From a virus (taxonomy: Duplodnaviria > Heunggongvirae > Uroviricota > Caudoviricetes): a stretch of DNA of 15,611 bases. The stretch covers positions 1 to 15,611 of the IMG/VR virus record IMGVR_UViG_3300029733_000039; one strand, 5' to 3'. How positions within the stretch are numbered: position 1 is the first letter of the stretch; every line of letters starts with the position of its first letter. The position numbers were made by a program, and so were the translations under genes. Below, one piece after another: positions 1 through 15,611 of the stretch. The notes beneath the pieces were generated by a model. The model was not told the origin of the DNA and ran no database searches. It saw only the letters and a list, made by a program, of their open reading frames with translations.

Positions 1-508
1 CATCCACCCCCTGCGCCCGGACTTCAGCCAGGAAAGCATCAGTGGTTGGCGTTTCAGGTATCTGTCTCCTCATCCGTTCTATTGCATGATTGAACCCGAA
101 GTCTTCCGCGAGAGATACGTCATCCATATTGTCATTGTCATCCTCAATATCCCGTGATTTTGGAATTGCAGACTTTATTCCCGCATTCTCAGCAGCCAGC
201 GCCGCGCACTTGGCCTCAAGAGCGGCAACCACTTCCTGATGGTCTTTGTACTTAACGTATGAGCCGGAGATGTCATCACCTTCGGTGTTTAGCCATGCGT
301 CATTGCAATTCACTGCGTAGGTTCTGATGCTGATGCTCTCCCGCCCCTGACAGACGCCAGGCCAGTCAATAAAGTATCCGCAATGCCTACCCTCAGACGT
401 GCGCGCAGGATAAATGCCGTTATGACCCGGCAAAATATATGCTACCCATTCATCTTGCGTTGCCTGTTCCGCCGCCTCGCGCAGTTCTTGATAGTCAATC
501 TTGCTCAC
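1..508 (-). CDS. Early-left operon protein, possibly Ead/Ea22-like; N-terminus complete, C-terminus beyond the window edge
   Basis: Minus-strand frame open from the window edge to a GTG at 508..506, preceded by AGGAGG (complement of 515..520) at 6-nt spacing. The GTG overlaps the TGA stop of the upstream gene (GTGA), indicating translational coupling. The family name is from memory of similar prophage proteins, not a search. Confidence 0.4.
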   Translation of the reverse strand, partial: MSKIDYQELREAAEQATQDEWVAYILPGHNGIYPARTSEGRHCGYFIDWPGVCQGRESISIRTYAVNCNDAWLNTEGDDISGSYVKYKDHQEVVAALEAKCAALAAENAGIKSAIPKSRDIEDDNDNMDDVSLAEDFGFNHAIERMRRQIPETPTTDAFLAEVRAQGVD

Positions 509-855
509 TGGTTGCCTCCTTTGCGAATCTGTTCCGCCCATTCTTCTAGGGATTTCTCCGCATATTCACCGGACAGGCCATCAATCGGGTGTGGTTCATT
601 AGCCAACTCTTCTTTCGCTGACAGAATCATGCGTGTAACGTCGAAAACTTCACGTAAAGACTTATTGATAAATCCGTGATTGAAAGCCGCAGCAAGACGG
701 CTTGCGGTATAGTTAATACCCTCGTTGCGAGCCTCAGCACGTACTTCATCGAATTTACGCACCAGATACTCAGCATTTGTTTCATTCACTTTCAGATCTC
801 GTGGTACACATTTCCCGCGAAGAAACCCTTCCATTTCGAAAACATTCATGCGCAT
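505..855 (-). CDS. Hypothetical phage early protein, 116 aa, in the position of YfdS
   Basis: ORF-track frame 505..855 on the minus strand. ATG at 855..853 with GGAG about 9 nt upstream. Overlaps the upstream YfdR-like gene by 10 nt and is coupled (GTGA) to the downstream gene. No recognisable motif; named by position only. Confidence 0.5.
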   Translation of the reverse strand: MRMNVFEMEGFLRGKCVPRDLKVNETNAEYLVRKFDEVRAEARNEGINYTASRLAAAFNHGFINKSLREVFDVTRMILSAKEELANEPHPIDGLSGEYAEKSLEEWAEQIRKGGNQ

Positions 856-1382
856 TTGCGTAACTCCGATAACTCGTTAAAACGTTCCATAAACATCCCG
901 TAGGCATGGCCTGGCGACAGTGGAATCACTTTGAACATCTCTGTTGCCGGGATACCTTCCAGTACAGGCCAGAAAGAGCTATCATCAAGCCCGAGATCGC
1001 GGCGTTCGGTTGCCAGCATGATGAGATCGGCATATTTCACGGGCGTGCTCATAACCGGGGGTAACCCGTATTTCTCACGGATTACGGCGTCTATTTTTTC
1101 TTCCATCCGTTTATAGTCAGGAAGAAGGCGTTTCAGTGGAGCGGGAATATCCTGGCAATACGCTTCTGTTGCATCATGCATTAACGCTTCAAAAGCAAAT
1201 TCCTGCGGCACCAGCTGGCTGCAAAGCACCGCATGTTGGGCGACACTGTAGAAGTGAGAAAGATGACCGGCAAAGCGGCAGATATTTGAAAGGGAAACCG
1301 CGATATCGTTAATCACGATGTCGTCTTTATTTATCCTGTCATAATAAAAATGCTTCCCGGAAAAAGTTTTAATAAATGACAT
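846..1382 (-). CDS. yfdR: HD-domain phosphohydrolase, YfdR-like 5'-deoxynucleotidase, about 179 aa
   Basis: The ORF track gives 846..1445; the preferred start is the internal ATG at 1382..1380 (MSFIKTF...), which has a GGAGAA RBS. The protein contains an HD-type motif (ALMHDATEAY) and histidines consistent with a metal-dependent phosphohydrolase. Size and synteny (after a YfdQ-like gene) match CPS-53 YfdR. Symbol assigned by synteny and length, not by sequence search. Confidence 0.6.
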   Translation of the reverse strand: MSFIKTFSGKHFYYDRINKDDIVINDIAVSLSNICRFAGHLSHFYSVAQHAVLCSQLVPQEFAFEALMHDATEAYCQDIPAPLKRLLPDYKRMEEKIDAVIREKYGLPPVMSTPVKYADLIMLATERRDLGLDDSSFWPVLEGIPATEMFKVIPLSPGHAYGMFMERFNELSELRKCA

Positions 1383-1510
1383 TTTGTTCTCCACTTTATA
1401 TGCGCTGCACCGCGCTGAATTTTGGTTAAAGAAAACCCTCGCCATCAGGCGATTATTGAGTCAATTATGTTTCCATAAATGCCCCCGCAGGGGCATTTGC
1501 AGTAATGAAA

Positions 1511-2335
1511 TCAGGCGGTGAAAGTACCAATAAAGGTTTCTACTTTGCTGTCTTTAAATTTCTCAACAAGCAGATCACGAAATTCGTTAGCCATTTCTTC
1601 CTGCACTGCTTCCAGCTGAATAATGCGCAGAACCAGTACAGGACGATCGCCAGTGATAATGCTGAGGCGTAATTTAAACGGACGTTCTTTCAGGCCTTCA
1701 AACGGAACGCATTTAAATTTAAATGCCACTGGCATAATATCTTTGGTCTTCGCTTCGACAGACTCCATCAGGGAGCGTTTGCCGCTGAAGTCATTATCTT
1801 CAAAATCAGCGGTCTGGTTCGCTTCAATTGTGATTTTACGGACCGCCGCAGCCGCTTTTGTTGCCTTAATAGCGTCACCATTAGCATCAAAGCCCACAAG
1901 ATAGTCGGCCCAGTCTTCAATCCATTCTGCCAGTGACTTCTGGGAGTTACGCTCGCCGTTAACAGACAACAGAGCAGAGAACGGTGCTGTCTTTTTCAGT
2001 TTGAGTGTGGCGGTGTTATCTGCGTGACCTGGTTCACCAATAGTACCCAGGTTAAGCACACTGACGGCACGCATATTATCGGCATCGATAAAGCAGCGGG
2101 TGCCTTCATCTGCAAGATCTTTAGAATAACGGGTAAAGTCATCGATGCTGGCAGTGGAAAGCGCACCACGGAAACGGAAGCGATTTAAATTAAATTTTTC
2201 CAGATCATGAATGCGGAAATTCTCAGGCAATGCCACAGCATCGGCACCAATCTTACTGATAATTTCATTAACACCCTGAGCAGAAATAAGGGCATGGATT
2301 TGATTAATTGCGGTTGCGTCTAAGTTCTGAGACAT
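1511..2335 (-). CDS. yfdQ: YfdQ-like protein (DUF2303 family), 274 aa
   Basis: Clean 274-aa minus-strand ORF with a GAGGA RBS 7 nt upstream of the ATG at 2335. Length is identical to E. coli K-12 CPS-53 YfdQ and it sits in the YfdP-YfdQ-YfdR order. Function unknown. Confidence 0.6.
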
Positions 2336-2400
2336 AATAAGTCCTCACTATATTAAGATATTCAGTGATGAGATAAATAATCAGTTAATTAAGAACGATA

Positions 2401-2763
2401 TTAATGACCTGCTGCGCGGAGTTTTCCGTCAGGTTCACCGGCAAGAGTCAGTAATTGTCCCTGGTCTTCCTGCAGAATAGTCAGGCGACCACCTCGATTG
2501 ACATACATCGGCGTTTCGGTGGTGTCTTCTTCGGAGATTTTCCCGCGGTTAGTCGGGCGAACATATGAGAGTTTGTGTTTGATTTTCACACGGTTCTCAT
2601 CAAACGGTTCGATGTCCAGATTGACCGAGACTTTACCTTTGTTTTTCGTGTTCATCACACCGGAAGCGACTTCACTGAGAACTGCGCCGAGTTTGGTTTC
2701 AAATACGCCGCCGTCCAGTTCTACGATAAATACCTGCACATCAGTACTGCGTACGCTAGCCAT
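2401..2763 (-). CDS. yfdP: YfdP-like hypothetical protein, 120 aa
   Basis: The ORF track gives 2401..2949; the preferred start is the ATG at 2763..2761 (MASVRSTDVQ...), which has a strong GAGGAG RBS. This gives 120 aa, the length of K-12 YfdP. The upstream 62-codon extension has no RBS and overlaps structured leader sequence. Confidence 0.55.
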   Translation of the reverse strand: MASVRSTDVQVFIVELDGGVFETKLGAVLSEVASGVMNTKNKGKVSVNLDIEPFDENRVKIKHKLSYVRPTNRGKISEEDTTETPMYVNRGGRLTILQEDQGQLLTLAGEPDGKLRAAGH

Positions 2764-2900
2764 TTTGCTGCTCCTCATCATACCGACCCTGCAAGGTCGG
2801 TTGGTTTCTCCACAAAACAGAGAAGAACACCTGCGGTGACAGCCGCCCGGATGGATTGGGTTATGAGCCCGTCGTCCGGTGATGCTCTTCTCTGTTTTGT

Positions 2901-2962
2901 AAAAAGAGCGGTACCAGCCGGAAGCAAGTGTACAAACTGGTACCGCCAAAGCAGTGGCTGTT
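2901..2962 (-). ncRNA. dicF: DicF-like small RNA with intrinsic terminator
   Basis: The minus-strand sequence UUUGGCGGUACCAGUUU matches the DicF core as I recall it (UUUGGCGGUAUCAGUUU) at 16 of 17 positions. It is followed by an 11-bp terminator stem (5' arm 2947..2937, 3' arm 2917..2907, including one G-U pair) with a 19-nt loop and a UCUUUUU tract (2907..2901). It lies in the early-left leader downstream of the repressor gene, as dicF does in Qin. The 5' end is not determinable from sequence. Confidence 0.5.
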
Positions 2963-3439
2963 GTGGTGCCGGTGCTGATCTCCGGCTTGCGGTTATTTCA
3001 GACTCTCACGGGCGTTTGATTGCCCCGCCGAACAGCTCTTTTCCGCAATAGCCGCAATGTCTTTCGCGCATCAGCCTGCGCATTCACCACAACGCTGAGA
3101 GCATTGCCGGTGTCCGAATCGAACGGACCTTTTCCCTGCCCAACCCTCCCATCTGAATGGGACTGTCTGGAATTGAACCAGCACTTATGCCTTGCTCGTC
3201 AATGCTCTCATCGTTGCGTCCTGGTCTCTTCCCAGGCGTCAAACCGAATCGCCACGCTGGTTAGGCGTCTTATCAGCATCATCATTGACTTGCACATTCC
3301 GGCTACCTGGTTTGTTTGCCCGAGCAAGGAGTGGATTGTCCCCTTTAACGTCCCCAGACCGCTAACGACGCATGTGCCATACGCCGTGTTACAACCAAAT
3401 TTTGTTTAATCTTGCCTGTGGCATGTTTCTTTTAGATAC

Positions 3440-3467
3440 ATTATGTATCTCAAGGGTACATTGTCAA
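3440..3467 (-). promoter_or_regulatory. Candidate PL early-left promoter with operator half-site
   Basis: On the minus strand: TTGACA (complement of 3462..3467), a 16-nt spacer, then CATAAT (complement of 3440..3445). A GGGTACA motif shared with the OR operator lies in the spacer. Inference only. Confidence 0.35.
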
Positions 3468-3470
3468 GTA

Positions 3471-3494
3471 TAAAAAAACCTGCCGAAGCAGGTT
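3471..3494 (-). terminator. Rho-independent terminator after the repressor gene
   Basis: Minus-strand hairpin AACCUGC-UUCG-GCAGGUU followed by a U7 tract, 12 nt downstream of the CI stop codon. Confidence 0.6.
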
Positions 3495-3505
3495 ATAAAT
3501 ATTGA

Positions 3506-4180
3506 TTAGGCCTTTATTTTGTATCTTCTTGGTTTTCCTGAGAAAATTACTGTACCAATTATAGAGCAATTACCGTTAATCTTAATGTAAGGCTCAGGCC
3601 AGTTTGGGTTTAATGCTTTGAGATAACGCTGTGTTCCATCTTCTATCAATCGCTTGAAGGTGGTTTCGCCTGTATCGTGCATCAATGCAATAACGTCGTC
3701 ACCGTGGCAGGCAGGGACTTCGGGATCAACAAAAATCATGTCTCCCGGGCGGTACTCATCAATCATTGAATCACCAATCACCCGCAAGATATAAGTCATT
3801 TCGCCACAGGGTACAGGGCAGGGATAAGTTTCTGCTGTGCTCAAATCAACCTCAGAATAGCCAACTTCTTTCCATGCTCCGGCCTGTACCCATGATATGA
3901 CAGGGACTAACGTTATTTGTTTGTTAGTAATTGAAACATCAGGTTTTTTTGTGATGTTTGTTGTCTGGTGTTCTTGATCAAGCCATCCGACAGGCAGGTC
4001 GAAACATTTTTCGATGTGCCGTGCCATGCTGTCACCGATATTTTTAGTAGCACCATCTCCCATAAACCTGCTGGTCTGGGTTGGCTCGCGATCAATCATG
4101 GTGGCAAAGGAAGAATTCCCGCCAACACCATCTCTCAGTTTTCTGGCGTTAGACCGCCGGATGTCATGGACTGTTTTCAT
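3506..4180 (-). CDS. CI-like phage repressor with C-terminal S24 (LexA-type) autopeptidase domain
   Basis: 224-aa ORF divergent from the cro-like gene. The C-terminal half has the S24 Ser-Lys dyad signature (VIGDSM ... TFKRL). The N-terminal part is consistent with a DNA-binding domain. A terminator follows directly. Confidence 0.85.
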   Translation of the reverse strand: MKTVHDIRRSNARKLRDGVGGNSSFATMIDREPTQTSRFMGDGATKNIGDSMARHIEKCFDLPVGWLDQEHQTTNITKKPDVSITNKQITLVPVISWVQAGAWKEVGYSEVDLSTAETYPCPVPCGEMTYILRVIGDSMIDEYRPGDMIFVDPEVPACHGDDVIALMHDTGETTFKRLIEDGTQRYLKALNPNWPEPYIKINGNCSIIGTVIFSGKPRRYKIKA

Positions 4181-4197
4181 AACGAAATTAAAACCTT

Positions 4198-4216
4198 TGT
4201 ACCGATAGGGTACAAG
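4198..4216. promoter_or_regulatory. Operator-like palindrome (OR) in the cI-cro divergent region
   Basis: Inverted repeat TTGTACC-GATAG-GGTACAA sits just upstream of the PR -35. The GGGTACA half-site recurs at the candidate PL near 3451..3460. Confidence 0.5.
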
Positions 4217-4220
4217 TATC

Positions 4221-4248
4221 TTGAAGGTTCATCTCAATCATGTAATAT
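4221..4248 (+). promoter_or_regulatory. Candidate PR promoter
   Basis: TTGAAG (4221..4226), 16-nt spacer, TAATAT (4243..4248). GGAGG RBS at 4256..4260 and cro ATG at 4271. Confidence 0.5.
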
Positions 4249-4270
4249 GTATATCGGAGGTACATATTGT

Positions 4271-4471
4271 ATGAAAGCGTATTGGGACTCTTTAACCAAA
4301 GAACAGCAGGGCGAGTTGGCCGGAAAAGTTGGCTCAACACCAGGCTACTTACGGCTGGTTTTCAATGGTTATAAAAAAGCCAGTTTTGTGCTGGCTAAAA
4401 AACTTGAGCAATGCACGTCAGGTGCAATTACGAAATCTGACTTAAGACCGGATATCTATCCGAAAGATTAA
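4271..4471 (+). CDS. Cro-like small DNA-binding protein, YdaS family, 66 aa
   Basis: ATG at 4271 preceded by GGAGG. The protein ends with a LRPDIYPKD motif reminiscent of YdaS/Cro-like proteins. The track ORF 3968..4471 is a long N-terminal extension through the repressor gene and is rejected. Confidence 0.7.
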   Translation: MKAYWDSLTKEQQGELAGKVGSTPGYLRLVFNGYKKASFVLAKKLEQCTSGAITKSDLRPDIYPKD

Positions 4472-4502
4472 CAGAACACCTTCAATTTTTAACCACAGAA
4501 CG

Positions 4503-5072
4503 ATGAGGCTAACCGTGGGTAAGCATCACTGGAAAGTAGAAAAACAGCCTGAGTGGTACGTGAAAGCTGTCAGAAAAACTATCGCGGCGTTGCCGGGGGG
4601 TTACGCTGAAGCTGCTGAGTGGCTGGATGTAACAGAGAACGCTTTATTCAACCGCCTTCGTGCAGATGGCGATCAGATTTTCCCGCTGGGATGGGCAATG
4701 ATTTTACAGCGCGCGGCTGGCACTCACTACATTGCGGATGCTGTCGCACAGTCTGCTGGTGGGGTGTTTGTATCGCTTCCTGAAATTGAGGAAGTAGAGA
4801 ATGCCGATATAAACCAGCGCCTGCTGGAAGTCATCGAACAGATCGGGAGTTACTCAAAGCAGATTCGTTCGGCAATCGAAGATGGGGTAGTGGAGCCACA
4901 CGAGCAGACAGCAATTAATGATGAGTTGTATCTGTCAATTTCGAAGCTCCAGGAGCATGCAGCACTGGTCTACAAAATCTTTTGCGCTCCAGAAAAGAGT
5001 GACGCCCGCGAGTGTGCAGCTCCGGGCGTCGTGGCGTCGATTGCTTCTGGTTGTGGAGAAACTAACGCATGA
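4503..5072 (+). CDS. YdaT-like / CII-position regulatory protein, 189 aa
   Basis: First gene downstream of cro in the PR operon. Family resemblance to YdaT (structurally CII-like) is from memory. An alternative GTG start at 4515 has a GAGG RBS. The stop overlaps the next ATG (ATGA). Confidence 0.5.
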   Translation: MRLTVGKHHWKVEKQPEWYVKAVRKTIAALPGGYAEAAEWLDVTENALFNRLRADGDQIFPLGWAMILQRAAGTHYIADAVAQSAGGVFVSLPEIEEVENADINQRLLEVIEQIGSYSKQIRSAIEDGVVEPHEQTAINDELYLSISKLQEHAALVYKIFCAPEKSDARECAAPGVVASIASGCGETNA

Positions 5073-6865
5073 ATAGTTTAACGGCAAATAACCGTTTGTC
5101 GCAACAGCTGGTGGTCAGCGTCGCTGAACACCTGTTGTTACGGCATGAATGCAGATTACCAAATCACCTGGCTGTAAGTAACCACAGAGAACTTTACCTG
5201 ACTGTGGGGGGCGAGTTGTGCAGGAACTTAACCGCTGGTTTCGTGACGGAAGAGGGCTTTATGTCCATGTTATTCGTTGGGAGCCAGAAACACAGCGCGT
5301 TATCTATCTTCGCAAAGACTACCCGCATGAGTGCTTTAGTCCTTTGTGGAAATTCAGGCGTGATTTTGTTGAGTGTGAAGGACCACCAGCATATTGATTC
5401 TGCCATTCCGGGACGTTACACTGTTCAGGCACCTTATAAAGCGGGTGCCGGGATTGGCGTCCTGAAATTGTCAACGGCGATGTATGACGCGCCAGCGTCT
5501 TTTTTATCGTCCGCATTTGCTCACATCCAGATAATGGTGGGCTGGGCGGGGGCACCGAAAGGTGCGCCGGTCTCCGTTGACGCCGGTTACGCCAACCCCG
5601 TCCAGTTCACCACCAGTGAAATTGGCGTTTCCGGTGGTGGAAGTTTTTCACTGTCAACGGAGGCTGCCATCATGGCTACGATCCCAGCCCTCACTCAACC
5701 TGAAATCACCATTGACAACGGCCAGGCCGTTACCACTTCTTTGGCTGTTGCCAACTCCTTCTCCAAGCGTCACGACGATGTGCTGAAAAAGATCCGCACT
5801 CTGGATTGTTCCCCTGAGTTTTGTGCCCGCAATTTTGCGGAGACATCGATTTCGGTAAATCAACCGAACGGTGGTACACGCAAGCTCCCTTGCTATCAAA
5901 TCACACGAGACGGTTTTGCGTTTCTTGCTATGGGTTTCACGGGTAAACGTGCTGCCCGGTTCAAAGAGGCATACATCAATGCCTTTAACCAGATGGAGAA
6001 ACGCTGCATTACGGCGTTATCCCTTTTTGACTATCTCCGCTTGTTGCGCCTTGCTGGTGTTCCGGGTTATATTTCTCGCGTTGCTGTAAATCCAGCAACC
6101 GGGTTTAGCAGCCCGGAACACATCACAGCGCACAACCGCGCCTGCGGTTTTTTTGTGTGCAATGCCCGGTCACATCTGAATTATGGTGGCCTGGGTAGGG
6201 GAGCCGAAAGGCTCGCCGGGTTCTGTGATGACCGGTCTGCTAACCCTGCTCAGGTTACCACCAGTTGTTTAGCAGCAGCTTGTGGTGATAAGTCAAAACT
6301 CATCACAGGGGCTGTCGTTATGACTACCATCCCAACCCTCGCTCAACCTGAACTTTGTGTTATTGATGGCAAAGTCGTTACTTCTTCGCTGGCTGTTGCC
6401 GATTATTTCCATAAACCCCACAAAGACGTACTGGCAAAAATTTCTCGTCTGGATTGTTCCGTCGAATTTACCGAGCGAAATTTCTCGCTCAGCAAATACA
6501 CCGATGTAACAGGGCGTAAGTTGCCGTGTTATCACATCACTAAAAATGGCTTCGCGTTCCTAGCTATGAGTTTTACAGGCAAGCGAGCGGCTCGTTTTAA
6601 AGAGGTGTACATAAACGCCTTTGACCAGATGGAAAATCAACTTTCAAATCCTTCTAGGTTGAATGACGTCGCACATAACGCCAGCGTTCTCTATTCCTAC
6701 ATTTCATCAATTCATCAGGTCTGGCTGCAGCAGCTTTATCCCATGTTGGCAAAAGCCGAATCCCCGCTGGCTGTAAGTCTGTATGACCGCATCAACGACG
6801 CGGCGCTACTGGCCAGTCTCATAAATTTGTCGCTGAATCCTTCAGAGGTAAGGGGGCGCAAATGA
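5069..6865 (+). CDS. 598-codon ORF with two tandem Rha (phage regulatory protein / antirepressor-like) domains; gene model uncertain
   Basis: Single open frame 5069..6865. Two Rha-type domains (TTSLAVA ... LPCY.ITRDGFAFLAM.FTGKRAARFKE.YINAF.QME) begin at in-frame ATGs 5672 and 6320, each with its own RBS (GGAGG at 5659..5663; AGGGG at 6306..6310). The first 200 codons have no recognisable domain. Internal nucleotide-level elements (see findings) suggest the real products may be shorter, for example 5672..6865 or 6320..6865. Confidence 0.5.
   Translation: MNSLTANNRLSQQLVVSVAEHLLLRHECRLPNHLAVSNHRELYLTVGGELCRNLTAGFVTEEGFMSMLFVGSQKHSALSIFAKTTRMSALVLCGNSGVILLSVKDHQHIDSAIPGRYTVQAPYKAGAGIGVLKLSTAMYDAPASFLSSAFAHIQIMVGWAGAPKGAPVSVDAGYANPVQFTTSEIGVSGGGSFSLSTEAAIMATIPALTQPEITIDNGQAVTTSLAVANSFSKRHDDVLKKIRTLDCSPEFCARNFAETSISVNQPNGGTRKLPCYQITRDGFAFLAMGFTGKRAARFKEAYINAFNQMEKRCITALSLFDYLRLLRLAGVPGYISRVAVNPATGFSSPEHITAHNRACGFFVCNARSHLNYGGLGRGAERLAGFCDDRSANPAQVTTSCLAAACGDKSKLITGAVVMTTIPTLAQPELCVIDGKVVTSSLAVADYFHKPHKDVLAKISRLDCSVEFTERNFSLSKYTDVTGRKLPCYHITKNGFAFLAMSFTGKRAARFKEVYINAFDQMENQLSNPSRLNDVAHNASVLYSYISSIHQVWLQQLYPMLAKAESPLAVSLYDRINDAALLASLINLSLNPSEVRGRK
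5486..5615 (+). repeat. Copy 1 of a conserved structured module (terminator-like hairpin plus multi-stem element) upstream of Rha domain 1
   Basis: Hairpin GACGC-GCCA-GCGTC plus T6 (5486..5505). Then outer stem GGTGG (5536..5540) / CCACC (5610..5614), a 10-bp stem 5542..5551 / 5596..5605, a GAAA-loop hairpin 5552..5565, and a CCGG/CCGG hairpin with 12-nt loop 5567..5586. Confidence 0.6.
6134..6263 (+). repeat. Copy 2 of the same structured module, upstream of Rha domain 2
   Basis: Hairpin AACCGC-GCCT-GCGGTT plus T-run (6134..6154). Outer stem GGTGG (6185..6189) / CCACC (6258..6262), stem 6191..6200 / 6244..6253, GAAA-loop hairpin 6201..6214, CCGG/CCGG hairpin 6216..6235. Several base pairs differ from copy 1 by compensatory changes. 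Copy 2 is 1 nt shorter, so the 5' part is read in a different frame from copy 1. Confidence 0.6.
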
Positions 6866-7086
6866 TCCGGAATATTTTCAAACGGTTTACCAATCATACT
6901 TTCCGTTGTCCTCGTCCGGGTCAGTGGTACACCACGCCTGCAGGGCATGTTCTACGTGTTAGCCTGGTTGACCGTGAATGTCAGAAGGTGGTTTGTGAAC
7001 CGCTGGGCCGTAATTACCGCGTCAGTATGCCGCTTATAGCCTTTTGCTCCGGAAAAATGTTTAAGCGTCTGGGAGGTGTGGCGTGA
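6862..7086 (+). CDS. Hypothetical small protein, 74 aa
   Basis: ATG overlaps the stop of the Rha ORF (ATGA). Cys-containing (possible small metal-binding protein); no recognisable family. Confidence 0.45.
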   Translation: MIRNIFKRFTNHTFRCPRPGQWYTTPAGHVLRVSLVDRECQKVVCEPLGRNYRVSMPLIAFCSGKMFKRLGGVA

Positions 7087-7382
7087 ACTGTTTTCAGTTT
7101 GTGTGCGGATGTGCTTTCGATAACCCGATTCAGCGCCTGATTATGTTGCGTGTTTTGATGTCGGGTTCTTCAGACGGTGAAGGCGAGAGAGTTATTGATC
7201 ATCAGGTGCTTGCTGATTTCTGCTGTTGTTCTAAGCAAGCGATATTCAGGGAAACCCTGGCACTGGAAAGAGCTGGTTATCTTCATATCCGAAAAATTGC
7301 AACGCTTACTATTGATGCAAAAGCCAGACTACAACCTGCGCGTGGCTACACAATTCTCATGCTGCGGAAGGAGGTTGTATGA
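7083..7382 (+). CDS. Hypothetical small protein, 99 aa, possible helix-turn-helix
   Basis: GTG start overlapping the upstream stop (GTGA). Its stop overlaps the O-like ATG (ATGA). Weak HTH-like segment (QAIFRETLALERAGYLHIRK). Confidence 0.45.
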   Translation: MNCFQFVCGCAFDNPIQRLIMLRVLMSGSSDGEGERVIDHQVLADFCCCSKQAIFRETLALERAGYLHIRKIATLTIDAKARLQPARGYTILMLRKEVV

Positions 7383-8386
7383 GCCGTTACGCCCCCACAC
7401 CGGAAGTTATGGCTATTGGTCAAATTAATATTTCCGGCAATGTTACACCTGCGACCTGGTGGAAATATATTCGACTACCCAGTGGGCGTCCGGATGCGAC
7501 GGCTATCGCTCTGCTTTCAGAGATCGTTTACTGGTACCGCCCGACAGAGGTCAGGGATGAGCACACCGGAGCGTTGCTGGGATATCGCAAGCGTTTTCAG
7601 GGCGACAAACTGCAAAGAAGCTACCAGGCGTTTGCTGAGCAGTTTGGTTTCGGGAAAAGGGAAACCGCAGATGCGCTGAAGCGTCTGCGCGATGCAGGGT
7701 TTATTACTCTGGATTTACGCACGGTGGAAATGCTCGATGGGGTGAAATGCAGCAATATTTTGTTTGTCGGGATCAACCCACAGGCAATTGCGGCCATCAC
7801 CACACCTTCTTCTGTTTCGCCAGAAAGTAACAGCAATAATGCAATCAGCGATACAGCTATTACGTTAAAACGGAACACCCCCCGACGTCATAACGGAACA
7901 GGGGATACGCCGAATGTTGATACAAATACAGAGATTACTACAGAGATTACTACAGAGATTACTACAGAGATTACAACGGAGACTAAAAACACTATTGGCG
8001 CATCCGCTGACGCGTCTGCACCAGCGCGTTCTGCCAGACAGGAATATTCACCGGAATTTGAACAGGCCTGGCAGGAATATCCCAAACGTGCTGGTGGTAA
8101 TTCAAAATCCGCCGCTTTTAAAGCCTGGAAAGCCCGAATCAGGGAAGGTGTGACACCCGAAACCATGCTCGACGGTGTGAAACGCTATGCCGCCTGGGTG
8201 CGTGTCTCTGGAAATACCGGTACCCAGTTCGTGAAGCAGGCGTCGACGTTCTTTGGTCCGGATCGTCATTTCGAAGAATCCTGGGAAGTTCCTGCGGTAT
8301 CTGCAGTCAGACGCGAGGACCCGTACTTCAAATCCAGTTACGACAACGTGGACTACAGCCAGATCCCGGCAGGATTCAGGGGGTGA
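7379..8386 (+). CDS. Replication initiator (lambda O-like / replisome organizer) with internal iteron-encoded TEIT repeats
   Basis: 335-aa ORF in the O position of the PR operon. The central linker TEITTEITTEITTEITTE is encoded by tandem 12-bp repeats, as with the iteron-bearing origin inside lambda O. Synteny corresponds to CPS-53 yfdO, which is a fragment in K-12. Confidence 0.7.
   Translation: MSRYAPTPEVMAIGQINISGNVTPATWWKYIRLPSGRPDATAIALLSEIVYWYRPTEVRDEHTGALLGYRKRFQGDKLQRSYQAFAEQFGFGKRETADALKRLRDAGFITLDLRTVEMLDGVKCSNILFVGINPQAIAAITTPSSVSPESNSNNAISDTAITLKRNTPRRHNGTGDTPNVDTNTEITTEITTEITTEITTETKNTIGASADASAPARSARQEYSPEFEQAWQEYPKRAGGNSKSAAFKAWKARIREGVTPETMLDGVKRYAAWVRVSGNTGTQFVKQASTFFGPDRHFEESWEVPAVSAVRREDPYFKSSYDNVDYSQIPAGFRG
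7928..7975 (+). repeat. Four tandem 12-bp direct repeats (ACAGAGATTACT), candidate origin iterons
   Basis: Perfect or near-perfect 12-bp repeats at 7928, 7940, 7952 and 7964, with a degenerate fifth. They lie inside the O-like gene. Confidence 0.6.
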
Positions 8387-8388
8387 TC

Positions 8389-8877
8389 ATGAGTCTGTTA
8401 AATGACGTTCAGAAATTCATTGAAGCCCATCCGGGGTGTACTTCCGGAGACATTGCGGATGCTTTTACAGGTTACTCACGGCAGCGCGTTCTGCAGTCAG
8501 CAAGCAAGTTACGTCAGAGTGGGCGTGTGGCTCACCGTTGTGAAGGAGATACACGCAGACATTTCCCGCGCCTGACTGAGAGAGCGCAGGAACCGGAACC
8601 ACAACCAGTTCGTGAAACCAGACCTGTGCGCAATTTCTATGTCGGCACTAACGACCCGCGGGTGATTTTGTGCCTGACCCGCCAGGCTGAAGAACTGGAG
8701 TCCAGGGGCTTATACCGTCGTGCTGCAACGGTGTGGATGGCGGCATTCCGTGAAAGCCACTCCCAGCCAGAACGAAACAATTTTCTGGCACGTCGTGAGC
8801 GGTGCTTACGGAAAAGCAGCAAGCGCGCTGCATCGGGTGAAGAGTGGTATCTGTCAGGGAATTTCGTGGGGGCTTAA
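8389..8877 (+). CDS. YfdN-like phage protein, about 162 aa
   Basis: The track ORF starts at GTG 8383; the preferred start is ATG 8389, which has an AGGGGG RBS. The start region overlaps the O-like stop. Its TAA overlaps the next ATG (TAATG). Function unknown; the C-terminal region is Arg-rich. Confidence 0.55.
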   Translation: MSLLNDVQKFIEAHPGCTSGDIADAFTGYSRQRVLQSASKLRQSGRVAHRCEGDTRRHFPRLTERAQEPEPQPVRETRPVRNFYVGTNDPRVILCLTRQAEELESRGLYRRAATVWMAAFRESHSQPERNNFLARRERCLRKSSKRAASGEEWYLSGNFVGA

Positions 8878-9530
8878 TGAGTAATAAATATTGCCAGGCG
8901 CTGGTGGAACTGCGGAACAAACCAGCCCATGAACTGAAGGAAGCGGGCGATCAGTGGCGCACGCCGGACAACATTTTCTGGGGAATTAACACTCTGTTTG
9001 GCCCGTTTGTTCTGGATCTGTTTACTGACGGTGATAACGCCAAATGTGCTGCGTATTACACGGCGGAAGACAACGCGTTGGCGCATGACTGGTCAGAACG
9101 CCTTGCGGAGCTTAAAGGTGCTGCCTTTGGTAATCCCCCATACAGCCGCGCCAGTCAGCATGAGGGGCAATACATCACCGGCATGCGTTACATCATGAAG
9201 CATGCCAGTGCCATGCGTGATAAAGGCGGGCGCTATGTTTTCCTGATCAAAGCTGCCACCAGCGAAGTGTGGTGGCCGGAAGATGCAGATCATATTGCTT
9301 TTATTCGCGGGCGTATTGGTTTTGAACTGCCTGCCTGGTTTATCCCGAAAGACGAAAAGCAGGTGCCAACAGGTGCTTTCTTCGCTGGTGCTATTGCTGT
9401 TTTCGACAAGACCTGGAAGGGAGCGGCAATCAGCTACATCGGGCGCGATGAACTTGAGGCATGTGGTGAGGCATTTCTGGCGCAGGTTCGCCAGCAGGCG
9501 GAAAAACTGGTCAGGGAGATGGCGGCATGA
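8877..9530 (+). CDS. Phage N6-adenine DNA methyltransferase (Dam-like, YfdM-type)
   Basis: Contains the catalytic motif GNPPYS (NPPY). Start ATG 8877 is coupled to the upstream stop. The track ORF 8844 is an N-terminal over-extension. Confidence 0.8.
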   Translation: MSNKYCQALVELRNKPAHELKEAGDQWRTPDNIFWGINTLFGPFVLDLFTDGDNAKCAAYYTAEDNALAHDWSERLAELKGAAFGNPPYSRASQHEGQYITGMRYIMKHASAMRDKGGRYVFLIKAATSEVWWPEDADHIAFIRGRIGFELPAWFIPKDEKQVPTGAFFAGAIAVFDKTWKGAAISYIGRDELEACGEAFLAQVRQQAEKLVREMAA

Positions 9531-9853
9531 CGACATTAACTCAATGCCAGCAGCAGGTGCTGGATATGCTGATTTCTTATCAGAAAGAACGTGGCTTCCC
9601 GCCAACCAATCAGGAGGTGGCAACCATGCTGGGATACCGTTCGGTGAATGCAGCGGTGGAGCATCTTCGCGCACTGGAGAAAAAAGGTGTCATCACGATA
9701 AAGCGTGGCGTGGCCCGGGGTATCACTCTTCATACCGCGGTGAAGGACGACGACAGCGAGGCGGTCGGGATTATCCGCGCCCTGCTTGCCGGTGAGGCAA
9801 ACGCCAGGCTGCGTGCAGCCCACTGGTTACATGAGAGGGGCCTGAAAGTATGA
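9527..9853 (+). CDS. LexA N-terminal DNA-binding-domain homolog lacking the S24 cleavage domain, 108 aa
   Basis: The N-terminal 70 aa aligns by eye with the E. coli LexA winged-HTH domain (MTTLTQCQQQVLDML...GFPPTNQEVATMLGYRSVNAAVEHLRALEKKGVI versus MKALTARQQEVFDLI...[34 protein letters not shown]). There is no Ser-Lys protease domain. ATGA overlaps on both sides. Confidence 0.7.
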   Translation: MTTLTQCQQQVLDMLISYQKERGFPPTNQEVATMLGYRSVNAAVEHLRALEKKGVITIKRGVARGITLHTAVKDDDSEAVGIIRALLAGEANARLRAAHWLHERGLKV

Positions 9854-10245
9854 AGCTAATACTGCCTTTTCCGCCCAGCGTGAACACGTACTGGCGACAC
9901 CCCAACAAAGGGGCGTTTGCTGGTAAGAGCCTGATAAGCGCGGCGGGGCGAAAATTCCAGAGCGCGGCGTGTGCAGCAATAGTTGAGCAGTTACGTCGTC
10001 TGCCGAAACCAACGTCGGCACCTGCTTCAGTGGAGATCGTGTTGTTTCCTCCGGATAACCGGATCCGCGATCTGGACAACTATAACAAGGCGCTGTTTGA
10101 CGCCCTGACCCACGCGGGTGTGTGGGAAGACGACAGCCAGGTGAAAAGAATGCTGGTGGAGTGGGGACCGGTTATCCCGGAAGGGAAGGTCGAGATCACT
10201 ATCAGTAAGTACGAAAAAGCGAGTTGCAAATTAGCAACTCGGTAA
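9850..10245 (+). CDS. rusA: RusA-family Holliday junction resolvase
   Basis: 131-aa protein with the RusA core (RIRDLDNYNKALFDALTHAGVWEDDSQV, matching the conserved acidic residues). Last gene of the coupled operon. Confidence 0.85.
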   Translation: MKLILPFPPSVNTYWRHPNKGAFAGKSLISAAGRKFQSAACAAIVEQLRRLPKPTSAPASVEIVLFPPDNRIRDLDNYNKALFDALTHAGVWEDDSQVKRMLVEWGPVIPEGKVEITISKYEKASCKLATR

Positions 10246-10290
10246 CGGAATTGAGCAACACCCTAAATTTGGGTATTACCTCGTTAAAGA

Positions 10291-10310
10291 TACTGTATTT
10301 ATGAACAGTG
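10291..10310. promoter_or_regulatory. LexA box (SOS operator) upstream of the KilA-N / DUF968 / Q gene block
   Basis: TACTGTATTTATGAACAGTG fits the consensus TACTG-(TA)5-CAGTA, with CTG and CAG at canonical spacing. It lies in the 160-bp intergenic region after rusA. A candidate promoter is TTGAGC (10252..10257), 17-nt spacer, TATTAC (10275..10280). Confidence 0.6.
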
Positions 10311-10407
10311 TATCCTTGATAACTATTAAAAATCGCAGTAAGTTCATCCTGCATCAACGAAAAGGGAGTGCAGTCCCGCTCGTGGATAAAAATTTGTGGA
10401 GAAACCA

Positions 10408-11223
10408 ATGAATCAGTTGCTTGTAATTGATGGCGTTTCTGTGCGCCAGTACTTCGAATCTAACTACTGTCTTAACGACCTTCAGAAAGCTGCTCTTCTT
10501 GCCGCTGGTGAGAATCGCTCCTCCCGTTCGCTGGAAGTTCACGAGTTTATGCGTCGTCCTGAAACGAAGGCTCTTGTGGAATTATTGGAAGAAGAAACTA
10601 CGGGAGATTCCCGTAGTATTCCTGTCATCACCATTCAGGGGCGCAATGGTGGGACGTATGTCTGTAAAGAGCTGGTCTATGCATATGCAATGTGGATCAG
10701 CCCGGCATTCAGCTTAAAAGTGATACGTACTTTTGATGCGCTTCATAATTCATCACCAGAAGAAACCACATCCGACAAAATTAAATCCGGGGTCATTCTG
10801 CTTGAATCAGCAGCAAAGACTCTAAATCTGTCAAACTCCTCGAAACTTGGTGCATACCAGAAATTATCAAAGGTAGCTGGTCTTCCTGAACTTATGCCGA
10901 TCTATGCCATTGATGCACCTGCTGATGCGCCAGATGGTTCAAGCCGCCCTACGCTGTCGCTGAGTGCACTGCTGAAGCAGTATGGTATCCGCCTGACGGC
11001 TAATCAGGCATATCACCAGATGGCGAAGCTGGGGATCGTTGAACAACGCGAACGATACAGCCGTACCGCGATTAACAACATCAAAAAATTCTGGTCGCTG
11101 ACAGCGAAAGGCTGCATGTTCGGCAAGAACATCACCAGTCCTGCAAATCCGCGCGAGACGCAGCCGCATTTCTTCGAATCCCGATTCCCTGAGCTGTTAA
11201 AGCTGCTCGATACCGTTCATTGA
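10408..11223 (+). CDS. KilA-N domain protein (antirepressor-like / DNA-binding)
   Basis: N-terminal KilA-N-like region (VCKELVYAYAMWISPAFSLKVIRTFD). Preferred start is ATG 10408, with a GGAG RBS 7 nt upstream. The track start 10396 is less likely. Confidence 0.65.
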   Translation: MNQLLVIDGVSVRQYFESNYCLNDLQKAALLAAGENRSSRSLEVHEFMRRPETKALVELLEEETTGDSRSIPVITIQGRNGGTYVCKELVYAYAMWISPAFSLKVIRTFDALHNSSPEETTSDKIKSGVILLESAAKTLNLSNSSKLGAYQKLSKVAGLPELMPIYAIDAPADAPDGSSRPTLSLSALLKQYGIRLTANQAYHQMAKLGIVEQRERYSRTAINNIKKFWSLTAKGCMFGKNITSPANPRETQPHFFESRFPELLKLLDTVH

Positions 11224-11224
11224 G

Positions 11225-12220
11225 GTGACCGTGAGAGCACTACTGACCCCTGAAATCGCCCCGCGTATGGGGATCGTATTGTTCAGGCCAGGTTCAGAGC
11301 TGATGCCCCTGTTTATGCAGGGGCGTGTCCTGCTGGAGCCTGAGCCGGAACGTTATTCATCTTTTGCCAGTGGTGCCGTTCCGGCATCATCACAACCGCT
11401 GGCGGATGATCCTGCCGTTCGGGCCGTGTTCCGCCATGAGGCGGTGATCCGTCGTGCTGGTGGCGTGGAATGCCTTGAGAGCTGGTTACTTCGTGAAAAG
11501 GGCTGTCAGTGGCCTCATTCCGACTGGCACAGCGAGAACATGACCACAATGCGGCACGCGCCAGGCGCAATCCGTCTGTGCTGGCACTGTGACAATCTTC
11601 TCCGTGACCAGTTCACGGAACGGCTGGAAGCAATGGCAACGGATAACTGTGCCCGCTGGGTGTTGTCTGTTGTGCGCCGTGATCTTGGTTTTGATGACAG
11701 TCACGTTGTGACAATGCCGGAACTGTGCTGGTGGCTGGTTCGTAATGACCTGGCGGATGCTTTACCGGAAAGTGCAGCCCGTAAGGCCCTGAGATTACCG
11801 AAGCCTGTTTTGCCGTCTGTCACCCGGGAGAGTGACCTTGTACCTTCGGTTACTGCCACCAGTATTATCCGGGATAAAGCGAAAAAGGTGCTGGCGCTGA
11901 AAGTGGATCCGGAGTCGCCGGAGTCTTTTATGTTACGCCCCAAACGTCGTCGCTGGGTTAATGAAAAGTACACTCGCTGGGTTAAGACGCAGCCGTGTGC
12001 ATGTTGTGGAAAGCCAGCTGATGATCCGCATCATCTGATTGGTCACGGCCAGGGTGGTATGGGGACAAAAGCGCATGATCTCTTTGTGTTGCCTTTGTGC
12101 AGAAAACACCATGACGAACTGCATGTGGATACCGTGGCATTTGAAGAGAAGTATGGTTCCCAACTGGAGCTGATATTTCGTTTTATCGATCGCGCACTGG
12201 CGATTGGTGTGCTGTCCTGA
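11225..12220 (+). CDS. DUF968-family phage protein (YdfU-like) with C-terminal Cys/His cluster
   Basis: 331-aa ORF with GTG start. The C-terminus (CACCGKPADDPHHLIGHG ... CRKHHDELH) looks like an HNH / zinc-binding motif. Family assignment is from memory. Confidence 0.6.
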   Translation: MTVRALLTPEIAPRMGIVLFRPGSELMPLFMQGRVLLEPEPERYSSFASGAVPASSQPLADDPAVRAVFRHEAVIRRAGGVECLESWLLREKGCQWPHSDWHSENMTTMRHAPGAIRLCWHCDNLLRDQFTERLEAMATDNCARWVLSVVRRDLGFDDSHVVTMPELCWWLVRNDLADALPESAARKALRLPKPVLPSVTRESDLVPSVTATSIIRDKAKKVLALKVDPESPESFMLRPKRRRWVNEKYTRWVKTQPCACCGKPADDPHHLIGHGQGGMGTKAHDLFVLPLCRKHHDELHVDTVAFEEKYGSQLELIFRFIDRALAIGVLS

Positions 12221-12237
12221 TTTTGTGGAGAAAGTTG

Positions 12238-12630
12238 ATGCGTGATATTCAGATGGTTCTTGAACGCTGGGGGGCATGGGCGGCAAGTGGTAACACCGGG
12301 GTGGACTATTCTCCGATAGCTGCTGGATTTAAAGGCCTTTTACCATCCACCGCTAAACCTCGCCCGGCCTGCAGCGATGATGACGGCCTTATCATCGAAA
12401 ACTGCCTTACGCGCCTGAAGAAGAAAAAACCGGACGAGTATTCGCTGCTGGTAGCTCATTATCTGCTGCGCATATCAAAAAGGCAGATTGCCAGAACAAG
12501 AAAGAAGAGCGAAAAGGCAATACGAATTGAGATGCAGATTGCTGAAGGATTTATTGACGGATGTCTGTCGATGCTGGGTGTAAGGCTGGAGATGGACGAC
12601 TGGCTGCCCAAAAAAGTAAAAAATGATTAG
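12238..12630 (+). CDS. Late-gene antiterminator Q (phage 21/82-type, QuuD-like)
   Basis: The N-terminus MRDIQMVLERWGAWAA... matches the characteristic start of Q antiterminators of this type as recalled. ATG 12238 has a GGAG RBS. The track TTG start at 12223 is less likely. A terminator follows. Confidence 0.75.
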   Translation: MRDIQMVLERWGAWAASGNTGVDYSPIAAGFKGLLPSTAKPRPACSDDDGLIIENCLTRLKKKKPDEYSLLVAHYLLRISKRQIARTRKKSEKAIRIEMQIAEGFIDGCLSMLGVRLEMDDWLPKKVKND

Positions 12631-12690
12631 CGCGGTCCGCAAAAAGTATGTCAGTATGTTAAGAGTGGTTACTACGCCACACAACTTAAA

Positions 12691-12712
12691 CCCGCCGCCT
12701 GGCGGGTTTTTT
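12691..12712 (+). terminator. tR'-like intrinsic terminator downstream of Q
   Basis: CCCGCC-GCCT-GGCGGG followed by T6, about 60 nt after the Q stop, as expected for a late-promoter / tR' arrangement. The late promoter itself could not be pinned down. Confidence 0.7.
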
Positions 12713-12831
12713 ATGACTGAAATCGCATCAGTACAGTAAACGTGCTGGTGGTGAATACCTGTCTTTCAGCTTGCTGGCTTTTTAGACAAGAGTTATTGGT
12801 ATGTCACGTTAACCGGAAAAGGGAAAAAGAC

Positions 12832-13029
12832 ATGCTAAAACAGCAGGATATGACAGAAACCGCCAGAGTGGTGTTTAATGAATTAAGCGTCACCTACCCG
12901 GCGACAGTCGGGGAGATTGCGCAGAATACTTACCTTTCACGCGAACGCTGCCAGTTAATACTGACCCAGCTGGTTATGGCGGGTCTGGCAGACTATCAGT
13001 TCGGTTGTTACAGACGCCTTCCGCAGTGA
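12832..13029 (+). CDS. Small hypothetical protein, 65 aa, possible winged-helix regulator; cargo gene in the stx-equivalent position
   Basis: ATG 12832 follows a purine-rich stretch (AAGGGAAAAAGAC). The protein has an HTH-like segment (TVGEIAQNTYLSRERCQLILTQLVMAGL). Its stop lies inside a terminator hairpin. The track start 12742 is rejected as over-extended. Confidence 0.4.
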   Translation: MLKQQDMTETARVVFNELSVTYPATVGEIAQNTYLSRERCQLILTQLVMAGLADYQFGCYRRLPQ

Positions 13030-13040
13030 AGGCTTTTTTA
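13016..13040 (+). terminator. Intrinsic terminator at the end of the small cargo ORF
   Basis: GCCTTC-CGCAGT-GAAGGC followed by TTTTTT. Confidence 0.5.
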
Positions 13041-13358
13041 TTTGTGGTAAATGGGCGGCTGGTGGGTGTGGTGGTTGTTGCTTCCCCGTTGCTGAAAAAG
13101 AAAGCATCAGGCGATTAGCAGGGTATCAGTTACCCGTTGAAATTTTTAAATACCTCACAATTCAGGCGGTTGACTGTTGTCTGGTTTGCGGGGAGTTTGT
13201 TAAAAGAAACTGGCATGGTGAATCCCCCTGTGCGGAGGGGCAATCAGCAACTGGTGTTTTGTCACCGACCCTTATCCTTTCTGTGCGGGTTCAGGTGCTG
13301 ATACTGAACTCACCGGGAGGCACCCGGCACCATGCAATGGCACATAGCGCCACTCTCC

Positions 13359-13385
13359 AGCCCCTCTCCGGAGGGGCTTTCTTAT
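13359..13385 (+). terminator. Plus-strand intrinsic terminator in the non-coding cargo region
   Basis: AGCCCCTC-TCCG-GAGGGGCT followed by TTCTTAT. Confidence 0.5.
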
Positions 13386-13389
13386 GGAC

Positions 13390-13418
13390 AAAAAAAGCCC
13401 GCGCTGGGAGACGCGGGC
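13390..13418 (-). terminator. Minus-strand intrinsic terminator, convergent with the previous one
   Basis: On the minus strand: GCCCGCG-TCTCCCAG-CGCGGGC followed by U7. Confidence 0.5.
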
Positions 13419-13612
13419 GGCAAGGAATAAACAACAAAACGTGAAGTAATATTTCAGCTGGCGAATAATATCCGACAGTAATCACTCTGCGCAATAGCGC
13501 GGCCTTTTTCGTATTGCGGGCTGTAGTCTTCCTCCTGCCATTGTCCTGTAACTTCCGGACTTCAGCCCGTTCCCTCATCTGACTCACAACATTATCCCGA
13601 CCGGGAGGATTC

Positions 13613-15595
13613 ATGGCATTTAAACACTATGACGTGGTCAGGGCGGCGTCGCCGTCAGACCTTGCGGAGCGACTGACTCAAAAACTGAAGGAGGGGTGGC
13701 AGCCATTTGGCAGTCCGGTGGCCATCACGCCCTATACCCTGATGCAGGCCATTGCGGCGGAAGGTGATGTCACCACACCGGTGGTGGTGCAACCGTCGGG
13801 TGATGGTGGCGCTGTTATCAGCACCACCAGCGAACCGGAATATTACTTTGTCATTGCGCTGGCCGGGCAGTCCAACTCGATGTCTTTTGGCGAGGGGCTG
13901 CCGCTGCCGGATACGTATGATCGTCCTGACCCGCGTATTAAGCAACTGGCGCGTCGCAGCACGGTGACACCGGGCGGTGCGGCCTGTGCATATAACGACA
14001 TTATTCCTGCAGACCATTGTCTGCATGATGTGCAGGACGTGAGTAATCTGAATCACCCGAAAGCAGACCTCAATAAAGGGCAGTATGGCTGTGTGGGGCA
14101 TGCCCTGCATGTGGCCAAAAAACTGCTGCCGTTTATGCCTGCCCGTGCGGGGATCCTTCTTGTCCCGTGTGGACGTGGCGATTCGGGATTTACTGCGGGA
14201 GCAGAGGGCGCGTTTAATGAGGCGTCGGGTGCGACAGCGGGCTCTTCCCTGTGGGGGGGGGATAAACCGTTGTATCGTGACCTGGTCAGCAGAACGCGTG
14301 CAGCCCTGAAGAAAAATCCGAAAAACGTGCTGTTGTCGGTGATCTGGATGCAGGGGGAAAAAGATGTCAGTTCGGGGAGACATGCAGAGCACAATGCACT
14401 TTTTCTTGCCATGGTAAATAAATACCGTGCAGACCTGGCAGATATTGCAGACCAGTGTATTGGCGGGACAACGTCCGGCGTCCCGTGGATTTGCGGTGAC
14501 ACCACGTACGACTGGAAGGCGAAGTATGCAGTGCAGTATGAGGCGGTTTACGGAGGCTATAAAGGCAAGGCGGCGCAGAATATTCACTTTGTGCCGTTGA
14601 TGACGGATGAGCATGGTGCGAATGTGCCGACAAACGAGCCGTCAGAAGATCCGGACATTATCACGGCGGGATACTATGGTGCCGCGTCACGCAGTAATGG
14701 TAACTGGACGACAGCCGATCGTAAAACGCACTTCAGCTCCTGGGCGCGAAGAGGCATTGTTTCAGATCGGCTGGCAGGAGAGATACTGGTGCGAGCCGGG
14801 CGTTTGCTGCCGTTCCTGAGCGGGCAGTCTGCACCGCTGGCGACCACGCCAGCCTCCACGGGGGATGCACAGTCTGGCTCTGCGGGTCCGACGCAACAGC
14901 AGGGTGCAGGTACTTCTGCAGGCGGTCATACTGAAGCCGTAACAAGAATGGTGGCCGGATATGATGCGAACAGTGGCAGTGGTGTATGGACAGAGCAGCA
15001 GTGGAATGCGTCCGGTGGTAAAGGCACTGTGACGGATGACAGTGGCAGGAAGGCGCTGCGACTGGAAAAACAGCCGGGTAAACTGACCTCCTGGAAGATG
15101 TTCCGTACTGTTGCGGTGGAGGAGGCAAAAAATCTTCTCAGTAAGGGAGGTGAAATTGCCGTGCGGTTTAAGATCCCGGAGGGTGTCGAACTGGTTAACG
15201 GTCAGTTTGTCTTTGGTCTGTACTGGCCGGTGTCGCAGTGGGCGTCAGGCGCGACAGCAAACAGCATGCTGGCGTCCTTCTTCCTTCAGACGGATGCATC
15301 AAATCTGAATCTGATGTACCACAAGGGGGAGTCGAATGCGCAACTGGGCACATTTGGGGCATTTGACCATAACTGGCATACGGTTGTTTTCCGCTTTGCG
15401 GGAAATAACAGCGAAAAAGTGGTGCCGGTGATTGATGATGCAGAGCAGTCTGCGTTTGACCTGGTGATGTGGACAAATGATGGCTTTACAGCAGATACGC
15501 TGACGCTGACAGATATCACGGGGGCAAAAGCGACGTATCCGGTACTGCTTGATACGGTCACAGTCAAAGTTAACGAAAACCGGGAATCAGCATAA
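13613..15595 (+). CDS. nanS: Prophage sialate O-acetylesterase (NanS-p-like: DUF1737 N-terminal domain plus SASA/SGNH esterase domain)
   Basis: 660-aa ORF with a GGAGG RBS. The N-terminus MAFKHYDVV... and the GQSN active-site motif (ALAGQSNSM) are typical of the nanS-p genes found downstream of stx / Q in lambdoid prophages. The C-terminal roughly 200 aa is Gly/Thr/Ser-rich and looks like a carbohydrate-binding region. Confidence 0.75.
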   Translation: MAFKHYDVVRAASPSDLAERLTQKLKEGWQPFGSPVAITPYTLMQAIAAEGDVTTPVVVQPSGDGGAVISTTSEPEYYFVIALAGQSNSMSFGEGLPLPDTYDRPDPRIKQLARRSTVTPGGAACAYNDIIPADHCLHDVQDVSNLNHPKADLNKGQYGCVGHALHVAKKLLPFMPARAGILLVPCGRGDSGFTAGAEGAFNEASGATAGSSLWGGDKPLYRDLVSRTRAALKKNPKNVLLSVIWMQGEKDVSSGRHAEHNALFLAMVNKYRADLADIADQCIGGTTSGVPWICGDTTYDWKAKYAVQYEAVYGGYKGKAAQNIHFVPLMTDEHGANVPTNEPSEDPDIITAGYYGAASRSNGNWTTADRKTHFSSWARRGIVSDRLAGEILVRAGRLLPFLSGQSAPLATTPASTGDAQSGSAGPTQQQGAGTSAGGHTEAVTRMVAGYDANSGSGVWTEQQWNASGGKGTVTDDSGRKALRLEKQPGKLTSWKMFRTVAVEEAKNLLSKGGEIAVRFKIPEGVELVNGQFVFGLYWPVSQWASGATANSMLASFFLQTDASNLNLMYHKGESNAQLGTFGAFDHNWHTVVFRFAGNNSEKVVPVIDDAEQSAFDLVMWTNDGFTADTLTLTDITGAKATYPVLLDTVTVKVNENRESA

Positions 15596-15611
15596 CCGGC
15601 AAAAAAAACCG

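Follow-up and report, generated by a model that had tools for sequence, protein, structure and literature searches.

Location and extent of the early-left leader

In the 15,611-nucleotide window (the whole stretch of viral DNA that was analysed), the minus strand between an S24-type repressor gene and yfdP begins with a PL-like promoter located directly downstream of the terminator of the repressor gene (3494–3477), where an imperfect inverted repeat (3423–3441/3443–3461) lies around a candidate operator (Table 1). The approximately 670 bases from about 3433 to 2764 are best read, with moderate confidence, as the untranslated leader of a repressor-controlled, PL-type early-left operon in an N-less lambdoid prophage of E. 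coli. The transcript would present, in this order, module A, long-stem module 1 with its four-way junction, a pseudoknotted element here called the clamp, a DicF-type terminator, and long-stem module 2 running into the ribosome-binding site of yfdP.

The first-pass annotation had described this region as an ORF-poor, structured leader containing a DicF-like small RNA, a perfect inverted repeat, a hairpin just before yfdP and two T-arm-like motifs. All of these are present at the same positions or within a few bases of them and are non-random, while module A, the two long-stem modules and the widespread clamp, which are the main content of the leader, were missed. Each module is conserved, compensatory changes included, in hetero-immune phages and in unrelated ones alike. 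The leader is mosaic, its blocks meeting at 2948/2959, 3103/3201 and 3406; it is also carried by EC9682 and IAI39 and by Stx2a, Stx2c, Stx2k and cdt-converting phages, while K-12 CPS-53 retains only the last 35 nt before yfdP.

The minus strand is indeed poor in ORFs: the longest between 2764 and 3505 have 52, 49 and 39 codons, all with TTG starts, followed by two with GTG starts (37 and 30 codons), and the sole ATG ORF has 25 codons. The earlier statement that an N-like gene is absent also stands, as none of seven leader ORFs searched against PHROG (E<=1) matched phrog_271, a profile which does recover N-like genes after clamps in other species. RefSeq/PGAP places no annotation between yfdP and the repressor gene in near-identical genomes, and Rfam scans of the leader at the gathering score and at E<=10 yielded chance-level matches only. 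The leader is neither empty nor protein-coding, and is instead a chain of conserved, covarying and independently exchangeable RNA folds.

Table 1. Features of the early-left leader, listed from the promoter to the start of yfdP
Feature	Position	Strand	Basis or remarks
PL-like sigma-70 promoter	3440..3467	-	TTGACA-16-CATAAT, 11/12 matches; inferred transcription start ~3433
Candidate operator, 17-bp palindrome AGATACATTATGTATCT	3434..3450	.	Overlaps the -10 hexamer
Module A, leader RNA domain of ~175 nt	3218..3393	-	Homologues in P1, SPC32N-type phages and IMG/VR contigs
Long-stem module 1	3086..3220	-	18-bp closing stem (arms 3216-3197, 3109-3090) around a four-way junction
Clamp, pseudoknotted three-way junction	2961..3092	-	Covariation and covariance model R1
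DicF-sized segment	2901..2960	-	13-15-nt single-stranded tail, terminator hairpin 2947-2908, U-tract UCUUUUU 2907-2901
Long-stem module 2	2806..2906	-	~22-25-bp stem including the perfect 15-bp repeat
Degenerate clamp 5' half (UUUGUGGAGAAAC) and 6-bp hairpin, into the yfdP ribosome-binding site	2775..2811	-	Clamp resemblance by inspection
yfdP Shine-Dalgarno and start codon, leader end	2761..2777	-	GAGGAG 2777-2772, AUG 2763-2761; sequence; product matches phrog_204

Module A and long-stem module 1

Module A contains the hairpin CGGCGUAU-GGCAC-AUGCGUCG, a terminal hairpin (CCUGG-GAAGAGA-CCAGG) and an invariant segment pair (GCACAU...AUGUGC). Its homologues are located right after trnI in the ban operon of P1 (79–80% identity); SPC32N-type phages carry them behind promoter-like sequences, and numerous IMG/VR contigs contain them too. 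RNAalifold predicted 30 pairs, 5 of them with compensatory changes, and inspection of the alignment showed a G-C pair of the first hairpin replaced by A-U. The overall fold is only provisional, as RNAalifold picked a long-range pairing of the invariant segments, while the covarying local hairpin was read by eye. For module A and both long-stem modules, the support comes from only 8–15 distinct sequences.

The four-way junction of long-stem module 1 contains T-loop hairpin 1 (CUGG-UUCAAUU-CCAG; 3179–3165), a variable middle hairpin and T-loop hairpin 2 (GUCCG-UUCGAUU-CGGAC; 3117–3101). A four-helix model of this module has 94.5% of the alignment cells paired and 8 pairs changed on both sides, which none of 500 shuffles equalled, and the domain shares 80–95% identity in eight distinct phages from four genera, with compensatory changes in three helices. 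In mEp460, about 40 nt stand in place of the interior of the module (3104–3200) with the arms retained, and in SPC32N a real tRNA-Arg follows next after it.

The two motifs had been noted earlier as T-arm-like, and both hairpins are there, conserved and covarying (for example GUUCG/CGAAC and GGCAGG/CCUGCC); each has the form of a tRNA T-arm (5-bp stem and 7-nt UUCRANY loop), while hairpins of this type occur in 0.5% of random 90-nt segments from the fetched loci. They do not belong to tRNAs: the Rfam model RF00005 gave no match at E<=10 and ARAGORN found no genes in the window. The module resembles tRNA and YrlA-type Y RNA in its two hairpins with 7-nt UUCRAUY loops and 4–6-bp stems, its long acceptor-like closing stem and its association with phage tRNA genes, but it has no cloverleaf, anticodon loop or CCA end, and the tRNA, tmRNA and YrlA models are unmatched. 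The T-arm motifs are part of a conserved four-way-junction domain.

Structure of the clamp

The clamp is composed of a closing stem (UUGUGGU/ACCACAA), the junction AAU, a first hairpin (GCGCA-GGCUGA-UGCGC), an 80-nt variable insert and a last hairpin (GCCGG-AGAUCAGCA-CCGGC), where the complementary loops GCUGA and UCAGC are predicted to form a five-base-pair kissing pseudoknot. In the alignment of clamps, 97.4% of the cells are paired, a percentage biased upward because the search patterns that gathered the sequences fixed one clamp half, and 11 of the 23 pairs show changes on both sides, a level reached by 0 of 500 shuffles. The covariance model built for the clamp, R1, scores 89 bits here and 57–81 bits in distant taxa. 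The RNA sense is that of the minus strand, as R1 gives 89–98 bits against 9–12 bits on the other strand and G-U pairs are tolerated, and the orientation is always the same as that of the neighbouring tRNA genes and the downstream genes. The core segments UGAAUGCGCAGGCUGAUGCGC and GCCGGAGAUCAGCNCCGGCCA are invariant, while the closing stem is not constrained in sequence and inserts are between 9 and 165 nt long.

Comparison with Rfam 15 gave no match of the clamp to any family, including ribozymes and riboswitches. A literature search with its core sequences found no match, and no description of it was found in the literature on P1 plp/upl, on processive antitermination or on structured RNA in prophage early operons. 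Two readings of its sequence were rejected. A conserved 25-codon peptide (MRRLMRERHCGYCGKELFGGAIKRP) starting from the first hairpin does not keep its frame and has its "codons" altered by compensatory stem changes, while the shortest clamp has a stop after 6 codons of the putative frame; a hammerhead core (CUGAUG...GAAA) lacks conservation of the sequence beyond the hairpin.

Distribution of the clamp and its neighbours

Among the matches listed, the clamp occurs in at least 150 viral contigs and in over 120 species of bacteria; the prophages concerned are spread throughout the Proteobacteria. As a fold it is common in the leaders of prophage early-left operons, typically downstream of a cI-type repressor. 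In 20 of the 120 species-level loci listed, the gene for an S24/cI-type repressor is found some 1.9 kb upstream of the clamp and on its strand, with recombination genes downstream. Of 217 distinct clamps, 36% are followed by a hairpin resembling an intrinsic terminator, compared with 16% at control positions; some clamps are located 31–34 nt before start codons, while others belong to arrays in which they separate RNA units (tRNAs or long-stem modules). The inserts of some clamps imitate helix 11 of 16S rRNA. A diverged copy lies in the dicF-dicB spacer of Qin (L006 2456–2581; R1 29.8 bits, E=2.6e-5). R1 found no clamp in lambda and no second clamp on the PR side of the window, and in HK022 it gave only a weak match far from PL (15.7 bits, E=0.085).

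In lambda, nutL and an RNase III-processed stem lie between PL and N; in both leaders the space from PL to the first early-left gene is occupied by structured RNA. The two differ in that lambda has no clamp, while N and nut are absent here and RNase III cleavage is only presumed. In Pantoea, Rahnella and Yersinia prophages, the clamp is located between a genuine nutL and an N-like gene, and in the N-bearing relatives a clamp with a long closing stem lies exactly between nutL and the N start codon, as in the position of the lambda N leader. The clamp was rejected as a nut site, as the true nutL/nutR boxA-boxB pair of these relatives is separate from, and upstream of, the clamp, while the window has no PR-side copy and the leader no N-like ORF.

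The ban operon of P1 (P1ban/P2ban, operator Op72, "dicF-like region", tRNA-Asn, tRNA-Thr, tciABC, trnI, ban) shares the arrangement of repressor-controlled promoters followed by a long untranslated RNA. It is C1-controlled, carries the dicF-type terminator region annotated in GenBank as "dicF-like region", and contains a clamp array with four long-stem-plus-clamp units, one of which is 96% identical to 2959–3094. It differs from the present leader in having three real tRNAs along with the four units and a dicF-like part nearer to the Qin dicF precursor than to the hairpin found here, and the ORFs plp and upl of its old annotation run antisense to the array.

The clamp is structurally related to STnc100 (RF02076)/PasD: the two have in common a closing stem that ends in GGUG...CACC, an AAU junction, a first and a last hairpin lying directly against the stem, and often a terminator after it. 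R1 matches the STnc100 core of the window (13213–13335; 20.3 bits, E=0.006), and the Rfam STnc100 model matches members of clamp arrays (P1 and IMG/VR contigs) below threshold (E=7e-5 to 0.012), while its sole match in the window is at 13184–13389, with none at 2961–3092. Unlike STnc100, which is found in the PR' leader, the clamp is located in the PL leader; its hairpin sequences and kissing loops (GCUGA/UCAGC) differ and its host range is far wider.

The DicF-type terminator and long-stem module 2

The terminator hairpin that follows the clamp has the arms GCGGUACCAG (2946–2937) and CUGGUACCGC (2917–2908). It may be a weak terminator because of its 19-nt loop and only five U residues, and it was not listed by a consensus terminator scan. 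The motif UUGGCGGUACCAG recurs downstream of clamps at other loci.

The perfect 15-bp inverted repeat reported earlier (2812–2826/2886–2900) forms part of the stem of long-stem module 2 and extends to 25 nt at 84% complementarity; the chance expectation for a perfect 15-mer pair in 677 nt is estimated at about 2e-4. The module encloses CCGG...GGG-CUCAUAA-CCC...CCGG and a variable GCGG/CCGC hairpin, and its inner motif GGGYUCAUAUCCCAAUC is shared with the long-stem loops of the P1 array. RNAalifold predicted 34 pairs, 7 of them compensatory, and the stem is maintained in relatives. The 6-bp hairpin close to the yfdP ribosome-binding site is also real (CCGACC-UUGCAG-GGUCGG; 2801–2782) and covaries, with GCGGY/GCCGC in relatives.

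Proposed working of the leader

After loss of the repressor, transcripts from PL would fold co-transcriptionally, and a large share may stop at the 2901 terminator as noncoding RNAs about 530 nt long. The 18–25-bp stems could be cut, with RNase III as the obvious candidate, freeing compact stable RNAs. One of these would be either the clamp together with the terminator or a DicF-sized species of about 60 nt, ending in a hairpin and U-tail as Hfq-binding sRNAs typically do. In read-through transcripts, the second long stem would serve as the 5' UTR of yfdPQR. Related phage RNAs of this kind are known: STnc100 and PasD, located beside Q, are abundant Hfq-bound sRNAs confirmed by northern blotting (10.64898/2026.05.13.724894), and in lambda the Hfq sRNA PreS/LPR1 has the early-left terminator tL2a as its 3' end (10.1101/2024.10.31.621285). 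The leader is most likely, on a reasonable but not strong balance, a processed noncoding-RNA array which also acts as a transcriptional gate before yfdPQR, a function that we infer.

The core of the clamp is near-invariant across distant hosts, which makes it most probable that the clamp either touches a conserved partner or suffices by itself. Such a core across bacterial orders would not obviously be needed for scaffolding or processing, and the invariance hints at a more specific activity. The clamp may thus, as a tentative suggestion that we hold to be less probable than not, represent a previously undescribed class of functional RNA, acting autonomously or on a host machine in the leaders of early-left operons in temperate phages throughout the Proteobacteria. 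Candidate activities are that of a self-cleaving or processing element uncoupling an upstream regulatory RNA (nutL, tRNAs, sRNAs) from the downstream mRNA, or that of an RNA-polymerase- or ligand-directed early-left switch in phages with and without N.

Alternative readings

Module A and/or the clamp might act as a factor-independent or Nus-dependent signal for processive antitermination, in the style of HK022 put or rrn boxA, which replaces N and carries transcription past the 2901 terminator and Rho sites into yfdPQR. This is unlikely, although a terminator stands before the genes with no N gene present, and these elements are found in long untranslated transcripts (the P1 tRNA/ban operon and the PR' leader). 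The invariant core would also suit the binding of a conserved machine such as RNA polymerase. Module A begins about 40 nt past the promoter, like putL, and put is likewise a cis-acting RNA just past PL in a lambdoid phage without N-type antitermination; however, it comprises about 70 nt with two stem-loops and exists as a putL/putR pair (PMC9378689), while the element here is a single copy without a counterpart in the PR operon, unlike both put and nut. Neither pattern search nor R1 revealed similarity between the leader and HK022 22000–34000.

A boxA-like sequence (UGCUCUCA/UGCUCUUUCC; boxA consensus CGCUCUUA/UGCUCUUUAACAA) is located directly before most enterobacterial clamps, here as UGCUCUCA at 3102–3095, and would favour antitermination; but this strand is base-paired, is replaced along with its partner at one locus (L104), and is missing from the Pseudomonas copies. 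N-bearing relatives with their own nutL still keep the clamp, and the clamps of P1 lie downstream of the dicF-like terminator, both of which speak against an antitermination role.

Equally doubtful is the reading of the clamp as an autonomous catalytic or sensing RNA, either a self-cleaving ribozyme that divides polycistronic noncoding transcripts into units or a riboswitch-like three-way junction, with kissing loops, controlling the adjacent terminator or ribosome-binding site. An invariant core combined with a free closing stem and an insert of 9–165 nt is a pattern typical of ribozymes and aptamers, the topology resembles purine-riboswitch or hammerhead junctions with loop-loop contacts, and the placement between RNA units, directly before terminators or shortly before start codons would fit such a role. 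Against it are the absence of any match to an Rfam ribozyme or riboswitch, the very short junction strands and the hypervariable inter-hairpin strand, which are unusual for a ligand pocket, and the lack of an alternative terminator/antiterminator pairing on inspection.

The first-pass annotation had proposed a DicF-like small RNA at 2901–2962, which as a true DicF homologue would be processed from the early-left transcript and repress ftsZ and other DicF targets. The terminator and a short similarity to DicF are present. An alignment of the segment to K-12 DicF, with a single gap, has 19 matching positions in 21 nt; its local score is 30, while shuffles score 14 +/- 2 and at most 24. The common stretch is UUUGGCGGUA(C/U)CAGUUU (UUUGGCGGUAYCAGUUU), and it forms the 5' arm of the terminator hairpin. 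In its predicted fold the segment is laid out like DicF and is similar in size, with a 15-nt tail, a hairpin from GGCGGUA and a U-tail; by this fold and its operon context it would, like DicF, be a short RNA with a Rho-independent terminator hairpin inside a prophage early operon.

Membership of the DicF family did not hold. The Rfam DicF model (RF00039) gave no match at the gathering score, nor at E<=10 with permissive filters on 2600–3600. The local alignment spans DicF nucleotides 14–33 only, while the 5' seed UUUCUGGUGACG and the 3' half with the loop region are not conserved; we take DicF nucleotides 1–13 and 34–53 to be the target-pairing regions. RNAduplex with the ftsZ start region gave -32.0 kcal/mol against -33.3 +/- 4.4 for shuffles, a crude test of little power, in which DicF itself is only about 1.4 sd better than its own shuffles. 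A DicF homologue is accordingly improbable, and the 2901–2960 segment is, as judged from its sequence, only a distant relative of DicF outside the DicF family.

The proposed dicBF-type arrangement fares better at the level of the locus. In both the present leader and the Qin dicA-ydfABC-dicF-dicB operon, a noncoding RNA lies in a repressor-controlled early operon before the first protein genes, and an evolutionary tie to dicF-type loci is supported by the Qin clamp adjoining dicF, the P1 "dicF-like region" and the common layout, while DicF identity is not. The order differs, however, as the clamp comes after dicF in Qin but before the terminator here, and dicB is found downstream there as opposed to yfdPQR here.

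It is very improbable that the T-loop region is just what remains of a decayed phage tRNA cluster and that the leader as a whole is non-functional mosaic junk from recombination. Blocks of the leader are common to the tRNA-containing regions of P1 and SPC32N, and the mosaic boundaries and the lack of the leader in CPS-53 would agree with this; but ARAGORN and the Rfam tRNA model are silent, and junk would not keep base pairs through compensatory changes at 80–95% identity in phages of four genera.

The least credible reading, that small proteins are encoded by the 129-codon ORF on the plus strand (3020–3409) or by the 49- and 52-codon ORFs on the minus strand, draws on the ORFs annotated here in some phage records and on matches of the plus-strand ORF to phrog_36251 and of the 49-codon ORF to phrog_33599 (E=2.6e-18), which show only that others have annotated the same stretch, as PHROG families are built from deposited ORF calls; against it, the plus-strand ORF shows no coding signature (substitutions at codon positions 1/2/3 of 321/302/212 without a third-position excess, 94 of 100 indel runs frame-breaking, stop codons in homologues), while the minus-strand ORFs have TTG starts, the ORFs cross covarying stems and the terminator, and PGAP calls none.

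Implications for temperate phages

The lambda-type early-left leader is among the most studied regulatory regions in biology, and many lambdoid prophages are nonetheless without N, among them the Stx2a, Stx2c, Stx2k and cdt-converting phages with this leader. The clamp is common to P1, the K-12 dicF locus and prophages of more than 120 species, yet it is missing from Rfam. The helix 11-like inserts raise the possibility of a scaffold displaying host-RNA decoys. If the activity of the clamp were defined, whether as processing, antitermination, sensing or an sRNA scaffold, it would correct the ORF annotations placed over these RNAs (P1 plp/upl, phrog_36251 and phrog_33599), would explain the positions of the sRNA genes DicF, STnc100 and PasD, and would add a new element to the model of gene control in temperate phages.

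Genomic setting and coding potential of the leader

The window is an E. coli lambdoid prophage with 99.9% identity to strain EC9682. As a strong promoter match is found directly past the terminator of the repressor gene and overlaps a palindrome, the stretch ahead of yfdP is assigned to a PL-type operon, whose leader would begin at a putative transcription start near 3433 and run for about 670 nt up to the start codon of yfdP. A 598-codon ORF (5069–6862; Ash and Rha domains) holds two tandem pairs of isrK and C4 antisense RNAs, along with a c4-a1b1 target site; together they look like a duplicated antirepressor control module of the P1/P7 immI type in the PR operon.

The leader is ORF-poor, as described in the first-pass annotation: its minus-strand ORFs are at most 52 codons long with TTG or GTG starts, while the sole ATG ORF has 25 codons. 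The absence of an N-like gene also holds, as none of the seven leader ORFs (0/7) matches the N-like family profile, which readily picks up N genes elsewhere. An excess of third-position changes was sought in the 52-codon ORF and not found. Some phage records annotate a plus-strand ORF of 129 codons with a TTG start (3020–3409), and it has a match in phrog_36251, a PHROG built from such ORF calls. In 72 diverged alignments, its substitutions at codon positions 1, 2 and 3 number 321, 302 and 212, and its indel runs comprise 6 in frame and 94 out of frame; its homologues contain stop codons. On these grounds, the leader is noncoding. The ORFs of phrog_36251 and phrog_33599 (2781–2927, minus strand) overlie covarying RNA stems without a coding signature, and both families may have been built from spurious ORF calls.

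Modular architecture

In minus-strand sense, the leader comprises five RNA modules. From 3393 down to yfdP, its content gives module A followed by two units, each of a long stem plus a pseudoknotted three-way-junction fold named here the clamp, with a terminator between the units and the second clamp truncated into the yfdP 5′ UTR. The five folds are conserved, as is their position in early-left leaders. In BLAST searches of E. coli genomes and of phages, 2764–3406 proves conserved in hetero-immune lambdoid phages (mEp460, cdtI, Ayreon, 1720a-02, and Stx2a-, Stx2c- and Stx2k-converting phages). Across relatives the leader is a mosaic with sharp block boundaries, and pieces of it also adjoin tRNA genes in P1-type phage-plasmids and tRNA-Arg in epsilon15-like Salmonella phages. 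The K-12 CPS-53 yfdO–yfdP region (L186, 7248–7604; L-numbers denote fetched comparison loci) retains no more than the final 35 nt ahead of yfdP, the rest being GAYGG/TGACGG-type short repeats; CPS-53 has lost this leader.

Module A lies directly past trnI and ahead of ban in P1, while in SPC32N-type phages it comes after promoter-like sequences. Across 15 diverse copies there are 30 consensus pairs, of which 5 show compensatory changes, and the first hairpin switches from G-C to A-U in six sequences; the overall fold is tentative.

The junction of long-stem module 1 contains T-loop hairpin 1, a middle hairpin, a conserved purine-rich strand and T-loop hairpin 2, where the middle hairpin is different in almost every relative, yet always paired. 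In phages of Escherichia, Salmonella, Klebsiella and Citrobacter, 8 distinct sequences show pairing in 94.5% of cells (37–54% in slid controls), 8 pairs are changed on both sides and 0/500 shuffles are as good; in mEp460 the interior is swapped and the stem arms are retained. The two T-arm-like hairpins recognized earlier are present where they had been placed. By ARAGORN and by the Rfam tRNA model, neither of which gives a match, the T-loop domain is not a tRNA.

In long-stem module 2, the perfect 15-bp inverted repeat reported earlier (2812–2826/2886–2900) is reproduced and grows to 25 nt at 84%. Across ten relatives there are 34 consensus pairs, of which 7 show compensatory changes, and the inner motif GGG-CUCAUAA-CCC-AAUC also occurs in long-stem loops of the P1 array. 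The module is followed 3′ by UUUGUGGAGAAAC, resembling the 5′ start of the clamp, by the previously noted 6-bp hairpin (2782–2801), which covaries, and by the yfdP Shine-Dalgarno sequence.

Table. Features of the window and of comparison loci
Feature	Position	Strand	Remarks
yfdR, yfdQ, yfdP	yfdP AUG 2763–2761	minus	
S24-peptidase (cI/LexA-type) repressor gene	3509–4180		beyond unannotated gap after yfdP
Cro-like, CII-like, Rha/Ash genes; further right, antiterminator Q	Q 12223–12627	plus	
Promoter match TTGACA-16 nt-CATAAT	3467–3440	minus	strong
17-bp palindrome	3434–3450		overlapped by promoter match
isrK/C4 copies and c4-a1b1 target site	5429–5505, 5530–5617, 6067–6119, 6080–6154, 6179–6265	plus	above Rfam gathering scores
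Module A	3393–3218	minus	homologues in P1 and SPC32N-type phages
Long-stem module 1	3220–3086	minus	18-bp stem around four-way junction
Clamp	3092–2961	minus	pattern searches, covariation, model R1
Long-stem module 2	2906–2806	minus	stem ~22–25 bp centred on perfect 15-bp repeat
STnc100	13184–13389	plus	143 bits; between Q and NanS-p-type sialate esterase (13613–15592)
Diverged clamp, K-12 Qin	L006 2456–2581	plus	model R1; absent from RefSeq annotation
PL-like promoter, nutL, clamp with extended closing stem, Shine-Dalgarno, N-like gene	L257, L252, L298, L262, L245		
Helix 11-like clamp inserts	L072 4600–4646; L090 1953–1999; also L079, L092, L132		Rfam SSU model

The DicF-type terminator module

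The terminator proposed in the first-pass annotation is recovered at 2946–2901 (GCGGUACCAG, a 19-nt loop and CUGGUACCGC, then UCUUUUU). The Rfam DicF model (RF00039) matches nothing in the whole window at the gathering score, and nothing in 2600–3600 at E ≤ 10 with permissive filters. Between the minus strand and K-12 dicF, taken from the annotated genome, the only common stretch is UUUGGCGGUA(C/U)CAGUUU(G)UAC (19/21 positions; local alignment score 30 vs 14 ± 2 for shuffles, maximum 24), which makes up the terminator hairpin's 5′ arm; the 5′ tail and 3′ half of DicF are not conserved in the window. Folded singly, the two RNAs (58 and 62 nt) have an identical layout of a 15-nt tail, a hairpin from GGCGGUA and a U-tail. 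As the Rfam model fails, the overlap is confined to a hairpin arm and the layout is alike, 2960–2901 is a DicF-type terminator module outside the DicF family, so that the earlier DicF-like label holds for the type of terminator and not for membership. No signal emerged when duplex formation with the ftsZ start region was tested, but even the known DicF pairing is barely detected in this way. The hairpin motif (C/U)UUGGCGGUACCAG recurs past clamps with unrelated upstream sequence (L113, L116; L007 3186–3230), and the terminator hairpin is therefore a mobile module in its own right.

Structure of the clamp

The clamp contains, in order, a closing stem (UUGUGGUG/CACCACAA in enterobacterial phages), the junction AAU, the hairpin GCGCA-GGCUGA-UGCGC, an insert, the hairpin GCCGG-AGAUCAGCA-CCGGC and the 3′ strand of the closing stem. 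The loops GCUGA and UCAGC are complementary, and one copy has GACUGA paired with AUCAGUA, a compensatory change in the pseudoknot. In a set of 83 sequences, with the caveat that they were gathered with patterns fixing one half of the element, 97.4% of cells pair, 11/23 pairs are changed on both sides and 0/500 shuffles are as good. At least 5 consecutive closing pairs occur in 200 of the 217 distinct clamps, and closing stems of distant bacterial genomes are unrelated in sequence yet complementary (e.g. GUGAUC/GAUCAC, AUGGA/UCCAU, GCAGA/UCUGC, GGGG/CCCC). The insert (9–165 nt, median 75) is wholly dissimilar between copies; some inserts resemble 16S rRNA helix 11 (AGCUAGAUGGUGAGGUAAUGGCUCACCAUGGCGACGA; Rfam SSU model positions 237–283, E=2.4e-5).

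Distribution and genomic position of the clamp

The most conserved 24 nt of the clamp, used as a pattern, match at least 120 IMG/VR contigs, as does a pattern from its other end (likewise at least 120), and its 21-nt core is present in at least 120 species when each species is represented by a single genome. Among the matches listed are Enterobacterales, Pseudomonas, Burkholderiales, Xanthomonadales, Halomonas and alpha-proteobacteria, as well as several MAGs assigned to other phyla, which contain the core. The clamp covariance model built here (R1), trained on IMG/VR and phage copies only, scores distant bacterial copies at 57–81 bits. No Rfam family matches the clamp, and its core sequences do not occur in the literature searched. 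In Halomonas olivaria (AP019416; L231 ~1139–1159), the core lies inside a CRISPR spacer, in an array whose repeats are of the GTTCCCCGCAGGCGCGGGGATGAACCG type. A host has thus become immune to a clamp-bearing element, which fits a phage origin of the clamp.

Across 120 species-level loci, the neighbour seen most often (20 loci) is a same-strand repressor of the S24/cI type, ~1.9 kb upstream of the clamp, and all recurrent downstream ORF clusters (RecT-like, YqaJ-type exonuclease, YfdQ and YfdR) are co-directional with the clamp. Its orientation is always that of adjacent tRNA genes, and terminator-like hairpins follow 36% of clamps vs 16% at control positions.

The ORF 31–34 nt past the clamp encodes an N-like antiterminator (phrog_271) in prophages of Pantoea, Rahnella and Yersinia; in the five N-bearing loci tabulated, the N-like product has an arginine-rich N-terminus. 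These prophages contain a genuine nutL, consisting of boxA (CGCUCUUUAACA or UGCUCUUUAACAA) and a boxB hairpin, separate from and upstream of the clamp, and the clamp is therefore not a nut site. A boxA (L257) or boxB (L245) segment is repeated on the opposite strand in a nutR-like manner and is presumably nutR. In lambda, an RNase III-processed N-leader structure is located between nutL and N, the place occupied by the clamp in the N-bearing relatives; R1 finds no clamp in the lambda genome.

Relatives in Qin, STnc100 and P1

R1 identifies a diverged clamp in the Qin dicF–dicB spacer (UUGUGAUG...GGUGAAUGCGGCUGAGCGC...CCUGGAGGCACCAGG...CAUCACAA; 29.8 bits, E=2.6e-5). It also picks up the core of the window's STnc100 match (13213–13335, E=0.006), while the Rfam STnc100 model (RF02076) in reverse matches clamp-array members below threshold (E=7e-5 in P1). 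From these reciprocal matches, the clamp and STnc100 look like one structural superfamily. STnc100 occupies the position of a PR′ leader, where the PR′-to-tR′ leader RNA would lie, and the related PasD, which adjoins Q, is an abundant sRNA that binds Hfq and was verified by northern blot (10.64898/2026.05.13.724894).

In the GenBank record of P1, the promoters P1ban/P2ban (Op72), which are under C1 control, lie ahead of a 'dicF-like region', which is followed by tRNA-Asn, tRNA-Thr, the clamp array, tciABC, trnI, module A and ban. By this layout, P1, like the window, has a repressor-controlled, largely untranslated early RNA. The array (L185, AF234172, 1973–2542; L008 2288–3218) consists of four covarying long-stem-plus-clamp units co-oriented with the tRNAs. 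In the old P1 annotation it is covered on the opposite strand by plp and upl, a stretch across which PGAP calls no genes; plp and upl are probably not real genes.

Working model

The region is noncoding, is read in minus-strand sense and has both a promoter and a terminator. After derepression, PL transcripts would end largely at 2901, and the 18–25-bp stems would be RNase III targets, freeing compact RNAs, among them either the clamp together with the terminator or a ~60-nt RNA, DicF-sized and with a 3′ end of the Hfq type. In transcripts that read through, long-stem module 2 would serve as the yfdP 5′ UTR. Production of an sRNA at a terminator within an early-left operon has precedents in DicF itself and in lambda PreS/LPR1 at tL2a (10.1101/2024.10.31.621285). 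A passive scaffold does not account for a clamp core that is nearly invariant in distant hosts, and this leaves room for a role of the clamp in antitermination, self-cleavage or sensing.

The first-pass observation is thus confirmed and its interpretation partly supported: ahead of yfdP lies a leader of noncoding RNA, kin to the dicF and P1-ban type of arrangement, whose DicF-like piece does not pass the family test. Its T-arm motifs belong to a new structured domain, and its most notable component is the clamp, a widespread fold missing from Rfam.

Follow-up and report, generated by a model that had tools for sequence, protein, structure and literature searches.

A probable doubled RNA-immunity and antirepressor locus with Rha cargo in one stop-free frame of a lambdoid prophage

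Introduction

C4 antisense RNAs are freed from an operon transcript by RNase P, and in their mature form they repress translation in vivo. RNAs of this class, or similar to it, are central to the three systems closest to the locus analyzed here.

In P4 (eta/kil, seqA, CI RNA or seqB, and seqC), a long ORF starts at the stop codon of the upstream gene and crosses an internal constitutive promoter, the isrK/seqA element and the C4/CI RNA (Rfam matches of 60.8 and 74.9 bits). A shorter in-frame ORF, kil, starts from a C4-controlled SD/ATG, and an antirepressor function is located downstream. CI acts mainly via transcription termination, and translation of eta prevents transcription termination (Forti et al. 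1999, as cited in PMC10111431).

The immI region of P1/P7 (c4-icd-ant) has the order promoter, a1, b1, c4, a2, b2 and start codon, with b2 placed over the SD sequence. The a' and b' segments set specificity, as in the heteroimmunity of P1 versus P7 (Citron and Schuster 1990, as quoted in the supplement of PMC2864571 and in PMC12197685). P1 carries a single cassette with icd-ant as its cargo, and no ORF crosses c4: a stop closes the frame 11 codons upstream.

In Gifsy-1 (isrK-orf45-anrP), the PisrK promoter has been shown experimentally; the terminator of IsrK is read through, translated orf45 is coupled to the antirepressor AnrP, and IsrK, which acts in trans, is linked to prophage induction (Hershko-Shalev et al. 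2016, PMC4825925). Both IsrK and the downstream RNA STnc1160 are transcribed constitutively in lysogens (PMC7067206).

Here we describe a region within a 15,611-nt window (the whole stretch of DNA that was analyzed) that is probably a doubled lambdoid version of these systems, i.e. a doubled RNA-immunity/antirepressor locus of the P4 eta-kil, P1 immI (c4) and Gifsy-1 IsrK type. The kind of system is already known; what is new is a doubled, one-frame, two-specificity variant with Rha cargo.

Results

Organization of the locus

The locus belongs to the rightward early operon of a lambdoid prophage, where it is flanked by the CII-like gene ymfL and the replication genes. It contains the following features:

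5069..6865, plus strand: long stop-free "conduit" ORF (eta-like), open for 598 codons
5218..5397, plus strand: DUF4222 gene, in a frame different from that of the long ORF (Pfam PF13973, E-value 9e-14)
5394..5422, plus strand: predicted cassette 1 promoter, TTGATT-17 nt-TACACT (conservation and P1 spacing)
5429..5505, plus strand: IsrK/c4-a1b1-like decoy RNA 1 (Rfam isrK 62.2 bits, terminator scan, complementarity, fold)
5530..5617, plus strand: C4 antisense RNA 1 (Rfam C4 80.7 bits; fold)
5622..5671, plus strand: cassette 1 targets region (a2 5622-5628, b2 5653-5662)
5672..6004, plus strand: Rha1, complete Phage_pRha N-domain (Pfam, alignment)
6000..6043, plus strand: conserved junction segment RCITALSLFDYLRLL (hairpin 6000-6018, then a T-rich run)
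6044..6073, plus strand: predicted cassette 2 promoter, TTGCGC-18 nt-TATATT (conservation and P1 spacing)
6067..6154, plus strand: IsrK/c4-a1b1-like decoy RNA 2 (Rfam isrK 70.8 bits, c4-a1b1 53.2 bits)
6179..6265, plus strand: C4 antisense RNA 2 (Rfam C4 83.3 bits; b' 6223-6231, a' 6237-6243)
6269..6319, plus strand: cassette 2 targets region (a2 6269-6275, b2 6300-6308)
6320..6865, plus strand: Rha2, 181 aa, full-length (N-domain and conserved C-terminal domain; Pfam, alignment)

The long ORF overlaps both of its neighbors: its ATG (5069) overlaps the stop codon of the ymfL/CII-like gene (ATGA at 5069-5072, preceded by the SD sequence GGAG at 5056-5059), and at its end the stop codon shares bases with the start (ATG, 6862) of the next ORF. 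Pfam analysis identified two full-length Phage_pRha domains (PF09669; profile positions 1-91 of 91 in each case) within this frame, with E-values of 4e-28 and 6e-28 for the separate halves (approximately 98 bits each; gathering cut-off 29.9 bits), and the TIGR02681 score for Rha family membership was 176.8 bits. Rha-family proteins are antirepressors by annotation only.

As originally predicted, the two domains share one frame and are 216 codons apart (ATGs at 5672 and 6320, i.e. 648 nt), each with its own RBS and ATG (GGAG at 5659-5662 for Rha1 and GGGG at 6309-6312 for Rha2). The direct repeats with 648-nt spacing continue upstream of both Rha ATGs. As both ATGs are in frame with the long ORF, they are nested starts, and the suggestion that several nested products arise from the locus is plausible. 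Ribosomes that start at 5069 would make Rha-containing fusion proteins.

Comparison with P4, P1 and Gifsy-1

The P4 layout recurs in the window: a long ORF that begins at the upstream gene's stop codon and crosses a promoter (here predicted), an isrK-type element and a C4 RNA; a shorter in-frame ORF, whose start shares the motif EAAIMAT with that of kil; and a downstream antirepressor function (in the window, a putative one). The window differs from P4 in that a Rha-domain protein takes the place of Kil as the product of the nested ORF and there is no separate epsilon gene behind it; it also carries the unit twice, in a single fused frame and with different specificities, within a lambdoid pR-type operon and not the left operon of a satellite.

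The order and spacing of the elements from promoter to start codon are those of P1/P7 immI, including the placement of b2 at the SD sequence and a full-length match to the C4 Rfam family. Unlike P1, the window has two cassettes, Rha cargo, an intrinsic terminator after a1/b1 and a stop-free ORF around all of these.

In Gifsy-1, an IsrK RNA with its own promoter and a leaky intrinsic terminator, serving as an activator or decoy, precedes a processed C4-like RNA (STnc1160) and an antirepressor gene; the window has the corresponding elements, with a predicted promoter, a putative decoy RNA, a C4 RNA that would likewise be processed and putative antirepressor genes. Translation of orf45 starts approximately 106-107 nt from the TSS, inside STnc1160; the counterpart of this start is ATG 5534 within C4-1, which is in frame with Rha1 with no stop codon between. 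The equivalent ATG of cassette 2 (6183) opens a 29-codon ORF and is out of frame, so the Gifsy-type coupling is not identical in both cassettes. Moreover, the AUGA that closes orf45 also opens anrP, whereas the cassette 1 frame runs into Rha; a separate orf45 with a stop overlapping the antirepressor start (AUGA) was not found in either cassette. Gifsy-1 also has only one cassette, in another genomic position (downstream of antQ).

RNA elements and their specificity

The isrK (RF01394) and C4 (RF01695) families of Rfam each matched the region twice, at 62-83 bits compared to gathering scores of 50 and 45, respectively; the c4-a1b1 model (RF03163) was reached by copy 2 only. Both C4 matches span model positions 1-87 of 87. 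The C4 fold obtained with RNAalifold is that of Rfam, with compensatory changes in 11 of the 27 pairs, and it comprises the long closing stem, tetraloop hairpin and 12-nt-loop hairpin of the C4 class; in C4-1, b' (5572-5581) lies within the 12-nt loop and a' (5589-5595) in the linker. As in the IsrK class, two 5' hairpins with a1 are followed by b1 and a Rho-independent terminator. Decoy RNA 1, with its two hairpins, has a1 at 5454-5460, b1 at 5470-5477 and the terminator at 5486-5499, followed by T6; in decoy RNA 2 the respective positions are 6105-6111, 6121-6128 and 6134-6149, followed by T7.

The module promoters, which are sigma-70-like and have 8 of 12 consensus matches each, were both missed by a generic promoter scan and were located from conservation and P1 spacing. 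The predicted cassette 1 promoter would place the TSS at the 5' end of the IsrK-like RNA (~5429), and its -10 element is separated from a1 by 32 nt, exactly as at the annotated P1 promoter P1c4. The cassette 2 promoter sequence is identical in four related loci (L003, L089, L091 and L092).

In both cassettes, a' and b' show exact cognate matches of 7-10 nt to a2/b2 downstream and to a1/b1 upstream, and no cross-cassette match was found by exact complementarity in either of them. The a1/a2 sequence is TTGGCGT in cassette 1 and TTAGCAG in cassette 2; b1/b2 is GTCAACGG(AG) and (T)CATCACAG, respectively. C4-1 and C4-2 would pair with their own targets only, and the two cassettes are therefore predicted to have orthogonal specificities. 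RNAduplex energies of cognate versus non-cognate pairs were -44 vs -18, -28 vs -23, -33 vs -25 and -39 vs -28 kcal/mol; since stem sequences inflate these values, exact complementarity was used instead. The b2 segment covers the SD sequence of Rha1 (GGAG) in cassette 1 and adjoins that of Rha2 (GGGG) in cassette 2. At least 10 b' loop variants occur among the relatives, and each of the 11 tabulated (b', a') combinations has a cognate b2 of 8-10 nt, placed 9-11 nt before an ATG. Further specificity types are present in Salmonella.

Relatives and origin of the second cassette

Single-cassette ORFs of 382/386 aa, annotated as "Rha family phage regulatory protein", are found in E. coli prophages, SfV, mEp460, cdtI and ST64B in the same context as in the window (repressor, cro, ymfL, long ORF, 74-aa ORF, replication genes). 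Their N-terminal region, cassette 1 and C-terminal Rha domain are those of the long ORF described here, but each has a single module with a single complete Rha; the window contains an extra 648-nt unit, composed of a Rha N-domain and a second module of another specificity.

A contig scan with Rha2 identified one locus only (Citrobacter). The double fusion is nevertheless not unique to this window: a protein-database search revealed the same two-domain ORF in Salmonella (75-78% identity, 100% coverage). The same Rha1/cassette-2 junction is present in Salmonella ORFs of 496, 592, 593 and 821 aa, and at the nucleotide level it is identical even in Salmonella loci that carry a different type of first cassette. 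The original prediction, which saw two diverged Rha modules brought together by recombination between Rha cassettes, agrees with this picture, except that the in-frame duplication cannot be called recent because the junction recurs in the Salmonella ORFs; in addition, the two window copies are only ~75-80% identical at the DNA level and differ in C4 specificity.

Rha2 has the usual architecture of its subgroup (N-domain, conserved ~72-aa C-terminal domain and own stop codon) and matches phrog_821 at positions 144-324 of 324. In contrast, Rha1 has neither the C-terminal domain nor a stop codon, with the breakpoint at ~6002, and cassette 1 may for this reason make no working protein. A more radical reading is that cassette 1 has decayed: Rha1 would be a pseudogene fragment left by a deletion, the functional parts would be C4-1 and IsrK-1 (as trans-acting immunity RNAs) together with cassette 2, and the frame would be open only because a stop is polar. 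We regard this as unlikely, although not negligibly so. The domain lost from Rha1 is kept by all single-cassette relatives, but the remaining N-domain is complete and 100% identical to aa 1-110 of the intact Rha of locus L005. In L003 the stump is shorter still (~24 codons) and fused to the same cassette-2 segment; however, short Rha-like proteins lacking the C-domain lie behind modules in L072, L051 and L003 itself (Phage_pRha 26-29 bits, just under 29.9). Cassette 1 transcripts could terminate at the hairpin and T-rich run of the junction and so lack a stop codon, yet this junction is also conserved in other genera, next to Rha1 N-domains that differ but are intact, and the b2 segment and SD sequence of cassette 1 still co-vary with C4-1.

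Coding capacity outside the Rha domains

The original prediction described the 200 codons preceding Rha1 as unrecognisable and of unusual composition. The second point is weakly true (GC content of 0.56 in the RNA module, compared to 0.505 for the whole window). The first did not hold, as these codons contain the DUF4222 gene in another frame, the predicted cassette 1 promoter, the IsrK-like RNA and the C4 RNA. The DUF4222 match (5218..5394) scored 51.1 bits against a cut-off of 27, and the gene ends with a TGA stop codon that forms part of the -35 element of the predicted cassette 1 promoter.

The sole in-frame Pfam domain in the 201 codons before 5672 is PF10554 ("Phage_ASH"). It falls on the C4 match; in P4 it likewise falls on the CI RNA region and not on epsilon, although Ash is equated with epsilon in the P4 literature (PMC8628076) and one published survey of P4 satellites uses PF10554 as an epsilon marker. 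PF10554 was considered as a protein domain under purifying selection and rejected on the basis of the P4 match and the numbers of variable columns at codon positions 1, 2 and 3, which are 37/33/40 in the module compared to 56/49/77 in Rha. In the long frame it is a conceptual translation of the RNA locus. Similarly, the nucleotide sequence of Gifsy-1 orf45 is conserved and its amino-acid sequence is not (PMC4825925).

Third-codon-position bias was absent from the module, the linker and the N-terminal part, in which the constrained frame, judged by variable columns, is that of DUF4222 (12/7/33, i.e. coding-type substitution). The inter-domain linker and the N-terminal 200 codons are not protein domains, and there is no protein-level constraint outside the Rha parts.

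These observations bear on the view that the locus encodes one ordinary multi-domain protein, made from 5069 only (novel N-terminus, Ash, Rha, Ash, Rha), with incidental RNA features. PGAP and Pfam handle such ORFs as proteins and the ORF is intact. According to the original prediction, the same two-domain gene in related phages would indicate an ordinary protein of this kind; the gene, including its junction, is indeed conserved in Salmonella, but the conclusion does not follow because the conserved non-Rha parts evolve as RNA/DNA signals. This view is highly improbable, given the four Rfam matches, which clear the threshold by a wide margin and are backed by covariation both within the folds and between pairing partners, the two intrinsic terminators and two SD+ATG starts within the ORF, the position of PF10554 on the CI RNA of P4, and the codon-position data. 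Furthermore, the amino-acid differences in the linker cluster at the a/b sites, and between compensating 2-nt and 1-nt indels the two window copies are in different reading frames.

Conservation of the open frame

Of 45 unique modules, 44 contained no stop in the Rha frame, while the other frames had 24 and 17 distinct stop columns. Module lengths (276, 279, 282 and 294 nt) are all multiples of 3, and every class of indel preserves the frame, including pairs of 1-nt and 2-nt indels. Each array forms a chain of ORFs linked by 4-nt overlaps. Bridge segments of 221-451 codons have 0 stops, compared to 6-30 in the other frames, and in L092 a total of 846 codons are stop-free, with 43 and 46 stops in the two other frames. 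The open frame also spans unrelated inserted DNA in at least six architectures, starting from the stop codon of the preceding gene. Minus-strand genes beneath the bridge are devoid of TTA/CTA/TCA codons, which control minus-strand genes always contain; the frequency of these codons in control genes replaced synonymous-codon shuffling (P = 1.0), which leaves the codon set of codon-aligned antisense genes intact and thus says nothing about them. As a further control, neither P1 nor the nin-region copy of Stx2-1717 has this frame open. There were two exceptions: the bridge ORF of L064 begins inside a minus-strand gene, and the cassette of L059 is frameshifted.

These comparisons show that the long frame is under selection to stay open. 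It is scarcely credible that strong RNA/DNA conservation and common descent kept it open by chance, without any selection for translation, since the high conservation of the modules, the close relationship of many loci and the frequent length of codon-aligned antisense frames are outweighed by the stops in the homologous P1 and Stx2-1717 modules, the frame-preserving indels, the open frame over unrelated inserts and the codon content of the control minus-strand genes. The locus would represent a natural case in which the act of translation, and not the peptide, is selected across hundreds of codons.

Discussion

If the locus is a doubled version of the P4, P1 and Gifsy-1 systems, it would operate as follows. 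Each cassette would be transcribed from its own constitutive promoter, with most transcripts ending at the intrinsic terminator to give a short IsrK-like RNA with a1 and b1. Read-through transcripts would be processed to the C4 RNA, which would keep the putative Rha antirepressor off through pairing of its a' and b' segments with a2 and b2 at the Rha RBS; the short IsrK-like RNA would titrate C4 via a1 and b1 and turn Rha on. Each C4 would control its own Rha only, because the a'/b' sequences differ between the cassettes.

Upon firing of the early promoter, ribosomes would translate through both modules from the stop codon of ymfL, with the Rha ORFs as nested in-frame starts, like P4 kil. As shown for P4 eta, this translation would protect expression of the downstream replication genes from premature termination at the embedded terminators (and by Rho). 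Translation near a terminator is known to repress termination (PMC4824070), which, together with the selection for an open frame and its absence from P1 and the nin-region copy, supports this indirectly. Within the window, no gene was recognised as an N-type antiterminator. The relevance of the locus to lysogeny control, pointed out in the original prediction, is in keeping with this scheme.

We tentatively suggest, as something that may well prove too broad, that in SfV/e14/ST64B-like lambdoid prophages of Escherichia and Salmonella the whole rightward early operon is selected for uninterrupted translation. A stop-free "conduit" frame would run from the stop codon of one gene to the next gene across promoters, intrinsic terminators, antisense-RNA genes and minus-strand toxin-antitoxin morons purged of TTA/CTA/TCA codons, and the RNA cassettes would be stackable, in arrays of up to three with shuffled a'/b' segments. 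If this is true, such arrays would act as a multi-key lock on the phage's own antirepressors that leaves lytic transcription unblocked, and they may also silence the antirepressors of co-resident phages. The locus also suggests a general route by which N-less phages could tolerate terminators and antisense morons in essential operons.

Thousands of Escherichia and Salmonella prophage ORFs, together with PF10554, for the most part represent an RNA immunity module in conceptual translation. Their annotation as "Rha family protein/regulator", "ash family protein", "peptidase" or "hypothetical protein" is systematically wrong. Antisense-RNA immunity of the P4/P1 type is probably common in lambdoid prophages as a modular layer of lysogeny control with multiple specificities; this includes Stx phages, in which antirepressor control affects induction and toxin release. 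Finally, the locus supplies a ready set of predicted orthogonal RNA-target pairs.

Two Rha genes in one open frame

The ORF at 5069..6865 (+) of the window comprises 598 codons without a stop and contains two full-length Pfam matches to Phage_pRha. Their ATG codons (5672 and 6320) are spaced by exactly 648 nt, each is preceded by its own SD, and direct repeats with the same spacing reach 5′ beyond both of them. These results confirm the original prediction of two Rha domains, each with its own RBS and ATG, in a single frame. The N-terminal part, previously considered unrecognisable, proved to carry Rfam isrK and C4 elements and a nested DUF4222 gene. Outside Rha, the only Pfam match of the long frame is PF10554 (“Phage_ASH”), placed exactly over the isrK and C4 stretch.

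Six plus-strand ORFs (4503..5072, 5069..6865, 6862..7086, 7083..7382, 7379..8386 and 8383..8877) follow one another with start/stop overlaps of 4 nt, and the region 4503-8877 is thus an unbroken translational chain leading from a CII-like gene to replication genes. Within the long ORF (the “conduit” frame), two cassettes were distinguished, each consisting of a predicted promoter, a decoy RNA with a terminator, a C4 antisense RNA and a Rha gene. RNA genes were called by Rfam at gathering thresholds.

Features of the two cassettes
5218..5397, +, DUF4222 gene in a frame other than that of the long ORF (PF13973, E 9e-14)
5394-5422, predicted promoter of cassette 1 (TTGATT-17-TACACT), conserved, sigma-70-like
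5429-5505, +, isrK of cassette 1, ahead of Rha1 (62 bits)
5454 (a1) and 5622 (a2), cassette 1 a sites, TTGGCGT
5470 (b1) and 5653 (b2), cassette 1 b sites, GTCAACGG(AG); b2 lies over the Rha1 SD
5486-5499 + T6, intrinsic terminator at the end of the cassette 1 isrK
5530-5617, +, C4 of cassette 1, ahead of Rha1 (81 bits)
5659-5662, SD of Rha1 (GGAG), ahead of ATG 5672
6000-6018, hairpin
6044-6073, predicted promoter of cassette 2 (TTGCGC-18-TATATT), conserved, sigma-70-like
6067-6119, +, c4-a1b1 of cassette 2 (53 bits)
6080-6154, +, isrK of cassette 2, ahead of Rha2 (71 bits)
6105 (a1) and 6269 (a2), cassette 2 a sites, TTAGCAG
6121 (b1) and 6300 (b2), cassette 2 b sites, (T)CATCACAG; b2 adjoins the Rha2 SD
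6134-6149 + T7, intrinsic terminator at the end of the cassette 2 isrK
6179-6265, +, C4 of cassette 2, ahead of Rha2 (83 bits)
6309-6312, SD of Rha2 (GGGG), ahead of ATG 6320

The predicted promoters would begin transcription at the 5′ ends of the isrK elements. Cassette 2 has no in-frame orf45 start.

Pairing specificity of the C4 RNAs

Each C4 RNA contains two segments, b′ (a 12-nt loop) and a′ (a linker), whose exact complements lie in the same cassette, on the decoy RNA (a1, b1) and ahead of the Rha ATG (a2, b2). No cross-complementarity of at least 7 nt was detected between the a/b sites of the two cassettes. The 96 cassettes surveyed, which came from 80 loci of IMG/VR, two of E. coli/phages, one of Citrobacter and the window itself, gave 53 unique modules with 11 (b′, a′) combinations, built from seven b′ and six a′ variants; in each of them b2 is 8-10 nt long, cognate-only and located 9-11 nt 5′ of the ATG. 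Three further b′ types occur in Salmonella and E. coli A34, and the C4 fold is supported by compensatory changes at 11 of its 27 pairs. The cognate-only pairing and the co-varying a′/b′ types show that the two window cassettes have orthogonal specificities, in the same sense as the heteroimmunity of P1 versus P7.

Conservation of the open frame

Stop codons were counted between the −35 anchor and the ATG of Rha in 45 unique module sequences (276, 279, 282 or 294 nt in length). The Rha frame contains no stop in 44 of them, compared with 24 and 17 distinct stop columns in the other frames. The sole closed module, the third cassette of locus L059 (~3974-4208), differs from that of L052 by a 1-nt deletion, which may reflect either genuine decay or a sequencing artefact. 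Module indels are of 3 nt, or are pairs of 1-nt and 2-nt changes that restore the frame, and as a result the two window copies differ in reading frame along part of the RNA. Since the homologous modules of P1 and of the nin region of Stx2 phage 1717 are closed (the frame is shut 10-11 codons upstream, with more stops within c4), the open frame does not simply follow from the sequence of the RNA.

The ORFs of every array are chained by 4-nt overlaps. Where unrelated DNA separates the preceding plus-strand gene from the module, the frame still begins at the stop of that gene and crosses the insert, including minus-strand HigA/Gp49-type genes, for 221-451 codons with no stop, versus 6-30 in the other frames; in the Salmonella locus L092, 846 codons are open. 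Codon-aligned minus-strand genes (checked in L078, L003, L046, L064 and L015) have no TTA, CTA or TCA codons, compared with 2-7 in each of eight control minus-strand genes (2.3% per codon). Variable alignment columns are spread evenly over the codon positions of the module (37/33/40; Rha N-domain, 56/49/77), and K-12 YmfM shares only 33% identity with its window counterpart, encoded in the same frame and position. Taken together, the maintained frame, the even variation and the low identity show that selection acts on the translatability of the frame, not on the peptide.

In L078 (1081-2185), L092 (2349-2976) and L003 (1966-2608), minus-strand morons (among them a HigA-like/Gp49-like toxin-antitoxin pair and DUF6516) separate the module from the plus-strand gene upstream of it, and the conduit frame spans them.

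The DUF4222 gene and YmfM

The DUF4222 gene overlaps the first 110 codons of the long ORF, and its stop codon is situated within the −35 element of the cassette 1 promoter. Variable columns of 5218-5392 are biased in the DUF4222 frame only (12/7/33).

The K-12 “cell division inhibitor YmfM” (b1148, 112 aa; e14 locus L086, 4323-4661; window 5069-5397) corresponds to the conduit frame, and overlaps a reading frame whose window counterpart is the DUF4222 gene. As judged by eye, window versus K-12 differences in 5255-5330 fall mostly at third positions of this alternative frame. The filamentation phenotype ascribed to YmfM was obtained by cloning the annotated ORF (bioRxiv 10.1101/2020.11.19.390815), which would carry the nested reading frame too.

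Distribution and origin of the fusion

In most relatives from E. coli and phages (SfV, mEp460, cdtI, ST64B, some Stx phages) there is a single cassette; its ORF starts at an ATGA overlap with ymfL and carries the annotation of a “Rha family” protein of 382/386 aa. Tandem arrays are common, with two complete cassettes in L025-27, L035, L038, L042 and L062, and three in L052, L059 and L072. Rha1 of the window is identical up to aa 110 to the Rha of a single-cassette relative (L005); at approximately nt 6002 it lacks the conserved ~72-aa C-terminal domain and the stop, and continues in frame into cassette 2.

The fusion junction was not found in 5,426 complete E. coli genomes, and was present in one IMG/VR contig. 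The same fusion was identified in a 598-aa protein (99%; P0001) of a large protein database and in Salmonella ORFs of 592/593 aa, which come from dozens of contigs and show 75-78% identity at 100% coverage; other Salmonella fusion ORFs are 496 aa long, in hundreds of contigs, or 821 aa long. These loci share the gene context of the window and have two isrK and C4 pairs apiece. Nucleotide identity at the junction (...NQMEK|RCITALSLFDYLRLLRLAGV...) extends over at least 75 nt, despite differences in the first cassette and in Rha1. In E. coli A34 (L003), a 24-codon Rha stump is joined to the same cassette 2 segment. These occurrences in Salmonella and A34 show that the doubled arrangement is old and widespread. 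The recent duplication proposed originally is contradicted by the Salmonella fusions and by the DNA identity of the two window copies, which is only ~75-80%.

In the A34 genome (NZ_CP028741.1), L003 1742-3664 is called by PGAP as an “ash family protein” pseudogene plus a “frameshifted” hypothetical. It is one intact 640-codon frame covering DUF4222, two minus-strand genes, two isrK and C4 modules, the Rha stump and a Rha-like gene.

Some modules in L072 (892-3064), L051 (1356-2204) and L003 (3302-3661) have as cargo a divergent Rha-like protein of only ~100-120 aa that lacks the C-terminal domain, with Phage_pRha scores of 26-29 bits, just under the gathering score of 29.9. If their Rha domains are genuine, Rha can occur naturally as an N-domain only.

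Precedents and proposed mechanism

In phage P4, isrK (8615-8692) and C4 (8420-8507) matches lie within a 199-codon ORF, whose ATG (8767) overlaps the ORF88 stop. This ORF and the one starting at the in-frame ATG 8365 are eta and kil. The kil start motif, EAAIMAT, is that of the window Rha1 start, and the Rha2 start (GAVVMTTIP) is related to it. According to Forti et al. 1999, as summarised in PMC10111431, transcription from a constitutive promoter within eta terminates quickly, and its product is processed to CI RNA; Kil is made upon read-through. Translation of eta blocks termination, which lets transcripts of the upstream promoter continue. CI and seqA homologs are also reported within Bro-network genes of PICIs (PMC10111431). 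P1 immI shows the same order and spacing of a1, b1, c4, a2, b2 and the start codon as the window, in which the distance from −10 to a1 (32 nt) equals that at the annotated promoter P1c4.

Experiments on Gifsy-1 demonstrated an isrK promoter with a leaky terminator, a translated orf45 in the C4-like STnc1160 region, coupled to the antirepressor AnrP, and activation in trans by short IsrK, with prophage induction; the nucleotide sequence of orf45 is conserved and its amino-acid sequence is not (PMC4825925). Lysogens transcribe IsrK and STnc1160 constitutively (PMC7067206), and termination is repressed by translation near the terminator (PMC4824070).

On the basis of the P4, Gifsy-1 and translation/terminator studies, the two cassettes are read as an RNA-immunity locus. 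In a lysogen, only the two module promoters would fire, and their transcripts would give IsrK-like decoys and C4 RNAs holding Rha1 and Rha2 untranslated; a rise of the decoy relative to C4 would release Rha. Once the early promoter is derepressed, translation coupled from ymfL would carry ribosomes along the conduit frame across both modules, suppressing the embedded terminators and Rho and allowing expression of the replication genes. In this model the activity of the promoters, the processing of C4, the antirepressor role of Rha and the dependence of read-through on translation are inferred.

Every component (C4, c4-a1b1/IsrK, Rha, eta/kil logic) is already known. The searchable literature yielded no description of tandem orthogonal cassettes in one frame of a lambdoid early operon, of combinatorial a′/b′ specificity diversity in these lambdoid prophages, or of a stop-free frame stretching over antisense morons. 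The idea of translation as antitermination becomes testable in lambdoid phages.

The “Ash” annotation and other observations

The P4 match of PF10554 is an obsolete conceptual “cI” CDS (L093, 8168-8584, −), exactly over the C4 match, and P4 epsilon (7888-8175, −) belongs to PF25738. PF10554 and the PGAP “ash family protein” are therefore conceptual translations of the C4/CI locus, and the finding corrects a widespread annotation. “Ash” domains of Stx-phage Rha proteins are described as having no known function (PMC8951638). A survey of P4-like satellites used PF10554 as the epsilon profile (PMC8628076) and so probably detects the RNA immunity locus, not epsilon.

An unannotated isrK and C4 module was observed in the nin region of Stx2 phage 1717 (L087, 1801-1998), between ninE and a P22-type ant, and is present in many Stx2a phages. 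Antirepressors of Stx phages may therefore be under c4-type RNA control.

A full-length Rfam match to the STnc100 sRNA (143 bits, gathering score 47) was identified at 13184-13389 (+) of the window, downstream of a Q-like antiterminator gene (12223..12630) and upstream of a 660-aa ORF (13613..15595). Such a position is typical of the late-promoter leader of Stx-type phages.

Follow-up and report, generated by a model that had tools for sequence, protein, structure and literature searches.

The 15,611-nt window analysed here raises the question of why two homologous structured units, spaced 648 nt apart, each precede a Rha-domain start codon (the ATGs at 5672 and 6320) while lying inside a single 598-codon open reading frame (ORF). 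An earlier note on this DNA had described these units, and all of their landmarks are found in the sequence; it had, however, assigned the module to no recognised RNA family. The Rfam scan that the note suggested as a check places both copies in two curated families each, well above the gathering scores. The C4 antisense RNA model (RF01695, gathering score 45 bits) is matched over its full length (positions 1-87) with 80.7 bits in copy 1 and 83.3 bits in copy 2, and the IsrK model (RF01394, gathering score 50 bits) with 62.2 and 70.8 bits, respectively. A further family, c4-a1b1 (RF03163, cut-off 46.7 bits), is matched by copy 2 with 53.2 bits at 6067-6119, and by copy 1 with 21.6 bits only. 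Each copy of the module is an IsrK decoy RNA followed by a C4/CI antisense RNA, a known phage RNA switch; what looked like a novel structured RNA belongs to a curated Rfam family whose mechanism is known, and the RNA element itself is ordinary. The unusual points are only that two locks with different pairing codes stand in tandem and that they are fused in one reading frame. We consider it highly probable (roughly 0.85) that both copies are complete 'immunity RNA' cassettes (IsrK-C4) of the kind known from P4, P1 and Gifsy-1, and that each guards a regulator gene of the Rha (Bro-network) type in a lambdoid prophage. By analogy with these systems, the switch would keep an anti-repressor-type gene silent in the prophage. 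Homologous cassettes have been studied experimentally in P4, P1/P7 and Gifsy-1 (PMC4825925, PMC10111431, PMC3632133), and the term 'IsrK-C4 immunity system' has been applied to lambdoid prophages (PMC3632133).

Each cassette contains, in 5' to 3' order, a predicted promoter, IsrK (with boxes a1 and b1 and a terminator), C4 (with boxes a' and b'), a leader (with boxes a2 and b2) and Rha (Table 1). The exposed a' and b' boxes of C4 have two sets of complementary partners, a1/b1 within IsrK and a2/b2 of the Rha leader. These six short complementary boxes, on which the mechanism rests, were overlooked in the earlier note, which also let each unit start too late: IsrK starts at 5429 and 6080, with a predicted promoter just 5' of each. 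The terminator-like hairpins that it reported were recovered by a terminator scan: the stems occupy 5486-5499 and 6134-6149, and a run of T6-T7 follows each. Box b2 of copy 1 overlaps the Rha Shine-Dalgarno sequence GGAGG at 5659-5663, and b2 of copy 2 abuts and overlaps the Shine-Dalgarno sequence AGGGG at 6307-6311. The 3' end of C4-1, ...ACCACCA, is tRNA-like and extends past the outer stem. The 5' end of IsrK-1 lies 7 nt 3' of the -10 element of promoter 1, and this -10 region, GTTACACTG, is kept in the leaders of most relatives; promoter 2 resembles the Gifsy-1 isrK promoter. A consensus promoter scan of 4100-7000 returned no promoter at its threshold, and both internal promoters score below it. 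Since promoter 1 falls below this threshold, we infer it, like promoter 2, from position and conservation.

Table 1. Predicted and matched features of the two cassettes and of the reading frames around them (positions in the window).
Feature	Position	Strand	Sequence or description	Evidence
598-codon ORF	5069..6865	+	counterpart of P4 eta	Phage_ASH aa 117-212, two Phage_pRha domains
DUF4222 gene	5218..5397	+	frame differs from that of the long ORF, whose N-terminal part it overlaps; not part of the switch	Pfam 9.4e-14
Predicted internal promoter 1	5394..5422	+	-35 TTGATT 5394-5399, 17-nt spacer, -10 TACACT 5417-5422	read from sequence
IsrK-like RNA 1	5429..5505	+	equivalent to the P4 seqA region	RF01394; terminator scan; C4 complementarity
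Box a1, copy 1	5454-5460	+	TTGGCGT, within hairpin loop	
Box b1, copy 1	5470-5477	+	GTCAACGG	
Intrinsic terminator 1	5486-5499, then T-run	+		terminator scan
C4/CI-type antisense RNA 1	5530..5617	+		RF01695; fold z = -4.6; covariation
Box b', copy 1	5572-5581	+	CTCCGTTGAC, within 12-nt loop	
Box a', copy 1	5589-5595	+	ACGCCAA, internal single strand	
Target region 1 in Rha leader	5622..5662	+		exact complementarity; b'-b2 and a'-a2 covariation
Box a2, copy 1	5622-5628	+	TTGGCGT	
Box b2, copy 1	5653-5662	+	GTCAACGGAG	
Rha domain 1	5672..5998	+	N-terminal Phage_pRha domain only	Pfam
Predicted internal promoter 2	6044..6073	+	-35 TTGCGC 6044-6049, 18-nt spacer, -10 TATATT 6068-6073	read from sequence
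IsrK-like RNA 2	6080..6154	+		RF01394, RF03163; terminator scan; C4 complementarity
Box a1, copy 2	6105-6111	+	TTAGCAG	
Box b1, copy 2	6121-6128	+	CATCACAG	
Intrinsic terminator 2	6134-6149, then T-run	+		terminator scan
C4/CI-type antisense RNA 2	6179..6265	+		RF01695; fold z = -4.7
Box b', copy 2	6223-6231	+	CTGTGATGA	
Box a', copy 2	6237-6243	+	CTGCTAA	
Target region 2	6269..6311	+		box complementarity
Box a2, copy 2	6269-6275	+	TTAGCAG	
Box b2, copy 2	6300-6308	+	TCATCACAG	
Rha protein 2	6320..6865	+	full length (181 aa, counted from its own ATG)	Pfam

Complementarity is exact in each copy, both for boxes a1/a'/a2 and for boxes b1/b'/b2; the exact matches of a'/b' with a2/b2 span 7 + 10 nt in copy 1 and 7 + 9 nt in copy 2. 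Cognate Watson-Crick pairs (a + b) number 7 + 11 in copy 1 and 7 + 9 in copy 2, whereas crossed pairing between the two copies of the window gives 4 + 5 and 4 + 6, and the copies do not cross-pair. That their codes differ suggests that the two copies are separate locks, each C4 controlling only its own Rha. Among the relatives we found 12 combinations of a'/b' loops with cognate-specific pairing, comprising at least 8 a-classes and at least 10 b-classes; together they form a catalogue of naturally occurring a/b codes, orthogonal in their pairing, that could provide parts for RNA-based gene control.

The two Rha domains are both recognised by the Phage_pRha model (PF09669; 191.5 bits, two domains, above the Pfam cut-off). 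Rha-1 has 109 residues, its usual C-terminal half being replaced by cassette 2, and may for want of that half be inactive; most Rha ORFs of the relatives have 181-187 aa, and some have 120 aa. This truncation would fit a dead recombination scar, in which an unequal or illegitimate exchange between heteroimmune phages truncated Rha-1, joined a second cassette to it and left the first cassette idle. Furthermore, the cassette-2 junction also occurs after a different first cassette in one locus (L085) and after a 24-residue Rha stub in another (L047), so that cassette 2 behaves, at its left edge, as a recombination end. The junction between Rha-1 and cassette 2 is covered by no record among 5,426 complete E. 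coli genomes, and an exact 33-mer search for it in the GTDB species representatives gave 0 matches. However, both cassettes are still intact: their cognate boxes match perfectly, their terminators are in place and their Rfam scores are strong. At least 23 public contigs (metagenome and Logan) also encode the exact 598-aa product. Intact tandem arrays of two or three cassettes are, moreover, common, occurring in 21 of the 160 IMG/VR loci that were gathered through Rha homology. We therefore regard a dead scar as unlikely.

The long ORF crosses both RNA cassettes and both Rha domains in frame with the two Rha ATGs, and its own ATG overlaps the stop codon of the preceding cII/CP76-like gene (ATGA, 5069-5072), an overlap that points to translational coupling between the two. 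It might nevertheless be an annotation artefact, with the RNAs and two short Rha genes being sufficient and G+C-rich RNA genes lacking stop codons by chance. In favour of this explanation, the leader residues are not conserved: differences in the leaders are spread flatly over the codon positions (271/277/256), with 16% of the differing codons synonymous, as against 81/37/167 and 56% in Rha. The frame is also shifted in copy 2, Gifsy-1 has a stop codon (the TGA of orf45) ahead of anrP, and shuffles leave a single 243-nt frame open in ~2-7% of cases. In addition, the first 110 codons overlap the DUF4222 gene, which is read in another frame and shows, by its third-position bias and synonymous-site signature relative to K-12 e14, purifying selection. 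However, it is exactly the reading frame of the Rha ATG that is free of stops in 52 of 54 distinct leaders, compared with 0/54 and 4/54 for the other two frames (stop counts per frame 2, 221 and 125), and leader length differences are multiples of 3, the indels keeping the frame. Some relatives, array members included, also have their own Shine-Dalgarno sequence and ATG at -300, just 5' of the promoter, and for P4 eta, an ORF of this layout, translation has been documented (PMC10111431). We conclude that the long ORF is not a product of chance, an artefact being unlikely, and that its frame is selected to stay open while its residues are unconstrained. The part of the ORF 5' of about -300 may be fortuitous, as it overlaps the DUF4222 gene, whose stop codon falls inside the -35 element of promoter 1. 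A YmfM-like domain in residues 1-117 of the long ORF was considered and rejected, since BLASTP against K-12 YmfM gave 33% identity only and the synonymous-site signature is carried by the DUF4222 frame.

The proposal in the earlier note that selection acts on structure and not on protein stands in that the residues are free to vary; however, since the ORF itself is kept open by selection, 'RNA, not protein' is too simple. Its observation that homologous nucleotides are read in different frames is borne out: copy 2 differs from copy 1 by one 2-nt gap and one 1-nt gap, and consequently ~100 nt of homologous sequence, all inside the one 598-codon ORF, are read in another frame. The conserved AUG at the 5' end of C4 is out of frame with Rha in copy 2 (137 nt instead of 138 or 141), and coupling of the Gifsy-1 orf45 type therefore cannot work there in the same way.

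In the ~80-nt element, an outer stem of 17 bp encloses two hairpins: one of 5 bp with a GAAA loop, and a CCGG hairpin whose loop has 12 nt. The minimum free energies of the element are -52.2 kcal/mol (copy 1) and -46.9 kcal/mol (copy 2), with z-scores of -4.6 and -4.7 and 0 of 200 shuffles folding as well, in agreement with the fold described earlier from inspection. The compensatory changes reported between the copies (GCACC/GGTGC to GAGCC/GGCTC, and GACGC/GCGTC to AACCGC/GCGGTT) are likewise present. In an alignment of 16 relatives, the 27 pairs of the C4 helices are paired in 100% of cells, with both sides changed in 9 of them, and the box-to-box pairings covary with 91-100% of cells paired. 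Specifically, a1-a' is paired in 97% and b1-b' in 100% of cells (both sides changed in 13 of the 15 pairs of these two), and b'-b2 in 99.4% (both sides changed in 7 of 10 pairs). The 78-91% obtained for a'-a2 in the MAFFT alignment is an underestimate, because MAFFT sets a2 one column out of register in three classes; we used a position-free search for this pairing beside the alignment. The covariation score was matched by 0 of 500 shuffles, and sliding the partner columns drops pairing to 33-51%. Homologues thus show structure-preserving pair changes in a segment whose residues are not conserved.

Such strong base-pair covariation, even between segments ~170 nt apart, argues against the view that the 598-aa product is a conventional multi-domain protein with folded 'Ash' segments, to which the RNA-family matches would be incidental. 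This view draws on the match of copy 1 to Phage_ASH (PF10554) at aa 117-212 (93.2 bits, 1.6e-26), and on the RefSeq annotation of relatives as single 382-aa Rha proteins. However, there is no purifying selection on the residues, and copy 2 scores 19.6 bits with Phage_ASH, below the Pfam cut-off of 26, because of its frame shift. In P4, it is the ORF formerly called 'cI', lying over the CI RNA, that matches Ash (4.3e-16). A folded protein of this kind is very improbable in our judgement, and the Pfam Ash family appears to be a translation of IsrK + C4 DNA. The inspected RefSeq 'Rha family' CDSs and the Ash family conceal two sRNA genes, which are left unannotated in the records of the relatives inspected. 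Finally, it is hardly credible that the hairpins act as DNA, for instance as a recombination site or origin-like structure, even if the cassette edges are mosaic boundaries between phages, since G-U pairs, numerous in the 16-relative alignment, are conserved on the + strand only, the - strand folds much worse (-43.3 versus -52.2 kcal/mol), and terminator T-runs and Shine-Dalgarno overlap make sense only for RNA.

If the two IsrK-C4-Rha cassettes work as in P1, P4 and Gifsy-1, the internal promoter would fire constitutively in the lysogen, and most transcripts would end at the IsrK terminator. Read-through transcripts would be processed, by RNase P in P1 and P4, releasing the ~80-nt C4 RNA, which would pair in cis or in trans with a2/b2 and block ribosome binding; no Rha would then be made, and the untranslated RNA would be terminated. 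IsrK, which mimics the target, could titrate C4 and thereby turn Rha on. The promoters, the processing, the direction of IsrK action (as an activator, as in Gifsy-1) and the involvement of Rho are here inferred by homology. The regulatory-RNA reading of the earlier note is upheld insofar as the RNA would control Rha translation and is probably processed, like the ~80-nt Gifsy-1 species (PMC4825925), though its family was already known. On transcripts from an upstream early promoter, ribosomes may translate through the terminators and the C4 folds, as in P4 eta/kil, and the Rha domains would then be expressed regardless of the RNA locks. Our results suggest that this design, in which immunity is overridden by translating through the RNA region and which has been described to date for P4, is shared by multi-cassette arrays and by common E. 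coli prophages.

More tentatively, lambdoid prophages of the e14/SfV/mEp460 group might carry arrays of 1-3 IsrK-C4-Rha cassettes with a combinatorial two-box code, as mutually orthogonal locks, for which the stop-free frame, selected for translatability and not for protein, would serve as a master override; the expressed C4 RNAs could, in addition, silence phages or satellites that enter the cell with matching targets. If so, early-promoter transcripts would open all locks at once, and in the fused version of the window a ribosome would pass the two terminators and the two C4 folds in a single run.

Among the known systems, the seqA-CI-seqC and eta/kil region of satellite phage P4 matches both Rfam families, likewise arranged on a single strand and in the order found here. 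Its C4 match spans 8420-8507 and its IsrK match 8615-8692; both are enclosed by an ORF (8168-8812) whose last part is the 65-aa Kil. P4 shares the box layout and one a-class (GTGAGAA/TTCTCAC) with the group of the window; its b2 also lies over the Shine-Dalgarno sequence, and the Shine-Dalgarno-ATG context of kil, GGAGGCTGCCATCATGGCTAC, is identical to that of Rha-1. As in the window, the long ORF of P4 begins 5' of the internal promoter, overlaps the preceding stop codon and is in frame with the short gene (PMC10111431). According to Forti 1999, as cited in PMC10111431, translation of the long ORF suppresses termination and makes upstream-promoter transcripts insensitive to immunity. However, the cassette of P4 guards the gene for the 65-aa Kil, with replication genes after it, whereas those of the window guard genes for Rha-domain regulators within a lambdoid immunity region. 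The seqA-to-CI spacing is ~100 nt longer in P4, and P4 has one cassette where the window has two with different codes, fused in one ORF.

The Gifsy-1 IsrK-orf45/STnc1160-AnrP locus of Salmonella likewise has IsrK (34240-34316) and C4 (34131-34214) matches in the same arrangement, directly 5' of a Bro-network regulator, AnrP. Its a/b logic is that of the window, its a box (TTGGCGT) equals that of copy 1, an AUG stands at the 5' end of the C4 fold in both, and its promoter (TTGACA/TATATT) is in a position equivalent to that of promoter 1. On the other hand, AnrP has an ORF6N domain instead of Rha, the orf45 TGA overlaps the anrP ATG where the window runs on in frame, and the locus follows the Q gene, whereas the cassettes of the window are in the immunity region. 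Hershko-Shalev et al. 2016 (PMC4825925) related STnc1160 to the P4 CI RNA without naming the C4 family, and detected a species of ~80 nt that arises by processing of read-through RNA. For Gifsy-1 only, IsrK is reported to bind Hfq and to activate the downstream gene in trans (PMC4825925).

The c4 RNA of P1/P7 immI, which controls icd-ant, belongs to the same Rfam family and clan and is co-transcribed with its target, and its a'/b' loops pair with a1/b1 upstream and with a2/b2 at the ribosome binding site. Unlike in the window, the small icd gene of P1 lies between c4 and ant, and we know of no IsrK-type terminator or long spanning ORF in P1. A mature C4 RNA of ~77 nt is expected to be cut out of the mRNA leader by RNase P and then trimmed at its 3' end; RNase P carries out this processing in P1 and P4. 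Citron and Schuster (1990) reportedly found that a difference in the a/b sequences makes phages heteroimmune. The same dependence of heteroimmunity on the a/b sequences is given in PMC12197685.

Further counterparts are the single-cassette E. coli prophages and phages (mEp460, SfV, cdtI and e14-like), with 80-86% identity over the module and the gene order of the window, namely, repressor-cro-ymfL-(DUF4222)-IsrK-C4-Rha-replication; the repressor of the window, of the S24 type, is encoded at 3506-4180. The best-matching relatives have one cassette and an annotated 'Rha' CDS of 382-383 aa, whereas the window has two cassettes.

Searching Rfam at curated thresholds, we identified two RNA families in each copy of the duplicated module, namely IsrK and the C4 antisense RNA (see the table). 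The earlier note had recognised no known family here, which is not borne out: its 'terminator-like hairpin' is the IsrK terminator, and its '80-nt element' is C4. Its proposal of a regulatory, processed RNA controlling Rha was right in kind but not in novelty, as both the family and its mechanism were already known, and 'the IsrK-C4 immunity system' has already been named in lambdoid prophages by Barquist et al. (PMC3632133). In a third family, the c4-a1b1 targets, copy 1 scores below the threshold (21.6 bits vs 46.7). The tandem duplication of leader plus Rha domain, with a 648-nt period, was confirmed by aligning 5440-6010 with 6088-6660, and every hairpin, compensatory change and frame difference described in that note is present in the window.

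Features of the IsrK-C4-Rha cassettes and of the surrounding genes
Feature	Copy 1 or sole position	Copy 2	Strand	Details
IsrK, RF01394	5429-5505	6080-6154		62 and 71 bits; gathering score 50
C4 antisense RNA, RF01695	5530-5617	6179-6265		81 and 83 bits; gathering score 45
c4-a1b1 targets, RF03163	5416-5468	6067-6119		21.6 and 53 bits; gathering score 46.7
Predicted promoter	ends 7 nt before 5429	before 6080		TTGATT-17-TACACT; TTGCGC-18-TATATT
a1	5454-5460	6105-6111		a box: TTGGCGT; TTAGCAG
b1	5470-5477	6121-6128		b box: GTCAACGG(AG); (T)CATCACAG
b'	5572-5581	6223-6231
a'	5589-5595	6237-6243
a2	5622-5628	6269-6275
b2	5653-5662	6300-6308
S24 (LexA-type) repressor	3506-4180		minus
cII/CP76-like gene	4503-5072
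Long ORF	5069-6865		+	598 codons, two Phage_pRha domains (Pfam)
DUF4222 ORF	5218-5397		+	59 aa, different frame within long ORF
Third terminator-like hairpin	6000-6018		+	AACGCTGCATTACGGCGTT then ATCCCTTTTT
PerC-type transcriptional activator domain ORF	8383-8877		+	7.8e-09; replication/nin region of prophage
Q antiterminator gene	12223-12630
STnc100 (Rfam)	13184-13389		+	strong match, 143 bits
DUF1737/SASA esterase gene	13613-15595

The window represents the early region of a lambdoid prophage; after the long ORF come replication genes, Dam, RusA, KilA-N and Q. The STnc100 match, about 550 nt downstream of Q and upstream of the esterase gene, is probably the late-promoter leader RNA.

A reverse-complement search revealed the wiring of C4. 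The exposed segments b' (its 12-nt loop) and a' (its internal single strand) of each C4 match two boxes in IsrK (a1 and b1) and two more in the Rha leader (a2 and b2), and b2 covers the Rha Shine-Dalgarno (SD) sequence. In the window, cognate partners form 7+11 Watson-Crick pairs in one copy and 7+9 in the other, and crossed combinations form 4+5 and 4+6; the predicted pairing between C4 and its boxes is cognate-specific. Among 160 related loci gathered from IMG/VR via the two Rha proteins, C4 is present in every module; the leaders fall into 52 distinct sequences, the a' and b' loops combine in 12 ways, and box positions are fixed relative to the Rha ATG (a1 -218, b1 -203, a2 -50 and b2 -20). 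When 16 representatives were aligned, the C4 helices were 100% paired, b'-b2 99.4%, a1-a' 97% and b1-b' 100%, the majority of pairs being altered on both sides; no shuffle reached the observed covariation score, and sliding the partner columns lowered pairing to 33-51%. G-U pairs and fold energies show the functional molecule to be the + strand RNA. One IMG/VR cassette (L094, position 2365) has degraded complementarity (5+5 pairs for a, 5+8 for b) and an odd spacing of 136 nt, and may be a hybrid lock or one in decay.

Both halves of the proposed RNA-level selection inside an ORF are real, in that the residues are unselected and the frame is selected. Leader differences between specificity classes are spread evenly over the codon positions (271/277/256), with synonymous changes in just 16% of the differing leader codons; the corresponding values for the first 50 Rha codons are 81/37/167 and 56%. 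As judged from sequence, the leader residues are not under selection. Over the 243 nt that precede the Rha ATG, the Rha frame is stop-free in 52 of 54 distinct leaders, against 0/54 and 4/54 for the other two frames (2 stops vs 221 and 125). Length variants of the leader differ by multiples of 3, and in copy 2 an internal frame shift of about 100 nt is corrected before the ATG. Within arrays, every module has an ATG of its own at -300, often accompanied by a good SD and a short way upstream of the predicted promoter. The leader frame is thus under selection to stay open. Translation through the long ORF of P4 has been reported to override immunity (Forti et al., summarised in PMC10111431), and by analogy we infer that the long ORF in the window would serve as a translation track by which early-promoter transcripts bypass the RNA locks.

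The RNA genes have also been read as protein. The Pfam 'Ash' match at aa 117-212 of the long ORF is what IsrK plus C4 yield when translated. The RefSeq record of P4 (NC_001609) retains a CDS of 137 aa labelled 'cI gene product / transcriptional repressor' (8168-8584, minus strand), and this old 'cI protein' ORF overlies the CI RNA and matches the Phage_ASH profile (4.3e-16); therefore, the Phage_ASH family seems to rest on translated sequence from the IsrK/C4 RNA region. Among E. coli and phage relatives, the best matches contain one cassette, whose annotation is a lone Rha CDS of 382-383 aa without the RNA genes. In the two relatives inspected, E. coli S1-CAM-02-A and phage mEp460, neither IsrK nor C4 is annotated, and the whole leader is absorbed into this 'Rha family phage regulatory protein'.

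The part of the long ORF lying upstream of about -300 may be incidental. A DUF4222 gene overlaps it there in another frame, which carries the synonymous-site signature, and in the E. coli K-12 e14 record the DUF4222 ORF (3002-3181) lies within the gene annotated as ymfM. The window and K-12 show 74 differences here, 38 of them at third positions of DUF4222 codons; the DUF4222 frame has 21 synonymous codons, the ymfM frame only 3. Thus, the conserved protein of the overlap appears to be DUF4222, which questions what 'cell division inhibitor YmfM' clones express.

Of the 160 loci, 21 carry arrays of two or three cassettes. Eleven architectures were inspected, and 10 of them have b' loops that differ among all members, as a' usually does too. 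Three IMG/VR contigs, L068 (1051/1707/2363), L052 (2360/3220/4068) and L085 (1727/2364/3644), carry three cassettes spaced 637-1280 nt apart. Their a'/b' codes mostly differ; an exception is L052, with the same code in two adjacent cassettes. The window is unusual in that Rha-1 is reduced to its N-terminal domain and joined in frame to cassette 2. This junction is not an artefact, since the exact 598-aa product is found on at least 23 public contigs; L085 has it after a different first cassette, and searches of 5,426 complete E. coli genomes and of GTDB species representatives did not find it. The third terminator-like hairpin lies within the ORF, exactly at the junction. The tandem, orthogonal, ORF-fused layout and the selection on frame without residues are modest extensions of the known family; in the literature searched, neither the tandem ORF-fused layout nor such selection is described for lambdoid phages.

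With the layout, pairings, covariation, terminators, SD overlap and maintained frame evident from sequence comparison, a mechanism may be proposed by analogy with P1, P4 and Gifsy-1. Each cassette would have a constitutive internal promoter, the bulk of whose transcripts would stop as IsrK, and C4 would be made by processing of read-through RNA. Occlusion of a2/b2 by C4 would leave Rha untranslated and the RNA terminated, and IsrK, as a target mimic, could relieve this block; in Gifsy-1, anrP translation rises more than 100-fold with IsrK in trans (PMC4825925). In whole-leader folding, copy 1 paired b'/a' with b2/a2 in cis, and copy 2 paired a1/b1 with a'/b'. These modelled folds are the expected competing cis pairings and echo structures A and B of Gifsy-1. 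IsrK and C4 follow the same order in two studied systems. In Gifsy-1, the published orf45/STnc1160 segment, flanked by IsrK and by anrP, an anti-repressor gene, is where C4 matches (PMC4825925); in satellite phage P4, the counterpart of IsrK is the seqA leader and that of C4 is the CI immunity RNA. The P4 ORF 8168-8812 overlaps the stop codon of the gene before it, spans seqA and CI, and ends in Kil (65 aa); Kil and Rha-1 of the window have identical SD-ATG contexts.

Follow-up and report, generated by a model that had tools for sequence, protein, structure and literature searches.

A question raised by this locus is whether a lambdoid prophage can place its late switch under direct control of the host SOS response, and what part a phage-encoded LexA-like protein would play there. 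The locus, part of a lambdoid E. coli prophage, lies in a 15,611-nt stretch of a caudovirus genome (IMG/VR record IMGVR_UViG_3300029733_000039, positions 1 to 15,611; hereafter the window). Its first-pass annotation pointed to a LexA-like gene (here lexN) and to an SOS box in front of a KilA-N gene, DUF968 and the late antiterminator gene Q, and suggested that host LexA, possibly along with the LexA-like protein, controls the KilA-N gene and Q through this box. The relevant features are collected in Table 1.

Table 1. Positions of the features discussed, in window coordinates.
Feature	Position	Strand	Basis or description
CI-type repressor	3506..4180	-	Pfam Peptidase_S24 residues 93-212, E 1.5e-26
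LexN	9527..9853	+	ATG start, 108 aa; Pfam, PDB, NCBIfam, AF2, Foldseek, family alignments
rusA (Holliday-junction resolvase)	9850..10245	+	Pfam RusA; last ~30 nt within mosaic cassette
Mosaic cassette (approximate ends)	10216..10770	+	variant rusA 3' end, 162-nt leader, KilA-N N-domain allele
Terminator-like inverted repeat	10220..10241	-	CGAGTTGC-N6-GCAACTCG, then minus-strand CTTTTTCG; leftward transcription
Candidate promoter P-up	10251..10279	+	TTGAGC, 17-nt spacer, TATTAC (8/12); by eye, below scanner threshold
LexA (SOS) box (predicted)	10291..10310	.	TACTGTATTTATGAACAGTG; sequence, HI score, leader comparison
Candidate promoter P-down	10316..10344	+	TTGATA, 17-nt spacer, TAAGTT (8/12); read from sequence
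Conserved hairpin	10357..10383	+	inner stem GGGA/TCCC, 10364-10367 / 10374-10377
Shine-Dalgarno GGAG	10398..10401	+	6 nt before ATG 10408
KilA-N domain protein, 271 aa	10408..11223	+	Pfam, PHROG 129, RefSeq start codon in relatives
DUF968 / HNH-type nuclease (YdfU family)	11225..12220	+	Pfam, PHROG 96
Late antiterminator Q (probable start ATG 12238)	12223..12630	+	Pfam Phage_antitermQ, E 3e-52

LexN, a LexA-type DNA-binding domain

LexN had been described as a homologue of the LexA N-terminal winged helix-turn-helix (HTH) with no autoprotease, and Pfam, PDB and fold comparisons bear this out. The LexA-type winged HTH takes up residues 1-68 and is joined through a flexible linker (69-74) to a helical hairpin that is conserved in the family (75-102). 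Pfam LexA_DNA_bind (PF01726) covers residues 1-65 (E 2.9e-19), with no other Pfam match of note, and a PDB search aligned LexN with residues 2-70 of E. coli LexA (1lea, 3jso; E about 1e-15). The AlphaFold model (pLDDT 80) was superposed by Foldseek on the LexA N-terminal domain in the same two structures with an rmsd of 1.0-1.2 Å, at 51% identity over ~67 residues. The lexA equivalog model TIGR00498 scored LexN at 70.7 bits, below its cut-off of 110.95, and aligned through model positions 1-91 only. Compared with E. coli LexA (TIGR00498; 1lea, 3jso), LexN keeps a winged HTH of about 50% identity and lacks the S24 protease: the chain stops at residue 108, Pfam gives no Peptidase_S24 match, and LexA Ser119 and Lys156 are without counterpart. 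In the PDB alignment, A88-G89 of LexN falls opposite the LexA cleavage site Ala84-Gly85; within the LexN family the Gly alone is kept, other members having N, I, D, G, S or L where the window protein has Ala. In the AlphaFold model the pair lies in the turn between two helices. Judged from these alignments, a LexA-type Ala-Gly cleavage site is not conserved in the LexN family.

LexA contacts DNA through five residues (PMC3091678), of which LexN has four (S39, N41, A42 and E45), conserved across a family of 40-100% identity, and differs at the fifth (E44V). In LexA the S24 domain also serves for dimerisation; any dimerisation of LexN must rely on another element. The C-terminal helical hairpin, whose length and hydrophobic positions are conserved in the family, is probably a dimerisation element, as predicted from the model. 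The gene lies between dam and rusA, its start overlapping the dam stop (ATGA, 9527-9530) and its stop overlapping the rusA start (ATGA, 9850-9853), and is translationally coupled within the rightward early operon. LexN homologues are widespread among the prophages of E. coli, Shigella, Citrobacter and Salmonella, and a single 90%-identity cluster holds more than 2,500 member sequences. PADLOC and NCBIfam gave nothing informative, and our literature search found no study of a lambdoid LexA-like protein, of the 10246-10407 leader or of the RusA / KilA-N / DUF968 block.

The SOS box, its leader and the downstream genes

As had been noted, the rightward gene array has a single sizeable gap, and the box lies in it; these 162 nt (10246-10407) are the sole such gap from the cII-like gene (4503) to Q. 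The box has the form CTGT-N8-ACAG, with TA on its 5' side and an A/T spacer, and its heterology index (HI) is 5.7, by far the best in the window (runner-up 11.5), on an approximate matrix built from 20 E. coli SOS boxes. An HI of 8 or lower occurred anywhere in only 4 of 500 window shuffles, and the E. coli K-12 site classes peak at an HI of about 7.3 for LexA-binding and about 22 for non-binding sites (PMC12527982). The description of the box as near-consensus is thus upheld, and on all sequence criteria the site is of the LexA operator type. Two further CTGT-N8-ACAG sites, at 5172 and 15027, were rejected as SOS boxes on account of their G/C-rich or poor spacers, coding location and HI above 12.6. 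In five aligned leader variants and the scanned viral-contig leaders, box bases 1-19 are identical and the last base is G or A; the E. coli leaders are too alike for this conservation to be informative. The SfIV and AZ187 variants carry a still better box, TACTGT...ACAGTA.

The leader belongs to a mosaic cassette. In the alignment, rusA homology to SfII/Stx2a stops at about 10216, and in the SfII, SfV, cdtI, mEp460 and Stx2a phages the gap between rusA and the KilA-N gene is 19 nt, boxless and with no leader cassette. Among phage records, the N-domain allele of KilA-N shows 44-54% identity to other lambdoid alleles; the C-terminal half shows 86-87% identity in E. coli-type leaderless loci. The only phage records with the leader were those of SfIV, VIT_AJPSC and PhiR49_1. 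None of the contexts in which it was met carried stx, these being SfIV, PhiR49_1 and an O104:H4 prophage.

A consensus promoter scan of 9400-10700 gave no match that reached the threshold, so the two candidate promoters stand on reading by eye and comparison with relatives. P-up, which is confined to the E. coli-type leader, would put the box at about +5 to +24. P-down would put it at about -60 to -41, the box ending 5 nt before the candidate -35 (10316-10321). P-down-like pairs (TTGAAA...TAAGGT/TAATGT/TAGTGT, 17-nt spacing) are present in Enterobacter, Superficieibacter, Atlantibacter, Klebsiella and Phytobacter leaders, which makes P-down the better-conserved candidate, and -60 to -41 is an unusual position for a repressor. 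The GTGGAG around the Shine-Dalgarno sequence is near-universal among related leaders.

The leader hairpin has a GTGCAG loop (10368-10373) and an outer stem ACGA/TCGT. In 51 of 56 distinct leaders, against 4.3 expected, the KilA-N gene is preceded by a hairpin whose stem has 4 bp or more and whose loop reads T[GA]C[AG]G; the innermost stems of these hairpins are of 29 different kinds. A fixed-register covariation count exceeded 500 of 500 shuffles but was equalled by a one-column slide because loop sizes differ; the usable evidence is the variable-loop scan and the covariance model. The thermodynamics of the window hairpin alone were unexceptional (z = -1.3), and a search of Rfam, at the gathering threshold for the full window and at E values up to 10 for 10200-10450, brought up no match to the leader or to the hairpin. 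The comparison predicts a conserved leader hairpin with a UGCAG loop, an RNA-type element.

Pfam confirmed the three downstream genes as KilA-N, DUF968 and Q, but the 'antirepressor-like' label given to the first of them did not hold. Only the KilA-N domain was found in that protein (residues 14-118), with no ANT/KilAC, AntA/B, P22_AR or other antirepressor domain in Pfam and no NCBIfam match, and PHROG 129 is annotated 'transcriptional regulator'. CI has a complete S24 autoprotease domain, with the motifs QAG/AW, GDSM and FKRL in its translation; by sequence it is an ordinary cleavable repressor, which leaves no need for an antirepressor. No convincing or strong terminator was seen between the leader (or 10408) and Q, and the genes abut, which makes SOS-dependent read-through from a leader promoter to Q plausible.

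Boxes and LexN genes in related loci

We compared 63 distinct syntenic RusA / KilA-N / DUF968 loci, drawn from IMG/VR and 185,579 species genomes, counting as LexA-like any box with an HI of 12.6 or lower located 70-165 nt upstream of the KilA-N start. Of the 40 distinct leader-bearing Enterobacterales loci, 21 had such a box in the corresponding position; of the 23 leaderless loci, none had. Shuffled leaders gave a mean of 0.41 loci with a box (maximum 3), which corresponds to an about 50-fold excess. The boxed loci come from Escherichia, Pantoea, Edwardsiella, Erwinia, Enterobacter, Superficieibacter, Serratia, Atlantibacter and Providencia, and their box sequences differ. On these comparisons, LexA-type boxes are a recurrent, non-random trait of this leader in several genera. 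Because boxes are found in about half of the leader-bearing loci and in no leaderless one, the box at 10291-10310 is very probably a real LexA operator of a predicted internal promoter. Promoter-like hexamers at the conserved 17-nt spacing adjoin the box in related leaders, and in the Pantoea-type leader the pair GTTACA-17-TATATT/TATAGT overlaps it. Many orthologous leaders have a degenerate box (GTGG or TTGT left half) or none, indicating that the operator is dispensable or decays.

Strong LexA boxes amount to about 65 per 1.29 Mb in the prophage pool, against well under 1 per Mb in window shuffles; LexA control of lambdoid modules therefore seems selected. The boxed sites in this pool include the inside of one cI allele and the start codon of a DNA methyltransferase gene that follows Q. 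When half-site spacings and orientations from N0 to N16 were compared in 1.29 Mb of LexN-bearing loci, recurrent sites with A/T spacers were found with N8 only. The N14 spacing gave as many distinct sequences as N8, yet these were coding-like, and no further spacing stood out.

A functional link between the LexA-like gene and this box, as suggested by the first-pass annotation, was not supported, each occurring without the other. The LexN gene is common in phages that have no leader or box (SfII, SfV, cdtI, mEp460 and the Stx2a/Stx2c phages), and the boxed leader is also found in prophages without the LexN gene. Within -8.5 to +5.5 kb, a strong box was absent at 11 of 36 LexN-bearing loci and present at 3 of 4 LexN-less ones; these counts give no support to an association, the four LexN-less controls being too few to prove its absence. 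Variants of the LexN recognition helix showed no covariation with variants of the box half-sites. As far as these loci tell, LexN and the box form two modules that are independent of each other; modules of this kind are known from other phages.

A possible mechanism and its alternatives

The reading that we prefer, at a little under even odds (roughly 45%), is that of two adjacent but independent modules: a LexA-guarded leader promoter for KilA-N, DUF968 and Q, and LexN as a LexA substitute blind to activated RecA (RecA*). It starts from the domain content, the quality of the box, the mosaic structure, the restriction of boxes to leader-bearing loci and the independence of LexN and box; from these we infer the promoter used, LexA binding, transcription to Q and the dimerisation, specificity and role of LexN. 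The leader cassette (10216-10407) would supply KilA-N, DUF968 and Q with a sigma-70 promoter of their own, controlled by host LexA. During lysogeny a LexA dimer bound to the box would hold this promoter closed; once RecA* triggers LexA self-cleavage, the promoter would fire, and KilA-N, DUF968 and probably Q would be transcribed. Such transcription would bypass CI cleavage, N-type antitermination and ~6 kb of read-through from P_R, providing an SOS short-cut, or a boost, toward the late switch, and relatives lacking the cassette would express the block solely within the P_R operon. LexN would be a delayed-early P_R product, a LexA DNA-binding domain dimerised via its own C-terminal hairpin and hence blind to RecA*. 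Its most likely role would be to fill LexA-type boxes after the host LexA has been destroyed, re-closing the host SOS regulon, the LexA-gated genes of co-resident prophages and its own leader promoter, so that LexA de-repression would become a pulse. The dimer geometry of LexN may, on the other hand, not fit the N8 spacing.

A broader proposal, which we regard as somewhat unlikely, takes LexN as an uncleavable LexA surrogate, the leader as a lambdoid two-LexA late timer of the type known from the Bacillus thuringiensis tectivirus GIL01, and the UGCAG-loop hairpin as an additional layer. LexN from many enterobacterial lambdoid prophages, including Stx2a/Stx2c phages, would then replace LexA on SOS boxes after induction and silence the KilA-N/Q leader, the boxed cI allele, the boxed post-Q DNA methyltransferase gene and the host SOS regulon, while the hairpin before KilA-N would exert further, post-transcriptional control on the same block.

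GIL01 gp6 (Fornelos et al. 2018, PMC6182141) is the closest studied analogue of LexN. Both are truncated LexA homologues encoded by early genes, uncleavable and with a DNA-binding domain only; GIL01 P3 and the E. coli phage leader both have a host-LexA box (predicted here) guarding a promoter toward late functions; and in both systems two LexA-family proteins could meet at one promoter. GIL01, however, has a Gram-positive host and no CI, and gp6 is much smaller and binds a non-LexA palindrome, GaCACAnnTGTGaC, which overlaps the -35. LexN has the extra conserved helical hairpin, keeps four of the five LexA contact residues and is not genetically coupled to the box, to which its binding would be a prediction, as would activation. 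The likeness raises an alternative in which LexN activates rather than represses and so times or boosts Q expression: with LexA gone, LexN made from P_R would bind the same palindrome and recruit RNA polymerase to TTGATA-17-TAAGTT. In GIL01, the palindrome through which gp6 activates P3, a late promoter that LexA represses, has its centre at -43.5 (PMC6182141); here the box centre would be near -50.5 of P-down, an activator-typical position before a poor -10 (3/6), and the operon carries the LexN gene 440 nt before the box and Q after it. We nevertheless hold this to be improbable, since LexN is frequent without the leader and box and boxed leaders exist without LexN, the Pantoea/Providencia-type box overlaps the -35 or start site in repressor geometry, and the recognition helix does not covary with the half-sites.

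The box could also be a passenger that came with the mosaic cassette from a setting in which it had a function and has no regulatory effect here, with KilA-N, DUF968 and Q read from P_R only and LexN acting on a target unrelated to LexA boxes. Leaderless relatives work without a box, degenerate boxes are found in many orthologous leaders, a strong promoter is absent, and the near-identical E. coli copies make selection on the box invisible. The excess of boxes at the same place, in several genera and with different sequences, makes us think this unlikely, as do the even better SfIV/AZ187 box and the commonness of strong boxes elsewhere in the prophage pool. It is very improbable that the box instead controls a short leftward transcript with its start in the leader and its end at the hairpin 10241-10220, for example an RNA antisense to the 3' end of rusA and induced by SOS. 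The box is symmetric, and a terminator-like hairpin with a T-run lies 50 nt from it on the minus strand only, but inspection by eye found no convincing leftward promoter for this site and no acceptable -35/-10 pair, Rfam gave no match, and the hairpin is limited to the E. coli-type cassette while boxes recur in leaders without it.

The two-module reading also has parallels in other phages. The 186 Tum, Gifsy-1/3 GfoA/GfhA (Lemire et al. 2011, PMC3121763) and N15 AntC modules have, as predicted here, a host-LexA operator before a phage regulatory gene, which makes part of the induction pathway directly SOS-dependent. Those phages combine non-cleavable repressors with small dedicated antirepressors, whereas the CI of the window carries a complete S24 domain, the module opens with the gene of a KilA-N DNA-binding protein without ANT, and the transcript would continue into DUF968 and Q. 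Two other phage proteins damp the host SOS response: Listeria AriS, an ANT/KilAC-domain protein that probably acts on RecA (PMC9043618), and GIL01 gp7, which binds LexA itself (PMC4551915). Like them, LexN comes from a temperate phage and could keep LexA-regulated genes shut while DNA is damaged or afterwards; it has no sequence relationship to either and would substitute for LexA on DNA.

If LexA gates a promoter reading into Q, the late genes would gain an SOS input that bypasses the CI/N cascade, which bears on the triggering of prophages by antibiotics; in relatives with stx downstream of Q, such an input could in principle reach toxin expression. A RecA-proof LexA mimic, in turn, would be a simple means for a phage to switch SOS off again or to silence LexA-gated rivals, and re-silencing of SOS by LexN would affect mutagenesis, persistence and the competition between prophages.

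Gene order and the SOS box of the late-switch region

The window comes from a lambdoid Escherichia prophage of the SfIV / PhiR49_1 type and covers the immunity, early-right and late-switch genes; the segment 9000-12700 shows 97% identity to PhiR49_1 over 89% of the segment length and 94% identity to Shigella phage SfIV over 83%. The gene order was read from Pfam: a cII-like gene, the Rha/Ash region, replication genes and a PerC-like gene lie, in that order, between CI and dam, and a nanS-p-type esterase gene follows Q. All the elements observed by the first-pass annotation were found in place, so its observation was borne out, while its interpretation found support only in part.

Features of the region, with positions in the window
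Feature	Position	Strand	Description
Leftward gene	2401-2763		probable ATG at 2763
Second hairpin	2782-2801	-	perfect 7 bp, ACCGACC-TTGCAG-GGTCGGT
Cleavable CI	3506-4180	-	Pfam; complete S24 domain
isrK + C4 antisense RNA, first pair	5429-5505, 5530-5617	+	Rfam
isrK + C4 antisense RNA, second pair	6080-6154, 6179-6265	+	Rfam
Replication-initiator-like ORF	7379-8386	+	
12-nt DNA repeats	~7930-7990		TEITTEITTEITTEIT
dam	8844-9530		Pfam
LexA-like ORF (LexN)	9527-9853	+	Pfam
rusA	9850-10245		Pfam
Terminator-like hairpin + T-run	10220-10241	-	leftward only
Leader	10246-10407		162-nt gap between rusA and KilA-N
P-up promoter candidate	10251-10279		TTGAGC 10251-10256, 17 nt, TATTAC 10274-10279; box at ~+5 to +24; E. 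coli-type cassette only
SOS box	10291-10310		TACTGTATTTATGAACAGTG; CTGT-N8-ACAG, A/T spacer
P-down promoter candidate	10316-10344		TTGATA 10316-10321, 17 nt, TAAGTT 10339-10344; box at ~-60 to -41
KilA-N hairpin	10357-10383	+	inner stem GGGA/TCCC, loop GTGCAG, outer stem ACGA/TCGT
KilA-N gene	10408-11223		Pfam
DUF968/HNH gene	11225-12220		Pfam
Q	12223-12630		Pfam
STnc100 sRNA match	13184-13389	+	143 bits
Terminator-like hairpins	13359-13378, 13487-13502		

The near-consensus SOS box reported ahead of KilA-N is indeed present. Its heterology index (HI; lower values are closer to the LexA-box consensus) is 5.7, against 11.5 for the second-best site of the window, these scores being approximate because the matrix was reconstructed with 20 E. 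coli sites. HI ≤8 occurred anywhere in the shuffled window in only 4 of 500 shuffles. In E. coli K-12, HI values peak at ~7.3 for the binding class and ~22 for the non-binding class (PMC12527982). SfIV and one E. coli variant carry TACTGT...ACAGTA (HI 4.5), a better site than that of the window.

The KilA-N protein had also been called antirepressor-like, a label that found no support. Pfam gives KilA-N only (residues 14-118), no NCBIfam model matches, and the ANT/KilAC domain of AriS-like proteins, where it is linked with antirepression and the damping of SOS (PMC9043618), is absent. CI has a complete S24 domain. In PHROGs, the family is a transcriptional regulator.

Several other elements were seen in the window. 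Both isrK/C4 pairs (62-83 bits) sit within a 598-aa mechanical ORF matching Ash and two Rha domains, and from these matches they are a putative duplicated antisense-controlled regulatory module, of P1/P7 type (or Gifsy-1 IsrK type), in the early-right operon. The run in the replication-initiator-like ORF comprises at least four tandem 12-nt repeats, which look like origin iterons inside an O-type gene. The STnc100 match, between Q and the esterase gene, is followed by terminator-like hairpins and is for this reason probably the pR' late leader.

A mosaic leader with a recurrent box and a conserved hairpin

Sequence comparison places the box in a mosaic cassette (~10216-10770) made of a variant rusA 3' end, the leader and a KilA-N N-domain allele. 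Homology to SfII and Stx2a_1447 ends at ~10216, within the final rusA codons; in these two phages, cdtI, SfV and mEp460, only 19 nt separate rusA from the KilA-N start and the box is absent. The 261-nt leader was found in 5 of 50,697 phage records (SfIV twice, VIT_AJPSC, PhiR49_1 twice) and in 186 of 5,426 complete E. coli genomes, each time between rusA and KilA-N; one of these genomes, O104:H4 C227-11, has it in a non-stx prophage. Downstream of the leader, the KilA-N N-terminal domain is of a distinct allele, with 44-54% identity to other lambdoid alleles in phage records, and the C-terminal half shows 86-87% identity in E. coli-type leaderless loci. Upstream of the terminator-like hairpin inside the final rusA codons, neither a leftward gene nor a leftward promoter is obvious.

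KilA-N domain relatives were then taken from GTDB (one genome per species) and IMG/VR, and loci with RusA / KilA-N+C / DUF968 synteny were retained, giving 63 distinct upstream regions in two classes. With a threshold of HI ≤12.6, none of the 23 distinct leaderless loci (gap <55 nt, mostly 16-21 nt; median best HI 21) had a box, in contrast to 21 of the 40 distinct leader-bearing loci (gap mostly 60-170 nt; median best HI 12.4), a class that includes a few loci without an ORF called for several hundred nt upstream. HI was ≤8 in 10 and ≤10 in 13 of these 40, compared with means of 0.01 (HI 8), 0.05 (HI 10) and 0.41 (HI 12.6; maximum 3) loci in 1,000 shuffles. The box counts are not phylogenetically independent and the HI matrix is approximate; even so, the excess over both the shuffles and the leaderless class is large. 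The leader boxes, 70-165 nt 5' of the start codon, come from many genera and vary in sequence: TGCTGGTTACATATCCAGTA (an IMG/VR contig, Pantoea type), GGCTGTTTTAATATCCAGTA (Edwardsiella), GATTGTATATTTATACAGTC (Erwinia) and GACTGTATGTTAATCCAGTG (Providencia phage PSTCR8lys). In many others one half has degenerated: the left half reads GTGGAT or TTGTAT, while the right half is an intact ACAG/CCAG. Some leaders lack the box. From this recurrence, taken with the degenerate and missing boxes, we conclude that the predicted LexA operator goes back to the ancestral leader and recurs, but that the leader can do without it.

A consensus promoter scan found no promoter around the box, which is flanked by two 8/12 candidates. 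The P-down hexamers and their 17-nt spacing recur in several diverged leaders (TTGAAA...TAAGGT/TAATGT/TAGTGT). In Pantoea-type leaders, GTTACA-17-TATATT/TATAGT overlaps the box, and in the Providencia leader a GTGACA-16-TATTCT pair places it at the start site. The geometry thus varies by group, with a promoter-like pair always within reach of the box. From the leader to Q, no convincing terminator was found, and the KilA-N, DUF968 and Q genes abut. The proposed internal promoter, gated by LexA, would let SOS act on KilA-N, DUF968 and Q without the CI/N cascade. LexA-gated phage genes are well known, as in 186 Tum and the Gifsy antirepressors (PMC3121763).

Past the promoter candidates and ahead of the ribosome-binding site, the leader contains a hairpin that alone is unremarkable (z = -1.3). 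Similar hairpins occur 15-35 nt 5' of the KilA-N ribosome-binding site in relatives (e.g. L001:2715-2745, L010:1440-1470 and ~50 other loci). Among 56 distinct 70-nt regions upstream of syntenic KilA-N genes, a hairpin whose loop contains T[GA]C[AG]G has at least 4 bp in 51 (shuffled 4.3) and at least 5 bp in 44 (shuffled 1.8), with 29 different innermost stems. The leaderless class has it too; in SfII, GGCGG-GTGCAG-CCGCC overlaps the rusA stop codon. A small covariance model gave 31 matches in 232 kb (both strands), of which 30 were at the KilA-N hairpin position, among them loci outside its building set. Rfam has no family for it. Stem variation around a constant loop suggests an RNA (or single-strand) element linked to KilA-N expression. 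The second hairpin of the window, 18 nt 5' of the probable ATG of a leftward gene, recurs in 80 close relatives, where its stem shows a single change (G-U to G-C); it is preceded by the 13-mer GTGGAGAAACCAA, and an identical 13-mer forms the KilA-N ribosome-binding region.

LexN and its relation to the box

The LexA-like product LexN (108 aa) is, as first described, a LexA N-terminal winged-HTH homolog without the autoprotease. Residues 1-65 match Pfam LexA_DNA_bind (E 2.9e-19), residues 2-70 align with E. coli LexA 2-70, and the lexA equivalog cut-off is missed because coverage stops at model positions 1-91. In the AlphaFold model (mean pLDDT 80.4), three helices with a two-stranded wing are followed by disorder at residues 71-74 and then by a helical hairpin (helices 75-87 and 93-102). 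The first ~67 residues fit the LexA structures 1lea and 3jso with an rmsd of 1.0-1.2 A and ~51% identity. LexA contacts DNA through Ser39, Asn41, Ala42, Glu44 and Glu45 (PMC3091678), and LexN has S39, N41, A42, V44 and E45.

Relatives with 65-98% identity were found by protein search in E. coli, Citrobacter, Salmonella and Hafnia (2,527 member sequences in one cluster alone), and translation of the gene 5' of rusA in syntenic prophages gave others with 40-53% identity in other genera. Nearly all complete members have 106-112 aa, a few mechanical reading frames being longer. The recognition helix keeps S-x-N-A-A-x-(E/D) with position 44 variable, and the hydrophobic pattern of the C-terminal hairpin is also kept. 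An apparent Ala-Gly aligns with the LexA cleavage site; the Ala is not conserved, and the Gly, which alone is kept, lies at the turn between the C-terminal helices in the model. This family conservation and domain make-up demonstrate that LexN is a real, selected protein consisting of a LexA DNA-binding domain and a new C-terminal module. LexN cannot cleave itself, and its C-terminal hairpin may dimerise. No paper on this lambdoid protein beyond annotation was found in the literature; 'pham 237', for example, is annotated as a LexA-family regulator with pfam01726 only, and 15 Stx phages carry it (PMC8136144).

Leaderless phages also carry LexN (SfII, SfV, cdtI, mEp460, many Stx2a and Stx2c phages), and boxed leaders without LexN occur in two E. 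coli-type loci and in Pantoea, Erwinia and Serratia types. A strong box was missing from 16 of 49 well-covered LexN-bearing loci; in a second locus set, 11 of 36 LexN-positive loci had none and 3 of 4 LexN-negative loci had one. By this distribution, LexN and the box appear to be independent. Box variants showed no covariation with the LexN recognition helix, and no half-site spacing other than that of the box stood out.

In 80 LexN-bearing IMG/VR loci (1.29 Mb), strong boxes (HI ≤8.5) recur at three places: the KilA-N leader (15 loci), a 230-aa cI allele (24 loci, e.g. L256:6444-6463), and the start of a post-Q DNA methyltransferase gene (~25 loci, e.g. L256:13920-13939). The cI site, conserved in two sequence variants, falls within the linker that joins the HTH domain to S24; that of SfII (29167-29186) is the near-perfect TACTGTTTTTATATACAGTA, with an approximate HI of 0.4. 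The methyltransferase site, TACTGTAAAAATAAACAGTG, covers codons 3-9 of a gene for a 350-aa product and does not occur in the window. HI-based SOS-box scans of prophage promoters are now run at scale (PMC12527982).

Truncated phage LexA homologues and LexA-gated phage promoters are both known kinds, of which the window holds a variant. The closest studied system is GIL01, whose gp6 is, like LexN, a truncated LexA homologue; gp6 acts from a site centred at -43.5 to activate a late promoter that LexA represses (PMC6182141). This precedent makes an activator role for LexN at the box a serious rival to a repressive one, but as a general function of LexN it fits poorly with the fact that the two are not co-inherited. 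The reading proposed here is that LexN would be a RecA-proof LexA surrogate, made from P_R and re-occupying LexA boxes in lytic growth. The main targets of LexN, should it bind LexA-type boxes, need not be phage-borne.

Follow-up and report, generated by a model that had tools for sequence, protein, structure and literature searches.

A toxin-less moron site between Q and nanS-p of a Stx-phage-like prophage very probably holds a convergent pair of Hfq-dependent sRNA genes

Convergent pairs of sRNA genes have been reported at the sites where morons insert into prophages, 3′ of PR′ (Tree et al., 2014). For the Sp4 locus of Sakai, the Hfq-CRAC peaks EcOnc08 and EcOnc21 were listed (Table S2 in Tree et al., 2014), and a northern blot with the probe AATAATATCCGACAGTAATCACTCTGCGCAATAGC revealed a species of ~271 nt, while the primary 5′ ends of AsxR and AgvB were mapped by RLM-RACE in the same study. 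RIL-seq in EPEC yielded 767 chimeras of a candidate sRNA with the 5′UTR of cfa and 197 with the 5′UTR of dppA, with GGCAAGG as target motif (Pearl Mizrahi et al., 2021). In reviews, the target of EcOnc42 is listed as unknown. Members of the STnc100 family are transcribed, with one of them seen on a northern blot in EDL933, and the published 5′ end of EPEC PasD2 is the G of GCATGG, as taken from RNA-seq coverage.

The DNA analyzed here is a stretch of 15,611 nt from a virus of the Caudoviricetes (IMG/VR record IMGVR_UViG_3300029733_000039), referred to as the window. Its region between Q and nanS-p is a copy, lacking stx, of the moron site described by Tree et al. (2014). Very probably, it belongs to a lambdoid, Stx-phage-like prophage whose cargo site is in a toxin-less state and contains a convergent pair of Hfq-dependent sRNA genes. 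The content of the site is already known, as STnc100 and the EcOnc08/21/42-type RNA are both previously described Hfq-binding sRNAs, and it represents an ordinary stx-less moron site.

An earlier, sequence-only reading of this locus had claimed that Stx phages carry tRNA genes and stxAB between Q and nanS-p. This is borne out by the gene order of the Stx2a phage Stx2_EH2201, namely Q, the same small ORF, a methylase gene, three tRNAs, stx2AB, STnc100 and nanS-p. Methylase, tRNAs and stx2AB are inserted exactly at the break of homology with the window (13069/13155), with Q and the small ORF being common to both. No tRNA genes were found across the whole window. For the nanS-p-type gene that forms the downstream border of the locus (Table 1), the closest genome gives the annotation ‘SASA family carbohydrate esterase’. 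Strains with this prophage include SW070917 and JNEC-KY204, both 99.9% identical. The further claim that the locus is a moron site with regulatory RNA genes also holds, with STnc100 and a minus-strand EcOnc08/21/42-type unit now identified, and the ORF, the hairpins and the TATTAT box listed at that time are all present where they had been placed. A scan found five terminator-like hairpins, which is only mildly above chance (2.1 ± 1.4 in shuffles), whereas the surrounding sequence is far above chance (STnc100 covariance-model match with E = 3e-32).

Table 1. Features of the Q-to-nanS-p region (window coordinates).
Feature	Position	Strand	Basis or detail
Terminator-like hairpin, 60 nt past the Q stop codon (earlier read as tR′)	12691..12713	+	-16.3 kcal/mol, z -4.3
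Small gene, 65 aa, predicted stand-alone winged-helix protein	12832..13029	+	phrog_331, E 2.8e-37
Terminator-like hairpin and T6, overlapping the stop codon of the 65-aa gene	13016..13039	+	hairpin 13016..13033, -8.9 kcal/mol, z -2.2
Putative 24-codon C-terminal remnant of a DUF3927 small membrane-protein gene	13044..13118	+	translation VNGRLVGVVVVASPLLKKKASGD
Inferred STnc100 promoter (TTGTCT, 18 nt, extended -10 TGtTAAAAG)	13177..13206	+	alignment to EPEC PasD2
STnc100 sRNA gene	13184..13389	+	Rfam RF02076, 143.2 bits (gathering score 47), E 3e-32, model positions 1-206 of 206
STnc100 intrinsic terminator	13359..13388	+	hairpin 13359..13378, tail UUUCUUAU, -19.6 kcal/mol, z -3.9
EcOnc08/21/42-type Hfq-binding sRNA, 3′ unit, A/U-rich 5′ part	13390..13459	-	near-identity to Sakai Sp4 and the EPEC RIL-seq candidate
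Terminator of the minus-strand sRNA	stem 13418..13397, U7 13396..13390	-	hairpin folding
Seed UUCCUUGCCG, single-stranded, just 5′ of the terminator	13427..13418	-	minus-strand sRNA
Putative upstream part of the long form of the minus-strand RNA	13460..13584	-	includes Hfq peak EcOnc21 at ~13470..13555
Conserved sigma-70-like promoter of the ~68-nt form	13465..13494	-	-35 TTGCGC 13494..13489, 18 nt, -10 TATTAT 13470..13465
nanS-p-type SASA esterase gene, 660 aa	13613..15595	+	Pfam DUF1737, SASA, DUF6645; downstream locus border

The plus-strand member of the pair belongs to the STnc100 family by direct observation, and it is the main content of the supposedly non-coding 570 bp. The stretch, formerly described as lacking a convincing ORF, is not empty, containing STnc100 as well as a putative 24-codon DUF3927 remnant. 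Likewise, the plus-strand terminator recorded at 13359..13385 is real, but its identity as the 3′ end of STnc100 had been missed. STnc100 folds with -74.1 kcal/mol (z -3.2) and lies in a prophage late-region context (downstream of Q or the moron, upstream of esterase or lysis genes); PGAP puts pseudogene fragments over it. Judging from the alignment with PasD2, transcription of STnc100 most likely begins near 13213 from a promoter of its own, with an extended -10 near 13198..13206, and the RNA would then run to ~13386, which corresponds to roughly 175 nt. The UGUUAAAA block of this promoter region is conserved in the Rfam consensus, and a simple consensus promoter scan did not detect the putative promoter. 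STnc100 would most likely act as an Hfq-bound trans regulator with poorly defined targets. PasD was also considered as the plus-strand RNA and was rejected, as its specific 3′ segment (seed UGUGAG and own terminator) is absent from the window in the alignment.

For the minus-strand member, Sakai Sp4 aligns base for base with the window over 13146..13700 except for a short variable block inside STnc100, and the directly observed near-identity of the unit itself is interrupted by a single loop base, which is A in the window but T in both Sakai and EPEC. Since Rfam has no model for this RNA, the family assignment rests on DNA identity. Taking the published Sakai coordinates at face value was rejected, as they are shifted against NC_002695.2 by ~+8 at Sp3 and by +142 at Sp5; for Sp4 we worked with an offset of 0 to +8, as no other puts the published probe on the published peaks. 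Under this assumed offset, peak EcOnc08 falls on ~13392..13464 of the window. The unit shares its 3′ end, seed and terminator with the RIL-seq candidate E2348C_1409.E2348C_1408.IGR of EPEC (PP6), the chimeras of which map to 13388..13410. For near-identical sequence, a minus-strand RNA with its 3′ end at the U7 terminator, as proposed in the sequence-only reading, is documented by Hfq-CRAC peaks and northern blot in Sakai and by RIL-seq chimeras in EPEC. The proposal that this terminator and the plus-strand one bracket non-coding sequence had to be abandoned, as the two adjoin, 4 nt apart, and each closes its own RNA gene. Esr41 (RF02676), suggested as the minus-strand RNA by reported proximity to PasD, gave no covariance match at the gathering score or at E ≤ 10.

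Beside the intrinsic terminator and its U-run, the window contains the seed CCUUGCC, which is complementary to the RIL-seq motif GGCAAGG, and duplexes computed between the seed and the published target snippets range from -13 to -21 kcal/mol. As in the EPEC homolog, the minus-strand RNA would most likely bind Hfq via its terminator and U-tail, and its seed would most likely pair with GGCAAGG-containing 5′ regions of the cfa, dppA, tir and emrA mRNAs, which comprise host as well as virulence genes. For the window we infer these targets, and likewise expression in the host and any effect on the phage. In 17 variants of the unit the promoter hexamers, the CUUGC seed core, the hairpin and the U-run are directly seen to be kept, while the stem sequences are wholly different. 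These variants were folded one by one in place of column-wise pair counting (alignment A4), which was dropped because the base pairing of a divergent clade is displaced by one column. The unit is present in 992 of the 5426 complete E. coli genomes and annotated in none of them. A scan of one genome per species with the seed-terminator 18-mer TTATTCCTTGCYRMCCGC was discarded, its 90 matches being chance hits by BLAST against the window and the pattern being too short for a collection of 596 Gb.

Both hexamers of the minus-strand promoter are invariant in all 17 variants (15 of them aligned). The same -35 box and 18-nt spacing precede AsxR and AgvB, and the Rfam model of AsxR begins 6 nt past its -10 box; the RNA of the window would correspondingly start near 13458/13459. 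The ~70-nt RNA suggested earlier is in accordance with this observation in terms of its start and -10 box, and one Hfq peak fits it, but homologs also give ~182 and ~271 nt, and ~70 nt is at best one form of this RNA. The ~271-nt species would place the 5′ end near 13660 and the EPEC estimate of ~182 nt near 13572. It is possible, but not probable, that the minus-strand transcript acts mainly in cis, with a long form that starts at or inside the 5′ end of nanS-p and lies antisense over its RBS and leader, and with the trans-acting seed being secondary. Such a form would reduce the translation of nanS-p or interfere with late transcription by collision. In line with this, the ~271 nt in Sakai were detected with a northern probe whose 35 nt match the window exactly at 13464..13498, upstream of the proposed short-form start, the EcOnc21 peak and the EPEC estimate extend beyond that start as well, and a GATAAT -10-like box is found at 13596..13591. 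However, the promoter-like site to which this box belongs (ATGCCA-17-GATAAT, 13619..13591, minus strand) is single, weak and no better than chance, the module that is swapped between alleles comprises only ~97 nt (13390..13486) with its own conserved -10 box, and the RIL-seq chimeras together with their target motif indicate a 3′ seed acting in trans.

Upstream of the convergent pair, the 65-aa ORF had been read as a winged-helix protein, which is supported by its predicted structure. The AlphaFold2 model (pLDDT 86) has the topology H-H-H-strand-strand (H4-18, H26-33, H37-49, E53-56, E59-62), that is a predicted three-helix bundle followed by a beta-hairpin wing, and Foldseek aligned it to IclR/MarR/PefI winged-helix domains at TM 0.7-0.8. 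The protein has 332 homologs, with forms of 63-65 aa in E. coli, Shigella, Salmonella, Klebsiella, Citrobacter and Buttiauxella. In the sources they go under ‘TrmB family’ or ‘DprA-like winged helix’, and the closest genome annotates the ORF as WP_016232130.1. Pfam scores for TrmB, HTH_Crp_2 and DprA_WH (15.9, 13.6 and 13.5 bits) were all below the respective cut-offs (25.6, 27 and 22.9), the NCBIfam search gave no match, and no solved structure was found by sequence. Taken as a whole, the gene is conserved, and its winged-helix fold is predicted with confidence. The terminator at its stop codon moves together with the ORF as a module, with the homology to the Stx phages L007/L008 extending to 13069.

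The hairpin behind Q was previously regarded as tR′. Positions 12656..12712 of the window are 77% identical to Sakai Sp5 L181:938..993, and the hairpin is homologous to the promoter-proximal hairpin of the Sp5 PR′ leader. In Sp5, PR′ starts at L181:946, which puts the homologous hairpin at +24..+50, and the 3′ end was mapped to L181:1203 (+258). The Sp5 hairpin is passed by the PR′ RNA, because this mapped end lies beyond it, at the next terminator, and a counterpart that is read through does not fit the assignment as tR′. With respect to StxS, the PR′-tR′ sRNA of Stx phages, the window has no homolog of its processed 3′ part, which comprises 74 nt up to the mapped tR′; homology is confined to the 3′ end of Q and the initial ~50 nt of the Sp5 leader. 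The plus-strand terminator that follows next in the window is that directly behind the 65-aa ORF. By comparison with Sp5 it is conceivable, although rather doubtful, that the winged-helix gene sits on a constitutive PR′ leader transcript and not behind tR′. If read-through as in Sp5 occurs here, the late promoter would provide lysogens with the winged-helix protein in a Q-independent manner, the hairpin at 13016..13039 would be the real tR′, and the locus would be a coding counterpart of StxS.

The sequence-only reading had suggested regulatory RNAs or a small regulator under Q control. It is unlikely that the winged-helix protein and the RNAs are cargo whose expression from PR′ upon induction depends on antitermination by Q. 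The small ORF and STnc100 do follow Q and a terminator-like hairpin on the late strand, and Q-dependent stx2AB is on the same strand in Stx phages. Nevertheless, uninduced cultures of EHEC and EPEC contain family members of both RNAs in abundance, a separate 5′ end taken from RNA-seq coverage has been published for PasD, by homology to which STnc100 most likely has its own promoter, and the minus-strand RNA is antisense to the late transcript. Additionally, the homologous Sp5 hairpin is passed without Q, so that lysogens could even make the product of the small ORF. Control of the regulator or of the RNAs by Q is not supported.

The comparison with related prophages, which had been proposed as a check, was run on 80 viral loci and revealed STnc100 upstream of nanS-p in nearly all of them. 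The slot between the two contains the EcOnc08-type unit in 25 loci and an AsxR/AgvB-type unit in 23, with the -35 box and the poly-U boundary shared by all of these units; the alleles bearing an sRNA carry it as a cassette behind the common -35 box. The STnc100-nanS-p slot is an exchangeable cassette, which holds an EcOnc08-type RNA, AsxR, AgvB or an iraM homolog depending on the prophage. That the back-to-back hairpins are a mere bidirectional transcription insulator between modules, with the short RNAs as functionless by-products, would be compatible with the abutment of the two terminators at 13388/13390, with the only mild enrichment in the terminator scan and with the lack of any published phenotype for STnc100 or EcOnc08/21/42. 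Yet this is very unlikely, given that the seed and promoter hexamers are kept while the terminator stems are replaced wholesale, that homologous RNAs bind Hfq and form seed-matched chimeras, and that the allelic partners AsxR and AgvB have demonstrated functions.

The putative DUF3927 remnant between the winged-helix gene and STnc100 matches PF13064, a family of two-helix proteins of ~52 aa, at positions 32-50 of 53 only (E 0.003, 17.9 bits, cut-off 25). A homologous 75-nt ORF of identical length in E. coli AR_0013 is named DUF3927 family protein by PGAP, and EPEC has intact 52-aa DUF3927 genes directly upstream of PasD. The Trp-rich mini-ORF noted earlier (13051..13095) is present as letters but in the wrong frame, and was rejected as a gene, being an out-of-frame reading of this remnant. 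It is extremely improbable that the interval codes for proteins, be it by the 107-aa ORF 13614..13291 (minus strand), the ORFs 13137..13301 and 13259..13444 (both plus strand) or the mini-ORF, since, although these ORFs are present, and PGAP calls minus-strand pseudogene fragments here and a 399-nt ORF at the EPEC PP4 locus, none of them has a Pfam or NCBIfam match, the 107-aa ORF contains the minus-strand terminator, the PGAP fragment is marked with an internal stop, and the mini-ORF lies outside the DUF3927-like frame. The 107-aa ORF was also considered as a relative of IraM, whose gene occupies the slot elsewhere, and showed no similarity to it.

The value of the result lies mainly in annotation, as about one fifth of the complete E. 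coli genomes carry the minus-strand sRNA unit without any annotation over it. The exchangeable slot may additionally help studies of prophages retuning host Hfq networks, but opens no new question by itself.

Compared with known systems, the 65-aa protein resembles PefI/PapI-like stand-alone regulators and IclR/MarR domains in its predicted fold of three helices and a beta-hairpin, and PefI is also similar in size, whereas membership in these families at the sequence level is lacking. The EHEC copies of STnc100 (EcOnc27/sRNA103, downstream of stx2B) occupy the same position after Q or the moron and before nanS-p, and their conserved 5′ two-thirds recur in the window together with the GCAUGGUGAAUCC start and the CACCGGGAGGCACCCGG hairpin that belong to them. 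In contrast, the 3′ third and terminator of STnc100 in the window represent the Sp4-type allele (CAUAGCGCCACUCUCCAGCCCCUCUCCGGAGGGGC) and not the EcOnc27 type, and there is no stx operon upstream. PasD1 and PasD2 of EPEC (EcOnc13 in EHEC) share with the window an STnc100-like 5′ core, the promoter region and synteny with Q, DUF3927 and the esterase gene.

AsxR (RF02703) and AgvB (RF02702) occupy the same slot in sister prophages and are, like the RNA of the window, encoded on the minus strand and convergent on the STnc100 terminator, in between the moron and the conserved phage ORF. They share with it the -35 box TTGCGC, the 18-nt spacer, a short A/U-rich body, a hairpin and poly-U, and are Hfq binders too. 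Membership in these two families was nevertheless rejected on sequence, as neither model matched even at E ≤ 10 and only position and design are common. The RNA of the window lacks the conserved ~42-nt 3′ region defining the anti-sRNA group and has a different body and terminator; moreover, an anti-sRNA of this group would sequester a core-genome sRNA by mimicking its mRNA target, and the partners listed in EPEC for the window-type RNA are 5′UTRs of mRNAs and not core sRNAs. EcOnc08/21/42 of Sakai and the EPEC intergenic RNA, finally, are like the RNA of the window in seed, in terminator and in position relative to STnc100 and the esterase gene.

The window comes from a lambdoid prophage, most closely related to prophages in the chromosomes of E. 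coli SW070917 and JNEC-KY204 (both 99.9% identical to it across 12600..13650) and to phage PhiR5_1 (97.8%). The SW070917 prophage runs from RusA, KilA-N and DUF968 through Q, a hypothetical gene of 198 nt and the SASA esterase to the holin and lysis genes. No tRNA gene was found within the window. Every feature that the sequence-only reading had placed between Q and nanS-p (a 65-aa ORF, three hairpins and a TATTAT box) was located where it had been put. Elsewhere in the window, isrK and C4 antisense RNA (Rfam) occur twice each (5429-5617 and 6080-6265); these duplicates constitute a diverged tandem repeat of ~648 nt within a 598-aa ORF (5069..6865), at a place where nothing but a Rha-family gene of 1146 nt is present in the closest genome. 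The repeat resembles a P1/Gifsy-type c4/ant immunity cassette with two differing copies.

Features of the Q to nanS-p interval and its flanking genes (window coordinates)
Feature	Position	Strand	Remarks
Q antiterminator ORF	12235..12630		PF06530, E 3e-52
Hairpin with T-run	over stop codon of 65-aa ORF		
Plus-strand hairpin	13359..13378	+	
Minus-strand hairpin	13418..13397	-	U7
TATTAT box	13470..13465	-	
nanS-p-type esterase ORF	13613..15595		DUF1737, SASA, DUF6645

An Rfam scan of the window yielded a full-length match to STnc100 (RF02076) on the plus strand at 13184..13389 (143 bits, E 3e-32; gathering score 47). Most of the stretch formerly taken for non-coding is the STnc100 gene, which had been overlooked, and the plus-strand terminator described there is a real hairpin but part of STnc100, forming the 3′ hairpin of the RF02076 model. 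This family of prophage sRNAs has 11 copies in EDL933, most of them transcribed and one confirmed by northern blot; EcOnc27/sRNA103, which binds Hfq, overlaps a copy located 75 nt 3′ of stx2B. Zhu, Shabalina and Storz (bioRxiv 2026) have linked the family to PasD1/PasD2 of EPEC, and point out that the sialate esterase gene has PasD2 on one side and PasA on the other. Alignment with EPEC showed that the 5′ core of PasD is common to both, whereas the PasD-specific 3′ seed and terminator are absent from the window, and the window RNA is therefore STnc100 proper. Its allele is that of Sakai prophage Sp4. Judging from homology to the 5′ end of PasD2, published from RNA-seq coverage as the G of GCATGG, STnc100 would start at 13213; upstream of this position lies an extended -10 (TGtTAAAAG, 13198..13206) that a simple promoter scan of the window missed. 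The first internal hairpin of STnc100 (13225-13241, CCCCUGUGCGGAGGGGC) and its terminator hairpin (13361-13377, CCCCUCUCCGGAGGGGC) are direct repeats with 88% identity. Nearly all of 80 viral loci with a nanS-p relative have STnc100 upstream, some in tandem arrays; arrays of two to four copies 5′ of nanS-p are seen in loci L028 (1180-2295), L037 (1139-2282) and L088 (1576-2274).

The minus-strand unit, previously proposed to be a regulatory RNA, corresponds to a documented Hfq-binding sRNA of near-identical loci in EPEC and Sakai. The 3′ end sequence of the EPEC RIL-seq sRNA candidate E2348C_1409.E2348C_1408.IGR (Pearl Mizrahi et al., 2021, Fig. S5) matches the window minus strand at 13441..13390, and the EPEC locus aligns with 13285..13650 at 95% identity. 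Chimeras of the EPEC RNA fall on the equivalent of 13388..13410, its partners include the cfa 5′UTR (767 chimeras), the dppA 5′UTR (197), emrA and tir, and these partners share a GGCAAGG motif. Directly 5′ of the terminator lies the complementary CCUUGCC, and seed-target duplexes computed on the published EPEC snippets gave -13 to -21 kcal/mol. Variants of this type with a doubled seed (UUCCUUGCUUCCUUGCC) occur on the minus strand 5′ of nanS-p in loci L049 and L051. The EHEC homologues of the EPEC RNA are EcOnc08/21/42 (Pearl Mizrahi et al., 2021). Window 13146..13700 matches the Sakai Sp4 locus at nearly every base, and it contains, as an exact 35-mer at 13464..13498, the probe used by Tree et al. 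(2014) in northern blots for EcOnc08/21/42. Assuming an Sp4 coordinate offset of 0 to +8, adopted because no other offset sets the probe on the peaks, the EcOnc08 and EcOnc21 peaks fall on ~13392..13464 and ~13470..13555, respectively. Sakai positions given in Tree 2014 and Sy 2020 do not coincide with those of the current RefSeq version, NC_002695.2 (shifts of ~+8 at Sp3 and +142 at Sp5), so that mapping of EcOnc or StxS coordinates onto it requires correction.

The 3′ end of the minus-strand RNA is firm, its 5′ end is not. For the proposed ~70 nt from a start at ~13458, a form of such size is backed by three lines of evidence. Only 13390..13486 is exchanged between prophage alleles. Across 17 distinct variants, the TTGCGC (13494..13489) and TATTAT boxes with their 18-nt spacing are invariant, and the RNA body and terminator stem are diverged or replaced. 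AsxR is preceded by the same -35 box and spacing, its Rfam model beginning 6 nt past the -10, and the promoter geometry of AgvB is identical; primary 5′ ends of both were mapped by RLM-RACE (Tree 2014). Homologues are also longer, however: in Sakai, ~271 nt was detected with the EcOnc08/21/42 probe, which sits upstream of the proposed start, and coverage pointed to 182 nt in EPEC. Therefore, the RNA may exist as a short trans-acting form, as a long one running antisense to the leader of nanS-p, or as both. On the plus strand, a hairpin at 13487-13510 (CUGCGC AAUA GCGCGG, then U5) overlaps the minus-strand -35 box and is kept also in AsxR- or AgvB-bearing loci; it may be a weak terminator or only promoter region.

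Control of the locus by Q, as suggested earlier, is unsupported. Window 12656..12712 is homologous to the beginning of the PR′ leader of Sakai Sp5 (L181), and the Q 3′ end with the next hairpin (12551-12712) is 77-81% identical to L181 803-993, the StxS-L start. Counted from the RNase E site given in the literature (GU/AUU, +173), transcription in Sp5 starts at L181:946, and its mapped 3′ end is L181:1203. With this start, transcription in Sp5 passes the counterpart of the window hairpin, at +24..+50, and the mapped tR′ is the terminator that follows at +258. The hairpin formerly called tR′ may thus be other than the functional tR′. If it fails to terminate, the small ORF would sit on a constitutive PR′ leader, which we regard as rather unlikely.

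The 65-aa ORF belongs to phrog_331 (E 2.8e-37) and has 332 detectable homologues, with 63-65 aa forms in several enterobacterial genera; some sources call them TrmB-family or DprA-like winged helix. Pfam matches all stayed under threshold and NCBIfam yielded none. An AlphaFold2 model (25 sequences, pLDDT 86) has the order helix-helix-helix-strand-strand, and Foldseek placed it onto winged-helix domains of IclR, MarR and PefI (TM 0.7-0.8). Prediction hence supports the earlier reading of this putative DNA-binding protein as a winged helix. The Trp-rich mini-ORF behind it requires no separate explanation, being another frame of a probable DUF3927 remnant: frame 13044..13118 (VNGRLVGVVVVASPLLKKKASGD) matches the DUF3927 C-terminal helix, although under the cut-off (E 0.003), and PGAP annotates a homologous 75-nt ORF in another genome as DUF3927. 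Intact 52-aa DUF3927 genes stand before PasD in EPEC. The 73-aa E. coli protein P0110 is a natural fusion in which residues 1-54 of the winged-helix protein run on into a DUF3927 C-terminus, implying that some strains have undergone a deletion between these neighbours.

Among the 80 viral loci encoding a nanS-p relative, an EcOnc08-type unit fills the minus-strand slot abutting STnc100 in 25, an AsxR/AgvB-type unit does so in 23, and 32 showed neither. An iraM homologue (anti-adaptor, RpoS stabiliser; NF007393, E 2e-47) occupies the slot in Stx2a phage Stx2_EH2201 (L008, 8062-8385, minus strand) and E. coli AR_0013 (L089, 1927-2262, minus strand). Membership of the window RNA in the AsxR/AgvB family was ruled out, since neither model matched the window at E <= 10; the RNA is another allele that takes the same place in the cassette. 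All essentials of the locus are already in the literature and Rfam, the arrangement, a convergent sRNA pair at the moron site, having been published with Sakai prophages Sp3, 4, 5, 9, 10, 11, 15 and 17 as examples (Tree et al.). The expectation of regulatory RNAs at the moron site was borne out by STnc100 and the EcOnc08-type unit. In Stx2_EH2201, a methylase, three tRNAs, stx2AB, STnc100 and nanS-p come, in this order, after a Q and small ORF shared with the window. Its homology to the window stops at 13069 and restarts at 13155, so that the window shows this moron site in its toxin-less state.
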